Shown in pieces: positions 1 through 64,000 of a DNA stretch of 64,000 nucleotides. Each line of letters opens with the position of its first letter. Positions within the stretch are counted from its first letter, which is position 1. This DNA is from a virus. The notes below the pieces were generated by a model, which was not told the origin of the DNA, searched no databases, and saw only the letters and a program-made list of their open reading frames with translations. Both the position numbers and the translations under genes were made by a program. The stretch lies in IMG/VR virus record IMGVR_UViG_3300043774_000656, positions 1 through 64,000 of that record, one strand, 5' to 3'.

Positions 1-524
1 ATTGCATTTTTAGCAATGGACTCAAGTTCAAAGTCAAGAAAGTTTTCAGTTACATAGCCATCAGCATATTTCTGAAGAACTTTCTTGATATAATCGTTCA
101 GACGGTTTTTATAAATTTCAAGTATGAAATCTTTCTCTGTGCCCTTCCATGTAGATTTTACAAGAGCTTCCTCAAATGATAAGTAACATGAGTCTGTATC
201 GATATAGATAACAACTGGCTTAAGAACTGGACCTTTAACCTCAATACCCATTTTCTCGTGAAGCTCTTTATCCTTGTGCCAAAATTCAGTGAAATATAAG
301 TTCACCATCTTTTCAGTATACAGGATAGCATTCTGACCTTGCAGTGTTATGCTTTCAGCGATGTTAATGTTGAAGAAATAAAAATACTCGTTACCGAATG
401 CACCATAGATCGAGTTAAGTATTCGCTTAACAGATTGCTCTTGGTTGTAGTACTGGTTAACTAGATCTTCGGTATCTTTGTACTTTTGTTTTAATTCTTC
501 AGCAGTTAGGTTGTCTAAGTTCAT
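1..524 (-). CDS. Family B DNA polymerase, C-terminal subunit (gp43B-like); runs off the window edge
   Basis: Not in the ORF track. Manual translation from ATG at 524 gives MNLDNLTAEELKQKYKDTEDLVNQYYNQEQSVKRILNSIYGAFGNEYF...VIYIDTDSCY, containing PolB motif B (KxxxNSxYG) and motif C (YxDTDS). Confidence 0.93.
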   Translation of the reverse strand, partial: MNLDNLTAEELKQKYKDTEDLVNQYYNQEQSVKRILNSIYGAFGNEYFYFFNINIAESITLQGQNAILYTEKMVNLYFTEFWHKDKELHEKMGIEVKGPVLKPVVIYIDTDSCYLSFEEALVKSTWKGTEKDFILEIYKNRLNDYIKKVLQKYADGYVTENFLDFELESIAKNA

Positions 525-525
525 A

Positions 526-1287
526 TTAGTCATTTGAACAAACTGATACTGTTAACAGTGTGTTGCTATCTTTTGATTTGAAAACCAGCTTATTTGGACA
601 AACAGATACTGTATATGATTCCTTGTCAAGTAGATTGAAATACTTTTTATAAAGCATAACTTCAGAACCACTTTCAACTGAAGACTTATCAGTCTCTGTA
701 ATCTTTGCGTCATAAGAGTCACCTTTAACTCTAACAGAATCTTCAATGTACTGGATCTTAAATGTATCTGAGTCTTTATCCAGATTGAAAAGTGAACTTA
801 GTTTACTTTGCATAAATGGCTCAAGATCAAAATCAAACATCACATCTTTTTTATTAAAGATTTGCTTTACCTGATCTGCAGTCAAATCAATAAAGCCGAG
901 TGAAGGATCGCTGCATGCTAATGAGAGTGTAAGACTGGGGCTAGAGATTTTAACTCGAGTTGCAATAAGCTCACCTTCCATTTCTGCACATTCAACAACA
1001 CCAGTTAATTCATTAGAATCGGTATCGCTAAAATTTCTAAGTGCTTCATTGATTTTAGACCCATTGAAAAACGAAATCTTCAGATTCATTTCAGGTTGCT
1101 TTTCAAATGTAAAGATTTCGTCAACAGGAACTTCTTGTACCTTAACTGCATCTCTTTCTGGTAAGTAAACACTTGAAACTAGGTTTTCACCTTTTATTTT
1201 AAGGTAAACGAATTTATCGATTGAAGTAAGCTTTGAAATGAAAGATGTTAATGCTTCAACATCGACTCTTGTTAGTTTTATTTCCAT
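526..1287 (-). CDS. Probable DNA polymerase sliding clamp (gp45/PCNA-like)
   Basis: 253 aa, acidic, apparent two-domain alpha/beta periodicity, directly upstream of the polymerase subunit. No diagnostic motif, so size and context carry the call. Confidence 0.55.
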   Translation of the reverse strand: MEIKLTRVDVEALTSFISKLTSIDKFVYLKIKGENLVSSVYLPERDAVKVQEVPVDEIFTFEKQPEMNLKISFFNGSKINEALRNFSDTDSNELTGVVECAEMEGELIATRVKISSPSLTLSLACSDPSLGFIDLTADQVKQIFNKKDVMFDFDLEPFMQSKLSSLFNLDKDSDTFKIQYIEDSVRVKGDSYDAKITETDKSSVESGSEVMLYKKYFNLLDKESYTVSVCPNKLVFKSKDSNTLLTVSVCSND

Positions 1288-1304
1288 ATAAAATTGCTTT
1301 TTAG

Positions 1305-1330
1305 TTATACTAGACAGTACTTAATAGTTT
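1305..1330 (-). promoter_or_regulatory. Putative middle-class promoter AAAC-N17-TATAA
   Basis: Same motif and exact spacing at five intergenic sites; lies 18 nt upstream of the clamp start. Confidence 0.65.
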
Positions 1331-1337
1331 CAACACT

Positions 1338-1369
1338 AAAAAGCCTCAGTCAGAAGACTGAGGCTTTTT
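1338..1369 (-). terminator. Intrinsic terminator (symmetric, possibly bidirectional)
   Basis: AAAAAGCCTCAGTC-AGAA-GACTGAGGCTTTTT perfect hairpin downstream of the Hc1-like gene. Confidence 0.9.
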
Positions 1370-1389
1370 ATAACCAGTAATTAAAAAGC

Positions 1390-1572
1390 TTATGCTTTTT
1401 CTGTGTTCTTAATTTCTTGAACTTCAGTACGTACCTCTTGGGCCAATTGCTTCAAAGTTTGCATTGCACCACGAAGACGTGTACCTGCAGACTTATTACC
1501 TTTTGCATAGAAAGATTCTGCGTCCTTTTCTACTGACTCAAGCAAAGATTTAATGTTGTTAAACTTTTCCAT
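1390..1572 (-). CDS. Histone H1-like nucleoid protein (Hc1 family, short Bacteroidota type)
   Basis: 60 aa with the KGNKSAGTRLR motif matching the Hc1 family GNKxAGTRxR signature. Confidence 0.85.
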   Translation of the reverse strand: MEKFNNIKSLLESVEKDAESFYAKGNKSAGTRLRGAMQTLKQLAQEVRTEVQEIKNTEKA

Positions 1573-1590
1573 TTTTCTTAGATTTTAGAT

Positions 1591-1616
1591 TTATATTGTT
1601 TGTTATAATTATGTTT
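1591..1616 (-). promoter_or_regulatory. Putative middle-class promoter AAAC-N17-TATAA
   Basis: TGAAAC-N17-TATAA upstream of the Hc1-like gene. Confidence 0.65.
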
Positions 1617-1619
1617 CAA

Positions 1620-3476
1620 TTATTTTATCTCACAGGCACCTCCTGCACAGGCTACTTCACCTTTAAGATCTGTATTGTCATCTATTTCAATTACTTTAGA
1701 TAGATCAACTTTAGTAAGAGATTTCATCATTTCATGATATTTCTCTTCAGTACAGTCTTCAAATGGAGCTTGAATGTAAGTACCACCGTCATAAGGTAGA
1801 ACAGAAAGGCCGTTATAGCAATTTCTATTTTCCCACATCCAGTCTCCTACTCCTTCCCATTCTTCTGGCTTAATACTTACAGTAGCTGAGATATTATGGG
1901 TGTTCATACCGCTTCTATGTCCTGCTTTGATCCAGTTATTATAGAACCATTTAACTCTTTCCAAAAGATCGTAAGCTGATTCATGTCTAAGAATAGAACC
2001 TGCTGGTGATTTTTGAGGAATAGAGATAACAGCTGTATCATGAGGTCTGAAGTACTCATCTTCTACTAATTCAGGATGGTAGATAGCAAGATACTGGTAG
2101 ATAGCCTCATTCTTTCCTACTCTGATTCGGCGAATATAGTAATCATTATGCCATGCATGTATACCAGATGAGCAGCCTAAAGCTAAAGAACTAGTACCTG
2201 CTGGTTTAATGGTAGTAACACGTGCAGCTTTATTGATACCAAGCAGATCTGCCACTTTAGCATTTTCTTCCTTAGCACATTCTGCAGCCTCTTTAAGAGA
2301 GAACTTTTGTGCTTGACCGCTACCAATACCTGTTAAGCCGATTCCAACAAGTGCATCTTTCTCAGTAGTACGTTGCCATACTGGACGTAAATAATGGAAG
2401 TCTGTATAACCGGCTTGTAATGTACCAATAAATGTAGCTGCTGTTACTCTAGCATTAAGATCTTCCTGTGACTTAACATCTGATACATTAACTTCAGTTA
2501 AGTTACAGAACTGATAAGGACGTAATGCAATTTCGCAACAAGGATTAGTACCCCAATCTTTGTCATTAGTAAAGTAGATACCTGGTTCACCAGAGCCAGA
2601 TGCTTCAATTTTCTTCCATAGATCTAAGAAGAACTCTTTGGTTACTTTGTTTCTAACAAGTACTGCAGAGTTATTAGCACGACCTCTTTGTGGATTTAAT
2701 TCCCACCAGCTACCTGCTTTACAAGATATCATATCTTCGTCGTCAGCGCTAAATAAACTAATAAGAGCTGCTCTACGAATACCACCTGCAAGTACTGCAT
2801 CGGCAATATGGCAGATAATATCATGTACTTCAATTGTTGAAAGCTTTTCATTGTTTTCTTTTTGTGATAAGATACCCTCAATTTTAATCAAGCATTCTTT
2901 AAGTGGCTGAGGACCTGGGGCTTTACCACCAGATGTAATAAGTTTAGCACCCTTTGGTCGAATGTCTCTAAAGTCAAAGTCGATTGTTGAGCCACCTGCA
3001 AAATAAGATTTCATTAGGACTTTGATTGAATCAGCCCAACCTTCAATACTGTCTGCAACCAAAAACCTTCTTTTACGATTTGGATTTGGCTTATTGATTT
3101 CAGGTAGTTCTTCAACGTGGTGTTTCTGTACACTAAAACCAACTCCTGTTCCACCTAACAATAAGAACATTACTTCACCAAATGAGCGCCAATCGTCAAT
3201 AGGTAAATAGGCACAATTGTAAATACGGTTTGGTGAAATTTCAATAGGTTTACCACCGAATTGTAAAGAACGCATTGACGGTAAAACTTTTTTATCGTAT
3301 ACCGCTTTGTACTTATCTCTGATCAGATCTTCTATTGCTGGATATTTTTTAATATGCATTTCCATATTTCGGGTAACCAACTCTTCCCATGTTTCTCGCC
3401 TTTCAAATTCAGGTAAGTATCTTGAGTACTTCATGTAAACCGTGATGTCACTCAGGATCTGATTAGATAATTCCAT
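1620..3476 (-). CDS. nrdJ: Class II (adenosylcobalamin-dependent) ribonucleotide reductase
   Basis: YNC, GGTGVG, GGIRRAALI, TNPCCEI, TTIKPAGT and C-terminal CAGGACE motifs; no small subunit gene nearby. Confidence 0.92.
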   Translation of the reverse strand: MELSNQILSDITVYMKYSRYLPEFERRETWEELVTRNMEMHIKKYPAIEDLIRDKYKAVYDKKVLPSMRSLQFGGKPIEISPNRIYNCAYLPIDDWRSFGEVMFLLLGGTGVGFSVQKHHVEELPEINKPNPNRKRRFLVADSIEGWADSIKVLMKSYFAGGSTIDFDFRDIRPKGAKLITSGGKAPGPQPLKECLIKIEGILSQKENNEKLSTIEVHDIICHIADAVLAGGIRRAALISLFSADDEDMISCKAGSWWELNPQRGRANNSAVLVRNKVTKEFFLDLWKKIEASGSGEPGIYFTNDKDWGTNPCCEIALRPYQFCNLTEVNVSDVKSQEDLNARVTAATFIGTLQAGYTDFHYLRPVWQRTTEKDALVGIGLTGIGSGQAQKFSLKEAAECAKEENAKVADLLGINKAARVTTIKPAGTSSLALGCSSGIHAWHNDYYIRRIRVGKNEAIYQYLAIYHPELVEDEYFRPHDTAVISIPQKSPAGSILRHESAYDLLERVKWFYNNWIKAGHRSGMNTHNISATVSIKPEEWEGVGDWMWENRNCYNGLSVLPYDGGTYIQAPFEDCTEEKYHEMMKSLTKVDLSKVIEIDDNTDLKGEVACAGGACEIK

Positions 3477-3534
3477 AAAAATTCTGTCTTTTTTTAATTT
3501 ATTTTGTAGAGTATATAATTTTTTTCCAGCAATA

Positions 3535-4938
3535 TTAAGCCTTTTCTTTCAGTTTTTTCGAAATTTCTTCGAGTTCCATTTTGTACTCGAACATTTTCTT
3601 TTTGTATTCCTTTCTCTTTGAATATAAATCTGTAAGAACTCGCTTAAGGATTGAAGGCTCTTTTACATAAACAGCTCCGGTAGAAGTAACTGTATATTCA
3701 TTTTTATCGAATGAATCAACCTTTGAAGATGGTGCGATTTCAATAAAAGAGTCTGGCGAGATATTGAACTGTCTCATAATGGAGGGGTATAGAGATGCAA
3801 AGTCAAAGCAGGCTACGGCTTTATGCTTACCAACAACAGGCTGCTTAACAAAGGCACCAGTGTACTGTTCATTCTTTTCTTTCTCTTTCTGATATGGTTT
3901 AACGGCCATAACTTTGCCTTCAGCAAGTAGGTTTCTGGCTATAAGCGATTCAGTGATTGCCACTGGTGAACCAGCTTTATAAAAACTAATCTTACAGATA
4001 TTAGAAAGTGTAAGAACCACTTGAAGTGTTTTAAGCTTTTGGTCTATCAGATAAACAAGAATACTATCGACTGCATTATAGTAAAGATATTTTTGATAAT
4101 CATCTTCGTATAATTGTTGAAGACCACCGTCATATTTTATTTTACCGACACCGATAGTTTGCATTGCAGCAGTATTCAGCTGGTTGTTTTCTTTCACTGA
4201 TACGCTTCTATCCCAATTAGAATAAAGGTCCATGTAATCGACTATACCTATATGGTATGGCAGACCATCTCTTGTTAGGGCACATGTTGGCGATGCTTCA
4301 GCTGGATCTATCTGTAGGCGTTTACATCTATTAACTATGTACTTCCAGTCAAAGTTAATACAGTTCCATCCGCTAAGCATTGGAAACTTAGGCATAAACT
4401 TATGGATGAATGTATAGACCAGATCATACTCTGTATTAAACCTAATATACTTGATATCCCAGTTGATACCAAATTTCTCAAAGTATTTGTTGGTATCTTC
4501 TTTAACTTTATCTTGTGATTTTTGTGTAAAGTCTTTTAGACCTAGTACAATAACCTGATGATTAGGGGTAACTATAGATATGGTTAAGATTTTTGAATCT
4601 GCCCTTTCAGGTTCAGGAAAGTTATCAGTTACCTCAACTTCAATATCGAAGAAAAATGTCTTTGGGAAATTATAACCAAAGATCTTATCACTATCTTCTT
4701 TTGGAAGACGTTCAATAAATTCAATTAAACCATGTTTTGAAATTTTCTTTTCAAAAGAAGCCCTAACCGTTTTACCATCCCAGTTTATATTATGGACACT
4801 TCTGCGTCGATCATTGTCTTCGCATGTATACCAGTTTGGGAAATCAGTTGTATCATATGTCTTTAATTCAACTTCACCCTTGTCGTTGAAAAAGCTAAAT
4901 GTAACCTGATTTTCAAGTTGTTCAATATCTAATAGCAT
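3535..4938 (-). CDS. Family B DNA polymerase, N-terminal subunit (3'-5' exonuclease plus motif A; gp43A-like)
   Basis: Exo I FFDIE, Exo II WNCINFD, Exo III YNAVD, YTGAFV and DFASLYPS. Ends in the first fingers helix with no motif B or C. Confidence 0.93.
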   Translation of the reverse strand: MLLDIEQLENQVTFSFFNDKGEVELKTYDTTDFPNWYTCEDNDRRRSVHNINWDGKTVRASFEKKISKHGLIEFIERLPKEDSDKIFGYNFPKTFFFDIEVEVTDNFPEPERADSKILTISIVTPNHQVIVLGLKDFTQKSQDKVKEDTNKYFEKFGINWDIKYIRFNTEYDLVYTFIHKFMPKFPMLSGWNCINFDWKYIVNRCKRLQIDPAEASPTCALTRDGLPYHIGIVDYMDLYSNWDRSVSVKENNQLNTAAMQTIGVGKIKYDGGLQQLYEDDYQKYLYYNAVDSILVYLIDQKLKTLQVVLTLSNICKISFYKAGSPVAITESLIARNLLAEGKVMAVKPYQKEKEKNEQYTGAFVKQPVVGKHKAVACFDFASLYPSIMRQFNISPDSFIEIAPSSKVDSFDKNEYTVTSTGAVYVKEPSILKRVLTDLYSKRKEYKKKMFEYKMELEEISKKLKEKA

Positions 4939-4943
4939 AATAA

Positions 4944-5387
4944 TTATTTAGTACCTGTTGAGCCAAAACCACCTTCACCTCTTTCTGAAACCAAATCTCC
5001 GAATAGTTCATCTTCACTTTCTGCAATCTGTACAGGCACATAATTCATTTTAATACAAAGCAGTTGGATGATTTTATCACCAGGTGTAATTACCTGTGCA
5101 GTATTACCTACATTGTGTAGATCTATATGGATTTCACCCTGATATGATTCATCAATCACACAGGCTCCTACTAATAGGTTTTTCTTTGCTGCAACACCCG
5201 ACTTATTAAATGCAATAAGCGCATGACCTTTAGGTACTTTAGCTTTAATACCAGAAGGTATTAGAACCGATTGACCTGGGTTCAATACCTGTGCTAGGAA
5301 ATCTTCTGGAATATACAGGTCAAAGCCTGCATCGTTGGAATGAGCTCTTGTTGGAGTTTTAACCTCTCTTGTTTTGTATATCTTCAT
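4944..5387 (-). CDS. dut: Trimeric dUTPase
   Basis: AGFDL, KSG, VIDESYQGEI, IIQL and RGEGGFGSTG motifs. Confidence 0.95.
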   Translation of the reverse strand: MKIYKTREVKTPTRAHSNDAGFDLYIPEDFLAQVLNPGQSVLIPSGIKAKVPKGHALIAFNKSGVAAKKNLLVGACVIDESYQGEIHIDLHNVGNTAQVITPGDKIIQLLCIKMNYVPVQIAESEDELFGDLVSERGEGGFGSTGTK

Positions 5388-5404
5388 AACTGTAATTTAT
5401 GAAT

Positions 5405-5430
5405 TTATACTGAATACAGAGCCTATGTTT
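5405..5430 (-). promoter_or_regulatory. Putative middle-class promoter AAAC-N17-TATAA
   Basis: Upstream of the dUTPase/polymerase N-subunit pair; exact spacing match. Confidence 0.65.
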
Positions 5431-5432
5431 TA

Positions 5433-6296
5433 TTATTTGTCAGATTGTTTAAGAAACTCGTTAAACTTATCTGGTGTAAAAGAAATTGGTGTTACACCTT
5501 TTTTCTTACCCTTCTTCATGAGTTCTTTATCCTTTTTTGAGTAAGGTGCAGGAATATCACCAGAGCCTGTAGCACCGTATGGGCCAACCTCAGGTATAAC
5601 TATAGGACCCATGCCGCCGACATTCATGCCAGGATTAGGATGAACTCTGGCGTAATCCTCGTTTAATTCACTTACATCCATTATGTATAATTTACCGTTA
5701 AATTCTACATCTACGGATGGGTTTATGCTTTTTGCTAAAAGGCTATATAGTGCATTTCTTTGTATTGACTTTTTAGGATTTTCTTTACCTAAAGCATCAG
5801 TAAATGAAGGTGACCATGCTATTCTGTTTACTTTATTGTCTTTAATAAACTCTTTGCATATAACACCTACTGTTGCCAGTATTCTAAATGGTATGTTTTC
5901 ATTTGTAACTATAAACTCGTTATCAGTTTCATCGTTAGGCTCAACATAATACTCTACTTCATACTCACCTTCACCTCTATCCTCAAAATCTACAGTATAT
6001 TCATTTTTACCTGTATCAAAACCATAGCTTCTTTTGCTTATTTTAAAATGTTCAAATGGTTTTGATGAACTGATACTTATTTCATTTATAAAACTCTCGA
6101 ATGTTGGCACAAAGCTTTCTTTAGTATCAGGTAGACCCTTATGTTTAGTTGAAGCAAAATCTTTAAGTTGCTTTTTGGTCATGCCCTGAGCTAACTGAGC
6201 GACTTTATCGCTTACCTCATCTGGGTCTTTTTTACCAGTCTTAACCGCATAAGCTTGACCCATTAGACGCTGTTGCGCTTTACTTTGTGCCGGCAT
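5433..6296 (-). CDS. Putative internal head protein with DUF3008-like N-terminus
   Basis: N-terminal MPAQSKAQQR...LKDFASTKHKGLP resembles DUF3008 and is followed by PTFESFINE, a capsid-targeting-like motif. Confidence 0.55.
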   Translation of the reverse strand: MPAQSKAQQRLMGQAYAVKTGKKDPDEVSDKVAQLAQGMTKKQLKDFASTKHKGLPDTKESFVPTFESFINEISISSSKPFEHFKISKRSYGFDTGKNEYTVDFEDRGEGEYEVEYYVEPNDETDNEFIVTNENIPFRILATVGVICKEFIKDNKVNRIAWSPSFTDALGKENPKKSIQRNALYSLLAKSINPSVDVEFNGKLYIMDVSELNEDYARVHPNPGMNVGGMGPIVIPEVGPYGATGSGDIPAPYSKKDKELMKKGKKKGVTPISFTPDKFNEFLKQSDK

Positions 6297-6298
6297 TA

Positions 6299-6739
6299 TT
6301 AGTCTTCGTTTACTTTACTTTGCTTAACAGTGTATGTCTTACCGTTAAATTCAAAGGTCTTTTCACCTTTCTCTCTTGCTTCTTTAAGGGCCATTAGGAA
6401 TGCATTACCTTCACTTATCATACCACCATCTTTTACTTTCTCCCATATTTTAAGACCATAGCTTGAAAGTCTTACACCTTCTTTAGTGATGGAGAAATAT
6501 TGTTTGTTTCTAGAAGACCATCTGTCATGTGCTCCAGTACCAGATATGATAGAATTAAATTCTTCCTCAGTTATAACACCATCTTGAATAGCATCAAGTA
6601 TTTTGTTTCTGATAGCTGCCTTCTCGTTGGTAGATCTTGCAGGATATTTTTCAGTGTAGCCTCTTTTGTAAATTACTTTACCTTCATTTACTTCGAAGTT
6701 TTCATTTACGAATTGATTAAATGTTTGAAAGTTTTTCAT
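6299..6739 (-). CDS. Putative internal head protein
   Basis: N-terminal MKNFQTFNQFVNE motif plus several xNE/xSE sites. Confidence 0.55.
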   Translation of the reverse strand: MKNFQTFNQFVNENFEVNEGKVIYKRGYTEKYPARSTNEKAAIRNKILDAIQDGVITEEEFNSIISGTGAHDRWSSRNKQYFSITKEGVRLSSYGLKIWEKVKDGGMISEGNAFLMALKEAREKGEKTFEFNGKTYTVKQSKVNED

Positions 6740-6751
6740 TTTATGTTTTAT

Positions 6752-9700
6752 TTATTTCTTCTTTACAGAACCGGACGTTATTCCGATTTTAGCATTAAAT
6801 GGGTTTGGAACTGATCCTTTAGCCTCAAACTTAAATTCAGCAACTGAAAAAGATTTACTAACAAAGGACATACTGTTTCCTTTCACATCAAATATAAGGT
6901 ATATCTGAGCTAAGTCTTGTGACTTATTTATTAGAGAAGTTAGGGGCTCTTGATATAGATTATTTAGATAATCAACAACCGTAGTAACTAAAGGATAGAA
7001 AACAGCACCGAATACCGTCTCATCTTTTAGACTATCCCATTCATCATACATGTCTTTTGCGGTCATATCCTTTGGTTTCGTGCCGCATAATTTCCAAAGT
7101 TCTTCATAGAATGTTATGAAGTTTTTCTTATCCTTATGTAATTTGTACAACCATTCTATGATAACTTCTTTAGTAAGTGTGGTTGATTCAAGACCTGAAG
7201 TTTTTATAAGGTAGTTATATGGTGTACCGGCGCCGCTCAGGTATGATGAAAGCATTTCATTATAAAAATCAAAAATACTCAGGTCTACTATCTTCTTAAG
7301 TATGTTATCGTATAGATCTTGTTCATCTTGTGACATTGTTAATTCACCAGAATCTTTTAAAGTTGTTACAGCTTTCACTAGACCAGTTGCTGCAGGTGTT
7401 CCACCTTTACTACCGGCTTTAGAAGATATATGCATGCTATCAAAAATAAAATCTACAAGCTCTGCGTTAGAAGCAGTAGGGAACGAAACACCCGATTTAT
7501 ATGTTTTAATTATATTGAATAGATGCAGACCTCCTAAAACTTCACCGAAATCATTTGCGATATTTGATATCGAAATTAGATCTATGCCTTCTGCTAAACC
7601 TTTATCGAATTTATATTCATATGACGTACCTGTACCATTTTTTAAGAAATCTAACATGTCGGTATATGAATTAGCATGACCACCGCCGCTGGTAACGGCC
7701 TCTATTAAACCTTTTAGAAAATCTTTATAGTTATCTGGATATTCAGTCATGTCTATTCCTGACTTAATTGCAGATTCATAAACTTTACTAGATTTATAAG
7801 AACCTGTTGAAAGACCCAGTGCATCAGGTGTTAATTTCTTTTTACCTACAACTGCGACGTCGCCTGATTTACTTTCCTTTGTTGCATCGACAATTTCTAT
7901 AGTACCACCTCTTGTATATGAAAATTTATTTAGCAAGGTAACTTGCTTTTTGAATTTTATAATATAGGTATAGTAATCGCCTGAATTGCCTTGCTTCGGT
8001 GGTAAAATTGAGTCAAACACATAAGTACCTTCTGGTGCACCTATACTATTTAAGTATGATGTTATGTTCTGTTCAGCTACTGTAGTTCCTCCGAATGAAG
8101 CTCTAAGTACTTCACCTTCACCTTTACTTGGTTTACCTCTACCTTTAGTTCCTGCTACAACTCTATCAGCTCTTACTCCTGAAGATTCCGCCCAGCTATC
8201 ATATGCTAAATCCCAAGGTGTACCTTCTTTTTTAGCTTCATTTATCCTGGCTGATTCAAAAATAAAATCATTAAATGTAAGAAGTGAAAAATTTTCTTTA
8301 ACTTCTTGCATGATAGTCTTAAGTTGGTCATACAATTTATGCATACCCTTAGGTGTCATTCTCTTGAATGTTGCCTCATCATCTATCTTTAAAGCTTCTC
8401 TTACTTTGGTAGCACTGATATCTTCATCTGATCTCTTAATTTCAAATGCATCAAGCTCAGGAAGAGCATTCAGCTCTTCTTTATACTTGTCAATCTGGTA
8501 CTTATAGGCTTTAAGTCTATCTGTACCTGCTCCCCATAGAACCGGTTCATATGCAGGTCTAACAGCATTATAAATTGTATCGATACCTGCAGTATTGATA
8601 ACTGCGGCACCTTCAATCATATTACTCTGTATAGCACCAATCATTGCCAGTTGTGTATCTTCATCAAAAGGATTCTTAGCAGGATCTGATTTACCACCTC
8701 TTACAATTAAGATGAATGTAGGTAAACCATTTTCTTTATAAAGTTGTTCAACAACTTTCATGTGACCTTCAGTAAAAGGCTGGAATCGACCTGCAAAGAT
8801 ATTAACCTTCTTAGAACCATGTTCAGTAGTGTTTAATTTCAAAGCCTCATTGATGATGCTTTCAAACACTGAAGTTACATTTTCTATTTGAGATCTCTTT
8901 AAGTAGTTATTAAAGTCTAGTATTTGATTTTCTTCTGGTACCATTTCAACCTTCTTTTGTATCTTCTCAATGATACCATTAAGGGTATCAACTATTTGTT
9001 GTGTAAGTATTGGTGTAGTGTTCTTTCTATATCTTCTAAATGAACTGATAATAATTTTGAATAGATCGCTAAGCTTACTATTCTTTAATATCTCTCTGGT
9101 TCTTTCATTTGGTATAGTGGCTAGATTGATTTCAAACTCAGGCTTCTTTGCAAAGTCTGGTGTTTCAAAATCAACTCCAATATATTTATGACCATTCTTT
9201 TGGATATAGTCATTGAATAAAACAGACATAAGTTCAATGTATCTCTCATCAGGTGACTCACTATTAAGTTGTATACCTGTCATATCTACGAGCTCCATAA
9301 ATTCAATTATGTCAAGCATTGCGATTTGATACATGTCATTAGCTTTTCTATCTACAGGCTTAGTGATATTTTTAGAATGCTGCTGCATTACTGGATCAAT
9401 CAATCTAGCTGAATAGACTTCACTTTCACCAGGTGTAATAAATTTGAATATGATACCCTCGATTGGTTTATCAATATCATTCATTAGAGAACTGGTTCTT
9501 ATGTCTGGGTTAAGAACACTTATAATATAACGTGTAAAAGACTGGCTCTTAAATGTAGCCATAAGATCTGATTCTGGAGTACTTAAGTAGTCCATTATTC
9601 TATCTTTCTGTACTGATGTTAAATTGCCATTATAGATAATTGGGGGTCTTTCAACATCTAATGTTTTAGACCAATCTGAAAGAACTCTAGGGTCTGAAAT

Positions 9701-10096
9701 TGTTTTTAAGATTCTACCTTCACCATTACTGATTTGAATATCTGTAAGTACTAGATTATTCTTTGGTAGTCTATCATAAACAATGTTAACTGGTGCTAAA
9801 GATGGGAAATACTGAAAGCCAAAAACCCAATTGTCTGGCATTTTGATTACTGTCTCCAATCCAAGCTCATGAAAATGCTCTATAGCTTTTTCGTAAAAGA
9901 CCATCATAGTTCTATCTATAAAATTTATAGGTGAACCGTCTTTCTTCATAAACACAATTGTACCATCGGTGTTCTTCATTACCATAAGTCTAGAACCATC
10001 TAGCTGTTCAGTAACTATAACATACTTGGTAAAAAGGTTTTCAATAAAGCTTCGACCTCTGTCTTTGTATATTTGCTTGAGATTGGTAAGTGCCAT
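6752..10096 (-). CDS. Multidomain protein: degenerate ATP-dependent ligase fold, HxGH-type nucleotidyltransferase and putative PD-(D/E)xK nuclease-like domain
   Basis: EQLDGS...EGIIFK (ligase motifs I and IV, K replaced by Q); GRFQPFTEGH...ISATKVREAL (cytidylyltransferase-like/NMNAT superfamily); C-terminal NDFGE...NAELVD...ISSK. Confidence 0.7.
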   Translation of the reverse strand: MALTNLKQIYKDRGRSFIENLFTKYVIVTEQLDGSRLMVMKNTDGTIVFMKKDGSPINFIDRTMMVFYEKAIEHFHELGLETVIKMPDNWVFGFQYFPSLAPVNIVYDRLPKNNLVLTDIQISNGEGRILKTISDPRVLSDWSKTLDVERPPIIYNGNLTSVQKDRIMDYLSTPESDLMATFKSQSFTRYIISVLNPDIRTSSLMNDIDKPIEGIIFKFITPGESEVYSARLIDPVMQQHSKNITKPVDRKANDMYQIAMLDIIEFMELVDMTGIQLNSESPDERYIELMSVLFNDYIQKNGHKYIGVDFETPDFAKKPEFEINLATIPNERTREILKNSKLSDLFKIIISSFRRYRKNTTPILTQQIVDTLNGIIEKIQKKVEMVPEENQILDFNNYLKRSQIENVTSVFESIINEALKLNTTEHGSKKVNIFAGRFQPFTEGHMKVVEQLYKENGLPTFILIVRGGKSDPAKNPFDEDTQLAMIGAIQSNMIEGAAVINTAGIDTIYNAVRPAYEPVLWGAGTDRLKAYKYQIDKYKEELNALPELDAFEIKRSDEDISATKVREALKIDDEATFKRMTPKGMHKLYDQLKTIMQEVKENFSLLTFNDFIFESARINEAKKEGTPWDLAYDSWAESSGVRADRVVAGTKGRGKPSKGEGEVLRASFGGTTVAEQNITSYLNSIGAPEGTYVFDSILPPKQGNSGDYYTYIIKFKKQVTLLNKFSYTRGGTIEIVDATKESKSGDVAVVGKKKLTPDALGLSTGSYKSSKVYESAIKSGIDMTEYPDNYKDFLKGLIEAVTSGGGHANSYTDMLDFLKNGTGTSYEYKFDKGLAEGIDLISISNIANDFGEVLGGLHLFNIIKTYKSGVSFPTASNAELVDFIFDSMHISSKAGSKGGTPAATGLVKAVTTLKDSGELTMSQDEQDLYDNILKKIVDLSIFDFYNEMLSSYLSGAGTPYNYLIKTSGLESTTLTKEVIIEWLYKLHKDKKNFITFYEELWKLCGTKPKDMTAKDMYDEWDSLKDETVFGAVFYPLVTTVVDYLNNLYQEPLTSLINKSQDLAQIYLIFDVKGNSMSFVSKSFSVAEFKFEAKGSVPNPFNAKIGITSGSVKKK

Positions 10097-11361
10097 TATC
10101 TGCCGTATTTAATAATTCCCATTAGTTGATTGATAGCTGCAAAAGTACCAGTAAGCTTGTACATGTTACCTTTGTATTTGAATACAAGGCCTTCAGTTGG
10201 TATGATAGATTCAATACCACCAATTCTTGCAAGTCTAGCTAATTCAGCTTCAACCTTTTCTATTTGTTTTGTATCACCATTTAACTTGATGGCTTCAGCC
10301 TCTTTTCTAATGGTATCATGTAGTCTTCTCTTTTCTGCATCAGGAGAAAGAGCTAGGAAGTTAGAAGCGTTCTTCAACACAACAGAACCTAATTCTAGGA
10401 ATAGATCCTCAAATGGTCTAATGTTTTCTTTAAACTTCTTTTTAAGATCTCCCTTTTCGTATTCCTTGATCTTTTCTACCTCTTTGGCATCAACCATTTT
10501 GGCTAAAGCTCTCATATCAAGGGCTTTCTTATCATCATAAGCCCATCTTTGTACAAGACCATCTTTAACCCATTGTTCAAGATTTGGGAAGTTAGAATCA
10601 ATTTCCTTTCTCCACCATGCTTCATGATATTTAGAAACAGGATCATTTAATTGTAGATTAAATTCATCCTGTAACTTGAAAACCTTGTTCATGAAGTAAT
10701 CGATGTTAACATCGAAGTCCATGTCTTTAGCAACCTTTAAGGCTTGTGGAGGAATGATCTCAAAAACTTGACCGATATGGTTGTTTGCATCTTTGATAAT
10801 CTTGGCAAGATCTTTAGCAGGTTTAGAATCTTCACCAGTTATATTTCCTTGGCCGTCAGTTTGCTTAATACCATGGAATTGAATAACATCTCTATCATAG
10901 TTGATAACGTTTGAATTTTTGGAATATATCAATTCCATATTCATAAAGTTTTTACCGTTATCAAAGTATGCTTCTTGATCTTCTTTAGAAAGTGCTTCAA
11001 GTGCTTTTGCTAAATCATTAGCAGCAAGCGTAAATGTTGCTCTAACTTGTTCAGATGGGTGATCAGCAAACATCATTTCAATACCTGAAAGATCTATAGG
11101 ATTCTGAAGCTGGCCTTTATTGCGGGCAAACATTGCTTTACCATCTTTAACGGTTGCAAATATATTTTGACCATCGGTCTTCTCAGTAGGATCTTCCTCA
11201 AAGTTTAATTCACCTGAAAGACCTGCTTCGATCATTTTTCTAAAATCATCAAAGGTCAAACCTGCGTCATCGAAGGGGTGCATCATATGTCCTGCAGCAC
11301 CGCCTTCGAGGATCGGTTCATATTGTTCATTTATAAATGAGTCAAATGAGAGAAGCTTCAT
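10096..11361 (-). CDS. ATP-dependent ligase-fold (covalent nucleotidyltransferase) protein with capsid-targeting-like N-terminus
   Basis: MKLLSFDSFINE leader; EGGAAGHMMHP; EKTDG (motif I), NMELI (III), EGLVFK (IV), YKL (V). Confidence 0.7.
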   Translation of the reverse strand: MKLLSFDSFINEQYEPILEGGAAGHMMHPFDDAGLTFDDFRKMIEAGLSGELNFEEDPTEKTDGQNIFATVKDGKAMFARNKGQLQNPIDLSGIEMMFADHPSEQVRATFTLAANDLAKALEALSKEDQEAYFDNGKNFMNMELIYSKNSNVINYDRDVIQFHGIKQTDGQGNITGEDSKPAKDLAKIIKDANNHIGQVFEIIPPQALKVAKDMDFDVNIDYFMNKVFKLQDEFNLQLNDPVSKYHEAWWRKEIDSNFPNLEQWVKDGLVQRWAYDDKKALDMRALAKMVDAKEVEKIKEYEKGDLKKKFKENIRPFEDLFLELGSVVLKNASNFLALSPDAEKRRLHDTIRKEAEAIKLNGDTKQIEKVEAELARLARIGGIESIIPTEGLVFKYKGNMYKLTGTFAAINQLMGIIKYGR

Positions 11362-11363
11362 GA

Positions 11364-11786
11364 TTAAGCTTTATTTAACATTCCGATAAGTGGACCGTAG
11401 TCATTACCCTTCTTCTGTGCCAAAAGACCATCTGCTACTTCTTTAGCTTTAGCCTCATCAAAATCATCAGGGTGCTGTTGCTTAAGAATAGTATTCACAT
11501 ATTCTCTAAACTCATCATCATTTTTAATATCAGATTCGTTTACTTGACCACCTGATACTGATTTAGAAAGTTCATTCATTGCATCTACGCTGAAAAGCTT
11601 TTCCAAGAAAGCAGGTTTTTGATCTTCAGAAATTTCTGATGGGTTAACCACGTCAAATTCTCTTAGAAGATTTTCAAAAGCCATACCCATTGATTTCTGA
11701 GTCTGTACTTTCTTTTCTGTCATTTTAGCATCAGACTGTGATTTAACGTGCTGAGTAAAACTTTCAAATGATAATAGATTTTTCAT
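11364..11786 (-). CDS. Putative internal head protein
   Basis: MKNLLSFESF start, AMNE and QVNE sites; same operon as the other tagged proteins. Confidence 0.5.
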   Translation of the reverse strand: MKNLLSFESFTQHVKSQSDAKMTEKKVQTQKSMGMAFENLLREFDVVNPSEISEDQKPAFLEKLFSVDAMNELSKSVSGGQVNESDIKNDDEFREYVNTILKQQHPDDFDEAKAKEVADGLLAQKKGNDYGPLIGMLNKA

Positions 11787-11798
11787 TTTTATTTGTTT

Positions 11799-12083
11799 TT
11801 ATTTTGGATTTTCGTCTTTATTATCTAAGCGACTCTGCATATAACTGTGTACAGTTTCTATGTAATCAGCAGCTGTAGTAATTTTACTTTGTACCCAGGC
11901 TTCTAGATCTTTAACGTTACCGATAAGATTGATTAGTTCACTGGCATGGTCGATAGCACTTTTCAATTGACCTATAGCCATTTCTTGTTCTTCTGACATA
12001 TCGCCGTTAGCCATCTCCTTAGGCACTATACTAAGATCACTGGTTTCTTCACTTACGAAGTCTTTATAATTCTTTACAGGCAT
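11799..12083 (-). CDS. Putative internal head protein
   Basis: MPVKNYKDFVSE start; contains LEAWVQSKITTAADY, a helical module I recall from T4-like phage proteins. Confidence 0.5.
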   Translation of the reverse strand: MPVKNYKDFVSEETSDLSIVPKEMANGDMSEEQEMAIGQLKSAIDHASELINLIGNVKDLEAWVQSKITTAADYIETVHSYMQSRLDNKDENPK

Positions 12084-12099
12084 AACCCAGGTTTTTTGT

Positions 12100-12107
12100 T
12101 ATATATC
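12100..12107 (-). promoter_or_regulatory. Putative late promoter GATATATA
   Basis: Recurrent RATATATA motif; overlaps the uvsW stop and heads the tagged-protein operon. Confidence 0.65.
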
Positions 12108-13605
12108 AGAATTTAACTTGTTTAACTGCGTATGCAAATTTCTGCTCTTTATAAATTTTCTGACGCTCTTTACCGTGTTTATAGAGATAACCGTCCCAGC
12201 CGTCATAACTAAAGTTATCTACAAAGTCGATAATTGTAAGAAGATCTTTGTCTTTATGTAGCCTTAATCCTCTACCGATACTTTGTCTTACTATGACTTC
12301 AGACTTGAATGATTCTGTAAAGAAAATATTGTGTATGTTTTTAATACTAATACCTGTACTGAATGTACCAAAGCTGGCTATCAAGATAACATTTTCACCT
12401 TTCTCCATTTTGTCTTTATAGACGTCTCTGATTTCAGCATCTGTTCCTCCATCTACATAGTAAATAGGTCTTGCAAATTTTTCACGTAGTAATTTATAGA
12501 GCTTTTGACCATGTTCAATTCTATGAAATAGAACAAGACTACTTTTCGTTGATCTACCTATGATGTTGGCTATGAAATTAAGACGTTCATCGTTTTTAAC
12601 GATAAAGTCTTGTTCCATTTGGTATAGCTCCTTTCTATTTGGTGTTCTGCTTAGACTAGAAAAAGCCATCTTTACTTCTTCTGAAGCATAGTCCATTTCA
12701 ATAACTTGTACTCGACATTTGGTAACAAAGCCTTCTGATGCTAAATAATTGGCACTAACCTCAGTGATCAGCGGACCAGTATAACTCATTAGGGTCAATC
12801 TGTCAAGTGTCTCTGGTTTTGGTATAGTACCTGAAAGACCAAATCTGTAAACTGAATTAGTACATTTCTCTAGGATCTGTTTAATAGACTGGGCTTTTAC
12901 CTTGTGTGTCTCATCGACAATAACCGCATCAAAGCCCTCAAAGTATTCCTTTGGCTTTTTCGATAATGATTGATATGTACCTATTACAAGGTTATACTCT
13001 GGCTTCGGTGCTTGACCTGAATAAATCTCTTGATATTTAATCTTAACTGGATTTTCAACGAATCTAGTGTAACTCTTAAAGTCACTTACACCCTGTGTAA
13101 CAAGACTAACACTGGGTACAATAAACAATATCTTTTGAGCTTTTTCTTTTTGTAAAAGATATGAAACAATGATATATGAGATTAGTGTTTTACCTGCAGA
13201 TGTTGCAAGCTCTGCTACACATAGTCTATTTTTAAGGATTTGATATGCTGCTTCAATTTGATACTGACGTATCTCCATGTTAAAGCCATTGAAATACTCT
13301 TTAACCCAGGCCTCAAACTCTTCCATTTTTATAGAGTTATCAAATAATCTTCTGATACCTTCTATTTCAATTTCATAATTAAACTTCTTGCATATATCTA
13401 AAATCTCTCTCCATAAACCTGCAGGTATGAATCTATCTTTAAGGAAATAGGAAACATTTCCATCCCAGTGCCCTTGCTTAACCAGAGGGTGGAAGCGCCA
13501 GCCATTCACCTTTCTGGTTAAACATATTCGTAGTTGCTCGATTTCTATATCAGATGCTTCAACTACGATTAGATACTTGTTATCTTCACTTAGTTCAAGT
13601 TTCAC
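12106..13605 (-). CDS. uvsW: UvsW-like superfamily 2 DNA helicase
   Basis: WDG, RQYQ, ATSAGKT (Walker A), DETH, SGT, FSTGI and QSIGRGLR motifs; 499 aa; GTG start. Confidence 0.92.
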   Translation of the reverse strand: MKLELSEDNKYLIVVEASDIEIEQLRICLTRKVNGWRFHPLVKQGHWDGNVSYFLKDRFIPAGLWREILDICKKFNYEIEIEGIRRLFDNSIKMEEFEAWVKEYFNGFNMEIRQYQIEAAYQILKNRLCVAELATSAGKTLISYIIVSYLLQKEKAQKILFIVPSVSLVTQGVSDFKSYTRFVENPVKIKYQEIYSGQAPKPEYNLVIGTYQSLSKKPKEYFEGFDAVIVDETHKVKAQSIKQILEKCTNSVYRFGLSGTIPKPETLDRLTLMSYTGPLITEVSANYLASEGFVTKCRVQVIEMDYASEEVKMAFSSLSRTPNRKELYQMEQDFIVKNDERLNFIANIIGRSTKSSLVLFHRIEHGQKLYKLLREKFARPIYYVDGGTDAEIRDVYKDKMEKGENVILIASFGTFSTGISIKNIHNIFFTESFKSEVIVRQSIGRGLRLHKDKDLLTIIDFVDNFSYDGWDGYLYKHGKERQKIYKEQKFAYAVKQVKF

Positions 13606-13606
13606 T

Positions 13607-14044
13607 TTAGGCTAGTTCATTAATGTTAAGTCTATTCTTAATAGCCCATCCAACATTGTCTAATGTTTTGATACATTCCTTAAAATACTCGATCTGAGCA
13701 GTTAAGAAACCTATCTGTCTGTCTAATACCGACAGATCAGCTTCAACCATATTGACCTTTTGTTTGTCATTAAGTTTATAGTCATAGTTAAAGTACTCCA
13801 GAAATTTATTCTTGTACTGGATGTTATATGACGACTCTCTTTTCTTTAGAGTGATATTGATCTTAGCTATCTGATCTATTATCATGTGGCGATAACTAAG
13901 CATAGTAACTTGCACTTCTGCAAGGTTTTCAAACTCTCTGATCTTGGATATCAATTCTACTATTCTATCTCCCCATTCACTTCTCTGTTTTTCGAGAAAT
14001 TTATCCAGGTCATTAAGTTTATCGAGTTCTGTTTGATTTTCCAT
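13607..14044 (-). CDS. UvsY-like recombination mediator
   Basis: 145 aa coiled-coil protein adjacent to uvsW, ending in IKTLDNVGWAIKN, similar to the UvsY C-terminal pattern. Confidence 0.65.
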   Translation of the reverse strand: MENQTELDKLNDLDKFLEKQRSEWGDRIVELISKIREFENLAEVQVTMLSYRHMIIDQIAKINITLKKRESSYNIQYKNKFLEYFNYDYKLNDKQKVNMVEADLSVLDRQIGFLTAQIEYFKECIKTLDNVGWAIKNRLNINELA

Positions 14045-14045
14045 C

Positions 14046-14261
14046 TTAGAATAATTTACCTTCGCTATCTATATCCTTTTTGTATACGATAACATTTCTT
14101 TTCTTAGTTTTTACTTGGAAATCAGAAATTGTTTTACCTGTATACTCATAGTTAGCTGAAGGTAAATCCTCTAACAATAACTTAAACTTCTTAAGGTGGT
14201 TATCATGGTCTTGATTAAATTTATCAAGCTCTTCCATTATCCATTTATTATTTTTATACAT
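14046..14261 (-). CDS. Hypothetical protein
   Basis: 71 aa ORF tightly coupled to both neighbours. Confidence 0.6.
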   Translation of the reverse strand: MYKNNKWIMEELDKFNQDHDNHLKKFKLLLEDLPSANYEYTGKTISDFQVKTKKRNVIVYKKDIDSEGKLF

Positions 14262-15330
14262 AGAAACTATCTAAACTGTTAGAAGAAAAGTAGCTGCCAA
14301 TATATTTATATGCATCTAATTTGTTTTTGTAACAAATTAAAATCAGGTCATTAAGATCTTTTATTTCATATTCATTTAGATTAAAGGTTGAAATAAACTT
14401 AGACCATAGGAATACTTCTTTACCAGTCTTCAGCAAATCTCTCATGGCATTCTTACCTGCTTTATCGTTATCGAACATGTATCTGATAGTTGGTATATCT
14501 TGAAACTGTTCGACATTTCGGCCAACTGTACATAGGGCTAGGCTGTTACCCATAAACTTGGCATCAATTGGTCCCTCAAATATAGTAACAGGTCTTGTAA
14601 AGTCTATGTCAAGTATACCAAAAAGTGTAGACACATCATTCAGCTTTTCAACTTCACTGCCTTCAGGTAATTCTAGACCACAGAAGCCATAAAGCTTTTC
14701 TATATTATATGTTTGATATTTAGATCCACTGCGACCTAGATTTCTCATCTGAAAGCCAACAACCCGCTTTCTATCATTGGTTAAATTAAGTATGTACAAC
14801 TTATTATTACCATATGTAAAGCCATCAGCTGATCTGACCAATAACCTGTTCTTCAGGTATTCATAACCTGGGCTATTTTCATTTATCTTTTTAGTACCTG
14901 TTCTTTCCATAAACAGATCAAGTGGTACTGCAAGCTTATATAGGTTTTCAAAGATTTCATATCTGACACTCTGTCTTACCGTCTTTCTGCTATGTGATTT
15001 GATATAATCGATTACACCAATTCTTTCAGTGCTGTTAAGGCCATTGGGTATGTAATCGTTAATTAGTTCACTGACAGACTTATGTATATTACAACCATAG
15101 TTATAACAGTGATAGTAAAGAGTGTCCCAAAATAAATTACCGCGCTTCTTAAGCATGTCAGTACTACTATCACCGCAATAGGGGCATGCAAAGTTTAAAC
15201 GATTGTGCATCTTCTTGATTCTGGCCTTAGCACCCTTGCCATGCGCAGAAACAAGTATATCCTCAACCAGGCCTTCTACTTTATTTCTAAATGCTTCGTC
15301 TATTTCAAATTTATTATCCAATGATACCAT
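14254..15330 (-). CDS. DNA primase (gp61-like)
   Basis: CPYCGDS...HCYNYGC zinc ribbon; TOPRIM motifs EGPIDA, FDND and KDLND. Confidence 0.92.
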   Translation of the reverse strand: MVSLDNKFEIDEAFRNKVEGLVEDILVSAHGKGAKARIKKMHNRLNFACPYCGDSSTDMLKKRGNLFWDTLYYHCYNYGCNIHKSVSELINDYIPNGLNSTERIGVIDYIKSHSRKTVRQSVRYEIFENLYKLAVPLDLFMERTGTKKINENSPGYEYLKNRLLVRSADGFTYGNNKLYILNLTNDRKRVVGFQMRNLGRSGSKYQTYNIEKLYGFCGLELPEGSEVEKLNDVSTLFGILDIDFTRPVTIFEGPIDAKFMGNSLALCTVGRNVEQFQDIPTIRYMFDNDKAGKNAMRDLLKTGKEVFLWSKFISTFNLNEYEIKDLNDLILICYKNKLDAYKYIGSYFSSNSLDSFYV

Positions 15331-15342
15331 TTAGTTAAATGT

Positions 15343-15370
15343 AAAAAAGGGAGCACTGAGGCTCCCTTTT
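15343..15370 (-). terminator. Intrinsic terminator after the SSB gene
   Basis: AAAAGGGAGC-ACTGAG-GCTCCCTTTT hairpin with a T-run on the minus strand. Confidence 0.9.
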
Positions 15371-15385
15371 GATTATAGATAGTTA

Positions 15386-16336
15386 TTAAATACCTAGACC
15401 ATCGAGGAATGAATCCAGGTCTTCATCATTACTTGACTGCTTAGCAGGCTCAGGGCTTGATTTAGCAGATTCCTTTTTAGGAGCAGGTGCATTAAAGAAG
15501 TCATCGTCTTCAGTATTACTTGCCTCGAATGTAGATTCTGCTTTTGGCTTAGAATTAACTACTGCATCGATTGAAGAACCGCGTGAAGTGTAGTATGAAA
15601 GAAACTTCTCAACTCTTGAACGATCTTCATCAGTCCATGATTGGTATTCAAATGTGCTCAAATCTGGAGCAGCATTTAATTCTTTGAGAATAGCCTCTTT
15701 AGATTCTGGGCTGTTATCAGCAGGCTCACCATTAATGATAACTGCAGTTTTCTTACTTTGGAACTTAGACGTGTCATAGTTGTTATAATCACCTTGCTTG
15801 GTTACAATCAATTCGAAATTCTTACCTGTAAGTGGGTTAAAGATCTGAGTTGGCTCATCAAAGCTTGGTGACATTTCATCATCAATCTTTTGCTTTAATT
15901 TAGTACCATACTTCAAGATAAAGTAACGTCCTTCATTTTCAGGCTTCTGTGGATCTTTAATGACTTTAATCAAAGAATAGAATTGCTCTTTTCTTTTAAG
16001 CTTTTCCGCCATTCTACGATCTGCAGCTGACTCGCTATTTTTCAAGCGATAGAAAGCCTGTTGAATTGGACACTTTTCACCAACAGTAGAAGGACTATCA
16101 AAGTTAGAACCTTTACCATCTGGACCTTCAAGCCAATAGGTGAATTTACGAACAATAGGTTGTTTTGGATTTTTGATGTTCGGCATGAATCTGATCAATG
16201 CCTTATAAGTACCATCTGCGCCGTCTTTTGCTTTAGGAGAATAGAATACACTGTCTTTCTTTTCTCTCTTGTAGAGATCGATATCGCTGACGCTTGTTGA
16301 AAAGATATCGAAATCTTCTTGTGGTTTTTTTGCCAT
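15386..16336 (-). CDS. Single-stranded DNA-binding protein (gp32-like)
   Basis: ALIRFMP, CPI, IKDPQKPENEG, G.NF.L and NYDTSKF motifs; acidic tail DEDLDSFLDGL. Confidence 0.92.
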   Translation of the reverse strand: MAKKPQEDFDIFSTSVSDIDLYKREKKDSVFYSPKAKDGADGTYKALIRFMPNIKNPKQPIVRKFTYWLEGPDGKGSNFDSPSTVGEKCPIQQAFYRLKNSESAADRRMAEKLKRKEQFYSLIKVIKDPQKPENEGRYFILKYGTKLKQKIDDEMSPSFDEPTQIFNPLTGKNFELIVTKQGDYNNYDTSKFQSKKTAVIINGEPADNSPESKEAILKELNAAPDLSTFEYQSWTDEDRSRVEKFLSYYTSRGSSIDAVVNSKPKAESTFEASNTEDDDFFNAPAPKKESAKSSPEPAKQSSNDEDLDSFLDGLGI

Positions 16337-16346
16337 AATAATTAAA

Positions 16347-16370
16347 TTTTAATTTGCCTTTTAATTTGCC
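16347..16370. repeat. 12-bp tandem repeat in the SSB leader
   Basis: TTTTAATTTGCC twice, exact. Confidence 0.85.
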
Positions 16371-16417
16371 TAAAATAACTTGAAACTGGCCAGTAAACTT
16401 GTTAAATCAGTATGGTT

Positions 16418-16425
16418 TATATATC
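16418..16425 (-). promoter_or_regulatory. Putative late promoter GATATATA
   Basis: RATATATA motif about 80 nt upstream of the SSB start. Confidence 0.55.
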
Positions 16426-16559
16426 GTTCAAATAGAAAATAGTTTATGAGAAATACCGCTAGCAAGCAATATCATAGAAAAACCAGTAGGTCTTGAAACA
16501 ATACCCCTATAGATGTGTACAATATTTAAGTAGCTTAAATCCAGAGGTGGATCCAAACT

Positions 16560-17237
16560 CTAGGTAGCCAGGCTGACATACTTTCCCATCAGAGCATTGG
16601 CTACAAAATAAGAGTCTATTAGATCGTCAGTCGGCTTTGGTAACTTCTTCAGGCCCTTTATAGATTGAGATAGGGTCCAGAAGTCAGACTGTTCTAGCTT
16701 AGTATCAGAGTGCCTATTTTCGGCAAAGACCTCATACATCTCCTTTTTATTGTATCGACCAGAGCCTGCATGCTTCTTAATAGTACCAGGTGCCATAACA
16801 TCAAGTGTCATATCTATTGAATGGCTAGCACAATAGTCAATAAGCCTTTCTTTTAAAAAGCCGGTGGCTATAGCTATATCTATAATGTTATTGGTATTTG
16901 AGCCATAGGAAAAACCTTCAAATCCAAAATGGATTGGCCCTTTATAGTTTAGTCTCTGTACTGTGTCAAAGATTATTTCCTTGATTTGATTAGCCCTGTT
17001 GATATAACGAATGATCTTACGATATTCTGTATCACTGTAGCTGTCTATACTTTCTTGTGATGAGACATCAGCATCGAATTGGATATACGATACATCTGAA
17101 CAGGCTTTTATTCTCTCGACATAAGCTGATTCTGCTTTAGTCTTTGGGCCTATTGAATTACTAATCCAGTGACATTGTTCCTCATGGATAATGCAAATAC
17201 CTGGTGAGTTAATAGAAAAGTCGATACCGACAAACAT
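16560..17237 (-). CDS. RuvC-like Holliday junction resolvase
   Basis: GIDFSINSPG, FEGFSY, PGTIKK, GRYNKKEM and DDLIDSY motifs of the RNase H fold. Confidence 0.85.
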   Translation of the reverse strand: MFVGIDFSINSPGICIIHEEQCHWISNSIGPKTKAESAYVERIKACSDVSYIQFDADVSSQESIDSYSDTEYRKIIRYINRANQIKEIIFDTVQRLNYKGPIHFGFEGFSYGSNTNNIIDIAIATGFLKERLIDYCASHSIDMTLDVMAPGTIKKHAGSGRYNKKEMYEVFAENRHSDTKLEQSDFWTLSQSIKGLKKLPKPTDDLIDSYFVANALMGKYVSLAT

Positions 17238-17258
17238 AAAAATTAGATTAAAGGGTTA

Positions 17259-17621
17259 TTAAACACGTGAACCAAGTGCAGAACCTAAAGCTGCACCGAC
17301 AAGACGACTGGTAAGCATATCATATAAAATACCTGGGCCTACACCAAGAACTCTGGCAATAATTTTACCTACAGAGCTGCCAAGTGCAAATCCTGCTAAA
17401 CCACCGAGAATAGATCCGAGAAAACCTTCATTCATAATATCTTGCTGTAGGTCTTCCATAGTTTTACCTTTACTTAGATATTCAGATACGAATCTATCAA
17501 TAGCTTCATCGATTTGGGCCTCCTGTTCAACTGTAAGTTCAGTAATCAAACTTTCATTTAAAGCTTTCCATTCTTGGCTATCAATTGTGCCTTCAGTAAT
17601 AAATTCGTTGAATGTTTTCAT
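17259..17621 (-). CDS. Putative internal head protein with glycine-zipper hydrophobic C-terminus
   Basis: MKTFNEFITE start; after IMNE comes GFLGSILGGLAGFALGSSVG...VGAALGSALG. Confidence 0.65.
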   Translation of the reverse strand: MKTFNEFITEGTIDSQEWKALNESLITELTVEQEAQIDEAIDRFVSEYLSKGKTMEDLQQDIMNEGFLGSILGGLAGFALGSSVGKIIARVLGVGPGILYDMLTSRLVGAALGSALGSRV

Positions 17622-17638
17622 CTGTCTGTTTCTTTATC

Positions 17639-17646
17639 TATATATT
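17639..17646 (-). promoter_or_regulatory. Putative late promoter AATATATA
   Basis: RATATATA overlapping the upstream stop codon, 18 nt before the start at 17621. Confidence 0.6.
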
Positions 17647-18196
17647 AGTCCAGCTCGATTCTGATCTCTAACTCATTATAGGCTATATTAAGATCAAACG
17701 TTTTGAACTCAGCTACATTACTTGCAAAGCTCATCTGTAGGTCACTTATACTTCTTAATAAAGTATCTTTCATTGTCGCAGAAACAAGTGCATTACCTTC
17801 ACTATCAAGCATACGTAAATTTAAGGGTTCAGCATATGTATTTTCATTACTAAAATCATAGTAATATTGTAGAGTTTCAAGTAGAATCCAATAGTTAATG
17901 TAACCATCTACAAGTTGGAATGTTACAGTAAGTTCCTTTTGGAATAATTCCTGTACAGGCTTGCTAGCTCTAAAGAGTATATTTCTACCTGGATATTGAG
18001 CCTGCTGTACAGGATCGAAACCAACTCCCGGGAAATTTATAGATTGAATTGTGTAATTGATAAAATCAATTGGTTCTTCAATCAGGTTACCTGGTATTCT
18101 ATTCAAATAGGGTTTATACTTTTCTGAAATAGATCTAGGTATAAAGTTTCTTGGAAAGCCAAATTGGAATAAATTATCTCTAGCGTTTAGTAGCAT
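17645..18196 (-). CDS. Tail tube-fold protein (gp3 terminator/gp19-like)
   Basis: 183 aa with IQSINFPGV...ELTVTFQLVDGYINYW...SISDLQMS...TFDLNIAY, a tube-fold pattern. Confidence 0.65.
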   Translation of the reverse strand: MLLNARDNLFQFGFPRNFIPRSISEKYKPYLNRIPGNLIEEPIDFINYTIQSINFPGVGFDPVQQAQYPGRNILFRASKPVQELFQKELTVTFQLVDGYINYWILLETLQYYYDFSNENTYAEPLNLRMLDSEGNALVSATMKDTLLRSISDLQMSFASNVAEFKTFDLNIAYNELEIRIELD

Positions 18197-18208
18197 TGTC
18201 TTTTATCT

Positions 18209-20605
18209 TTAGTTACCTTTAGTAGTATCAGATTTACTATTACTTGGATTTCCGGTACCTTGGTTTATTATAACCTGTGAGCTTGATATACCCTGTTGCT
18301 TTTGTAAAATATATTCAAGTTCAGCTTCATTTGGTTTAGAAGCAGTTGAATTATTTGAATTACCAGGATAGTTAGGATTTGGACTTACAGGATTTCCGTT
18401 TATGTAAATTGTATCAGTCTCCTTTAGTGCAGTAGTTGAACCGCCAGATATAATGCTTTGTATTATACTATTACTAGAATTTGTGATACCTGCAATAGCC
18501 TGCTGATATGCTGTCTGCTGTTGAGCTATAGCGTCTTGTGCCTGTGATAAATTACCTTGTACTGCAGCTAAGTCTCCACCTAATTCAGAAACGTTAGCTT
18601 CAAGGCTGGCAATGTATTGTTTCTGATAATCTATTTCAGCTTTAAGTGAATTGATCTCAGCATCTCTTGAATTTATAATAGCAGCTGAAGCTTCACTCAG
18701 AGAATCAAATGATTGTTGTAAATCATCAATAGTATCTGAGGCTACTTTGTCAACCTTTTCTTCTACACTATACCAAGTACCATTATACATCAAAGTCTCT
18801 TCACTTGTACCACCACCTGTTTCTAAAACAGTGGATATATAATAATTTTTATCTGTCATACCTAGTATCTTACTAGATTCTTCAGATGGTATTTTAAAAA
18901 CAACTTCACCGTCAGCAGGATCTAAATCTTTGATATTAGTATAGCTTCTAAGTTTAATTTTTAAACCTGTCTGCTTATCAAAGAAGTTTATGTATACTGT
19001 ACCAACCTGTGTAAGATCTACTAATTGAGGTTCACCTACACCTGATGCGTTTGAAACAGCATTATTATAAATTATAAATTGATAGAAGTTATCAAACGGT
19101 GATATACCAATGGGAGCTTCACCCTGTTGATACACTTTATCTGTTTCTGAAATCTGCTCAATCCTTAAAGGTATATCTGCAAAGCTAGTTGAATCGTCTG
19201 CTGCCGTAGGTATTACATCACCTTGTTGTTTAATTGCAGGTATTATCTTAACAGATGATACACTAGCACTAATTCTATTTCTGTCTACAAAACTGGTTAC
19301 AAACTCTGTCTGTACTACAGTTGTACTAGAACCCTGATCAAGATTCATGTTATTGTAAGTTTTCAAATTTACAATAGGCTTATTGTCAGGTAAAACGTTA
19401 TAGACTTTAGCAACATTAGGCTCCAGTCCCAGGTTTATCTTACGTATTCTTCTTCCGTATTTCTTAACATCAAAGCTAGTAAACTGAGCCTGTCTAATTA
19501 TTTGAGAATTATCATACGTGTTATAAATCCTAAGAGTATATTCAATTCTATAAGAAGTTGCTATAGATGAATTAAGTACAATTGGTCTAAACTTATATGG
19601 TATACCAAAGTCTTCAGTCTGTATAAAGTTTTGCTCACTGGTTTTTAAGAAGTCTGAACCGACTTGCTCAATAACTCTTACATCATGGAATATAGCAATC
19701 TTGGTATTAGGTTGCTGGTCAAGTGTTACAATAAAATCCTCATATATGTCGCCATTATAAGACCCATACAATTCAAAGTAATCACCAGCAGTTGACTCTT
19801 GTATTACAGCACTTAAACCAGAATACTCATCTGTTCTACTTATACTAGTTTTAACATCATTACCTGTATTGAAAAACTTATAACCATTAACTGTATCAGT
19901 CGAAGATATTATCTTGAATGAAAAGTCAATCATGGTAGTAGGATGAACTCCTTTACCATAAGTCATCAAATAAGATAATGTAGTAGGAACAGTTGGGTTA
20001 GATATAGTGACATCATTAAGATAGCTAATAGCAGGAATCTTAAGCTCAATATATCTGGTATAAAGCTTCTCACCCATTACAAATTCGTCCGGGTTAAGAA
20101 CTTCGTAGCTATCACTATTCAGATAGGCAATCGAGGTTAAGTTTTGCTTTTTACCAGCCTTATCTGTAAACTGTACTTCAAATATAAAACCGTCACCCTG
20201 TGTTGCTATAGAATAGCCAGAAACAAGGTGTAATCTAACAGTGTCATACTGTAAAGCTTCTACAGGTATGTTAGGCGGTGTAGTAAGCTGAGCTAAAAGA
20301 GCAGTAACATCCGTTAAATTAGCGTCATAGTCTAGATAATTTAAAGGTACATTGGTTGTTAAGTACGCATACTTATTTCTAGCACTATTAACGGGTACTG
20401 CACTGAATTTTCTATAGTTACCAGTAGGTACATAAGGGTTATCTTCAGTAAATAGGAATTTAGTTCCCGTATAACCATTATTCAATATCATACAACGTGC
20501 ACCATTAGTGTCTGTATCAATTACAGTTGGTGCCGCAGGATCTTGGTAGATATACTCAAGTAAAACCTGTGAGTTAAGTTGTAGATATTTAGATGTAGAT
20601 GCCAT
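18209..20605 (-). CDS. Virion structural protein (baseplate-associated, C-terminal coiled coil)
   Basis: 798 aa, beta-rich with a C-terminal heptad region, in the structural operon. Confidence 0.5.
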   Translation of the reverse strand: MASTSKYLQLNSQVLLEYIYQDPAAPTVIDTDTNGARCMILNNGYTGTKFLFTEDNPYVPTGNYRKFSAVPVNSARNKYAYLTTNVPLNYLDYDANLTDVTALLAQLTTPPNIPVEALQYDTVRLHLVSGYSIATQGDGFIFEVQFTDKAGKKQNLTSIAYLNSDSYEVLNPDEFVMGEKLYTRYIELKIPAISYLNDVTISNPTVPTTLSYLMTYGKGVHPTTMIDFSFKIISSTDTVNGYKFFNTGNDVKTSISRTDEYSGLSAVIQESTAGDYFELYGSYNGDIYEDFIVTLDQQPNTKIAIFHDVRVIEQVGSDFLKTSEQNFIQTEDFGIPYKFRPIVLNSSIATSYRIEYTLRIYNTYDNSQIIRQAQFTSFDVKKYGRRIRKINLGLEPNVAKVYNVLPDNKPIVNLKTYNNMNLDQGSSTTVVQTEFVTSFVDRNRISASVSSVKIIPAIKQQGDVIPTAADDSTSFADIPLRIEQISETDKVYQQGEAPIGISPFDNFYQFIIYNNAVSNASGVGEPQLVDLTQVGTVYINFFDKQTGLKIKLRSYTNIKDLDPADGEVVFKIPSEESSKILGMTDKNYYISTVLETGGGTSEETLMYNGTWYSVEEKVDKVASDTIDDLQQSFDSLSEASAAIINSRDAEINSLKAEIDYQKQYIASLEANVSELGGDLAAVQGNLSQAQDAIAQQQTAYQQAIAGITNSSNSIIQSIISGGSTTALKETDTIYINGNPVSPNPNYPGNSNNSTASKPNEAELEYILQKQQGISSSQVIINQGTGNPSNSKSDTTKGN

Positions 20606-20850
20606 TATTCAGTTATGTATTCTAAGGTCATAGTGTCAAGTTTACCAGGACCGTATTTTTCTTTTAGATAATCTCCAAACTCTTTTTCGCTGGTTCTAGT
20701 ATTATCAAGTTCTACAGAAAGCTTTTCTTGTTTTTTACTAAGCTTACTTAACTTGCTTTCTACTTGATTGATCTGCTCATGTATTTTTCTATATCCATCC
20801 ATGAGACCAGCTATAGTTAATTGATCTTCTAAATCTAATTGCTTTTTCAT
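20605..20850 (-). CDS. Hypothetical coiled-coil protein
   Basis: 81 aa, coupled to the next gene, ends in LKEKYGPGKLD. Confidence 0.6.
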   Translation of the reverse strand: MKKQLDLEDQLTIAGLMDGYRKIHEQINQVESKLSKLSKKQEKLSVELDNTRTSEKEFGDYLKEKYGPGKLDTMTLEYITE

Positions 20851-20867
20851 ATATTATTTATTACAGA

Positions 20868-23800
20868 TTAAACGAACCAACTTGCAGGATCTAATTCATA
20901 TGTGCCTGACACTATTAAATCATATGTCATATATGAGTTCCAGTTATATGAACTTGCATTTGAAATCGGCATAAATGGTTGACCAGTAGAATCTATTAAA
21001 AATCTGGTTAGATGTTGCTGATATGCAAAAGAAGCATATACGTTAGTTACTGGATTCCCAACACTTATACCAAGAAATGGTGCACCGCCTATATTTGCGT
21101 TTATAGTAACATAATCACCTAATGTAGCCACACCAGTTCTCTTAAAATAAAATCTTTCAAATTCTGGGTCATAAAACATAGCAACCGGCTTCTTTAATAG
21201 AATTGCATTATCACCAGGATTGTTACTACCCATAATATAATCAGATATTCTACTTCCACTTATATTTCGATTTCTTAAATATAAAGTACCAGTGCCATAG
21301 AAAGATGCAGACGACGTATGATCAAAATCACTATTATTATACCACTGATAAGCATCTTTCATCTTTGGTTTAGGTATTCTACCTGTCATTGAACCACCAC
21401 CTGTAAATATTGCTGGATTAGCTATCTCAAAAAAGTCCGACCAGTTAGCCGCGTTATACGAGCCAGTTATTTGCCTCGCAGTTCTAAAGTTTAGATTAGC
21501 CATGAATAATCTAAAATGAACGGTGTACCCAATTACTTTATAATAAAATTTCCAATTAGAAAGAAGATCCGGCAATCCTGTGTTCATATATGAGGCTGCG
21601 ACTGTTCCGACGCCTGAAGCACCTGAATAATAGTTTATTGCATTTGAGAATACGCCACCGACGCTTGCGCCTCCAGTACCTGCAGATCTCAGAGCAGTCT
21701 GACCTAAATCAAATTCTATCCAACCTGCATCAGCATCATTAGTTACAATATCACCGTGTTGTATATTCAAGGCTCGACTGTTTGAATTTTGACCAGTTGA
21801 ATCTCTACTAGACTGTATTGATTCAGGCGCAGCTGATACATTAAGCGATGCACGTCCCTTAGGGTGGAAATTACTTGATGTATCATAAACATTAGTAGAA
21901 TCATTAAAATCATAACCAACATATACTAAACCTGCTCTCATTACACTATTATCTACATATGTAGAGCTGGATGGATTAGTTATTCTTGATCCTAAAAATA
22001 CATTACCAAACAAACCCCAATCATAATCTTGTAATTCACTTGCTGCGTTACCATATCCACCTGAACCAAGTGTATTTTCATAAATCTGTCCACCTGAAAT
22101 ATAAACGTCACCTGCATACCATGCTTTTTGCGGCCTATCTGTGACATAAATCATATCGCCACCTTCAATAATAACATCTGTACCTTTAACCATTGCCGGC
22201 TCAAATGTACCAGGTCCATTACTATCATAGATTGTCTGACCGGGTTTTATACCTAATGGATTAGCAACACCGGCTGCGTATGCAGACGAGTTTTTCTTAA
22301 ATAAATATACAGGTGTTGTTATTGTTAAATTTTCAGGGCTGTTATTAGCGGTATAAGAATCATATATGTCAGAAACGCTAGAGTTATTATTACCAGGTAA
22401 TGCATATCCAGCAGTGTCTATTGATATACCAGCTCTTATAAATCCTGTATTCTGATCATAATTATATTGTGCTAGAGCTTCATTTCCGGTAATTTGACCT
22501 ATAACCAATGATCTATTTGTAAAAGTAGTCGCAACAGCCGATGCATTTGATATATTAAACCATCTACCCGCATTTTGCGCACTAAGTGCATTAGTAGTAC
22601 CAATATTGCTTGCCCAGTTGGTAGTAAGAGTTGTTGTTTTACTTGTGGTAATACCTGTAGCTACAGCTAGGTCTGGAAATCTAACAGGTTGTCCTATACT
22701 AGTATTACCCTGTGGTGTAATTTCAAAAAGTATAACAGAATCAGCAACTGTATTACTCGCAGATCTTTTAGTTATAAGAAGTGGTCTATTACCTGTAATT
22801 GCAGCACCTGTGTTATCTCTTACAACAGGTGTTCTAGTAGTACTAATATTACTACTTGGAGTTACAGCCCAGTATCTTGACTCTATTTCTAAACCTATAC
22901 CGGTATTATAAGGATTCTGAATTGAACCAAGTATGCTTCCGCCGTCTATTTTACCATGTACTATCTTTGTTTGAGCATACGCTGAAGGGTAATATAAAGC
23001 ATATATAGAACCTGAATAAGAAGTCCTAGATGTATTTGTTGCTGTTGCAATTTCAGAACCCTGTACAAAATTCATACTTCCTATAAATATAGGTGTTCCA
23101 ATATACGTATGATTTGTTCTACTATCAGTTAATGTGTTACCAGGAAGTGATGTTATAATTCTAGGTGAAGTTGATGTAGAACCTAATGGATAACCAATTA
23201 TTATATTCTTATTAGTAATTGCATCCTCATGTCCAAAAATCAATGTCGGTATATTATTCGGTCTAACTCTACCTATTATAGCGCCGCCATGTGAAATAAA
23301 GTTAGGCATCCTGATAGTACCTGCAGGTGTAAATCTAGCTTGAGCATTTAATAAAACCTGCTGTTCTATAGTGTCTATCATTATAGACGTCCTAAGATCA
23401 GTATATGTAGTAGCCTGTGTTGTACTATTAGCAGTATTACCTCCTATGACAAGGCTGTTAATAAGGTTATCAGTTGTACCTGGCGCAGGTATGTACTGAT
23501 GAAGCCATGAACCAGGTCCTATATACCAGTTACCACCAGCGTCTGTACTTCCCATTGATGCCAACTTCGATGTGCCGCCAGGTTTATAACTATTAAAACC
23601 TATCATACCCTGTTGTATGTTTATCGAAGAGTAAACATTTATCGAATTAAATGCAGATGTACCAAGCGTTAAAAGAGAGGTCGGTGTACCTATATTTCTA
23701 GCAGAAGATAATTGACCTTCAAAGAAAATAGAATTACCTATAATACCTGGTTCGAGTGAACCACCTGGGTTATTAAAAGTAATTGATGTAGAATTTGACC

Positions 23801-25205
23801 ATGTGTTACCAACTATAATACCAGGAAAAGTTACGTTAGACACACTATTACCTGAAGGGTAACTAGATCCTCCGTTTATTGCTAATTTACCATTTACATT
23901 ATTAATGCCTGCTGCACCAAAATAACCTATACCTACTCTACCATTAGTAAATGTCTGTAAATTTAGATATGTTTGGTTTGCACCAGTAATCTGGTCGGTT
24001 GTTAATAATCTAATACTTTTACCCTGTGAACCTACAAGCCAATAGCCAGCAAAACTAGAAGATAGATTGCTATTATGGGTGATATTTAACTGTACACTCG
24101 TGTCTGTAAGACTATGTGTAACTATAGACCCACTTGAAGCAGCAGATGATGGTGTAACAGGTGGCACAGATATGTATAAAGCGCCATTAGTTATTTCAAA
24201 TCGTCTAGAATTAGTATTTAATAAAGCTGTCTGTGTAATCGGAAGAATAGGGTTAATAGCCTGTAACTGTACATTACCAGATCTAGCGGTAACATTAACA
24301 TTCCAGTTATCATTAGTTGCACCAGCATCATTAAAACCAAATAAATTAAAAGTATTGTTTACAGTGTAGATGTTAGCATAATCATATGTGCTATTAACAG
24401 GTGCCTGTATCGAAAATTCATCAGTAAGTGCAATCTGAGATCTGTAAGATTCTGGATTACCGGGTGCAGGAGCTTCACTAAAAAGAGTTAAGACGTTATC
24501 TGTATAACTACCGCCTTCTGTTATAATATCTTCAGCCTGTATTGCATCACCTGCACCTAAAACTATTCTAACAACAGGATCATTAGCAGTTATAATCTCA
24601 GGTCTCAAAAAATCATTAAGAGCTGGGCTGGCATCATTAGTTCTAACCCATTCCGTAAAACCTGTAGCTCCTGTACCACCTGTATCACCCTTAATGTTAA
24701 CACCTGTATAGGTCCATGTTTCATTTACACCATTAAATTCCCATACATCACCATCTAAAGATGAGAAAGAATCAAATGTGTCATCAGTTTCCTGTAGATA
24801 TAAATCACCTGATCTAGGTGACTTACCTGTAGTGCCTATAATAAACGAGTTTTCAGGATAAGTTCCTGTAACAGTTACTGCAGCTGGCAAATATCTATTA
24901 GGATCTCCTGAAAATTGAGGATAACCAGGTAGTGAAATGTTATTTACCTTCAACGGTGTACCAGTCCATAAAGGGAATACAAGAGGAGGGTCTGGCGTAG
25001 TAGTAGTTGAAGTGTTATAGATGTCATTCGCGGTAAACCATATAGAACCTCTAGGACCTAATGGACCAGCTGGACCTGATCCTCCTAGTGGACCGGCAGG
25101 TCCACCTCCATTGAGTAATAGCTGATCGAAATTAAAATTGACTTTGTCTACTAAATCTGATACTGTATCAGACGCTAATATCTCTCTAATTACTATATTT
25201 GCCAT
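20868..25205 (-). CDS. Long tail fibre / receptor-binding protein
   Basis: 1445 aa rich in G/S/T/N; N-terminal DKVNFNFDQL anchor, short collagen-like GxxGxx tract, GDLYL...GDVW and GRVGIG fibre motifs. Confidence 0.75.
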   Translation of the reverse strand: MANIVIREILASDTVSDLVDKVNFNFDQLLLNGGGPAGPLGGSGPAGPLGPRGSIWFTANDIYNTSTTTTPDPPLVFPLWTGTPLKVNNISLPGYPQFSGDPNRYLPAAVTVTGTYPENSFIIGTTGKSPRSGDLYLQETDDTFDSFSSLDGDVWEFNGVNETWTYTGVNIKGDTGGTGATGFTEWVRTNDASPALNDFLRPEIITANDPVVRIVLGAGDAIQAEDIITEGGSYTDNVLTLFSEAPAPGNPESYRSQIALTDEFSIQAPVNSTYDYANIYTVNNTFNLFGFNDAGATNDNWNVNVTARSGNVQLQAINPILPITQTALLNTNSRRFEITNGALYISVPPVTPSSAASSGSIVTHSLTDTSVQLNITHNSNLSSSFAGYWLVGSQGKSIRLLTTDQITGANQTYLNLQTFTNGRVGIGYFGAAGINNVNGKLAINGGSSYPSGNSVSNVTFPGIIVGNTWSNSTSITFNNPGGSLEPGIIGNSIFFEGQLSSARNIGTPTSLLTLGTSAFNSINVYSSINIQQGMIGFNSYKPGGTSKLASMGSTDAGGNWYIGPGSWLHQYIPAPGTTDNLINSLVIGGNTANSTTQATTYTDLRTSIMIDTIEQQVLLNAQARFTPAGTIRMPNFISHGGAIIGRVRPNNIPTLIFGHEDAITNKNIIIGYPLGSTSTSPRIITSLPGNTLTDSRTNHTYIGTPIFIGSMNFVQGSEIATATNTSRTSYSGSIYALYYPSAYAQTKIVHGKIDGGSILGSIQNPYNTGIGLEIESRYWAVTPSSNISTTRTPVVRDNTGAAITGNRPLLITKRSASNTVADSVILFEITPQGNTSIGQPVRFPDLAVATGITTSKTTTLTTNWASNIGTTNALSAQNAGRWFNISNASAVATTFTNRSLVIGQITGNEALAQYNYDQNTGFIRAGISIDTAGYALPGNNNSSVSDIYDSYTANNSPENLTITTPVYLFKKNSSAYAAGVANPLGIKPGQTIYDSNGPGTFEPAMVKGTDVIIEGGDMIYVTDRPQKAWYAGDVYISGGQIYENTLGSGGYGNAASELQDYDWGLFGNVFLGSRITNPSSSTYVDNSVMRAGLVYVGYDFNDSTNVYDTSSNFHPKGRASLNVSAAPESIQSSRDSTGQNSNSRALNIQHGDIVTNDADAGWIEFDLGQTALRSAGTGGASVGGVFSNAINYYSGASGVGTVAASYMNTGLPDLLSNWKFYYKVIGYTVHFRLFMANLNFRTARQITGSYNAANWSDFFEIANPAIFTGGGSMTGRIPKPKMKDAYQWYNNSDFDHTSSASFYGTGTLYLRNRNISGSRISDYIMGSNNPGDNAILLKKPVAMFYDPEFERFYFKRTGVATLGDYVTINANIGGAPFLGISVGNPVTNVYASFAYQQHLTRFLIDSTGQPFMPISNASSYNWNSYMTYDLIVSGTYELDPASWFV

Positions 25206-25210
25206 TACTA

Positions 25211-28200
25211 TTATTTTTTATTTAATCTAAAGCTAGGTGCAATAGAATAATTGAATCCAGCTGTCTTATTATATATCAATCTTACATTAAAGTTGTTAAT
25301 ACCATTAAGTGGTACATACTGAACATTACTATCAATTTTATAACCATTGATAATCTTTTGAGCATCAGTTAAAGTTGAATTGATAATAGGAAACTGTTGA
25401 TTAAGTTTAACATTACCTGATTTAAGAACGTACAGAGATAAGTTTCCTAGTTTATATCTAGGAACTATGTTAGATTGGATATATCCATTTACGTCATCAA
25501 CTATATCCTCTTCGCTTCCAAAGCCATAAATCGGATTGATGTATTTGTTAAAGAAATCATAAACACCAAGTTCAGATATAAGTTGAATTATTCTTTTTTC
25601 TAGATATACATCCAAGATAAATCTTCTACTATCTTCATAATAGACAATCTCATACGGATTATCCGGCTTTAGAATATCTCTACCTAGTGTATTTAATTCC
25701 TCTTCACTGTTAGCTCTAATAGCATCAAATGTTTCAGCAGTAATAGAATCCTCTATCTTCATGATCTTAGAACCAAAGAATGATCTTTTTTCTATAACAC
25801 TTCTAGTTCCAGCAATATTGGTTTTTGTATTTTTCTCAAAAAACTTCTGGAAATAGCTAGCGTCCCAATTTGTTTTAAATGTATAGAAATCTTTATAGTC
25901 AATTGAGATCTGACCTGACTTTGGATAAACAGGTAAGAAAGATGACTTTAATGAAAGCTGTGTAATAGAACTAGGATTAACGTCATTCACTTTATGTAAA
26001 TAGAAATTAGGTATAACACCGAAATCATTTATAAACATGAACTGTGTGTTTTTATCTTTCATTCGTGTTTTTATCAAATACTCTTTACTGTCTATAGCAA
26101 GATCTAGTTCTACAGTATAAGGATCTAAGAAGTAAAGAGTGTCATTAAACTTAGGTTGATAATAACCTATATGCCTGTAGATAGGTGATATCTTAGAATC
26201 AGTTCTGCTAAATTCTAACTTATTACCTACAAGTACGTCAATCTCCGTAGTCGTATTAGATCTATCAATAGTTTCAAATGGTCTAAGATAATTAGACTTC
26301 ATTACATAATTCGCAGACTGCAACTCAATAATAAACATATTCTGAATTATACTGCAATCTTCCATGATAGTTGTATACTTTATGGAAGGATCGCCTTGGT
26401 TAACAAGATCTTGTATTGCAGCAAATGATACTTTATTCAATCTGTTTGTCCAGAAATTATAACCACCTTCTAGGTAAGTATAAGTACCTGTTTCCTTAGC
26501 GAAGTCGGTAAGGAACGACCACCCATCAGTGAATGAAGGATATTCAGATAATAAATCAACAACATTTACTATGCTATTGTTTAGTACATTTTTAACCTGG
26601 AAGAGCTGTGCTCCACTACCTGCAGGTTCTACAGATATTTTATTATAACCACCGTCCTTATTATTTAAAACCTCCTCAATAAAAAGTGTTTCTTGACCTG
26701 CTACGTTTTGAATACCTCTTAAAAATGAAGCATTCGCATTTGCCATAAGATATGATCCTGTTGCTGAAGCTGGGTTACTTGTTCTTACACCATCTATAGC
26801 ACCGGATAAAATGATATCATCATATGCTGTTGGTATAGAAGAATCCAAGGATGTAACTTTACTCTTTAACGCATATAATATAGTTCTATCTAGATAATCA
26901 TTCCTTACTGTAGAGTATTGATTATTTTCAAAATACTCAGTCGTACAAAGCAGGTCGTCTATTTTCAAGTAAATCAAAAATGTAATAGACTTGAATTTTC
27001 TATTTTCGAGAAACTCATATTCTATAGTCTTTCTAGGAACTCCACCGTATTGACCATCATGTGGTATTAAAACACATGAAAACTTGTAATCATTATAACG
27101 AGTACTGTATTTGGTTTTTATAGAAGAGATATCATAATCAATTACTATTTGATTTTCAACTCTTTCTTTTACTAAAACTTTTATACCTCTGAAAAGAGTA
27201 GAAGCAAAATTCTGGCTACTTGCACCTTCAAACGTAGAATATCTAAGCTGTTTAACAACAGGTACTGGTACCTCGTCAAACACTGTAAATGGTTGTATTA
27301 AATCACCTGTAGCTATAGCTGTTACACCTGTCGCAGTTCCATCAATAATTGGATATTTAAGATAATCGACAGTAAAATACTCTGTGAAATAATCACTGTT
27401 ACAGTCTAATAAACCGGTCGATGTTACATCTATAGGATCTGGAAAATAACTAAAAACTTTATCCAATCTTTCCGCAGGAAATAAACCATAATATCTAGGT
27501 AACTTCTGGAGATAATACCATTCATGTGTAAAATAATTTACATTTCTATTTTTCTCGTCTGATGCCGGAGAAAAATTAGTTATACCAAAAGCTTCAGATA
27601 CAGTAAGCCTATAATCTGTCTCTCTTACATTTTTACCATTTCTGTATACCCATTTATTGATATAAGGTACTGTTCTAGACGGAACAGACGTTTCTATCAA
27701 ATCATTTTCCTTAAGTCTTTCGTACTCGCTTTCAATATTAGGTGAAGATATAGCCTGCTGACCCTTTTGAAATGATATAACCTCAGAAGTAAGAGTATTT
27801 AATAAAGTCGTGAAACTGGTTCTATTATAAAAATCAAATACATCTTCCTGTGTGACAGGGAATGTAGGGGCCGTTGAGTTAGGATCTGGAAATTGTGAAT
27901 AATAATCTATCTCAGTATTCAGCTCTTTCTCATCACCATACTCTGTACTTAAAAAATCAAAGTCCATACTTCTCATAGGAAATATAGAAAATCTACCAAA
28001 TGGTATATCATACAATTCATACAGGTATATAGAACCCATTGAATCTCTGAACACATCAAACTTATCGTTTATTGCAACAACGCAATACTTATCAAAATCT
28101 TTAAAACCTATTAACTTACCATTTCTATCTCTGATTTCCTCATCTGTATAATAGAATACACTTTTAATCTTTGTTATTGTTTCTGTGATATTCTTATCAT

Positions 28201-30283
28201 TATTAGTTCTCAGATATCTATTCGGTACACTGAATGTTGTAAAAAGATCAATGTCAACTATGCTCTTGCTTCTAGGGTTATCAGTACCTCCTAAAAAATA
28301 ATAAAGAAAATAATCAGGATGTGTAAATGCAGGTGAAGTGGTTATCAGCTGGACTTGATTTGCAGACATGAATGTATTTCTACCTACAACCAAACTATTA
28401 AATCTAGGTCCTGCGACCTTGGCAATTATAATTACCTTATTGTCTATTGAAGTTGCTTCATATAGAGTATCTTCCATATTACTGATAGCTGTAGCCATTG
28501 CTTTTGCAATTTCACTTGTAGTTCCAGTTGGGCAAAATGAAAGACCATTTGCTTCACCTGGTGTAGTAACAGTGGAATCAGCTACAATTGTATTCGGGAA
28601 GAAGTCAGACGATACAGTTTTAGTAATTATAATATCACTAGTTCCTGTAATAATTATATCAAAATTATCATCAATACAAGATAATTGTTTTTCAGCCAAA
28701 AGCAAAACGCCATTCTTAACAGTTGCTGAATATCTTTCGAAAATAGGTAAGCCTGAAACTTCTATTTCATATTCGATTTGATCTAAAACATCTTCAGGAT
28801 TTGAACTGACTACGGAAATAGGTAAAGAAAATGTACCAGCTTCATCAGTTAAAGTAAGAGTATCACCACCATCTGCAGTGATAACTTCTATTTCATATGA
28901 TTGTTTTTTGGGTAAAGCAATTACATAACTATCACCATCTGGTATTTCAGTTAATACTTCTATGTATGATGATGCTTTACTAGCTTTATCTGGGACTTTA
29001 CCGTATGTTGTTAATATAGTTTCTTCAAATCCTGTAAAATCTAAAAGATCTATTGAAGTATTTTGTAATCTTACCTCATCTGATAACCAACTGTTATCGT
29101 AGTTTAAATTATAGAAATTACCGTTCTTATCTTTTACATAGAAAATACTATCCAATGTACTAGCATCTGAAAAGCTAGGTATAAAACTATTCGCAGTTAA
29201 ATTTGAACCAACGGGTATGTCATATGACGTTGTAGTAAATTCAGTATCTACATAAAGCTTCACACCATTTGCATTTGCTATAGTGTAGGTATTCTCATTG
29301 TTAGCCGCAAACTGAGTATCAGTTTTAGGTTTAGTTTGTTTATCACCCTGTGATCTTAAATAAAACTTGTTACCATCTAATCTAAATGTACCTTCTCTTT
29401 CTTCATTTACGAATAAACCAAAATATCTGTTGATCTCAAATGAGCTAGCATCTGGGTCATCAAATAAAAATTCAAGGTTGATTATATTTGCACTAGTCAA
29501 TCTATTTCTTTCAAATCCATTTGTAATAAAAAAGTCATTCTCTAGAATAGTTCTGTCTGTAACAAATAAAGTATCATAAACATTTTCAGATTTACTTGTG
29601 AATCCACCTGGCTTATCAATACTTATACCATTAAAATAAGTACCCTGATCGGATCTGGTTGTAAAATTGATTGATGAGACTGGGAAGCCTTCAGATGTTT
29701 TATAATTTCTCAAATATCTACCGATGTTTGTAGAGTTAGTGAGATCAAACGTCTTTATGATCTTAGCCTTTGAAAGAAAAAGATCTTTTATGTTTGCAGG
29801 ATTATCAACAGTAGCAGCATTCGCATTCTCAGTCGCTGCATCTTTATTATTTACGGTAACTGGACCATCGACTCTAAAAATTATAAAATAGTCCGGTATA
29901 TTATTCTCTAACCAAATAGGTGCAAAGATACCAAATTCTTCTTTATATGAATCTGAGTTTACTGAAAAGGAGCCATAGCAATAGTCCAGATCGAACTGTG
30001 CGCCATAGTTATCTAATACACTATAATCTGAACTTGGCTTTTTAACATCATAGAATAAATCAGAAGGAACATTGCTAAAAACTCTAGCCACATCGAACTG
30101 ATATGAAGAAGACGCAGACGTCTTTACAGCCTTGTACTTTGACTTAGCCAGCTCATCATTTGCGTCGATACTTTCGATGAATGTATTATTAGAACTATCT
30201 ACAACAACCTTAACGTTACCGGTTATTTTAGGGTTAGTTCTAAGTATTCCGAATGAAGCATCTTGTAAAATCTTAATACTCAT
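25211..30283 (-). CDS. Very large virion structural protein (probable baseplate component)
   Basis: 1690 aa ORF within the contiguous structural operon; no recognised motif. Confidence 0.5.
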   Translation of the reverse strand: MSIKILQDASFGILRTNPKITGNVKVVVDSSNNTFIESIDANDELAKSKYKAVKTSASSSYQFDVARVFSNVPSDLFYDVKKPSSDYSVLDNYGAQFDLDYCYGSFSVNSDSYKEEFGIFAPIWLENNIPDYFIIFRVDGPVTVNNKDAATENANAATVDNPANIKDLFLSKAKIIKTFDLTNSTNIGRYLRNYKTSEGFPVSSINFTTRSDQGTYFNGISIDKPGGFTSKSENVYDTLFVTDRTILENDFFITNGFERNRLTSANIINLEFLFDDPDASSFEINRYFGLFVNEEREGTFRLDGNKFYLRSQGDKQTKPKTDTQFAANNENTYTIANANGVKLYVDTEFTTTSYDIPVGSNLTANSFIPSFSDASTLDSIFYVKDKNGNFYNLNYDNSWLSDEVRLQNTSIDLLDFTGFEETILTTYGKVPDKASKASSYIEVLTEIPDGDSYVIALPKKQSYEIEVITADGGDTLTLTDEAGTFSLPISVVSSNPEDVLDQIEYEIEVSGLPIFERYSATVKNGVLLLAEKQLSCIDDNFDIIITGTSDIIITKTVSSDFFPNTIVADSTVTTPGEANGLSFCPTGTTSEIAKAMATAISNMEDTLYEATSIDNKVIIIAKVAGPRFNSLVVGRNTFMSANQVQLITTSPAFTHPDYFLYYFLGGTDNPRSKSIVDIDLFTTFSVPNRYLRTNNDKNITETITKIKSVFYYTDEEIRDRNGKLIGFKDFDKYCVVAINDKFDVFRDSMGSIYLYELYDIPFGRFSIFPMRSMDFDFLSTEYGDEKELNTEIDYYSQFPDPNSTAPTFPVTQEDVFDFYNRTSFTTLLNTLTSEVISFQKGQQAISSPNIESEYERLKENDLIETSVPSRTVPYINKWVYRNGKNVRETDYRLTVSEAFGITNFSPASDEKNRNVNYFTHEWYYLQKLPRYYGLFPAERLDKVFSYFPDPIDVTSTGLLDCNSDYFTEYFTVDYLKYPIIDGTATGVTAIATGDLIQPFTVFDEVPVPVVKQLRYSTFEGASSQNFASTLFRGIKVLVKERVENQIVIDYDISSIKTKYSTRYNDYKFSCVLIPHDGQYGGVPRKTIEYEFLENRKFKSITFLIYLKIDDLLCTTEYFENNQYSTVRNDYLDRTILYALKSKVTSLDSSIPTAYDDIILSGAIDGVRTSNPASATGSYLMANANASFLRGIQNVAGQETLFIEEVLNNKDGGYNKISVEPAGSGAQLFQVKNVLNNSIVNVVDLLSEYPSFTDGWSFLTDFAKETGTYTYLEGGYNFWTNRLNKVSFAAIQDLVNQGDPSIKYTTIMEDCSIIQNMFIIELQSANYVMKSNYLRPFETIDRSNTTTEIDVLVGNKLEFSRTDSKISPIYRHIGYYQPKFNDTLYFLDPYTVELDLAIDSKEYLIKTRMKDKNTQFMFINDFGVIPNFYLHKVNDVNPSSITQLSLKSSFLPVYPKSGQISIDYKDFYTFKTNWDASYFQKFFEKNTKTNIAGTRSVIEKRSFFGSKIMKIEDSITAETFDAIRANSEEELNTLGRDILKPDNPYEIVYYEDSRRFILDVYLEKRIIQLISELGVYDFFNKYINPIYGFGSEEDIVDDVNGYIQSNIVPRYKLGNLSLYVLKSGNVKLNQQFPIINSTLTDAQKIINGYKIDSNVQYVPLNGINNFNVRLIYNKTAGFNYSIAPSFRLNKK
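25270..25277 (-). promoter_or_regulatory. Possible internal late promoter GATATATA
   Basis: Motif at the 3' end of the 1690-aa gene, 65 nt upstream of the fibre start. Confidence 0.4.
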
Positions 30284-30296
30284 TTATACTTTGAAC

Positions 30297-33200
30297 TTAT
30301 TTATTCCCTGTTATCGGATTCTTTGTAGCTAAATTTATATTTGGTTGTGTACCAGGTATATTCTTAGTAAGATCTTTAATAGCGTTAGAGATCGATATCG
30401 AAGGTATGTTATTTATACTCAAGTTATCTACAGAATACTTAGCAAATATCTCAAGGTCGAATGAAAATCTTTCACCGTCTATATCAAATAGATCAAAACC
30501 CATTTGCTTTGAAAAAACAACATCTGTAGTTACACCAGTATAATCTCCACCTACTGCACCAAATCCTTTAATACCTATACCATAATAATCTGTCATTCTG
30601 TATTGGAATACAAGTGGTATTGAAATTGAATTTGCTTCACCGACTACAATAGCTTTAGTAGAAAGAGCATCATCACCATCTACTAACAAAGTATCTTCAT
30701 CTCTAGGTAATAAGAACATATAGCTTCCGCAGCTTGCTCTACCTAAAAGAAACTGATCATTATTTTCAAATGCAGACTTTATTGTATTACCAAAGCCAGA
30801 CTGATCATCATAATAAAAACCTGTTTGTCTTTTACCGTCAGCAGCTGAAGAAATCAAAGTAGCCGTTTTAGCCATTCTGATTCTGTTAACCATTGTATCA
30901 CCTGCGCCGGTCAATGGTAAATTATTGATAGCAACTAAAGGGTGATCGACATGGACAAGTAGAGTATTACCTGATGTATAATCTGTTGCAACAGCTGGGA
31001 TAGTTGTCGATGTTGTATTAGGCACAGTGGCACTATAACTACCATTCCATATAAATTCTGTTGCATTAGTACCGATCAGCGTGTAACCTACCGTATCTAC
31101 AGTGTATTCATAATCAGCAGCAGTAGGAGGCGCTGGTACTAAACCTGTATCAATATTGTAGTCAATATAAAAATCTTCAGTGTTACCTATATTTCTATAT
31201 CTACAATAAACGTATTGACCTCTTGATTGGCTTGATTGCCTAGATGAACTAGGGTTTTTAACCATATCATTGATTGTATAACCAGCAATCGGTAAAGTAG
31301 TTGGTGACACGGGCTGTGAGAAACCAATAGGCACAAAATCATACTTACCTCTTGTTGTGTAATAGGTATCATTAATCACAAACGGGTCAATTGTAGTAAA
31401 CCCAAATTTACCACCTGATTGATATGCTCTTCTTAATCTATCTCCTGAAAGTCTAGATATCAATTCAAGCGAAGTAGCTTTAATGTTACTTAATCTAACA
31501 AAGTAGTTCTTTGATACAATTGCACCTTTTCTTATATTCAAGTTCTGTACATCCTTCTGGTAATAACCTGCAAATAGAGTAGTAAGTGTGTCCTTTTGGA
31601 TAGGAGTTGATACACCGTTATTATCAAGTATGGAAACTGAAAGTTCTCCTCTAGATCTCTGTATGAATTGTTCTAAGACATCAATTCTATTTTGAAGACC
31701 AACAAGGGCATCGAACAAAGTAATTGGTGTTTGTTCAGCTGAAAGGAAACCAGATGCAATCGCTGTACTAGCATGTGCAAAGTATTTGCCATTAGAACTA
31801 AATGATGAAGACAAATGGGTATCAATACCTTTAGATTGTAGATCTTCATTTAATTGAACTCTTGCAAGCTCTCTTTCATTCTGCTTAACTATATCTGTTG
31901 TTGTATCAGGTTGTATAAGTTCCTGTGGGAACTCTACTGTAACAACTTCACTGTAATCAGACTCTAATGGATTTGAAGGATAGCCAGCTTCAGAAAGAGA
32001 TTTTATTCTAATCTGTACTGCTTCTCCCTGTTGAATTGCAATATCTAACTGGTTGATATTTATAGTATCAGCATTCTCTACATTTTCAATAGCCCATGAG
32101 TACTGACCTGTAACTTCATCCATTACTCTCTTTCTAACAACAGTAGGTGATACTACCCAGTTGGTGAAAGCACCTCTTCTTTCTGCGCCGTTTTTATCTA
32201 CAAAAGATAATTGCTCTACATTATTAGCCGTACCTGATGTGTCTACATATCTGTATTCTACAATGAATTGTACAACTTCTTGATTACCTGTAAACTTAGA
32301 GAATTTAGGGTCCGGTATTTGCCAGAAACCTCTTACTCTATATTTAGGCTGCGCATTTAATAGGTCCTGTGACGTAGACTTAGCTTGTATATCTTGTACA
32401 GTTGAAGCAAAAAGCTGAGCAGTAGAAGCTCTCTGATCTACTAATGATTGCAATTCATTAAGATCCTTTTCTCTTTCTACATCACTGCTATATTGCTTAG
32501 TATTGATAGTAGTTCTCTTAACTGATATAGCAGAGTCCTTCTCTTTAATTTCAGAAGCTAATCTATTTCTATCATCAGCCAATCTTTTTATATCACTGAT
32601 AACAGGATTATCTGTAATGTGATTATTGATTTGAACTACTTTAAAATCACCTGCAGCAATAGAAGGTGAATCTGGATTTATACCATACGCAGAAGGTACC
32701 ATCTTATCTTTAGAATATGATAGCATCATCTGACCAAAGTCAACTGCTTGATTTCTATAGAAAGTATCTAAAGAAAGTGTCTGACCATTTGCCAGAGTAG
32801 TTGAAAGTTCATTAGTTAAGAATGCAGTACCAGGAGACCAAAGCTCAGCTGGCAGTTTTGAAGTAGGGCTTATAGGTTTAATGAATGTAACTAGATATTC
32901 ATCAAATCCTACCGGTATATCAATTGAGATAGACTCTTCTAAACCTTTATAAATTGAGAGAACATTTGCTCCAATTGTTACAGCGTCATAACCTTCAATT
33001 ATTTCAAGTACAATAGTATTACTACTAGCGTCAATCTCAGTAACTCTATAACGTGTGTTTTTATTATCATTATTAACCATTAACTGGTCGCCAATCTTAA
33101 GACTGAGCGTATCTGGGCTGCCAGAAAGTACATCAGTATACGTTAACTTATTAAGCTTATACGTCTTACGTCTTATATCTGTAGTTACACCATTTGATAA

Positions 33201-33878
33201 TACCTGCTTGGTAACATCTGATATTTTAATAACATCGAATTTACCAATATAGTTAATTGTTCTAGGAGGTGTATCTAAAATTTCCTCATCTAAGACAAAG
33301 GATATACTTTGTGAAAGAAGATCACTTATAAGTTGTGTAAAACTAATGTCTGATCTACCTTTTAAGTTCTTATTAAAGTATCTTCTTTTCTCTTCATTAT
33401 CGATCTGTAAAAGATATCTTCTTACCAGGATGTTTTCCGTATCAATAGGAATTTGGCCAGAAAGATCTAAGCTAACATACATCAATGGGTCAATAAAAGA
33501 CTCAAAGAAATAATTACTTTTTATGTTAAACGTAACAGGTGCTGCAACTGAATTTATATTATCTGCAGGTAGTTTAAGCCTAGATGCAATTATCTTTCTA
33601 TAGCTACCATCAGACAGTCTGACATTAACGTCAGTATCTCCAGTTCCTGTTAAATTTTTGATGTTATTCTCAGCATCTGTAATCCTCTTAAGAAGGTGGC
33701 CGAAACTAGGTACCTGTATACTTTTCAGAGTATCATTATCATCGAATAATTGAACTGTTACCGATTCTCTGTTAGTGGTAATAGCTTCATTTAATCTTTG
33801 AAAAACTTCAAGGGCATTTCTGTTCAGTCTAATAAACTGAGACATCAATGTTGATAATGAATTTTTAGTATTACTCAT
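30297..33878 (-). CDS. Large virion structural protein
   Basis: 1193 aa with coiled-coil segments and an Ig/FN3-like stretch; structural operon context. Confidence 0.5.
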   Translation of the reverse strand: MSNTKNSLSTLMSQFIRLNRNALEVFQRLNEAITTNRESVTVQLFDDNDTLKSIQVPSFGHLLKRITDAENNIKNLTGTGDTDVNVRLSDGSYRKIIASRLKLPADNINSVAAPVTFNIKSNYFFESFIDPLMYVSLDLSGQIPIDTENILVRRYLLQIDNEEKRRYFNKNLKGRSDISFTQLISDLLSQSISFVLDEEILDTPPRTINYIGKFDVIKISDVTKQVLSNGVTTDIRRKTYKLNKLTYTDVLSGSPDTLSLKIGDQLMVNNDNKNTRYRVTEIDASSNTIVLEIIEGYDAVTIGANVLSIYKGLEESISIDIPVGFDEYLVTFIKPISPTSKLPAELWSPGTAFLTNELSTTLANGQTLSLDTFYRNQAVDFGQMMLSYSKDKMVPSAYGINPDSPSIAAGDFKVVQINNHITDNPVISDIKRLADDRNRLASEIKEKDSAISVKRTTINTKQYSSDVEREKDLNELQSLVDQRASTAQLFASTVQDIQAKSTSQDLLNAQPKYRVRGFWQIPDPKFSKFTGNQEVVQFIVEYRYVDTSGTANNVEQLSFVDKNGAERRGAFTNWVVSPTVVRKRVMDEVTGQYSWAIENVENADTININQLDIAIQQGEAVQIRIKSLSEAGYPSNPLESDYSEVVTVEFPQELIQPDTTTDIVKQNERELARVQLNEDLQSKGIDTHLSSSFSSNGKYFAHASTAIASGFLSAEQTPITLFDALVGLQNRIDVLEQFIQRSRGELSVSILDNNGVSTPIQKDTLTTLFAGYYQKDVQNLNIRKGAIVSKNYFVRLSNIKATSLELISRLSGDRLRRAYQSGGKFGFTTIDPFVINDTYYTTRGKYDFVPIGFSQPVSPTTLPIAGYTINDMVKNPSSSRQSSQSRGQYVYCRYRNIGNTEDFYIDYNIDTGLVPAPPTAADYEYTVDTVGYTLIGTNATEFIWNGSYSATVPNTTSTTIPAVATDYTSGNTLLVHVDHPLVAINNLPLTGAGDTMVNRIRMAKTATLISSAADGKRQTGFYYDDQSGFGNTIKSAFENNDQFLLGRASCGSYMFLLPRDEDTLLVDGDDALSTKAIVVGEANSISIPLVFQYRMTDYYGIGIKGFGAVGGDYTGVTTDVVFSKQMGFDLFDIDGERFSFDLEIFAKYSVDNLSINNIPSISISNAIKDLTKNIPGTQPNINLATKNPITGNK

Positions 33879-33879
33879 A

Positions 33880-35949
33880 TTACTTTATAATGTCTATTGC
33901 GAAGGTATAGTTTACGTTATCCAAACATATAAGTTCAAATATAGGCTTAGTACTAAGATCAACCGATGTGATAGTTCCTATTGCTAAACCTAAAGATCCT
34001 TGTCCGAACTTATCAAGCTTGTCAGTGTATATAATCACGTTCTTACCGTTAATGTTGAAGTCTGTATCAAATGAAAATCTAATTGCTTGACCTTCTTTAA
34101 ATGATACAGCACTGTCATCTATATAAATTTTAATATCTGCTAATGCTGAATTTTGGGTATTCATTCTAATCATATTCGTAAAAGTTTCAAGCTTAATATA
34201 AGCCCTGATTACGTTCTGATTTAGATCTAATGGTGCTGCACCTGTTATCGGGAAATTAAAGTTGATATCAGTGAATATACCATTTATGTTATATTGCTGT
34301 ACAGTATTGAAAACTCTTACTATGTTAGGTGTAGATTTATCTAACTGTATACCGTCTCCTGCTTTAAGAACATCTACATTGTATTGCAGATTAACAGGAA
34401 CTGTACCATTAAGTATAGAAGTTATAGTATCGTTTGTACTAGCAATCAGGTCAATAATAGAATTTGAATTAGACAAAGCTAACTGTGCATTATTAACCTG
34501 TGCTTCAACTGCCGTCATTCTACTTTTAAGCTCATTGACATCTTCCTGTGAGAAGATCATCGTCTCTAGCTCATTAACTCTATTGTTGACATCAATTAAA
34601 CTATTCTGTGACTGTAAAAGAATCCTTGTAGCTTCTTGTAATTGGACACTTGTGTCAATAAACAAGTCCATTGAAAACTGACTATAGTCATTGATGATAC
34701 TTTCGATAGTTGAATTATCAACACTGGTATCAAAATTCAAATTAAGTTTAAGGCCATATGAGTTACCATTAAGACCTGTAACCAAGTTAGGTTTAAACTT
34801 CTCGAATCTTTGGATATAGCTTGTGCTAGCAGTATCTGTTACGTTATCAATAAAGATAACACCATATAGATTTGTTGCTCTGTCATCTGGATTTGATACA
34901 TCATACAAATCATAATAAACTAAGATAGCATTAAAACTAAAATTCTTAGCTTTATAGCTAGAGTTGTATTCCTGTATAGTGCTTATTTCTGGATCAACAG
35001 CTATATCATAGTAGTCATCAGCATTCCAGTCTACAGTAATACCATCAAGTCTATTTCTTAAATAGGTTATTGGTGTAAACGCATCGGCACCTGGATAATC
35101 ACCTGGGTATTTAGTTATTTCAACTGTAGTCGCATCTGCAAATGTAGTAGGTGCTGTAAAATAACTATCTGGGTTTGATACAGCCCACCACTGTGCTAAC
35201 GGGTCTGTGTATGTTATTGCAACATCTTCATCATAGAATGCAAATAGGCTAAGACCATCTGGCTGCAGAGTTGAAGAATTTCTACCATAGATATATTCAC
35301 TATTACCTGGTGATATAATCATATCAGGCATATAGTTAGTATCTGAAACTGTGTCAAATAAAACTACTGGTGTATTACCAACCCTTGTAGGTACATTGAA
35401 ATAGATTTCAGTATAAGCCTGTCCACCTTTATCTACGTTATTAGTTACATCAATATCGCCAAGATATTGTACAACTCTGTCATATCTTCTAGTACCAGAT
35501 GAAACCTGGTTTTCTTCAGTGAATAGTGTTCCAGTATTAGGACCCTTTTCGGTTGCTGTAGCCTCTCTAAATCTTATTGCACCAAGCTCCTTAAGCCACT
35601 TAAAGAAAACTCTTTCAGATACTGATCTCTTTAAAGATGTATCATAGTCATTATCAGCCTGTAATAAAGCTTCTATGTTTAATGCATAGTTCTGAAATGA
35701 CTCAGCTAAGTTTACGTTATTATCAGAGTTCAGACCATTGAAAATAGCACCATCAATAGTTCTAAACTGGATATAGTTTTCTTTATGTAAAGGTACCTCG
35801 ATGTTAGGTATATTCAGGAGCGCATACTTCGAAAACTGGAATTTAAGCTGATCATTGTTAAATGTTTTCGATAAATCTTTTGCAGCGGATGCAAATGCAT
35901 AGAATACGCCACCACTTATCTGGGGTGTTCTAATTAAAGGTGTTGCCAT
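33880..35949 (-). CDS. Virion structural protein with central coiled coil
   Basis: 689 aa with heptad repeats around residues 430-510; structural operon context. Confidence 0.5.
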   Translation of the reverse strand: MATPLIRTPQISGGVFYAFASAAKDLSKTFNNDQLKFQFSKYALLNIPNIEVPLHKENYIQFRTIDGAIFNGLNSDNNVNLAESFQNYALNIEALLQADNDYDTSLKRSVSERVFFKWLKELGAIRFREATATEKGPNTGTLFTEENQVSSGTRRYDRVVQYLGDIDVTNNVDKGGQAYTEIYFNVPTRVGNTPVVLFDTVSDTNYMPDMIISPGNSEYIYGRNSSTLQPDGLSLFAFYDEDVAITYTDPLAQWWAVSNPDSYFTAPTTFADATTVEITKYPGDYPGADAFTPITYLRNRLDGITVDWNADDYYDIAVDPEISTIQEYNSSYKAKNFSFNAILVYYDLYDVSNPDDRATNLYGVIFIDNVTDTASTSYIQRFEKFKPNLVTGLNGNSYGLKLNLNFDTSVDNSTIESIINDYSQFSMDLFIDTSVQLQEATRILLQSQNSLIDVNNRVNELETMIFSQEDVNELKSRMTAVEAQVNNAQLALSNSNSIIDLIASTNDTITSILNGTVPVNLQYNVDVLKAGDGIQLDKSTPNIVRVFNTVQQYNINGIFTDINFNFPITGAAPLDLNQNVIRAYIKLETFTNMIRMNTQNSALADIKIYIDDSAVSFKEGQAIRFSFDTDFNINGKNVIIYTDKLDKFGQGSLGLAIGTITSVDLSTKPIFELICLDNVNYTFAIDIIK

Positions 35950-35952
35950 CTA

Positions 35953-36597
35953 TTAAGAGAATGATACGTTATGATAAGCTACTGCGTACCAAGCTCCATT
36001 ACCTGAAGAGTCAACCATGAATCTGAGTGTAATGTTAGCTCCAACTTCAGATAAACTTACCGTTTGGTTTGTGTAACCTGAGCTTGAACCAAATACAAAC
36101 TGACTGGTACCAGATGCTGCTATATCAATAGCACCTGCAGCTTGTTCGCAGAAGAAAGTAACTTCTTGTCCAAAATATCCATCATCTACCGCAATTGTAT
36201 ATCCGCCGGTAGTAATGTTTTTAATTGCATAGTTTCTGCTACCTGTTGTAGGATCTACTGTAACTGTAGCACCTGTAATACCTGAATCAAGTACTGCAAA
36301 ACTATCATGTGCAACCAAACCGTTTATTGTCGTTACTGCAGAAGATGAAGTAAGAGTAAGGTTTGTATTGATATTAAACACTGAAGATGTTATCTCCATG
36401 AAATATGAAGAAACCGGTCCAACTCTAAGTTCACCGGTCTGTAATGAAACTAAACCATCAATGGTTCCAGCATCTGGATCAATATAAGCTTCAATAGCAT
36501 TGATCTCATCTTTAAGAATGTTAAAGTTGTCATTGATGATAGGTCTAGAAGCAGTTAATGAATCTGTTCCTAAGATATTGGTTACAGTTATTGCCAT
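35953..36597 (-). CDS. Short fibre / baseplate connector protein
   Basis: N-terminal ILGTDSLTASRPIINDNFNIL resembles the anchor motif of the 1445-aa fibre. Confidence 0.55.
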   Translation of the reverse strand: MAITVTNILGTDSLTASRPIINDNFNILKDEINAIEAYIDPDAGTIDGLVSLQTGELRVGPVSSYFMEITSSVFNINTNLTLTSSSAVTTINGLVAHDSFAVLDSGITGATVTVDPTTGSRNYAIKNITTGGYTIAVDDGYFGQEVTFFCEQAAGAIDIAASGTSQFVFGSSSGYTNQTVSLSEVGANITLRFMVDSSGNGAWYAVAYHNVSFS

Positions 36598-36604
36598 TTT
36601 GGTT

Positions 36605-39600
36605 TTATTTTATTATTAGTATGTTTTTGGTAGTTTTCTTTTTATTACCATTAGTATCTTGTAACTGAAGGCTTAATTCATACCTACCTGATCGCTTAAA
36701 AAGATAAGTGAACCAGCGTCCAGTAAAGTATATATCATCGGTACCAGGGCTGTCAAGATTCCTTAAATTCCATATAGGAAGATCTTTACCGGGTATCTTA
36801 GACATGTCATACGTGAAAGTTAGATGTGTCAATCTAGGTAAGAATATACCATCTGTCAAGAATCTAGTATCATTGTATGTCGGATTGTTAAGCTCAGTAA
36901 GCTGTTCATATCTTATATCAATTGCAGGATCTTGCCATGTAAAATCAACCCAGTCACCATTCTGACCTGTGTATTTAGCAACGGCTTGTACAAATTGTAG
37001 TATTAAATTATTACCTGAATCTACGTCGTACACCTTATTATAGATAAATTTACTAAATACAGGGTCTGTAGTATTATTCAAATCGTCTGCAGCTGTATCT
37101 AAATTACTGGTAGTAAATAAAAATGTACTAGTGTAAGGATATGGATATGACTGTTGCATAGTCATGCTTGAACTCGCAGTAACATTATAAATTCTAAAGT
37201 TAGCAGGTGTGTCACCGCTTACTTTACATGATTGCCACCATAAGTGATATGAATCATCCCATGATCCAGCTCCTAAATTATTCCAGAAATATGGACCAGG
37301 TGTATACAGATCTTTATAGACATCTACTTCAGGGTTAGTAAAGTGGTAACATAAAGACTGGTCAGGATTACTATTGTTCAATATGTAATTAGCTCTATCA
37401 AGAGACTCATATAAACTGGCTTCACCTTGGAAGTAACTTGAACTAGGTGCTATAGGTAAATCCCAGCTAGAACCGTATTCATTCCAGATATACTGTGGGT
37501 AATATGGACTAACTGGTTGACCAGGTAGAATAGGCTCACTTAATACAGGTTGCTTCTTCATACCAAAGATACTATTCCATGTATATTGAAGCTCTCTGAA
37601 TTTATAGAAACCTACAAACTCAACTTCTCTAGATAAAACTTCTACATAGTCTTTATAGATTTTAGAAGATAGATTATTATATGTGTCAAACAATCTAAGT
37701 TCTACGTTATAAAAACCGACATACGGTAAATTTATAGCTACTGTATTATAAGTTGCTATATCACCTCTTATTTTAAATTCATACGCAGGTGACTCATCTG
37801 TTTTATCTTTAAAGACTCTCCATTCAAGTTCATAGAAGTTACCTTGACCAAATGTGTCCCAACTCAATAATGTATTACCTGAAGCATACGACTGTGAAAG
37901 AGTAGGATTATTTCCAAATGCACCATTATCTTGAGTAAATGGTTTAAGCTCTATTCCAAAGTTACCTGCTATAACCTGACGTAATCTAAATGTTTCAAAG
38001 TTAGAATCATTATCTTTATCAACTACAGTACCTTCAAAATAGGTCCATGGTTTACCATCACCGATATTATACTCTGCGTTAAATGAGGCTAAAAGACCTG
38101 CAGCAACCTGAGAAGGTGTATCACCAAATGAAGCAGTATACGATATCTCTTTACCACTCTGTACATCTTTTACAATGAACACATCACCAGAACCTATGTT
38201 ACTGGCTATAAAATCCATAATTAAAACACCATTAGCCCAGAGTTCATCCCATTGAACTTCTGCATCTATCCAAGTCTTTGTAAAACTTTTATTTTCTAGA
38301 ACTACTGGAAAGCCAACAGGTATTCCAGGTTTATCTGGCAATTGTGCAATCGTATTTAGATTAGGACCATAGTCTTGGAAATAAGCTAACAGTACAGGTC
38401 CGATATCACCTAAAATTTCAGGATTTAAATCGTTAAGTGTAACGAATCTATCCAAAAAGTAAGGTGTAAATTCTGGATCAAATAAAGAATTTAAAGGTCT
38501 CAAATCTTGGATATAACCAAACTTTGGTGTAACTTCAAATACCGGGTCTATACCTATTTTTAAATAGTCAATTCTCTGTTGGTCATTCCAAGCAGACGTT
38601 ACAGTTTTACCGAAGTAGTCAGCTTCACCAATAATATCTATAATTCTAGAACTTGACGGAAGGAATCTCTTTCTTAAAACCTCTTTAAGACCATACAGCT
38701 TTATTAAAGCTTCTTCTAATGTAAATTCATCAGTCTCTGTTACGACAGGTATATCATATTGATCTAGCTCATTTGTAACCTGGTTTATTCTATAAACTAA
38801 AGAAAACAGTGCAGTTTTCTTGTAGATTTTATTAGGTACGTATGTGTTAGGATCGTTTACATTAACTGTTCTATCAAATACGTCTATTACAGTAGTAGTC
38901 TTATACTTACCGTAGTTGGGTGAAGTGCTATCGACATTAAGCCAGTATTCCCTAAGCTTAACGTTATTATATCCAAAGAACTTTATAGCATTGATTACAC
39001 CTTTATATGAGCCGATGAAGTTTTGGATATTTTTACCCTCAAGCAACATCTCCTTTCTCTTCTCGTTTAGAAGCATAAAGTCAGGAAGTGCCTCATTAAT
39101 GTCTGAAGTTCTAAATACAGGAGAGTCTTCTTCAAATAAACTATATCCTAAATTCTGAATCAGAGTAGTTAAACGTTCATCTTCACCAACAACCTCACCA
39201 TAGAATTTAATTCTGGCTATCATTTTATTAGTGCCATCTTCCTCTATAATAAGATATCTTTCAAAGACACCTTCCATTTCTGAGACTATACCTATATTAA
39301 ATTGTATGCTCTGGCTGGTGATATCATCAGTAATTATCTGGCCAAATGATGTGTACGATTGTGTAGGATCTATATCTACGTCTACTATAGCCGTATTAAC
39401 TACATTGAGTTTAGGTTTACTTTGTGCTAGATTAAAAGTAAACAATATGAATTTATCATTCTCATCCGTTTCGTCTTCCCAATATGCTCTCCATGTGGAG
39501 CCATCATATGAACCTGTAGCCTGAAACGTTGCATTAGGATCGCTGTAGTGTGGTACACCCCATCGTGTAATACCACCAGTAGTTAAAAACTCTTCTAAGA

Positions 39601-39754
39601 TTACTAGCGTTGCAGTCTCATATAAGCCTACTGAAACTTCAGGTAAATTTACACTACCTGTCCATATACCCAACATCTCATCATATGAGAAGTTAAGATC
39701 GGTTCCGTTTTTATCAAAAAAGCTTACGTATTTAAAATCTGTTGTAGCAGGCAT
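36605..39754 (-). CDS. Baseplate wedge protein (gp7-like) with PKD/Ig-like modules
   Basis: IGSYKGVINAIKFFGY...LREYW resembles the gp7/P2 gpI segment; GFYNVELRLFDTYNN and GRYELSLQLQDTNGN are PKD-like; lies downstream of the gp6-like gene. Confidence 0.65.
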   Translation of the reverse strand: MPATTDFKYVSFFDKNGTDLNFSYDEMLGIWTGSVNLPEVSVGLYETATLVILEEFLTTGGITRWGVPHYSDPNATFQATGSYDGSTWRAYWEDETDENDKFILFTFNLAQSKPKLNVVNTAIVDVDIDPTQSYTSFGQIITDDITSQSIQFNIGIVSEMEGVFERYLIIEEDGTNKMIARIKFYGEVVGEDERLTTLIQNLGYSLFEEDSPVFRTSDINEALPDFMLLNEKRKEMLLEGKNIQNFIGSYKGVINAIKFFGYNNVKLREYWLNVDSTSPNYGKYKTTTVIDVFDRTVNVNDPNTYVPNKIYKKTALFSLVYRINQVTNELDQYDIPVVTETDEFTLEEALIKLYGLKEVLRKRFLPSSSRIIDIIGEADYFGKTVTSAWNDQQRIDYLKIGIDPVFEVTPKFGYIQDLRPLNSLFDPEFTPYFLDRFVTLNDLNPEILGDIGPVLLAYFQDYGPNLNTIAQLPDKPGIPVGFPVVLENKSFTKTWIDAEVQWDELWANGVLIMDFIASNIGSGDVFIVKDVQSGKEISYTASFGDTPSQVAAGLLASFNAEYNIGDGKPWTYFEGTVVDKDNDSNFETFRLRQVIAGNFGIELKPFTQDNGAFGNNPTLSQSYASGNTLLSWDTFGQGNFYELEWRVFKDKTDESPAYEFKIRGDIATYNTVAINLPYVGFYNVELRLFDTYNNLSSKIYKDYVEVLSREVEFVGFYKFRELQYTWNSIFGMKKQPVLSEPILPGQPVSPYYPQYIWNEYGSSWDLPIAPSSSYFQGEASLYESLDRANYILNNSNPDQSLCYHFTNPEVDVYKDLYTPGPYFWNNLGAGSWDDSYHLWWQSCKVSGDTPANFRIYNVTASSSMTMQQSYPYPYTSTFLFTTSNLDTAADDLNNTTDPVFSKFIYNKVYDVDSGNNLILQFVQAVAKYTGQNGDWVDFTWQDPAIDIRYEQLTELNNPTYNDTRFLTDGIFLPRLTHLTFTYDMSKIPGKDLPIWNLRNLDSPGTDDIYFTGRWFTYLFKRSGRYELSLQLQDTNGNKKKTTKNILIIK

Positions 39755-40035
39755 TAGTTAATATGTTGATAATCTTTATTTACGCTAAATACTCTAAAAA
39801 TTCTAACCACCTTTGTAGTATTTATTAGATTAACAAAGTAGTCATTCATATAAATCGTAAAGTAATAGATTATTGGTACTCTGAGTAAGTGCTTAGATAC
39901 ACTTTTAGATGCCACAGTTTCCCTGTAGTCGTATGCTACATTTATTCTATATTCACCACCTGTTTTAGCTATAGAATAAAGACTCTTCTTTTTATAACCA
40001 AATCTGCCGTCAAGCACACTATTATTCCAAGCCAT
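39754..40035 (-). CDS. Hypothetical baseplate-associated protein
   Basis: 93 aa filling the gap between the gp6-like and gp7-like genes with coupled start/stop. Confidence 0.55.
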   Translation of the reverse strand: MAWNNSVLDGRFGYKKKSLYSIAKTGGEYRINVAYDYRETVASKSVSKHLLRVPIIYYFTIYMNDYFVNLINTTKVVRIFRVFSVNKDYQHIN

Positions 40036-40041
40036 TAGATA

Positions 40042-41922
40042 TTATTTTTTTAATTTAGCGTAATCGTCTCTGTACACGTTTTGACCTTTGTACTTATCCT
40101 TAATCTCTTGTTTAGCAGCATCCATTCTAGCCATGTTTAAAGTCAAATCTGCTTGATTTTTGAAGTATATGCCCAATGAAGAAGCTCTACCCTGTACAGG
40201 TGTAGGTTCATAGTACACACCGTTTCTATCAGTCCATCCACCTCTTATGACTGCAAGATCTCTCAGACCGGTTACAATATCACCAAACTCATCTAGACCT
40301 AAATTAGGATCTTCGTTTGGTGCAATAGGTATCTTAGTTTCAATAAGCTCTTTGTTAAAGAACACGTATCTCTTTTTATTACCTTCACCTTCCTGTAAGA
40401 ATGGTGTAGTAGGTGTAACTTTGTATGTCTTCTTTATATAGTAGCCATTTCTGATAGCTGTTTCGTTCTCTTCAGAAACAAAGAACACGCTTACAGAATC
40501 TACACCTTTGATATCTTCGATTATAGAAACTATATCGCTCTTTGGTGTTCTATCTCTGCGTCTAATTTTTATGAAATAGTCATTAAGCTTAGATCTTATT
40601 TCATTTTCTATAACACCTAGATCATAACCTTCAAATGTTCTTAAAACTATATTCAGTGCATACTTTTTAATTGTAGGATCAACGAACTGAAGTTCAGTGC
40701 TGGTCATTTGTCTACCACTTTCATTAATTACAGCTTTTAGCATTCTTTTCTCATCGTCTGTGAGTGTAAACTCTTCAAGATCGATTGTAAAATAATCATT
40801 GTCTGTAGTAACCTTTCTCTGTATGTCAGGCACTAAAAATAAATAAATGATGTTGTCGTCATCTAGATAATCATCTCCTGTTTCGTTGAAAGCATCAATG
40901 TAAGAGAAGTAATTAAATTTAGAAAGATAATACTCGTAGTTTTCTGGGTTAGCTAATACAAATGACCTGCTAGCCATAGGCGCTATAAGCTTTGTGAAAA
41001 ATGGACTTTCTTCATTTGAACCCAATGTTGGATTCTTTGAAGTTTCAATAAGTAAAAATTCGTTTAGGTCTACTTCTTCACCGTTAACATCACTACCTGG
41101 ATCTATAAATGTAAATTCAACAGGTTCTGATCTAGAGCTAATGTTACCTCCTGCACCTGCTGTAGCAAGATATTCAACATCTATGAATGCACCCCTTTCT
41201 GGGGCTTTACCAAAAAAGCCATTACCGAAAAATAGATCTAAACCTCCGGCCAAACCTGTTCTAACAATAACACCCTTTGTATCTAAAGCCATGTCATACA
41301 ATGAATCATATAATTGCCATAACTCGCCATTTACATAAACTTTCACGTTATCATTATCTACCATACCAGGTGTGTTAACGTTAAATGATTGCATAGCTTC
41401 ACCTGTTCCAACAACTCTCTGTGTCTCAAATTCACCCTGTATTATAGCACAGTATGTAAAATCTACAGTGTTCTTTTCAGCTCTGATAAAATCACCAGAA
41501 AAAGTCATGGTATACTTTATGCCATTGTCTTTGCATCTAAGTATAGTTCTATTTGAAATCAGGATGTATGGTCCTGGAAATTGAGACTGCTTACCTGGTT
41601 TAAACTTAAATCTTACTTCACCCAGTGCACTTATAGGTCTGGTTGGATTATGACCAGTAAGAGCAGCTAAACCATAAATAGATTCAAGGTTGTTTGCAGT
41701 CATGATATTGTTTTCAGTAACTGCATCTGTAATATAAAACATAATCAATTCACCGATATTTGACATTACCTTAAGTAATTGACCAAATGGTGAAGATACT
41801 GTAAAAACCTTTAGAGAACTTTGATAAGCACCTACAAGAAAGCTTATTGAGTCTTCATATATTTGCTCACCTAGTATTCTAGTTTTATGTAGAAAGTTAT
41901 AATTATCTTTAACTGTTGACAT
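40042..41922 (-). CDS. Baseplate wedge protein (gp6/J-like)
   Basis: TANNLESIYGLA..GHNP, FGNGFFGKAP, YLATAGAGGN, GSNEES and ENYE motifs typical of gp6. Confidence 0.85.
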   Translation of the reverse strand: MSTVKDNYNFLHKTRILGEQIYEDSISFLVGAYQSSLKVFTVSSPFGQLLKVMSNIGELIMFYITDAVTENNIMTANNLESIYGLAALTGHNPTRPISALGEVRFKFKPGKQSQFPGPYILISNRTILRCKDNGIKYTMTFSGDFIRAEKNTVDFTYCAIIQGEFETQRVVGTGEAMQSFNVNTPGMVDNDNVKVYVNGELWQLYDSLYDMALDTKGVIVRTGLAGGLDLFFGNGFFGKAPERGAFIDVEYLATAGAGGNISSRSEPVEFTFIDPGSDVNGEEVDLNEFLLIETSKNPTLGSNEESPFFTKLIAPMASRSFVLANPENYEYYLSKFNYFSYIDAFNETGDDYLDDDNIIYLFLVPDIQRKVTTDNDYFTIDLEEFTLTDDEKRMLKAVINESGRQMTSTELQFVDPTIKKYALNIVLRTFEGYDLGVIENEIRSKLNDYFIKIRRRDRTPKSDIVSIIEDIKGVDSVSVFFVSEENETAIRNGYYIKKTYKVTPTTPFLQEGEGNKKRYVFFNKELIETKIPIAPNEDPNLGLDEFGDIVTGLRDLAVIRGGWTDRNGVYYEPTPVQGRASSLGIYFKNQADLTLNMARMDAAKQEIKDKYKGQNVYRDDYAKLKK

Positions 41923-41936
41923 TTATTAAGTTTTAT

Positions 41937-42299
41937 TTACGCGAACACCATACCCATGTAGGTTTGACCATTTATTACTATATCTAAAACAGCCAAATCT
42001 CTTGAACCATCTTTATAGAATTTACAAGAACAGTCTACATTATATCTATTTGCCAGCATTCTACTGTATTGTTCTATCTGTGTATTAACCATACTTTCTA
42101 TTGTAGAAGCCGACATATTAGTACTAAATACTAAATCGTCTAGATTCGCACCAATGTATGGTTCACCTAGAACATCCGTTCTTCTGGTAAATAATATAAC
42201 CTCGATCTGTGTAAGAAGTAATTCTAAATCACCAAGCACTTCAATTTTGTCATTAACAAAACCAGGATCGCCTTCGATTTTAGTGTAAATGTCTGCCAT
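41937..42299 (-). CDS. Baseplate protein gp25-like
   Basis: QIEVILFTRRTDVLGEPYIGANLDDLVF matches the gp25 pattern; 120 aa upstream of gp6. Confidence 0.8.
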   Translation of the reverse strand: MADIYTKIEGDPGFVNDKIEVLGDLELLLTQIEVILFTRRTDVLGEPYIGANLDDLVFSTNMSASTIESMVNTQIEQYSRMLANRYNVDCSCKFYKDGSRDLAVLDIVINGQTYMGMVFA

Positions 42300-42302
42300 T
42301 CA

Positions 42303-43118
42303 TTAACTTGTTAAGAAGTAATCTACGCCTTCGTCTCCCTTAATCTCTTCCTTGATTGCATCAAGTTCTTCCTGACCAGCATCTCTGATCATGTCAGCAT
42401 TGAGAGTAACGTTACCCGGCATTTGATAACTAAATGTCATCAACATTGTGCCCAGTTGAGTTTTACATTTTGCCACAACATATCTGTGGAAAATCTCATC
42501 TGAATATAAAGCACAGTCTGATATAGATTCATACACACTAAGCACACAGTTGTGCTTTGGTGTTTCACCTTGTATCTTTAAAATTCTATTTAATCTATTA
42601 TAGTTGTATGATACCTTGGAATTAAGTACCTGTCTGGCCATATCAAATAAATTCTCGTTTGCTACATAATACATAAGGTTTTCACCGAGTACTGTTGTAC
42701 CTCCACCAAGGGCATATGCATTTGCAAATATGAATTTATCTAATGTAAAATCCGCGTCTAGACTAAAACCATTATTACCAGATCCAATCAAAAATTCACC
42801 TGCCTGTGTCAATTCATTTACACCGACAATATATCCTGCACCATCTGGTCTCGCAGGAGGTAGTGGTATTTCTCTTTTAGCCTTAAACAGATCTGTTGTA
42901 AACGTAGATCTAGGTATTACATAATAACCTTCCTGTACTGAGTCTTCATAGTTCTTATAAAACCATTTTTTAGTCTCAGTAATAATACGAACCATTTCCT
43001 TTTTAGGTATGGTAATAGGTATCATACAAGCGCTTGTCAATTCTGAATTGACATTGCTGATCAGCTGATCTAAACATCTACCAGCGTTTGCCGCTAATTC
43101 ATCGTTAATACTTGGCAT
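42303..43118 (-). CDS. Neck protein (gp13-like)
   Basis: C-terminal RYVVAKCKTQLG...MPGNVTLNADMI..GQEEL resembles T4 gp13-family C-termini. Confidence 0.75.
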   Translation of the reverse strand: MPSINDELAANAGRCLDQLISNVNSELTSACMIPITIPKKEMVRIITETKKWFYKNYEDSVQEGYYVIPRSTFTTDLFKAKREIPLPPARPDGAGYIVGVNELTQAGEFLIGSGNNGFSLDADFTLDKFIFANAYALGGGTTVLGENLMYYVANENLFDMARQVLNSKVSYNYNRLNRILKIQGETPKHNCVLSVYESISDCALYSDEIFHRYVVAKCKTQLGTMLMTFSYQMPGNVTLNADMIRDAGQEELDAIKEEIKGDEGVDYFLTS

Positions 43119-44424
43119 TTATACCTGGGATTATTTTCTCAAATTTAACTACTTCAGTGCCATCAAATTTAGATAGATCTGTAATCTTACCTTCTCTGAA
43201 GATACCGTTAATCATAGTACCGTTCATAACACCATTATTACCACAGAAGTATGAATCATTCAAGGTTACACTTCTGTTGACATATGAATCTTTAAGCTTA
43301 CAGTTAGTAGCTTCACATCCGTCAAATAGGTTAGACTCATATATTTCTGTTCCTGTAAGTTCTGATGCAAACACATCGCACTTATTTAGAATACCTCTAA
43401 CCTTTGTACAGTCCACGATATCAACCTCTTCTAGCTTAAATGAACCACTTAGATCTGCATCCTTGATCTGTATCTTACCAGTGTTGGAGTCATAGTTAAT
43501 TATACCTGAAGCCATTGCGCCTTCAGTAAGTATATCAAATATCTTATCTCTGATCTTAGACCAGAATGATTTAATGTTTCTGTCATCGGTGTCTAAATTA
43601 ACCAGCAATCCAATCTTTGGGAAATTTTCTTTAAATTTCTCAAATGATCTATAGGCTTCTAGAATGTTCTGATGTTTTTCAAGTATCTTCTTGAGTTTCT
43701 TTTTATCATCCTGTGTAAATACTGGATTGGCTGCAGTCTTATAGAGTGATTCTATGAATTGATCCTGTGTAGCTAAAAGCTTATCAGTCTTCTTTTCATA
43801 ACCATCACCGCCTAGATATCTAAATTCAAGATAGTTCTTTTCAAGCTTGAGGAAGTTTACACCATAATACTTTTCGGTAGGAAATATAAAATCAGACTGA
43901 CTAACATTCTTAGCAGTATCATAGCTAAGTTTATCTACAGGTACTACAAACTTTATAGACTTGGCATATACAGAATCTTTACGATCAGGATAATCTTTAA
44001 AGATCTTATCTTCGTCAAAATCCAAAATGAATTTAAGCCTGTTTAATCTAACTAAAAAACTAGAACCTAGCTTCTCGTCATTAAATGATATATTGAAGTG
44101 TAGACCACATCTGCTATTAGTATAACCGTTCTCTTTTATCCATTTAAGAACTTTGATTAAAGTAATTCTGGCTTCCTGATATGGTTGTGATGCTGTTACT
44201 AATTCAATAAGCTTCTTACCGCCTGAATAATCCTTCTCTATCTTATAATGATCAGGTGTTACTTTAAAATCACTATGTGACTCATCAAACACGCTTATCT
44301 TTTTACCTAAATATCTGGCCAGCATTTCAGCTGTTTCCTCGGTCTTATAATTAGAATAGAACTCAAATTCATAACCAATCTTAGAGTTCATCAAGACATT
44401 TATTGTCTGCTCATTTAACAACAT
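43105..44424 (-). CDS. Putative amidoligase (COOH-NH2 ligase fold) with C-terminal beta-helix-like repeats
   Basis: GYEFEF, ELVT, CGLHFN, KYYGVN and EFRYLGG motifs, then pentapeptide-like repeats. Confidence 0.8.
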   Translation of the reverse strand: MLLNEQTINVLMNSKIGYEFEFYSNYKTEETAEMLARYLGKKISVFDESHSDFKVTPDHYKIEKDYSGGKKLIELVTASQPYQEARITLIKVLKWIKENGYTNSRCGLHFNISFNDEKLGSSFLVRLNRLKFILDFDEDKIFKDYPDRKDSVYAKSIKFVVPVDKLSYDTAKNVSQSDFIFPTEKYYGVNFLKLEKNYLEFRYLGGDGYEKKTDKLLATQDQFIESLYKTAANPVFTQDDKKKLKKILEKHQNILEAYRSFEKFKENFPKIGLLVNLDTDDRNIKSFWSKIRDKIFDILTEGAMASGIINYDSNTGKIQIKDADLSGSFKLEEVDIVDCTKVRGILNKCDVFASELTGTEIYESNLFDGCEATNCKLKDSYVNRSVTLNDSYFCGNNGVMNGTMINGIFREGKITDLSKFDGTEVVKFEKIIPGINAKY

Positions 44425-44435
44425 AGTGAAGCCAG

Positions 44436-44454
44436 TATTTTGAGTATATATTTA
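44436..44454 (-). promoter_or_regulatory. Putative late promoter, extended (TAAATATATACTCAAAATA)
   Basis: Exact 19-bp match to 56936-56954 and near match at 52116-52132. Confidence 0.7.
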
Positions 44455-44457
44455 AGA

Positions 44458-44485
44458 CAAAAAGAAAGGGGCTTGATGCCCCTTT
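44458..44485 (-). terminator. Intrinsic terminator after the S1 gene
   Basis: AAAGGGGC-loop-GCCCCTTT hairpin followed by a T-rich run on the minus strand. Confidence 0.85.
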
Positions 44486-44487
44486 AA

Positions 44488-45639
44488 TTATTTTTGCGTA
44501 TCTGCAGCTAAGCTCAAGAATACCTTCTTATTGACTTTGTCAAGCTTGTTTATCCTTACTCCTACTGTATCACCTTCTTTGAATTTACCTTTTAATTCAC
44601 TTACGTGGATTAGACCGGAAATACCTGGTGAAAGTTCAACAAACGCACCATACTCTTTAATGCTTGTAATTCTACCAACAACTACCGATGATGGCTTATA
44701 AACCTCTTCAGCTTTCTCCCAAGGGCTTTCTTTATAAAACTGGGTAAGAATGATCTTGAAGTTGGTAATAATTTCCTTTACATAGAACTCGAGTGTATCA
44801 CCTGGTTTAATTTGACCTGCTTCATGTTTAGCTTTCAGATCATCTGTAAGATCACTGGAGTGTATCATACCTGTAAGACATTCACTAAACTCACAGAATA
44901 CTCCATACTTTGTAGTACCTGTCACGAAGCCTGTTTGTAATTGTGCAGGATTCTCCTTTATCTTCTCTATTGCAGAAGGTATGAGCGAGTGTAAGTATTG
45001 TCTATGTGAAACAACAACTGTACTCTTTTCTTTAGAATAGTTAACAACCATTACAGGTAATTCCTTTCCAAGAAGAACTGTAAAGTCATGTAACTTATTT
45101 AGACCAGCTAAAGATCCTGGCATAAAAGCTTTAATACCGTCAATATCGACCATGTAACCAGCTGAAATCAATTCTTCAACTCTAGCTATATAGGCAACGT
45201 TGTCTTTACCAATTGCATCAATAAGCTCTTTTGTTTTCATTTCATTTACACTATCTGTGAATGATGCTGAAATGAAATCTTTAGTTTTATTCTCTCCGAT
45301 TTTTACAGAAAGTCTAGTACCAACTTTGAAAAGCTCTTTAAATTCTGCAGCTTCTTTTTTCAGGTCCATATAAGCATGTTCACGATATCCTATATCGAAA
45401 ATTGCATCATCTCCTGTAATACTAATAATTTCTGCTTCGACCAGTTGACCTTTTACTGGCTCTCTGTAATTGCTTGATCTCTTTTCATAAAGATCATAGA
45501 GTTCTTGTGCGTCTTCTCCATAATAGAATACTTTATCACCGGCTACGGTTTTAACTTTTCTATTTGGTTTTCTTTTGATTTTAGCCTGTTCTGATTCGAC
45601 TTCAAGCCAAAAACTTTCTTCGGTTTGGAAACCTGACAT
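44488..45639 (-). CDS. rpsA: Ribosomal protein S1 homolog (four S1 domains)
   Basis: GQLVEAEI...DIG; AGYMVDIDGIKAFMPGS...VVVSHR; YGVFCEF...GMIHSSDL; YGAFVELSPGISGLIHVSEL. Same order as S1 domains D1-D4. Confidence 0.9.
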   Translation of the reverse strand: MSGFQTEESFWLEVESEQAKIKRKPNRKVKTVAGDKVFYYGEDAQELYDLYEKRSSNYREPVKGQLVEAEIISITGDDAIFDIGYREHAYMDLKKEAAEFKELFKVGTRLSVKIGENKTKDFISASFTDSVNEMKTKELIDAIGKDNVAYIARVEELISAGYMVDIDGIKAFMPGSLAGLNKLHDFTVLLGKELPVMVVNYSKEKSTVVVSHRQYLHSLIPSAIEKIKENPAQLQTGFVTGTTKYGVFCEFSECLTGMIHSSDLTDDLKAKHEAGQIKPGDTLEFYVKEIITNFKIILTQFYKESPWEKAEEVYKPSSVVVGRITSIKEYGAFVELSPGISGLIHVSELKGKFKEGDTVGVRINKLDKVNKKVFLSLAADTQK

Positions 45640-45686
45640 AAAATAATTTTTAAAGGGTTAAACAATATACTATTATACTATCATAG

Positions 45687-45694
45687 TATATATC
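45687..45694 (-). promoter_or_regulatory. Putative late promoter GATATATA upstream of S1
   Basis: GATATATACT motif in the 61-bp intergenic gap; a TATAAT element also lies at 45672-45677. Confidence 0.6.
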
Positions 45695-45700
45695 CGTCTG

Positions 45701-46084
45701 TTATACGATTGTAGCAGGTGCAGAAGGGGTTGAAGTTGCTCCACTGCCTGCACCTGAATTGGTAACTACATTAACTACCTGGCCAGGTGGTATAGTTATA
45801 GTAGCAGACTTAATGTATCTGTCTATATTGTTTACAAGTACTGGTGCAAGCTTAACAGCCATTGCTTTACCAAAAACTTCTGAAGCTTTTTCTAGATCTA
45901 CAGTCTTATTACCCTTCCTTGTATTTAGGTTTATAGGTACATCAATGCCAAAACTGGTTTGTACATTGACAACAACGTTGTCTTTAGGATCTAAGGCTCT
46001 ATTGTAAAGAACCATTGCTTCAGCTGCTGATTTAGATATAGCATCAAATAGTGATACGTAAAATGTAAGAGGTACTAATGGCAT
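45701..46084 (-). CDS. Hypothetical protein, possible spike-tip protein
   Basis: 127 aa directly downstream of the gp5-like spike; G/T/P-rich C-terminus. Confidence 0.45.
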   Translation of the reverse strand: MPLVPLTFYVSLFDAISKSAAEAMVLYNRALDPKDNVVVNVQTSFGIDVPINLNTRKGNKTVDLEKASEVFGKAMAVKLAPVLVNNIDRYIKSATITIPPGQVVNVVTNSGAGSGATSTPSAPATIV

Positions 46085-46095
46085 AATTTAAGTTT

Positions 46096-46905
46096 TTATA
46101 ATTGTGATGGACCGTCTATTGAAACGGAACTACTTCTTGTTTGAGGTATGGTTGCAGCTTTAATCGGCGCAGCTATTTGTGTTATTACAGGTTGTGCTGC
46201 AGTACCAAGCGCAGTCAGTGCCGCAGATAAAGGTGCTAATGGAAATATAGCACCACATACGGTAGCCTGAGCAGTAGCATACGTCTGTACAGCAATAGCT
46301 AAATTATTTATCTGATCAGCTAAAGCATTAAGTGCATCTACATTTTTATTACCTAACACTGCTGGCTCATCTGATTCATTTTCTTTGCCTATGCTTATAC
46401 TATCCTGTTGTACATGTATTACTTTACCACCGGAGTGTTGTATGAAAACAGTATTATCAGGTCGTATGTTTATTTGACTACCGTTATAATCCAACATTAA
46501 ACCTGTTTCTTCAGTAAAGAAAATCTTAATTGGACCCGGTTGAGCTTCAGTATCGTATATTATAGAATGAGCATTCGTATAAGAACCTTCTATCTCAGCT
46601 TTCAATTCATCTGAGATGTGTTGATGATAAAAGTATTCCGGTTCATACATATCACCATTATCAAAACTAATACCAACAACTGAATCGACCTTAGGCACAG
46701 AATGAAAACCAGAACCAGTTGCTGAACCTCCTGTTACCATGTTTAAAGGTCTAGCCCAAGGTAAGTCTTCGTCTAAGACATCGTCAAATTTACCAAAAAT
46801 TCTAACTTTAATCTTACCCTCAAAATCAGGATCTTGATTATCTATTACTTTACCTAACCAATTCGATGTTTTTAAATCGTCTTGAAATAAATTATTTAAT
46901 GCCAT
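46096..46905 (-). CDS. Baseplate central spike (gp5-like OB fold, no lysozyme domain)
   Basis: GKVIDNQDPDFEGKIKVRIFG...LPWA...VPKVDSVVGISFDNGD, then short beta repeats and EPAVLG. Confidence 0.88.
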   Translation of the reverse strand: MALNNLFQDDLKTSNWLGKVIDNQDPDFEGKIKVRIFGKFDDVLDEDLPWARPLNMVTGGSATGSGFHSVPKVDSVVGISFDNGDMYEPEYFYHQHISDELKAEIEGSYTNAHSIIYDTEAQPGPIKIFFTEETGLMLDYNGSQINIRPDNTVFIQHSGGKVIHVQQDSISIGKENESDEPAVLGNKNVDALNALADQINNLAIAVQTYATAQATVCGAIFPLAPLSAALTALGTAAQPVITQIAAPIKAATIPQTRSSSVSIDGPSQL

Positions 46906-46907
46906 AG

Positions 46908-48161
46908 TTATGATCGATAAATGTTACCTAAAGCACTAGGTGTAGCATCAGCGGCCCTATTGTTTTGTCTATTCTGTGATAATACGTCAGCCTGTTGTCC
47001 TAATGAGAGTAAAGAACCCTGCTGTAATGCACTTAAAGCATTTGATGCAGAAAATCCATATACATTACCTAATAGTAATCTATTAAATCTAGCAGCAAGA
47101 CCTTCTGTAGCATTTCTTGCTAATTGTTCTGCTGTGTTTAGGGCAGCACCTGCTAATGCAGCACCTGCATTTTTAGCCGCAGATTCCATTAAATCTCGAC
47201 GTGCATCAGGATCTTCTGCCAACTGCTTTAATTTCTCAATCATTCCAACACCATCACCTGTTTCAGGTGCTGGAAGATCACCTAGGAATGAATAATTCAT
47301 ACCTGTACCTTCATATCCTGGAGGAAGATTCATTATAGTTGGATTGATATAACTTTCATCAATGCTATCATACGTAAACTCTATTACCTGTGATGCTGGT
47401 TCAGGTGCTACATTAGATACTGAAGCAAAATTACCAAACGACTTATCCGAATCAAATTCACATTTCTTAAGTGTAAACATAATGTTTGCACCAAATTCAT
47501 TTACAACTTTTGCAGTTTCCATTGCAGCTTTTTGTGCAGGTGTTTCAATCGTGGGTAAACTTATAGGTGTAGCACTTGGGTATAGTGATGTAAGTTGATT
47601 AAATGTATTTACAGCAGCATCAAGTGCACCGGCATTTGCCTGTATGTTTCTTATTTCCTGTATGAATATAGTTACCTGGAACTTCCTTAAATTACTTGGG
47701 ATAATCTCTCTTCTAAATTCATAATCAAAGCACGCCTTTCTGTATAAGTCCATTAGAGCAGTTATCCTAAGGTCAATAGATTCAAGTGTAGTAACTTTAA
47801 GTCTAGACTCGTCTCCACCTTTATATGGATCTGAAAGTTTTTTATAGTCCCAAACTTTATCTATACCCTCAACTGTTTGCCAATACCACGGCATCCAATA
47901 ATTAGTGTCCAGTAATAATTCCTGAAACATTTTAAGATATTCAAATCTAGCACTCTGGTTATTTGCCGCTAAATAATTTAAAGCACTGCCTACCTTCAAA
48001 GAGTCTCTTACTAAGAGTGGGCTTTCTTTTGTGTCAAAGTCATTAAATAAAAGTACAAACCCTAAATATGTAGGATCATTATACTTGCCATAATCGGCCT
48101 GTAGTCCCTTTCTGAACCTTTCAATGGTCGATAAATCAAATGTTCTAGTTGCTACTGCCAT
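46908..48161 (-). CDS. Baseplate/tail tube initiator-like protein (gp54-like)
   Basis: Tube-fold-like pattern in the N-terminal part; position within the hub genes. Confidence 0.45.
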   Translation of the reverse strand: MAVATRTFDLSTIERFRKGLQADYGKYNDPTYLGFVLLFNDFDTKESPLLVRDSLKVGSALNYLAANNQSARFEYLKMFQELLLDTNYWMPWYWQTVEGIDKVWDYKKLSDPYKGGDESRLKVTTLESIDLRITALMDLYRKACFDYEFRREIIPSNLRKFQVTIFIQEIRNIQANAGALDAAVNTFNQLTSLYPSATPISLPTIETPAQKAAMETAKVVNEFGANIMFTLKKCEFDSDKSFGNFASVSNVAPEPASQVIEFTYDSIDESYINPTIMNLPPGYEGTGMNYSFLGDLPAPETGDGVGMIEKLKQLAEDPDARRDLMESAAKNAGAALAGAALNTAEQLARNATEGLAARFNRLLLGNVYGFSASNALSALQQGSLLSLGQQADVLSQNRQNNRAADATPSALGNIYRS

Positions 48162-48162
48162 G

Positions 48163-49680
48163 TTACGGTGTATTTGGCCACTCTCTTCTAAAGAGGTGCA
48201 TTTTTTGTCTCATTCTACCCTCGACTTCATCATAAGTGATGAATATCCTAGCTATAGTATATATGCCGGTTAATCTTTCATTTACTTTCAAATTAAGATT
48301 ACCGTTTTTAAGATCACCTTCATCACCTTTTTTATCTTTCATTTCTTCACCTCTTTCCTGGTTCAGAACCTCTTTCTGCTCCTGTACAGCAGAGTTTACA
48401 GGGCTCTGCTCATAGATAATAACCGGTAGTAGTTGATATCTATACAATGATAAATTGGTTGTTTCAAGCTCTACTTCTAAATACATTTTTTCAAGCTCAA
48501 CATTGTTCTTATAGTTAAGCATCTGTGCATAGTAATAGTTACGGTGAACATTTTTACCCTGTTTACCTACATACTTATACTTCTGTTGCTCATTATAGAT
48601 TCTTTCACCTTCAGCTGTAAGCTTACCTTTTAATGGAGCCTGATCTGGTGGCAAGTTTTCAGTAGTAAGAGGTTCAACAGTAAATGTTCTATACTCTTTA
48701 TCTACATCATCATAATATTGAATAATTCTTCGATACCCATCATTCAGGGTAATAGTAGCAGCGTTGTTGATTAGTTTATACTTTTCAATATAAAGATTAC
48801 TACCTCGCTTTGCATACTGGTTTGTTAAGTACAACTTAACCTCACTTTGCGTAACAGGCGTATCATTTTCAATGTGATTAGATATACTTGGATCTTGTAT
48901 CAAGCTACTTAAAGTATCTTCTAGTTTTTCATCAAACGTCACCTGTTTATTGACATTAACCAATGTAAGATAATAATATGGATCTATGTATGCTTTAAAA
49001 AAACTATTGTCATCTTTATACGCTGAGTCTAGTGCATCACCTAATAGTTTAAACTTAGTATCAAACGGGCAAAGCCTTTTCATTAAATCATCTGTTCTGT
49101 CTTCATTTGATGCAAAGCCTAATTGCAACTCGTCTGCAAGCGTTATAAAAAAATCATATGAATTTGCTTCTGGATATGTCTTACATGTTTCAGCATATAA
49201 TCCAGGTAATCTTAAAACACCGGTTATGTTAATTGAAACCGTGTCACTACCTCCTCCTTTTTCATCACCTCCGCCTCCACTGTATGCTTCTGAGTTACCA
49301 GCATCTGATGATACTTCGGTTATATCAAAGTCCATTCTAATAGGCTTGTAAAGAGTTTCATCTTTGCTTTTAATGTAAAGCATGACTACATCACCATCTG
49401 ATGGGTATTGACCTTTTGTAAAAGTACCTTTACTGTCTCTTACTGTAGCCTTCATATAAGGAACTATACCATCTAGATTTAGTTCAAAGTCAACTACATC
49501 TTCTTTATTAAAATCAAATCTGTTTATTCTAATTGCAGGATATTGGTCACCTGCAAATTTACTCATCCTATCATATTGCTTATCATATTCTTGACCCTCT
49601 TCTATGTTAGCCATATCAAAACTTTCAAGGCTAATCGTAGGTTCAGTAACTGTTAAAATGTTATTAGATAATGAAGGCAT
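48163..49680 (-). CDS. Baseplate hub protein (gp27-like)
   Basis: 505 aa between the gp53-like and gp5-like genes; C-terminal LTGIYTIARI...LFRREW is typical of hub proteins. Confidence 0.6.
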   Translation of the reverse strand: MPSLSNNILTVTEPTISLESFDMANIEEGQEYDKQYDRMSKFAGDQYPAIRINRFDFNKEDVVDFELNLDGIVPYMKATVRDSKGTFTKGQYPSDGDVVMLYIKSKDETLYKPIRMDFDITEVSSDAGNSEAYSGGGGDEKGGGSDTVSINITGVLRLPGLYAETCKTYPEANSYDFFITLADELQLGFASNEDRTDDLMKRLCPFDTKFKLLGDALDSAYKDDNSFFKAYIDPYYYLTLVNVNKQVTFDEKLEDTLSSLIQDPSISNHIENDTPVTQSEVKLYLTNQYAKRGSNLYIEKYKLINNAATITLNDGYRRIIQYYDDVDKEYRTFTVEPLTTENLPPDQAPLKGKLTAEGERIYNEQQKYKYVGKQGKNVHRNYYYAQMLNYKNNVELEKMYLEVELETTNLSLYRYQLLPVIIYEQSPVNSAVQEQKEVLNQERGEEMKDKKGDEGDLKNGNLNLKVNERLTGIYTIARIFITYDEVEGRMRQKMHLFRREWPNTP

Positions 49681-49682
49681 AG

Positions 49683-50222
49683 TTATACTTTTCTAGCGGT
49701 TTCTGGTTTTTTAACTTTTAAATTAGCTCCCAGAAGTATAGCATTTGGTTTAATTTCCTTTGACTTCTGGTCTGACTTTAGCATATTAGGTGGTAGATTC
49801 TCAGTTGAGCCGTTTGGGTTAGCCTTTGATTTTTCTGCAAGAAACTCAAGTCTCTTTTTATCAACAGGTGTAATCCTTTTCTTGTTTTCAAAATTAGTTC
49901 TAGGCTTCAAGTTCTTTTTGATAGGTTTATAACTAGAGAATACTGAACTGAGATCAGGTATCATAAGATTCATACCTTCCTTTATACAGAATGGATTTGA
50001 AATACCATTTGCTTTTAAAATAACATCCACAAACTCAACTGTTCCATAGTAAATAAATGAAATGATATCAGGTCTCATTACCTGATCTGAGTTTACATAA
50101 TGCATTTTAATTATCCTCGCATTCTTCGATATCATGAATGGAGGTACTGCAATGTTAATCTTCATATCACCGGTTAGGTCATCGACCACCTTAGACATAT
50201 TCTGTAATGTTTTAATTCTCAT
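49683..50222 (-). CDS. Baseplate wedge protein (gp53-like, LysM-type)
   Basis: RPDIISFIYYG....VILKANGISNPF.IKEG..LMIP motif. Confidence 0.85.
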   Translation of the reverse strand: MRIKTLQNMSKVVDDLTGDMKINIAVPPFMISKNARIIKMHYVNSDQVMRPDIISFIYYGTVEFVDVILKANGISNPFCIKEGMNLMIPDLSSVFSSYKPIKKNLKPRTNFENKKRITPVDKKRLEFLAEKSKANPNGSTENLPPNMLKSDQKSKEIKPNAILLGANLKVKKPETARKV

Positions 50223-50234
50223 AGTACTAGATTT

Positions 50235-52103
50235 TTAAGAGAAGCCAACAGCTTTAGCAAAGTTTGCATATCCTGCTTTCAAATTATCATTGAGCTTAGG
50301 GTACTTACTCACTATCTGTTCTTGGTATACCTCACCTACAGCTCCCTGTATTGTGTCAGGACCTGATAATTGAGCAGCAGCGTTGTGTCCAATATTAGAA
50401 GCATTTCTATTTGTACTACCTGTACCATTTATACTACCTGTCTGTTGAAAACCATTTGCAGCATTAGGTGCAGGTAGTTTATTGTAACCTGTACCGACGT
50501 ATGGTTGTTTACCAGCAACGTTTGTAAAATCTTCTTCACCTTCAGGTACTTGATATAATCTACCTCTACCTGCGTTAAACATCATTTCAAGATCGACTTT
50601 ATCACGATCTCGACCACTCTTTAAAGTTGTTGTTACTGTAAGTTCAGTTGGGAAGTCATCTTTACCTAGAGGTCCACCGAACTTAAATTCAGCATTCGTA
50701 CAAATAAGATTACCTATCATTGCGATTGGATTCAATGGGTTACCTACTGTAAGGTGCCATTGTCCTGTAGCAGATCCTGATAGTAATGCAGCTGCTGCTT
50801 GACCTCCCTGCGGTGTATTAAAGTTTTTCATAATCCAACCTCCAACCATGTCTGAAGCCACTTTACCGACACCTTCAACTGCACTTGCCAGTGTAAAACC
50901 ACCTGAACCGTCTCCGAATACATTGCTTATTATACCACCTAGGTCGCTGATTACACTATTGAAATACTCTCCTAGATTACCACTTCTTAATAGTTCGTGA
51001 TTACCTATAGGTTCACCAAAACCTTGACCACCGCCTCCACCGTAATATCTAGTACCTCCTCCCCAGAATGGAGCCGAATTATATGTAAGTACCAGCATGT
51101 TAGCTAGCACATCAAGCATCGCTATCTTAGGATTGATATTACCATAAGATCTTAATGAATAGTGAAAATTTATCTTAAATTCAGGAGCACAAAAAATACC
51201 ACTGTCTTTAATCATAACTCTTTTAATCACGTATAATGGACCTTCTACGAAGTTAGGATAAGTTGTCTTAACAGGATCATAACCTGCGGCAGGTGTTGGA
51301 TTTACGGCATTGGCTGAAGTATTACCAGTACCTAGTGTTGCAGCACTTGAAAAGAATGATGCTGGACTAAATCCTGTAGTACCTATTCCCATGAAACCAT
51401 TACCACTGACTGAATGTTGGGCAGACTGTAATGCTTGCATTTCAGATTCTACTTCTTTAAATTTCAACTCTGTTTTAAACTGTATAATGTCTTCAAGTTT
51501 ATTACCTGTTGCTTCACTCATCCATGTCACGGCTCTTGCCATGTCCATTTGTCTAGTATCAACAGCTTGACTTGATTTCCAGTCATAGGCAGACGGTGAA
51601 ATAATATCATCAAGTACTGGAGCATGAAATCTTCTCAGGGTAAGCATATAGTTATTAGGTATCTTACCGTGATATTTAGCATATATGAAATCGGCATAAC
51701 TATAAACCATAGCCGTATTATCTGGCAAATCATTAAAATAATTTATAATGTTTGCGGTTGTAGGTACCATAGCGAGCTTAAACTGCTCATCTGTTATAAA
51801 TCTAGATTCGGGATTGTCGCGATAGTCTTCTCCTTTAATAGCGCCACCTGTAAGCGTCTTATATTGTAACAAGACGTATCTGTTAATCATAGAAGCAGGA
51901 GCTAAACCCTGTTCACCGACTTCAGTATCTAGTACCTCAAACTTTTTAATAGGATAACCATTATCGTATTGTGAGTTTAAGAAATCACTAATGTTTTCAG
52001 ACCTATATTGATTATTCAGCTTTGCTTCTAGAACAGTAGCTGCATCATTAGACTGTGATTTAGGGCTTAAACTTGGACCTTTTGCCCCTGTTACTCTTGC
52101 CAA
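50235..52103 (-). CDS. Baseplate tail-tube cap-like protein (gp48-like)
   Basis: Tube-fold-like segments (FKINFHYSL; GNLICTNAEFKF...DDFPTELTVTTTL) with a glycine-rich insert; first gene of the baseplate operon; TTG start. Confidence 0.5.
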   Translation of the reverse strand: MARVTGAKGPSLSPKSQSNDAATVLEAKLNNQYRSENISDFLNSQYDNGYPIKKFEVLDTEVGEQGLAPASMINRYVLLQYKTLTGGAIKGEDYRDNPESRFITDEQFKLAMVPTTANIINYFNDLPDNTAMVYSYADFIYAKYHGKIPNNYMLTLRRFHAPVLDDIISPSAYDWKSSQAVDTRQMDMARAVTWMSEATGNKLEDIIQFKTELKFKEVESEMQALQSAQHSVSGNGFMGIGTTGFSPASFFSSAATLGTGNTSANAVNPTPAAGYDPVKTTYPNFVEGPLYVIKRVMIKDSGIFCAPEFKINFHYSLRSYGNINPKIAMLDVLANMLVLTYNSAPFWGGGTRYYGGGGGQGFGEPIGNHELLRSGNLGEYFNSVISDLGGIISNVFGDGSGGFTLASAVEGVGKVASDMVGGWIMKNFNTPQGGQAAAALLSGSATGQWHLTVGNPLNPIAMIGNLICTNAEFKFGGPLGKDDFPTELTVTTTLKSGRDRDKVDLEMMFNAGRGRLYQVPEGEEDFTNVAGKQPYVGTGYNKLPAPNAANGFQQTGSINGTGSTNRNASNIGHNAAAQLSGPDTIQGAVGEVYQEQIVSKYPKLNDNLKAGYANFAKAVGFS

Positions 52104-52115
52104 TTAAATAAATCT

Positions 52116-52132
52116 TATTTTTAGTATATATT
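52116..52132 (-). promoter_or_regulatory. Putative late promoter AATATATACTAAAAATA
   Basis: One mismatch over 17 nt to the extended motif; heads the baseplate operon. Confidence 0.7.
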
Positions 52133-52137
52133 GGGGT

Positions 52138-52701
52138 TTACAGTTTTTCCGTATAATCTAGCCATTGCTTATCATCACCGGCAACTTTATCTCCAATAAA
52201 TCTTCTGAGTCTTATAAAGAACTCGGCATACGTAGGTATTCTATATTTACCCTTATATGAAGTTCTGCTTGCATGTTGCATCACAGAACGTAGTGACTTT
52301 TCAATAACATGATCTTCAACTTTATTGAAAAGGTCAAACATATCCTGTTTATATTGCTGCGTCATTATAGAATCAACAACAACCAGGAACCTTCTTTCTT
52401 TAGGACCGTTCATGTCTCTAAAGAAGTCGTCATGTGTTTTAAGCGGATTGTCTTCTGAGAATTTTAAGCGTCTAGGTTTTGAATTAAAGCTCTGTACGTA
52501 ACTCATCTTTGAAAAATGCATTCTCAGAAAATCAGATGAGTCGTAGAATTTAACAATCTTAATTAGATACTCTGGGTTAATCTCATCATACTTCACATCT
52601 TTAATTACGCCCTTGACAGGTATAAGTATATTAGGATGTGAATGGGATATTAAGAGAGAATAAACCCTTTCACCTTTTACAAAAAGCTTATGATTGAGCA
52701 T
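52138..52701 (-). CDS. Hypothetical protein
   Basis: 187 aa ORF in a chain of overlapping genes. Confidence 0.65.
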   Translation of the reverse strand: MLNHKLFVKGERVYSLLISHSHPNILIPVKGVIKDVKYDEINPEYLIKIVKFYDSSDFLRMHFSKMSYVQSFNSKPRRLKFSEDNPLKTHDDFFRDMNGPKERRFLVVVDSIMTQQYKQDMFDLFNKVEDHVIEKSLRSVMQHASRTSYKGKYRIPTYAEFFIRLRRFIGDKVAGDDKQWLDYTEKL

Positions 52702-53095
52702 ATTCTACTAAAACTACTTCATCAAATCGTGAAACAACTTCTTCTGGTATTTCTACACTATTCTTTTTATGATTGACTATAGTTAACATAAAAACTATTT
52801 CACTTTCATAGACCTCAGAGATCAACGACCTAATAGAGTCTACAGTTTCGCCGTCTAGGTTTTTTAATGCATACAGGATATAATCAGCATCTGTTACCGC
52901 CTTAAAAAGCTTTTTACGGATATATGAATTTATGACAAGCTCACTGGGTTTTATTCCATCTATGTCATTCTTAATAAGTTTAGATATAATGTCATGGTAA
53001 CTTACAACCTCTTCAGCTGAAGAGTTCTTGCAGTACTTCTTAAAGTCTAACTTATTTTTAGCGTAGATACAGTTAATCTTTTTCATTGAGCTCAT
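52688..53095 (-). CDS. Hypothetical protein
   Basis: 135 aa ORF; the true start may be the second Met at 53086. Confidence 0.6.
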   Translation of the reverse strand: MSSMKKINCIYAKNKLDFKKYCKNSSAEEVVSYHDIISKLIKNDIDGIKPSELVINSYIRKKLFKAVTDADYILYALKNLDGETVDSIRSLISEVYESEIVFMLTIVNHKKNSVEIPEEVVSRFDEVVLVEYAQS

Positions 53096-53420
53096 CGACT
53101 TCCTTTTTTAAGGTTTTCAGATATCTTAGTTCGGCACTAAGCACTTTTATTTTATGTTCAAGTTCTTCCTCATCTGGCAGATAACTTTTACCCCAGTCTG
53201 TCTTCATTACCAGGTTTAATTTATCAAATTTATTACCTGTCTCGATGTCAAGTTCTTCGCACAGCTCATACAAGAAGTTTATTTTACTCTTAAACTCTTT
53301 ATCGTTTATAAAGTCATAAACCACTTTCTTTTCATACTTGTCACCCGCCCCATTGATGTTATCATCGACTACAGTCTTGATAACACCATTTGAGGCTACT
53401 TCTAAAATAACTTTAACCAT
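53073..53420 (-). CDS. Hypothetical protein
   Basis: 115 aa ORF with a start overlapping the upstream stop. Confidence 0.65.
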   Translation of the reverse strand: MVKVILEVASNGVIKTVVDDNINGAGDKYEKKVVYDFINDKEFKSKINFLYELCEELDIETGNKFDKLNLVMKTDWGKSYLPDEEELEHKIKVLSAELRYLKTLKKEVDELNEKD

Positions 53421-53758
53421 TAGTTATTAGGCCAAGGTTTGATAGTTTCCATCCAGCTTTCAATGTGCTTATCGGTTTTTTCTTTATCAAAACCCATTTC
53501 AGCACAGCTTACACGGAGTCTTTGTTCTATTGAAGACAACTGCGACTCTAGATCACTCAGAATAATCTTTTCATACTCACCATGTCTTCTACTACCATCT
53601 GTCTGATTATTTGCAACAACTTTACCCCAGTCTGAAAGTGCTAGATTTCTTTTAGCCTTGAGAATACCTACACCTTTCATGTAAGCTCTACGTTGTCTTC
53701 TGTTCATCCATACTTTCTGCTGCTTGTTGACCTCTAGATTGTTTTGGTTCTCTTCCAT
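53420..53758 (-). CDS. Hypothetical protein with basic NRRQRR motif
   Basis: 112 aa; MNRRQRRA arginine-rich segment. Confidence 0.6.
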   Translation of the reverse strand: MEENQNNLEVNKQQKVWMNRRQRRAYMKGVGILKAKRNLALSDWGKVVANNQTDGSRRHGEYEKIILSDLESQLSSIEQRLRVSCAEMGFDKEKTDKHIESWMETIKPWPNN

Positions 53759-54218
53759 GATTATAGAATTTAAGAATTTGTGTTTTTATTTGTTCTCTAA
53801 CTTGTTTATGTAATTCGTTTTTATCTATGTGAAGCATAAGCATATCAACTACAATTGAGTCGACATCTGCATCAAACGAGTCCTTAATAAGATTATATAC
53901 TGTGGCCTTAGGGATATCTAAATCAAATCTATAAGCAAACTGTAATTTCTCCTTTGTTGCTTGATTAAGTAAAGCTTTAATAGGATTAGGATCTTCTTTC
54001 TTCTGTACAGGTTCTTTCTGTCTAGGTTCTGGCCTAGTTTTAGTAATAGACATATCCATTGCAATTTCACCTTCTACTTGTAACATAAATTCTTGTAAAA
54101 GGTTAACGCTGATACGTCCACCACTTTTGAAATAAACCCATTCCTCGTCATGTGAGTGATATAACTCTACATTACCAGACTTTTCTCCTTTAATCCATTG
54201 ATACTTTTCAGCGAACAT
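53688..54218 (-). CDS. Hypothetical protein
   Basis: 176 aa, preceded by a middle-class promoter motif. Confidence 0.65.
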   Translation of the reverse strand: MFAEKYQWIKGEKSGNVELYHSHDEEWVYFKSGGRISVNLLQEFMLQVEGEIAMDMSITKTRPEPRQKEPVQKKEDPNPIKALLNQATKEKLQFAYRFDLDIPKATVYNLIKDSFDADVDSIVVDMLMLHIDKNELHKQVREQIKTQILKFYNHGREPKQSRGQQAAESMDEQKTT

Positions 54219-54223
54219 AAAGG

Positions 54224-54249
54224 TTATATGCTAAAAGAATTAAATGTTT
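54224..54249 (-). promoter_or_regulatory. Putative middle-class promoter AAAC-N17-TATAA
   Basis: Exact spacing match; only 5 nt before the ATG at 54218. Confidence 0.65.
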
Positions 54250-54251
54250 AA

Positions 54252-56183
54252 TTACAATTGTGTCGTAATAAGATTGCCATAGTCATCCACTGTTATGGCA
54301 AATCTAGTGCCATTAGGTGAAGCTAAGATAATACAACCTTCAGGTGCTGAAGGGTTTGTTACATCAGCAGGTTGTGTTAGTTCTAAATAAGTTGCACTTC
54401 CGGCAATTTCAATAGGAGTGGCTGTAGAAAAACCATTTTGACAAACATCATTCAAATCTACACTGATATCTATTGCAACAGAATTTGTACCGCCTGTCGA
54501 AGGTGATGTATTTACTGTTGTTCCAATACCATCTACGAAATCTATACCGGTAAATGAGCCATCTAGTGAACCGTTTGCATATATGTCGATCTGATTAGGT
54601 GTTGCAATATTAGCCTCAACCGCTACAGTATCTGTGCCAGCCTGGTCTGTTACAGTCCAGGTTATTTCAGTATTGTCTTTAAACGCTAAATTAAGACGAG
54701 GTGCATTCAATACTGTTATAACCGCAGGCGCAGGATCCTGTACACCTACTATAACCTTTGATTCAGCTTCTACGGTTACATTATCACCGGTACCAAGAGT
54801 TGCTGTAAATATAACATTACTAGTATCTGTAAAATCCAGATTATGTACAGTACCAACACTTGAAGTATTAGATTGCACTGTTATCTTCGGGTCTACAAGC
54901 TCAACAGTAGCTGCACTTGAAGTTACACCTGTCACTGTAAAGCTACCAAAGCTATTTGCAATAAAATCTAGACCAGCATATGCTCCTATAAGTGTGCCAT
55001 CTTCATATACATCTATGATGGCTGAACTAGCCGCAGAAAGGTCTATTACGTTAGGTGTAGTTGTATCAATGGTAATACTACCATCAGTTGATGATAAAAC
55101 TCTATAAGCCGTGTTTGTAAATGGGCCACCATAAGTACTAGCTATTATATAGTCACTTGAATCAGTCGGTTTACTAGTTACATTATTCCAGTGTACTTGA
55201 CCGCCACCGCCAGATGTTGTTAACTGTGTTTTTGTAAAATATCTAGTATCGTGATTATGGGCAAATGGCGCGGTTGCGAAACCCGTGTCAAGACTATAAG
55301 TCATTGCTACGTTATTCCATTTACCGGTGCCAAAATTATATCTAAGCAATTGATTATTAGCTAATGCTGAAAATTGTACATCACTTAAACCTGAAAGTGA
55401 AGCAGAGACTGCAGCCTGGTTTTCCCATTTCTTTGTACTGTTATTCCAAACTAATGTATGACCAGTTGCAAGAGTACCTGTATTTATAGTTACGTCTTCT
55501 AATTGATTATTAGAGTTAGGATAAAGTATAGAGTAGTTAGTTAATGTAGTAGGAACTATAGTATGGGTATGTACATTGTAGTCAGCAGCAAGTGCGGAAA
55601 TATCAACACCATCTACAGTTATGGCATTTGCAAGTGTGATATTACCAGTAAAATATGATGTGCCGTATACAGTTAATTTATAAAGGCTATTTACATTACC
55701 ACTCCCTATAATAACCTGCCCGGTATGTATGGCTTTTGCATTATTTACACCAGCTCCAATGCTTGGATCACCCACTGGCAACCACCACTTAACAGCATTA
55801 TCTTTTATACTTAGGTTTGCATTAGCTCCTACAATTGAAATATTGAAGTCATCAGGTGCAACTGTAAGTGTATTAACTGAACCTGATGTTGTACCATCTG
55901 TTACAGTGATGTTAGTACCAGCTGCAGCAGCTGCACCAATTGCCTCCCATTGTGCAGGATCCCATGCACTTACAGGACCATTATCAACTAAAGCTCTATA
56001 CCATGCTAGACCTGAAGCACTTCCTGTATCATCTGGATCGTGATAAACAATATAGCCTTCTTTATAATATCTGGTTGGTACCCAAGGATTTGCAACATAG
56101 AGGAAGTTGCTATCTACTTCACCCCAAGATAATTCTCTTTGTTGCTCGGTCCTTAGTTTAATATATTCTGATAAATGCGCCAT
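54252..56183 (-). CDS. Fibre-like virion protein with carbohydrate-binding-like module
   Basis: ELSWGEVDSNF anchor; WVPTRYYKEGYIVYH...WYRAL...W (CBM5/12-like); L.DV...L.WN..KW.N repeats; HTH and HNH motifs; ~40-aa repeats ending in LDF; C-terminal SPNGTRFAITVDDYG. Confidence 0.72.
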   Translation of the reverse strand: MAHLSEYIKLRTEQQRELSWGEVDSNFLYVANPWVPTRYYKEGYIVYHDPDDTGSASGLAWYRALVDNGPVSAWDPAQWEAIGAAAAAGTNITVTDGTTSGSVNTLTVAPDDFNISIVGANANLSIKDNAVKWWLPVGDPSIGAGVNNAKAIHTGQVIIGSGNVNSLYKLTVYGTSYFTGNITLANAITVDGVDISALAADYNVHTHTIVPTTLTNYSILYPNSNNQLEDVTINTGTLATGHTLVWNNSTKKWENQAAVSASLSGLSDVQFSALANNQLLRYNFGTGKWNNVAMTYSLDTGFATAPFAHNHDTRYFTKTQLTTSGGGGQVHWNNVTSKPTDSSDYIIASTYGGPFTNTAYRVLSSTDGSITIDTTTPNVIDLSAASSAIIDVYEDGTLIGAYAGLDFIANSFGSFTVTGVTSSAATVELVDPKITVQSNTSSVGTVHNLDFTDTSNVIFTATLGTGDNVTVEAESKVIVGVQDPAPAVITVLNAPRLNLAFKDNTEITWTVTDQAGTDTVAVEANIATPNQIDIYANGSLDGSFTGIDFVDGIGTTVNTSPSTGGTNSVAIDISVDLNDVCQNGFSTATPIEIAGSATYLELTQPADVTNPSAPEGCIILASPNGTRFAITVDDYGNLITTQL

Positions 56184-56208
56184 GGCTTTATATTTGTTTA
56201 TTTATTGA

Positions 56209-56922
56209 TCAGGGTGTTGTACGTAAATACATTTTACGCAAAGGTGCAGTGCTAATACCTGCTGTAAGCGGGGTCTTGTTTATAACAAAGAAAAGCTTGT
56301 AAAGTTCAAACGTAAACTCAACATAGCCTATAGCGGCATAGCATAAATTAACATACTGACCCTGTATGAATAATCTATTCAGTCTACCAAATATCTTATT
56401 GTAAACATCTATAAAACCAGCTACAGTATTTTTAAATCTTTCTATTACTACTGCTATCTGATCTTGTCTTCTAAGGTCAAATCTGCTACTGTTGATTATC
56501 TTAAGTGCACTGGTTACATCCTTAACAGTAAAGGACATTTGATATTCTTTTATGTAGCTATTGATATTAAAACTTTCAAGTGCTACAAGGTTACCTACAT
56601 TACAGAAAAACTCAGATGACTCAAAGTACACCTGAAATGGGTCATAGGTATTATAAAGAAATTGACCAACCGTTGTTGTAACAGGTTCCTGTATAGCTAA
56701 TCTTGGATCGTCTGTGTAGGGACTTCTTTTAGACTGGACCTTTTTAAGATACTTATTGGTATATTCCAATTTAAGTGCCTCAAGTGTCGGATAGGTGACA
56801 TATTGTTTTTTAGCACCCTTTTGAGTATAACTTACTCTTATTTCAGTAGCAGTAAATGAATTTTTACGTAATGACTCCAGTAAATCAATAATAGTCTTAA
56901 CCGAAGTAGACTCAATAACCAT
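56209..56922 (-). CDS. Hypothetical protein (probably late/structural)
   Basis: 237 aa downstream of the extended late motif and upstream of the fibre. Confidence 0.55.
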   Translation of the reverse strand: MVIESTSVKTIIDLLESLRKNSFTATEIRVSYTQKGAKKQYVTYPTLEALKLEYTNKYLKKVQSKRSPYTDDPRLAIQEPVTTTVGQFLYNTYDPFQVYFESSEFFCNVGNLVALESFNINSYIKEYQMSFTVKDVTSALKIINSSRFDLRRQDQIAVVIERFKNTVAGFIDVYNKIFGRLNRLFIQGQYVNLCYAAIGYVEFTFELYKLFFVINKTPLTAGISTAPLRKMYLRTTP

Positions 56923-56935
56923 TAAGTATGTGCGC

Positions 56936-56954
56936 TATTTTGAGTATATATTTA
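56936..56954 (-). promoter_or_regulatory. Putative late promoter, extended (TAAATATATACTCAAAATA)
   Basis: Exact 19-bp match to 44436-44454. Confidence 0.7.
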
Positions 56955-57440
56955 GCACTGTTGGCACTGTATGCCAGCTCTCATCAAAAGTTCCAAACCA
57001 TCTTTCTGTCTATACTCTTCTCTATAGAAAACTCTCTTAATTCCAGATTGGATTATAAGCTTTGCGCATTCAAAGCACGGGGAAAGTGTAACATATAAAT
57101 CTGCGTCTTCTGAGCTGTTTGAAGATTTTGCAACTTTACTGATAGCATTTGACTCAGCATGTAGAACCTCTCTTTTTGTAATAAGCTTTTTTGCTATACC
57201 GTTATCCAGTTCATATCCATAATCTATCAAAAGTTCTGCAGCATCAGGATTGTCATAATATCTTTCTTCATATTCCTCACAATCATTACCAAATCCATTA
57301 GGTGTGCCATTATAACCATGGCTTATAATAGCCCCATCCTTGACCAAAATACATCCGACCTTTTTACGTTCAGCATATGACAACTGAGAAATTTCCTCAG
57401 CGATATTCATATAGACTTTATTTATGTCGATTCTTGGCAT
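56952..57440 (-). CDS. dCMP deaminase
   Basis: KVGCILV, GYNGTP, HAESNAI and SPCFECAKLI zinc-deaminase motifs. Confidence 0.93.
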   Translation of the reverse strand: MPRIDINKVYMNIAEEISQLSYAERKKVGCILVKDGAIISHGYNGTPNGFGNDCEEYEERYYDNPDAAELLIDYGYELDNGIAKKLITKREVLHAESNAISKVAKSSNSSEDADLYVTLSPCFECAKLIIQSGIKRVFYREEYRQKDGLELLMRAGIQCQQC

Positions 57441-57445
57441 AAGTC

Positions 57446-57471
57446 TTATATTCTATAAAGTAAAATGGTTT
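57446..57471 (-). promoter_or_regulatory. Putative middle-class promoter AAAC-N17-TATAA
   Basis: Exact spacing match; only 5 nt before the ATG at 57440. Confidence 0.65.
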
Positions 57472-58567
57472 AGAGATTGACGCCGTACCAGAAAGCAGGA
57501 TTGTCATACAAACACTCAGGTATCTTATAGCCTAAGATGTATTTGCCGGTGGCAGTGATTGCACTATACATAGAAGTCTTCATTTTATCTATGTCAGATC
57601 CTGATATCTTTAAGCCATAAAAATCTTGAACAAGATTCAGATACATTAAATGTGATGTAATACCATTTTGGCCAGGTTGAGTATTGACCTCAATTAACCA
57701 ATGTTTACCTTCTACATCTACTGCAACGTCAATTGCAAACATATTCATACCTGGACTAACAGATAAAACGTCCTTGACCATATTTGAAATTTCATCTATG
57801 CTTGGGCAATTCTCATCACCATTGTAAATATCAACAGCAGTCCATGTAAATTTAGAACTTTCATTATCTGCAATCTCATCATGTGATGAACCTTCTGCAA
57901 CACGTAGAGACATTGCTTTTTCGTTTGCTGGTGTTCTAAGTGACAGGGAAAGTAACTTAGGCGTCTGATCTTTTTTACCTTTAAAGATTATCGCCCTGTA
58001 CTCTTTATCAATCTTGAAAGCTTCTTGATACAGATCATAACTATCTTCAGTAGCTGTAAGCTCTTCATAGGTATCAAATTTCTTGACGCCTTTTGATTGC
58101 CATGAAGCTTCTGCTTTCGCTATGATTGGAAATTTTAAAGTTTTAGTTTCAGCAACACTGAATACTGTCTTAGCAACATACTTACTACCTGCAATATTTA
58201 GTTCCTTATACAGATTGACCTTTCTTAATTTAAGAGAGTCTTCCGGTAAATTATACATTAACTGCGGATTGTAACCAGAGTCAAGCACAGATTGTGTATA
58301 TGTAGTAACGTAGCCTAGAGCAGGCAGACCGTCATTTATCTTTTTAGTATTACCTATAAAATCAAGTTGCTTGATAACATTGAAAAGATCATGTTGAGCT
58401 ATGTCATAAATTTCATCTATGCCAGTTGCTTTATCAATTCCGAACCAGTGTTCACCAGAAAAGCAATTAACCTTTTTGGCAATCAGCATGTCGAACCTGT
58501 TATCAGGAGCCTCTCTCATATGTGAAAGACCCTCATTTACGAATTGTTTAAACGAATGTAATTTCAT
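57470..58567 (-). CDS. ATP-grasp ligase (RimK-like) with capsid-targeting-like N-terminus
   Basis: MKLHSFKQFVNE leader; FPIIAK....QSKGV, YQEAF...EYR, FAIDV and WLIEVNTQPG motifs. Confidence 0.8.
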   Translation of the reverse strand: MKLHSFKQFVNEGLSHMREAPDNRFDMLIAKKVNCFSGEHWFGIDKATGIDEIYDIAQHDLFNVIKQLDFIGNTKKINDGLPALGYVTTYTQSVLDSGYNPQLMYNLPEDSLKLRKVNLYKELNIAGSKYVAKTVFSVAETKTLKFPIIAKAEASWQSKGVKKFDTYEELTATEDSYDLYQEAFKIDKEYRAIIFKGKKDQTPKLLSLSLRTPANEKAMSLRVAEGSSHDEIADNESSKFTWTAVDIYNGDENCPSIDEISNMVKDVLSVSPGMNMFAIDVAVDVEGKHWLIEVNTQPGQNGITSHLMYLNLVQDFYGLKISGSDIDKMKTSMYSAITATGKYILGYKIPECLYDNPAFWYGVNL

Positions 58568-58830
58568 TAGTACTCTGCGCCTTTTATGTCACCATACATG
58601 ACTTCGACCTGCTTACCTTTTTTATCTAGAGCTTTGAAGCCAACGTTGTTGCCATCATGTATGATGCCATTCTTGTCGTGCATAAAAGATGTGATGAAAT
58701 ATCTCTCATTATCTTTAGTGATAATATCTACCTCATCATGTTTTTTAAGCAAATCTTGTATTATCTCCTGGGTAAAATCAACATCCTTTGTTGATTTTTT
58801 TTCCAAAATAAAATCTCTAAATTTCTTCAT
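58567..58830 (-). CDS. Putative internal head protein
   Basis: MKKFRDFILE start; directly after a late motif and coupled to the ATP-grasp gene. Confidence 0.55.
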   Translation of the reverse strand: MKKFRDFILEKKSTKDVDFTQEIIQDLLKKHDEVDIITKDNERYFITSFMHDKNGIIHDGNNVGFKALDKKGKQVEVMYGDIKGAEY

Positions 58831-58834
58831 GATG

Positions 58835-58842
58835 TATATATC
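58835..58842 (-). promoter_or_regulatory. Putative late promoter GATATATA
   Basis: Motif overlaps the upstream stop and lies 4 nt before the ATG at 58830. Confidence 0.62.
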
Positions 58843-59182
58843 ATTTCATGAAAACCTGTATACAGATGATACCACCGGCAAGCAATAAAGAAAGACCGGT
58901 CTTCAGGTTTACATTTTCACCCATGTAGTAATAAGCCAGAATAGTAAACACAAAAACACCGGTAGCAAAACCTAACATTCTGCCAGGCCATGTGGCACCA
59001 AATCCTTCATAGCTCATTCTTGTTGCATGGATAAACAGATAAGAAATAGGTACACCAAATAGAGATACAAGTAAAGTATTGCTCTTAAACCAGTTAGAGA
59101 TAAACTGACCATTTGATTGATACCAGATAAGTATTTGACCTATCGTAAATAGAGTCATTGAGAGCAAAATGTTCTTATTCAT
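58841..59182 (-). CDS. Small four-helix membrane protein (DMT/SMR-like)
   Basis: 113 aa, four hydrophobic segments, YYMGENVNLKTGLSLLL resembles the DMT/EamA C-terminal pattern. Confidence 0.65.
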   Translation of the reverse strand: MNKNILLSMTLFTIGQILIWYQSNGQFISNWFKSNTLLVSLFGVPISYLFIHATRMSYEGFGATWPGRMLGFATGVFVFTILAYYYMGENVNLKTGLSLLLAGGIICIQVFMK

Positions 59183-59999
59183 TATTCATAAATTTCTTGT
59201 GGTACCAAAATCTACGGCCTTTACTATCTTCAACACTTTCCATTTTACCATAACATTGAAGCCAGTCTCTGAATGATGTATCTGCAAGTCTACCCATCTT
59301 TTCATTGATACGTCCTCTACCATAGCCACGTTTAAATGGATTATCCCAATCTTTAAGTTCACCACCTCCTACTAGATAAGCTTCCTGGCAAACATCATGA
59401 CAAAGCTCAAGCAGGTCATCACTTAAAATCTTAACTGCTGGTAAAAATGGATTGACTCCTGATCTATAAAGGATCTCAGCTCTTAGATAGTTGCCGATAC
59501 CGTTAAAGTATTTTTGATCCATCATTATTTCATAGATGGGCTTTTCGAAAAGCTTTTTATTTGAAGATGACTTGACGTGTTCTACGAAGCCTTCATACTC
59601 TGAAAGCGGGCAAGGGCCTCTCTTATTACTCCAACTTTCAGTCCAGTCCCATTTTGCAAATCGACGGACGTCTACCATCATTAGACTATATCCATCTTCT
59701 CTATAAAATTTAAGATGTGCATGTTTAACCATTTCACCGGGACTGGCAAGATACCAGTTGCCGCTCATGCCCATTGCAAACTTAATGCTACGTTCCTCAC
59801 CTGCCATTGATATTAAGGTAAGCATTAATTCCTTACCTCGGCTTTGGGCCTCAATTGTAAAAGGCATTCCTCCAAATGGATCTTCCATTTGAGTTTTAAC
59901 TTTAGTCTCAGGTGACTTTCTGATGTTAGTGTATATCTGACCTTCTGAAACTGAGTTAATGTACTCAGACATGATTTTGACTTCTGCTAATTCAGGCAT
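59175..59999 (-). CDS. Fpg/Nei-family DNA glycosylase/AP lyase, NEIL1-like with zincless finger
   Basis: True start MPELAEV at 59999; RGKEL, GMSG, DVRRF and H2TH motif DQKYFNGIGNYLRAEILYR; no C4 zinc finger. Confidence 0.92.
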   Translation of the reverse strand: MPELAEVKIMSEYINSVSEGQIYTNIRKSPETKVKTQMEDPFGGMPFTIEAQSRGKELMLTLISMAGEERSIKFAMGMSGNWYLASPGEMVKHAHLKFYREDGYSLMMVDVRRFAKWDWTESWSNKRGPCPLSEYEGFVEHVKSSSNKKLFEKPIYEIMMDQKYFNGIGNYLRAEILYRSGVNPFLPAVKILSDDLLELCHDVCQEAYLVGGGELKDWDNPFKRGYGRGRINEKMGRLADTSFRDWLQCYGKMESVEDSKGRRFWYHKKFMNNE

Positions 60000-60192
60000 C
60001 TGCTTCTTTGCTAGTGAAAATGTAGGTGTTATCAAAATCACCATAAGGTTCACCTAGCGTCACATTAAAATGTTTTCTTAGTTCGGTCAATTCAGACTGA
60101 AGCAAGTTTACACCTAATCTATAAGACGCTTGTGTCTTAAGTCTTTCGTTTACGTGATTGATGATAACTACCAACTTTTCTGGGTTAAACAT
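59992..60192 (-). CDS. Hypothetical protein
   Basis: 66 aa bridging ligase and glycosylase with coupled start and stop. Confidence 0.6.
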   Translation of the reverse strand: MFNPEKLVVIINHVNERLKTQASYRLGVNLLQSELTELRKHFNVTLGEPYGDFDNTYIFTSKEADA

Positions 60193-61517
60193 TATTTGAC
60201 ATTATTTATATTGTCGGCTTCTGACTTATCATTCCTGATCTCAATAAACCTAGGTAAGAAAAGGCTATGGTTGCCATGCTTATCCGTAATGCTCAAGTTA
60301 TATTGAATGGCTACGATTTTGCCGATCAGCTCATTCTTATTTATCAAACCATTGAACATTTCAAGATCAGCATCAGTAAAGCCAGAACCAACGTCTACTC
60401 TCAATTTGCCAGTAGAGTCAGATACACAGAGACTGCCAACATAACCTGTACGTCGACCTTCACCTGGGATCCAGCCTGTAACAATTAAGTCACAGTCATT
60501 AACTTCCTTAAGCTTGATCCAGTTTCTGCTACGTTTACATTCATACACTGCATCAGTTTTGCAGATAACACCTTCACCGCCGTTCTTAACAATTTCTTTA
60601 TACTGATCCATCATCTCATTGACGCTATTGAAAGTCCAACGCTCTGATAGACAAATATGCTTACAGTTTTCTGTCAGATGTAACCACAGCAAATCAAGAA
60701 CATTTCTACGATCAGTATACTTTATTTTACCTTTACCTGCAGTAAGTACCTTTTCTTCCTCAAAGTCAAATATGTTGAACATGAACTCTTTAGAAATTTC
60801 TCCATCTACTTTACCCTTGAGCATTCTGTTCAGTTTACCTGATACTGACTTGCGATCATGGTCAGTTAGCTCACCATCAAAGAACCAGCCTTCAAAATCA
60901 AAGTTAGGATTTGAGGCTACCATCTTATGAAGCTCGATATTCACATACTTCATATGTTCAGTAGGTACCTGATTGAAGTTTCTGGTAAAATACTGGAAGT
61001 CACCGTCTTTATAGATTGCAATAATACGAACTCCGTCATATTTATGCTCACAGTAGATGGTGTCCCATTTTTCAATAAGCTCTACGTCATCTTCTGAAAG
61101 CATCAAGCTTGGGTTAGGTATCAGCTCACGTCCTACAGCTTTATTGATAGACTTAGCCTGTATACCTATGTTGAGGTTCTTAGTAAGTACATCATAAAGT
61201 GTTTGTTGCAATTCAGATGGGAAACTAGATATAACCCAGTGTGCCTCTTCGCGCAATTCTTTATTTGCAGACTTAGCGTCTTTAAGTTTTTGTACTAGAT
61301 CTTTAACCGCCTTAAATGTATCTGAAGTCCCAAATACAATTCCTACTTCCATGTCTAGCTTATTAAGCTTGGTAGTAATAAATGGGTTGTATGCAACCTC
61401 AAGTAGAAACTCCAATTCAGGAGTTAGATTCTGCTTAAGTATACGCTGCATCTGGTCCTGTGAACCTTTACCAGTACAGGCTGCAATTTTTTGCAATGTC
61501 TCTAATGCTTTAATCAT
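60192..61517 (-). CDS. ATP-dependent DNA ligase
   Basis: KYDGVR, FDGEL, FNIFD, EGVICK, WIKLK, VGSGF and LFLPRF...RNDK motifs. Confidence 0.95.
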   Translation of the reverse strand: MIKALETLQKIAACTGKGSQDQMQRILKQNLTPELEFLLEVAYNPFITTKLNKLDMEVGIVFGTSDTFKAVKDLVQKLKDAKSANKELREEAHWVISSFPSELQQTLYDVLTKNLNIGIQAKSINKAVGRELIPNPSLMLSEDDVELIEKWDTIYCEHKYDGVRIIAIYKDGDFQYFTRNFNQVPTEHMKYVNIELHKMVASNPNFDFEGWFFDGELTDHDRKSVSGKLNRMLKGKVDGEISKEFMFNIFDFEEEKVLTAGKGKIKYTDRRNVLDLLWLHLTENCKHICLSERWTFNSVNEMMDQYKEIVKNGGEGVICKTDAVYECKRSRNWIKLKEVNDCDLIVTGWIPGEGRRTGYVGSLCVSDSTGKLRVDVGSGFTDADLEMFNGLINKNELIGKIVAIQYNLSITDKHGNHSLFLPRFIEIRNDKSEADNINNVK

Positions 61518-61518
61518 A

Positions 61519-61818
61519 TTATGCGTGTGTATGTTCTAATTGAAAAGTTAACTCTAATCCCCATGGGAGTTTATAAGCAGTGAAACCGCCTGTGCCTACG
61601 TTTGTAACGTCTGCTTTATCATAGATAGCCCTTGTCAAAAGATCCCTTGCCGTAAAGCGTAAATCGTCCATATCTGGTACTTCCATTCTTCCGTCACCCT
61701 TATACCATTTCCAGTCCTTTTCCTGCATGTGGTTTAACACCGCTTCGAAGTTAAAGCTTTTCATAATGTCGTAAGCTTTTTTCTCAAGTTCAGAATCTGT
61801 GAATTTTTCGTGTGCCAT
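61519..61818 (-). CDS. Hypothetical protein
   Basis: 99 aa downstream of a host-type promoter motif. Confidence 0.65.
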   Translation of the reverse strand: MAHEKFTDSELEKKAYDIMKSFNFEAVLNHMQEKDWKWYKGDGRMEVPDMDDLRFTARDLLTRAIYDKADVTNVGTGGFTAYKLPWGLELTFQLEHTHA

Positions 61819-61840
61819 GTTGATTATGTTTATTGTTATG

Positions 61841-61874
61841 GTGTAAATATAACTAGACTAGGTTCAATCTGAAA
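61841..61874 (-). promoter_or_regulatory. Putative early (Bacteroidota primary sigma type) promoter
   Basis: TTTC-N19-TATATTTA; shares the exact 13-mer GTTATATTTACAC with the site at 62460-62472. Confidence 0.62.
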
Positions 61875-61888
61875 GTTATTTGCAGATT

Positions 61889-62458
61889 TTACTTTTTCCA
61901 GTTATTGAAAGCCCATGAGACATCTTCTGAAACATGAGCTTTAGGTTGAGATGGTTCGTACTTACTATAAGGATTGTAGACAGGCTTGCTGGTCTGTTCA
62001 GGCTTTAAGCTTGCAGCCATTGATTTCAGTATACTGAATAGTCTGTGCGACTGGCCTATACTGATAATACTGTCTCTAACGTTTTTATAAATGAAAGCAC
62101 TTGCTGATTCATAACCTTCGTTTTCCAGCAAGTCAATTACTTTAGCACCGACTTCATTGAATACGTCTTCAGAAGGATTAAGGACTGGAGCAACTTTGCA
62201 AATACCAATACCGCTAAGCTTCTGTTTATCGGATTTGCCGGACATCATTCCTCGCATTACACCAAAGCCACTACGTCTTGAGGCTTTATTGATAAGCTCT
62301 GCTGTCTGCTTATCTACTGGTTGAACTGTGTTGCCGGTTTTGTGATATACGATATCTACACAACCATAAGACTCTACTGTACTACAAGTTACGCAAACTT
62401 TATAGCCAAGTTCTGCCCTTTTTACAGGCATGTCGTTTTTACATTTCGCACATTTCAT
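61889..62458 (-). CDS. C4 zinc-finger protein (DksA/TraR-type finger at the N-terminus)
   Basis: CAKC...MPVKRAELGYKVCVTC. Confidence 0.65.
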   Translation of the reverse strand: MKCAKCKNDMPVKRAELGYKVCVTCSTVESYGCVDIVYHKTGNTVQPVDKQTAELINKASRRSGFGVMRGMMSGKSDKQKLSGIGICKVAPVLNPSEDVFNEVGAKVIDLLENEGYESASAFIYKNVRDSIISIGQSHRLFSILKSMAASLKPEQTSKPVYNPYSKYEPSQPKAHVSEDVSWAFNNWKK

Positions 62459-62459
62459 A

Positions 62460-62493
62460 GTGTAAATATAACAAGCATCTTTTGCCTGTCAAA
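62460..62493 (-). promoter_or_regulatory. Putative early (Bacteroidota primary sigma type) promoter
   Basis: TTTG-N19-TATATTTA, versus the Bacteroidota consensus TTTG-N19-21-TAnnTTTG. Confidence 0.68.
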
Positions 62494-62500
62494 GAAATCT

Positions 62501-63130
62501 TCAGAAAAGTGAGTTGCTGTTATTTTTAGATATAACATAGTTGGAAATAAATGTAGTCCTGTGATGAACAGTAGGCCCATTTTCCAATAGGGCTTCACGA
62601 TGATCTGCAGTGCCATAACCTTTATTGCTTTCCCATTTATAAACAGGAAACTGTTCAGCAAGTCTGGTCATATAGCCATCTCTTTCGACTTTAGCCAAAA
62701 TAGAAGCTGCAGCAATTGAATAGTAGTTAGCATCACCTTTAACTACACAGGTATGCGGTATACTTCTGTAACCGTTAAACTTATCACCATCAACTATAAT
62801 ATGCTCAGGTGTTTGACCAAGACCGTCAAGAGCTTTATGCATAGTTTTAAAGGTGGCCTGAAGTATGTTGAAAGTATCTATTTCATGAACAGAACCATAG
62901 GCTACAGAATATGCTATGGCGTTCTTCTTAATTATTTCCACTGCCTCTAACCTTTGCTTCTCTGAAAGCTTTTTAGAGTCTTTAACCAGAGGATGGCTAA
63001 AATCTTTAGGTAGGATAACAGCTGCGGCAACTACAGGTCCAGCAAAGCAACCTCTACCTACTTCATCAACGCCTGCTTCTATACAGTCCTGTAAAAATGG
63101 CTTAAGTTTAGTCAATGTTTTTTGTGTCAT
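62501..63130 (-). CDS. rnhB: Ribonuclease HII
   Basis: GVDEVGRGCFAGPV, DSKKL, VDG, KGD, IAAASILAKV.RD and NKGYGT motifs. Confidence 0.95.
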   Translation of the reverse strand: MTQKTLTKLKPFLQDCIEAGVDEVGRGCFAGPVVAAAVILPKDFSHPLVKDSKKLSEKQRLEAVEIIKKNAIAYSVAYGSVHEIDTFNILQATFKTMHKALDGLGQTPEHIIVDGDKFNGYRSIPHTCVVKGDANYYSIAAASILAKVERDGYMTRLAEQFPVYKWESNKGYGTADHREALLENGPTVHHRTTFISNYVISKNNSNSLF

Positions 63131-64000
63131 ACATCATAAAATAAAGTTCATGCTTAGGTCGGGTAATAGCAACGTAATGTACATTCATAGACTCTTGGTC
63201 CTCAACATCACCTGGGTCAAATGAAACACTCTTAAGTTCCTTTTCATCTAGTTCAAGACCATTATGTTGTATGATGTCAGGTGAAATTGAATTGACTACA
63301 ACACAGGTTGGAAACTCTCGACCTTTGCTCTTGTGAATGGTAGTAATGAAAGTTTTGCTCTCACTGTTCTCGTCTATAAACTGTATCAGCTCACTACCTT
63401 TACCAAAATCTGGCAAGATTCTTTTAAGCTTCCTGTTTAACTGAGGTGTCACACCTTCCTTTTTTCTAATAACATCTAGTTCATCTTTTGTAAAAACGTT
63501 CTGATACTTCATAGGTATCTTTTTAAGCAGGAACTTTTCTTCAAGACTTCTGATAACACTATTTGTTCTGGCCAATATCACAACCTCTTTCTTCTTCATT
63601 AACTTAAGAAGTTCATTTTCATCTATAAGATTCATGTGTACTTTACCTGGCTTATCAGAATGTGCCACTGCTTCAAGCGAACTGTAAGAGTTAGAATGCT
63701 CTACAATATTATAATCTGATCTGAAGTTTTTAGACAGACTGTACTCAACTGTAGTCTTATCTTGCTTAAGTAGCTTTTCAATCATATCACAATTAGAACC
63801 AGAGAAAGCGTATATGCTTTGGTTACGATCACCGATAAGATGGTAGATTTTTGCTTTAAGCTTTAGTAGGATCTTAAGCTGAAGTGCTGAAGTGTCCTGA
63901 TACTCATCGACGAACACATAATCATATCGCTTATGCATCTCATCATCCCAAGTTTTACTATCAGTAAGACGTAGTGTTTCAACCAGCATGTCAGTAAAGT
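63108..64000 (-). CDS. UvrD/Rep-like superfamily 1 helicase (5' end outside the window)
   Basis: VDEYQD, GDRNQSIY, NFRS, ARTN, TIHKSKGREF and YVAITR motifs. Walker A is absent, so the gene starts beyond 64000. Confidence 0.92.
   Translation of the reverse strand, partial: FTDMLVETLRLTDSKTWDDEMHKRYDYVFVDEYQDTSALQLKILLKLKAKIYHLIGDRNQSIYAFSGSNCDMIEKLLKQDKTTVEYSLSKNFRSDYNIVEHSNSYSSLEAVAHSDKPGKVHMNLIDENELLKLMKKKEVVILARTNSVIRSLEEKFLLKKIPMKYQNVFTKDELDVIRKKEGVTPQLNRKLKRILPDFGKGSELIQFIDENSESKTFITTIHKSKGREFPTCVVVNSISPDIIQHNGLELDEKELKSVSFDPGDVEDQESMNVHYVAITRPKHELYFMMYDTKNID

Follow-up and report, generated by a model that had tools for sequence, protein, structure and literature searches.

A four-domain ribosomal protein S1 homologue in a large freshwater phage of Bacteroidia, with a predicted anchor to the 30S platform

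A homologue of ribosomal protein bS1 that comprises domains 1 to 4 (D1-D4) is encoded by a large freshwater phage of Bacteroidia. The reading favoured here, with a probability of roughly 0.55, is that this protein docks at uS2/uS8 and feeds phage mRNAs devoid of Shine-Dalgarno (SD) sequences to the 30S subunit. The gene lies in the window, that is, the whole stretch of 64,000 nucleotides that was analysed (positions 1 to 64,000 of IMG/VR record IMGVR_UViG_3300043774_000656). The record covers 123 kb of a jumbo phage, is 45% complete and has promoters of the Bacteroidia style. The features discussed below are collected in Table 1. Both a gp5/V-like hub gene and a wedge gene are found near the S1 gene, in agreement with the sequence-only reading, which had placed it within a baseplate cluster.

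Table 1. Positions in the window of the S1 gene, its domains, its transcription signals and its neighbours.
Feature	Position	Strand	Remark
Phage S1 coding sequence, 383 aa	44488..45639	-	
N-terminal segment, residues 1-62	45454..45639	-	acidic helix with F10-W11 (anchor motif), basic loop with conserved KVFYY strand, helix 2; predicted uS8/uS2 contact
S1 domain 1, residues 66-126	45262..45444	-	structure model and E. coli S1 alignment
S1 domain 2, residues 150-211	45007..45192	-	contains family-invariant FMPGSLAG..NKL
S1 domain 3, residues 235-299	44743..44937	-	YGVF...H retained, as in the RNA-binding S1 type
S1 domain 4, residues 319-377	44509..44685	-	top Pfam S1 stretch
Intrinsic terminator hairpin and T run	44465..44485	-	3 nt past S1 stop codon
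Promoter-like motif ATATATAC	45686..45693	-	47-54 nt ahead of ATG
Second ATATATAC copy	44444..44451	-	between S1 terminator and amidoligase-like gene
TATAAT hexamer	45672..45677	-	named in the sequence-only reading; no sign of relevance
Leader box AACCCTTTAA	45650..45659	-	begins 20 nt ahead of S1 ATG
Downstream neighbour, 439 aa, amidoligase-like, pentapeptide-like C-terminus	43105..44424	-	conserved
gp5/V-like hub gene	46096..46905		
Wedge gene	40042..41922		

The phage protein is a four-domain bS1 homologue. Pfam S1 (PF00575) matches it in three stretches (E 2.1e-25), and the profiles NCBIfam NF004952 (170.3 bits; residues 22-377 on model positions 7-373 of 580) and TIGR00717 (150.7 bits; residues 53-378 on 8-343 of 516) align with it colinearly. 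On E. coli S1 (6h4n_y), query residues 60-350 fall on residues 17-310, corresponding to D1-D4. The AlphaFold2 model (pLDDT 84.6) consists of a helix at residues 7-21, a loop, a helix at 44-51 and then four OB domains with the limits given in Table 1, and its top fold matches are ribosome-bound bS1 (9gut_B, E 4.7e-25). As in bS1, D1 and D2 of the ribosome-binding type precede D3 and D4 of the RNA-binding type. Profiles, alignment and folds therefore agree on the D1-D4 assignment made earlier from the letters, and the charged N-terminal extension described at the same time is seen in the sequence: an acidic helix leads into a loop, at residues 20-30, that is rich in K and R. The protein stops 6 residues past D4, as do all 23 aligned family members, and has four domains rather than six; its scores lie far under the curated rpsA equivalog cut-offs (170.3 against 524 for NF004952, 150.7 against 577 for TIGR00717 and 140.6 against 368 for NF005208). 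In E. coli S1, according to PMC3858243, D1-D3 form the minimal active protein, D4 is stimulatory and the loss of D5-D6 costs little growth, so that a D1-D4 protein can be fully active. The best conserved part of the phage family is D1 together with D2, including the invariant FMPGSL and VSHR.YL; the corresponding domains of E. coli S1 hold the ribosome and do not bind RNA (PMC10123108).

In Bacteroidia, bS1 is anchored to uS2 and uS8 by an N-terminal F-x-W segment (PMC13000457). The motif [FI][DN]W is located about 27 residues ahead of D1 in 26 of 31 Bacteroidia RpsA, and in none of those sampled from other Bacteroidota classes (0/28), Bacillota (0/6) and Acinetobacter (0/1). An anchor motif is also present in 21 of 31 phage-family proteins, 15 of them with F-x-W and 6, the window protein among them, with F-W; the altered anchor of the window's clade further shows V/I for Y/F three residues on. 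The remaining 10, among them LR756500 and the large marine clade, have DDPF(D/E)TK in its place, so that the helix-1 anchor is not shared by the whole family. Following the anchor motif, phage S1 carries a basic insertion of about 20 residues.

Docking was modelled with residues 1-62 of phage S1 and stand-in host partners, Flavobacterium-like uS2 and uS8. The complex scored 0.64 and the best of three controls 0.32; in the calibration, that mark was attained by 58 of the 80 solved complexes, as opposed to 2 of the 110 mismatched pairs. The runs share at least 47% of contacts, with a partner pLDDT of at least 62. Contacts on uS2 include residues 7-8 and 32-37, which cover E. coli uS2 Met6, Arg7 and Phe32 (one-residue offset, PDB alignment table), the residues that hold bS1 (PMC10123108); a strand of phage S1 is predicted to pair with uS2 residues 32-36. 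This pass may reflect likeness to the solved bS1-uS2 structures 4toi, 6bu8 and 9zcd. The loss of the ribosome-binding surface from D1/D2 had been named beforehand as grounds against the sequence-only reading; the outcome leans towards that reading, given that the anchor motif is present, though altered in the window's clade, and is modelled on uS2/uS8 above the controls. The model suggests that phage S1 docks on the host ribosome.

Comparison with Bacteroidota RpsA, proposed as a check in the sequence-only reading, recovered monophyly of the phage proteins and no nesting in Bacteroidia. The 29 phage rows form one clade (SH-aLRT 100), a result repeated under the mixture model. LR756500, LR756501 and LR756502 belong to this clade, which branches outside Bacteroidota plus Acinetobacter with a stem length of 1.45 changes per site. 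Nesting within Bacteroidia was seen neither under LG+G4 (94 rows) nor under LG+C20 (60 rows, with Bacteroidia thinned at random from 30 rows to 14, other Bacteroidota from 28 to 12, and MaAM05 omitted); rows L051, L127, L130 and L132 were removed from the trees for short matches. In the AU test, phage and Bacteroidia as one clade were not rejected (p 0.296, lnL difference 11.6). Because the phage family is not placed inside Bacteroidia, its anchor motif could be convergent. A family-alignment scan for the family motifs in the genomes of 185,579 species confirmed only 2 loci, both beside homologues of window-phage genes, and the cellular outgroups were therefore taken from other sources, namely genome searches and bacterial DNA filed under phage names.

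The S1 gene appears to be old and needed, judging from its fixed place, matched divergence and low dN/dS. Its homologue occupies the same position in 51 of 51 related IMG/VR loci; the amidoligase-like gene is next downstream in 50 of 50, the hub gene is upstream in 42 of 43, and this synteny persists down to 30% identity. Median identities of 40.8% for S1 and 41.3% for the neighbour indicate divergence at a like rate, and dN/dS values of 0.044 and 0.103 indicate strong purifying selection. The order hub-S1-amidoligase-like is kept in LR756500 and not in LR756501 and Lak-A1, and in LR756502 S1 adjoins tail-fibre homologues. Searched by itself against Pfam, the 439-aa neighbour gave nothing at E 0.01; its amidoligase-like family is visible only through its homologues. 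PHROGs hold no family matching the S1 protein. A bS21 gene was not found in the 123-kb record, which is no proof of absence at 45% completeness.

Besides its position, the gene is marked by transcription signals of its own, a promoter-like motif in front and a terminator behind, as had been claimed for this four-domain S1. The terminator reported downstream was located on the minus strand as an 8-bp stem with 5 G-C pairs followed by CTTTTTGT. A G+C-rich hairpin with a T run was read by eye at the same place in L002, L003, L004, L015 and L051 (automatic flag 0/27), and between 38 and 54 kb the overall number of terminator-like sites does not exceed expectation (5 found, 6.7 expected). The motif ATATATAC has 10 copies in the 123-kb record, every one on the coding strand and 7 of them intergenic. 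Of 36 distinct related loci, 33 have ATATATA ahead of S1, and all 27 distinct spacers between S1 and the next gene contain it; the second ATATATAC copy, in this spacer, would restart transcription for the amidoligase-like gene. The 'late motif' named earlier thus stands as a conserved motif, and its 'late' label as a presumption. Host-like early promoters number about 20 in the record, with none ahead of S1.

The TATAAT element of the sequence-only reading is indeed present; sigma-70-like sites in the scan occur at chance level (66 found, 66.4 expected), and its reading as a sigma-70 promoter was therefore rejected. Bacteroidia are not known to use a TATAAT -10 box. In metatranscriptome run X20, four short contigs lie on genes neighbouring S1 (43325-43590, 45804-45971, 47850-48011 and 48806-49045); their depth is 2-4, and they may stem from DNA carry-over. 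None covers the S1 ORF, which is neutral either way.

The leader of S1 contains the box AACCCTTTAA, also referred to as the AACCCUUUAA box, which was found in 32 of 34 S1 leaders and in 0 of 283 other ORFs. Allowing up to one mismatch, it is not enriched in the whole window (6 against 7.1 expected), and the only notable copies there are two exact ones, at -20 of start codons. The earlier description of phage start regions as A-rich and without SD sites held on counting: SD-like 4-mers precede 14 of 155 ORF starts (9.0%) against a background of 10.1%, and the frequency of A lies between 0.52 and 0.66 from -11 to -14 and amounts to 0.53 at -3. These positions are close to those that enhance translation in F. 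johnsoniae, -3, -6, -12 and -13 (PMC13000457).

The favoured reading builds on homology, domain order, conservation, purifying selection, the anchor motif and the SD-less leaders. Phage S1 would be a bS1 trimmed to its functional core, domains 1-4. Its gene would be driven by ATATATAC as a separate transcription unit inside the baseplate block, closed by the terminator; given this placement, S1 is most likely expressed along with the virion genes, and its expression would be late. The N-terminal helix-loop-helix would be the counterpart of the Bacteroidia bS1 anchor to uS2/uS8, on the 30S platform at the side where mRNA exits, and with it phage S1 would dock at this site, either taking the place of host bS1 or alongside it. 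The A/U-rich, SD-less phage leaders would be captured by domains 3-4 and delivered to the 30S subunit. By replacing or competing with host bS1, phage S1 would bias ribosomes to phage, presumably late, mRNAs.

Other functions have to be weighed against this reading. Many RNA-binding proteins that are not ribosomal contain S1 domains (Mizuno 2019; Al-Shayeb 2020, PMC7162821), which act there away from the ribosome; even E. coli S1 autoregulates and has extraribosomal roles (PMC13157829). It is conceivable, though unlikely, that phage S1 works off the ribosome, with D3-4 chaperoning RNA, protecting mRNA or regulating translation, perhaps that of the S1 message itself via the leader box. The confinement of that box, at -20, to S1 leaders (32/34 against 0/283) would fit an operator, and the F-x-W helix is absent from 10 of 31 family members. 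Nevertheless, the ribosome-holding D1/D2 are the best conserved part, with FMPGSL and VSHR.YL invariant, 21 of 31 members carry the Bacteroidia anchor motif, and the docking model beats its controls (0.64 against 0.32). The same anchor motif and complex-model support would also suit a dominant-negative competitor, which takes the bS1 site with a tighter anchor, fails host mRNAs for want of D5-D6 and mainly shuts off host translation, with no stimulation of the phage. The extra basic loop, with its predicted strand on uS2 32-36, could raise affinity, and D5-D6 are indeed missing. Such a role is distinctly improbable, since phage mRNAs share the host-type SD-less, A-rich leaders and would suffer too, the RNA-binding residues are retained in D3-D4, and E. 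coli S1 loses hardly any activity on removal of D5-D6 (PMC3858243).

The constant position in the baseplate block, with the hub upstream in 42/43 and the neighbour downstream in 50/50 loci, and the tail-fibre homologues that adjoin S1 in LR756502 raise the question whether the protein is packed in the baseplate or helps to build it, perhaps entering the cell along with the DNA and acting on ribosomes without delay. We consider this very improbable: S1 shows neither structural-protein features nor a PHROG match, its gene is flanked by a promoter-like motif and a terminator of its own, and its conserved neighbour is enzyme-like, not structural. A recently captured host rpsA fragment without phage function, for which nothing speaks beyond homology itself, is counted as refuted by the monophyletic clade (29 rows, SH-aLRT 100) on its long stem, the rarity of the family motifs, confirmed at only 2 loci in genomes from 185,579 species and each time next to window-phage gene homologues, dN/dS of 0.04-0.10, and synteny retained down to 30% identity.

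A bolder extension of the favoured reading is improbable. According to it, the inserted basic hairpin adds a strand to the uS2 sheet and outcompetes host bS1, the -20 box is an operator or landing site, and the amidoligase-like enzyme modifies a platform protein or S1, all as a lineage-wide module reprogramming SD-independent initiation in Bacteroidia. RimK, which glutamylates bS6, offers a parallel for such modification.

The idea of a phage S1 is already published. Huge phages without SD sequences were proposed to use S1 for the takeover of initiation, and the same source finds it difficult to establish 'true' rpS1 and speaks of as many as six S1 domains (Al-Shayeb 2020, PMC7162821); the remark in the sequence-only reading that S1 homologs occur in huge phages is thus correct. 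In tblastn, phage S1 matches LR756500.1 (45% identity) and LR745206, LR756501-4 and Lak phages (28-30%). The possible rpS1 proteins of huge phages are homologous to the window S1, belong to the same clade and carry the same published idea. Compared with the available text of that study, the window S1 has four domains, and what is new is the anchor motif, the docking model, the fixed, lineage-wide synteny, the leader box and the constant amidoligase-like neighbour.

Among cellular proteins, Bacteroidia bS1 (F. johnsoniae, PDB 9zcd), which has a role on SD-less mRNA, shares with phage S1 the colinear D1-D4 and the F-x-W helix-loop-helix ahead of D1 (PMC13000457). Nevertheless, Bacteroidia RpsA has six domains and 572-739 aa (31 sampled) against four and 383 aa, phage S1 has a basic loop about 20 residues longer and, in the window's clade, F-W for F-x-W, profile scores between the two are only 135-169 bits, and the tree shows no nesting. 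The bS21 of freshwater Bacteroidetes phages lies in the head module, with a late function proposed and expression seen in metatranscriptomes (Chen et al. 2022; PMC9723584). Like the window S1, it is a 30S platform/mRNA-exit protein encoded in a structural-gene block of a large freshwater Bacteroidetes phage; it differs in being another protein, in the head rather than the baseplate module, and in its observed expression. The Microcystis jumbo phage PhiMa05/MaAM05 likewise has an annotated rpsA, which neighbours ispH and further ribosomal protein genes and is traced to a Vampirovibrio-like host (PMC13157829). Its bS1 falls outside the window clade, on the cellular side of the tree, and is an independent, more recent capture.

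The choice of start codons without Shine-Dalgarno pairing in Bacteroidia is an active question, to which bS1 and bS21 on the 30S platform are central (PMC13000457). As for the doubt raised in Al-Shayeb 2020, sequence and modelling lean towards the view that the S1-like genes of this clade encode true ribosomal S1. Over a very long time, an entire lineage of large aquatic and gut phages has retained a minimal S1 of four domains whose anchor is remodelled, and which offers a natural probe of which parts of bS1 suffice on these ribosomes and of whether a virus can retune mRNA choice.

Database searches and structure prediction bore out the four-domain S1 identity proposed by the sequence-only reading. 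The phage protein matches the Pfam S1 domain (PF00575, E 2.1e-25) in three stretches and aligns colinearly from the N-terminus with two NCBIfam rpsA models, NF004952 (170.3 bits; aa 22-377 on model positions 7-373 of 580) and TIGR00717 (150.7 bits), both scores being far under the curated cut-offs of 524 and 577. Its top match among solved structures is E. coli S1 (6h4n_y, E 4e-39), with residues 60-350 placed on 17-310, covering domains 1 to 4. The AlphaFold2 model from a 23-row family alignment (pLDDT 84.6, pTM 0.60) contains a helix at 7-21, a loop, a helix at 44-51 and OB folds at 66-126, 150-211, 235-299 and 319-377 (D1-D4). Foldseek searches with this model returned ribosome-bound bS1 chains at the top (9gut_B, E 4.7e-25), and 9guq_B matches it at TM 0.72 over D1-D2. 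A PHROGs search found no family for the protein.

Nearly all long ORFs of the window lie on the minus strand, and the source record (123,304 bases, of which the window is the first 64 kb) is estimated to be 45% complete. The claimed baseplate setting agrees with the hub and wedge genes found around S1, replication genes being farther away (see table). ARAGORN called no tRNA in the window and one tRNA-Leu(GAG) beyond it, at 96350-96439 of the whole record (G000); it made no call for another 3' end resembling that of a tRNA (GGTTCGAATCCTG...), at about 97.5 kb.

Features at and around the phage S1 gene (window positions)
Feature	Position	Strand	Remark
Baseplate wedge protein	40042-41922		phrog_219
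Amidoligase-like gene after S1, 439 aa	43105-44424	minus	
ATATATAC copy of the 439-aa gene's own	44444-44451		
Hairpin, 8 pairs (5 G-C), then CTTTTTGT	44465-44485		three bases past S1 stop codon
Phage S1 ORF, 383 aa	44488-45639	minus	
Leader box AACCCTTTAA	45650-45659		pattern A[AC]C..TT[TA]A
gp5/V-like hub	46096-46905		PF04717 + phrog_37871

The transcription signals ascribed to S1 fared unevenly. The downstream terminator was recovered as a hairpin; among relatives, a G+C-rich terminator past S1 was read by eye only in the freshwater loci L002, L003, L004, L015 and L051. Upstream, the S1 ATG is preceded by ATATATAC at a distance of 47-54 nt. Its 10 copies in the 123-kb record do not exceed the 14.3 expected, the striking part being strand and placement, with all copies on the coding strand and 7 intergenic. 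In related phages, ATATATA precedes S1 in 33 of 36 distinct loci (the three misses are cut or mis-started ORFs) and occurs in all 27 distinct S1-to-next-gene spacers, against a background of 0.044 per 100 nt. By its sequence, this is a conserved promoter-like element of these phages; it resembles the T4 late TATAAATA and may be a late motif as proposed. The TATAAT hexamer was unsupported and dropped as a promoter, sigma-70-like sites being at expectation (66 vs 66.4). Beyond the window, ATATATAC(T/C)AT stands against the ATG of two small genes with 3 nt between (G000 66335 and 69338, minus strand); if ATATATAC is a promoter, these genes would have leaderless or nearly leaderless mRNAs.

A conserved box in the S1 leader is new here. 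The pattern starts 18-22 nt ahead of the S1 ATG in 32 of 34 leaders (the window and 33 distinct loci), a count that overstates independence, the pattern having been derived from the same leaders and many loci being close kin. The other two leaders differ by one letter each, and the 283 remaining ORFs of these loci (100 aa or longer) all lack the box in front of them. The box keeps a fixed distance to the ATG, whereas the gap between it and the promoter-like motif ranges over 3-25 nt, which makes it part of the mRNA leader rather than of the promoter. A second exact copy, at 17248-17257 (minus), likewise starts 20 nt ahead of an ATG, that of a weakly RuvC-like ORF (16560-17237, phrog_159, E 2.9e-14). 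As claimed, phage starts are A-rich and without SD sites: SD-like 4-mers precede 14 of 155 ORF starts (9.0%, background 10.1%), and A is enriched to 0.52-0.66 at -11 to -14 and 0.53 at -3. These positions are close to those reported to enhance translation in Flavobacterium johnsoniae, namely -3, -6, -12 and -13 (PMC13000457).

The N-terminus of the phage S1 is a putative anchor, judged from motif and model. In Bacteroidia, 26 of 31 RpsA proteins carry [FI][DN]W at a distance of 25-30 residues, mostly 27, from D1; all 28 RpsA of other Bacteroidota classes, all 6 of Bacillota and the one Acinetobacter protein lack the motif ahead of D1. Residues 1-42 of F. johnsoniae bS1 are described as a helix-loop-helix by cryo-EM (PMC13000457), and PDB 9zcd contains this S1 with uS2. 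The motif occurs in 21 of 31 phage family members (e.g. FDWDAYE, FDWEAYE, FNWDLYD), 41-60 residues (mostly 41-54) before D1, so the phage loop is about 20 residues longer; it is basic, with a conserved N..(V/I)KT..G.KV(F/Y) stretch. The window's clade has F-W instead of F-x-W, and in ten members, among them LR756500 and the large marine clade, DDPF(D/E)TK replaces the motif while the K-V strand region is kept.

A complex model combined phage S1 1-62 (family alignment) with two stand-ins for the host proteins, uS2 (alignment of 21 Bacteroidia rows) and uS8 (23 rows), both taken from a Flavobacterium-like genome. This model scored 0.64 against 0.32 for the best control, a pass that may partly be memory because solved bS1-uS2 structures exist; of 80 solved complexes 58 attain that mark, as do 2 of 110 mismatched pairs. 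Contact agreement between runs was at least 47% and partner pLDDT at least 62. The modelled interface comprises S1 7-23 (helix 1), 31-39 and 43-51, uS2 7-8, 11, 16, 29, 32-37, 41 and 43-45, and uS8 19-23, 46-47, 49, 60 and 62. Among the low-error pairs listed, S1 35-39 runs antiparallel to uS2 32-36 and helix 2 (47-51) lies on uS2 11, 33-34 and 41-45, with none involving helix 1 or uS8; the uS8 contact would be made by helix 1. A control with the partner kept and uS2 replaced still gave 0.32, which fits a separate uS8 contact in the model. The modelled uS2 is numbered one ahead of E. coli uS2, and its contacts thus cover Met6, Arg7 and Phe32, reported to hold the bS1 N-terminal helix (PMC10123108).

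In E. coli, D1-D2 are reported to hold the ribosome, D1-D3 to be the minimal active protein and D4 to stimulate, while loss of D5-D6 costs little growth (PMC3858243). The phage protein equals just this active core, D1-D4; D2 is the most conserved part across the phage family, and the YG.F...H residues of RNA-binding S1 domains are kept in D3-D4. These features favour a ribosome-bound S1. At a probability of roughly 0.55, the protein would be made together with the virion genes, sit on the ribosome, and there support or retune SD-independent initiation on phage mRNAs. A role off the ribosome, as RNA chaperone or regulator, is an unlikely alternative, and a dominant-negative blocker of the bS1 site is more doubtful still; association with the virion is improbable. 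A functionless capture was rejected, being refuted by the conservation of the protein; dN/dS is 0.044 against L003 and 0.103 against L002 (dS near saturation), and 0.03-0.17 for adjoining genes. For the sequence-only reading, in which host S1 is replaced, the observation is confirmed and the interpretation partly supported.

In GenBank phages, tblastn matched LR756500.1 (462 kb) at 45% identity, then LR745206, LR756501-4 (up to 735 kb) and Lak phages (28-30%). The LR records presumably come from the huge-phage study of Al-Shayeb et al. (2020). In LR756500 the hub, S1 and amidoligase-like genes follow one another as in the window; in LR756502 (642 kb) S1 stands behind tail-fibre homologues, and LR756501 and Lak-A1 are without window-type neighbours. 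Three giant ORFs (1445, 1690 and 1193 aa; 20868-33878, minus) are probably tail fibres; homologues of two (25211-30283 and 30297-33878) lie directly before S1 in LR756502. Ribosomal protein S1 was reported in huge phages, those with possible rpS1 being described as rarely having SD sequences; "true" rpS1 was considered hard to confirm and initiation hijacking was proposed (Al-Shayeb et al., 2020). Mizuno et al. (2019) mention sightings of bS1 in viromes and exclude S1 domains because of their ambiguity. A literature search for a dedicated phage-S1 study found only these two and the PhiMa05 paper; ribosomal proteins go unmentioned in a 2025 article about "moraphages", freshwater phages of Bacteroidota. 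Phage S1 as a kind is already known; the window protein is a new member and adds the anchor motif, docking model, synteny, leader box and amidoligase-like partner.

The phage core profile is colinear with D1-D4 of every cellular S1 compared, scoring 135-169 bits in Bacteroidia, 150-170 in other Bacteroidota, 133 in Acinetobacter and 28-109 in Bacillota. In a 94-row ML tree, the 29 rows of the phage family, among them LR756500, LR756501 and LR756502, group as a single clade (SH-aLRT 100) whose stem measures 1.45 changes per site; rooting on Bacillota places it outside Bacteroidota, Acinetobacter and the Microcystis phage copy. A 60-row LG+C20 tree again gave this clade support of 100, and the AU test did not reject phage plus Bacteroidia as one clade (p 0.296). 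Long-branch effects are likely, and the trees point to a single ancient capture.

Within the lineage, 51 IMG/VR loci carry an S1 homologue (30-88% identity). In all 50 loci with enough sequence the amidoligase-like gene comes next within 700 nt, and in 42 of 43 a hub homologue stands no more than 2 kb ahead of S1. Compared with the window, S1 has a median identity of 40.8% and the amidoligase-like neighbour one of 41.3%; S1 therefore diverged in step with the structural block. Amidoligase Pfam PF12224 is matched by 4 of 14 neighbour homologues (best E 4.2e-06), Pentapeptide repeats occur in one homologue, and comparison with viral "Amidoligase" clusters gives an Atlas feature score of 0.96. 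No protein of the block is better conserved than the 271-aa one at 42303-43118 (minus), with 91-92% identity to L002/L003; its match to phrog_211 (head-tail adaptor Ad2) is confined to the C-terminal part of that PHROG (729-961 of 976), and the label may not fit.

DNA runs containing the stretch are labelled lake, freshwater or estuary metagenome, and a few crustacean, fungus or algae metagenome. Some 20 copies of a promoter form CTTT(G)...TATATTTACACC, a repeat reading CTTT(G)..N..(G)TATATTTACACCATAAC, stand ahead of small genes at 61.8-62.5 kb and 84-118 kb (window 61851 and 62470, minus; G000 84.7-93.9, 104.2, 109.4 and 117.5 kb), and no copy in the 123-kb record precedes S1. The form resembles the Bacteroidetes -33 TTTG / -7 TAnnTTTG promoter type, which suggests that the host belongs to Bacteroidia and that these genes are an early set. 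A protein database gave 1403 matches to the phage S1, the best 120 being almost without exception 367-441 aa long and originating from freshwater, marine (Tara) and other samples. Across 185,579 species, one genome each, the family motifs FMPGSL[AG]GxN and G[VI]F[CAI]EF..CL led to only 2 confirmed loci: a rumen MAG contig end, where a wedge-protein homologue adjoins S1, and a Flavobacteriaceae MAG, where a 57.8-kb contig repeats the window's succession of four genes (S1, amidoligase-like, 271-aa, 120-aa). This MAG also has a normal rpsA (495.5 bits), and its contig is either a binned phage contig or an infection trace. If the latter, the Flavobacteriaceae MAG could hint at the host of the marine branch.
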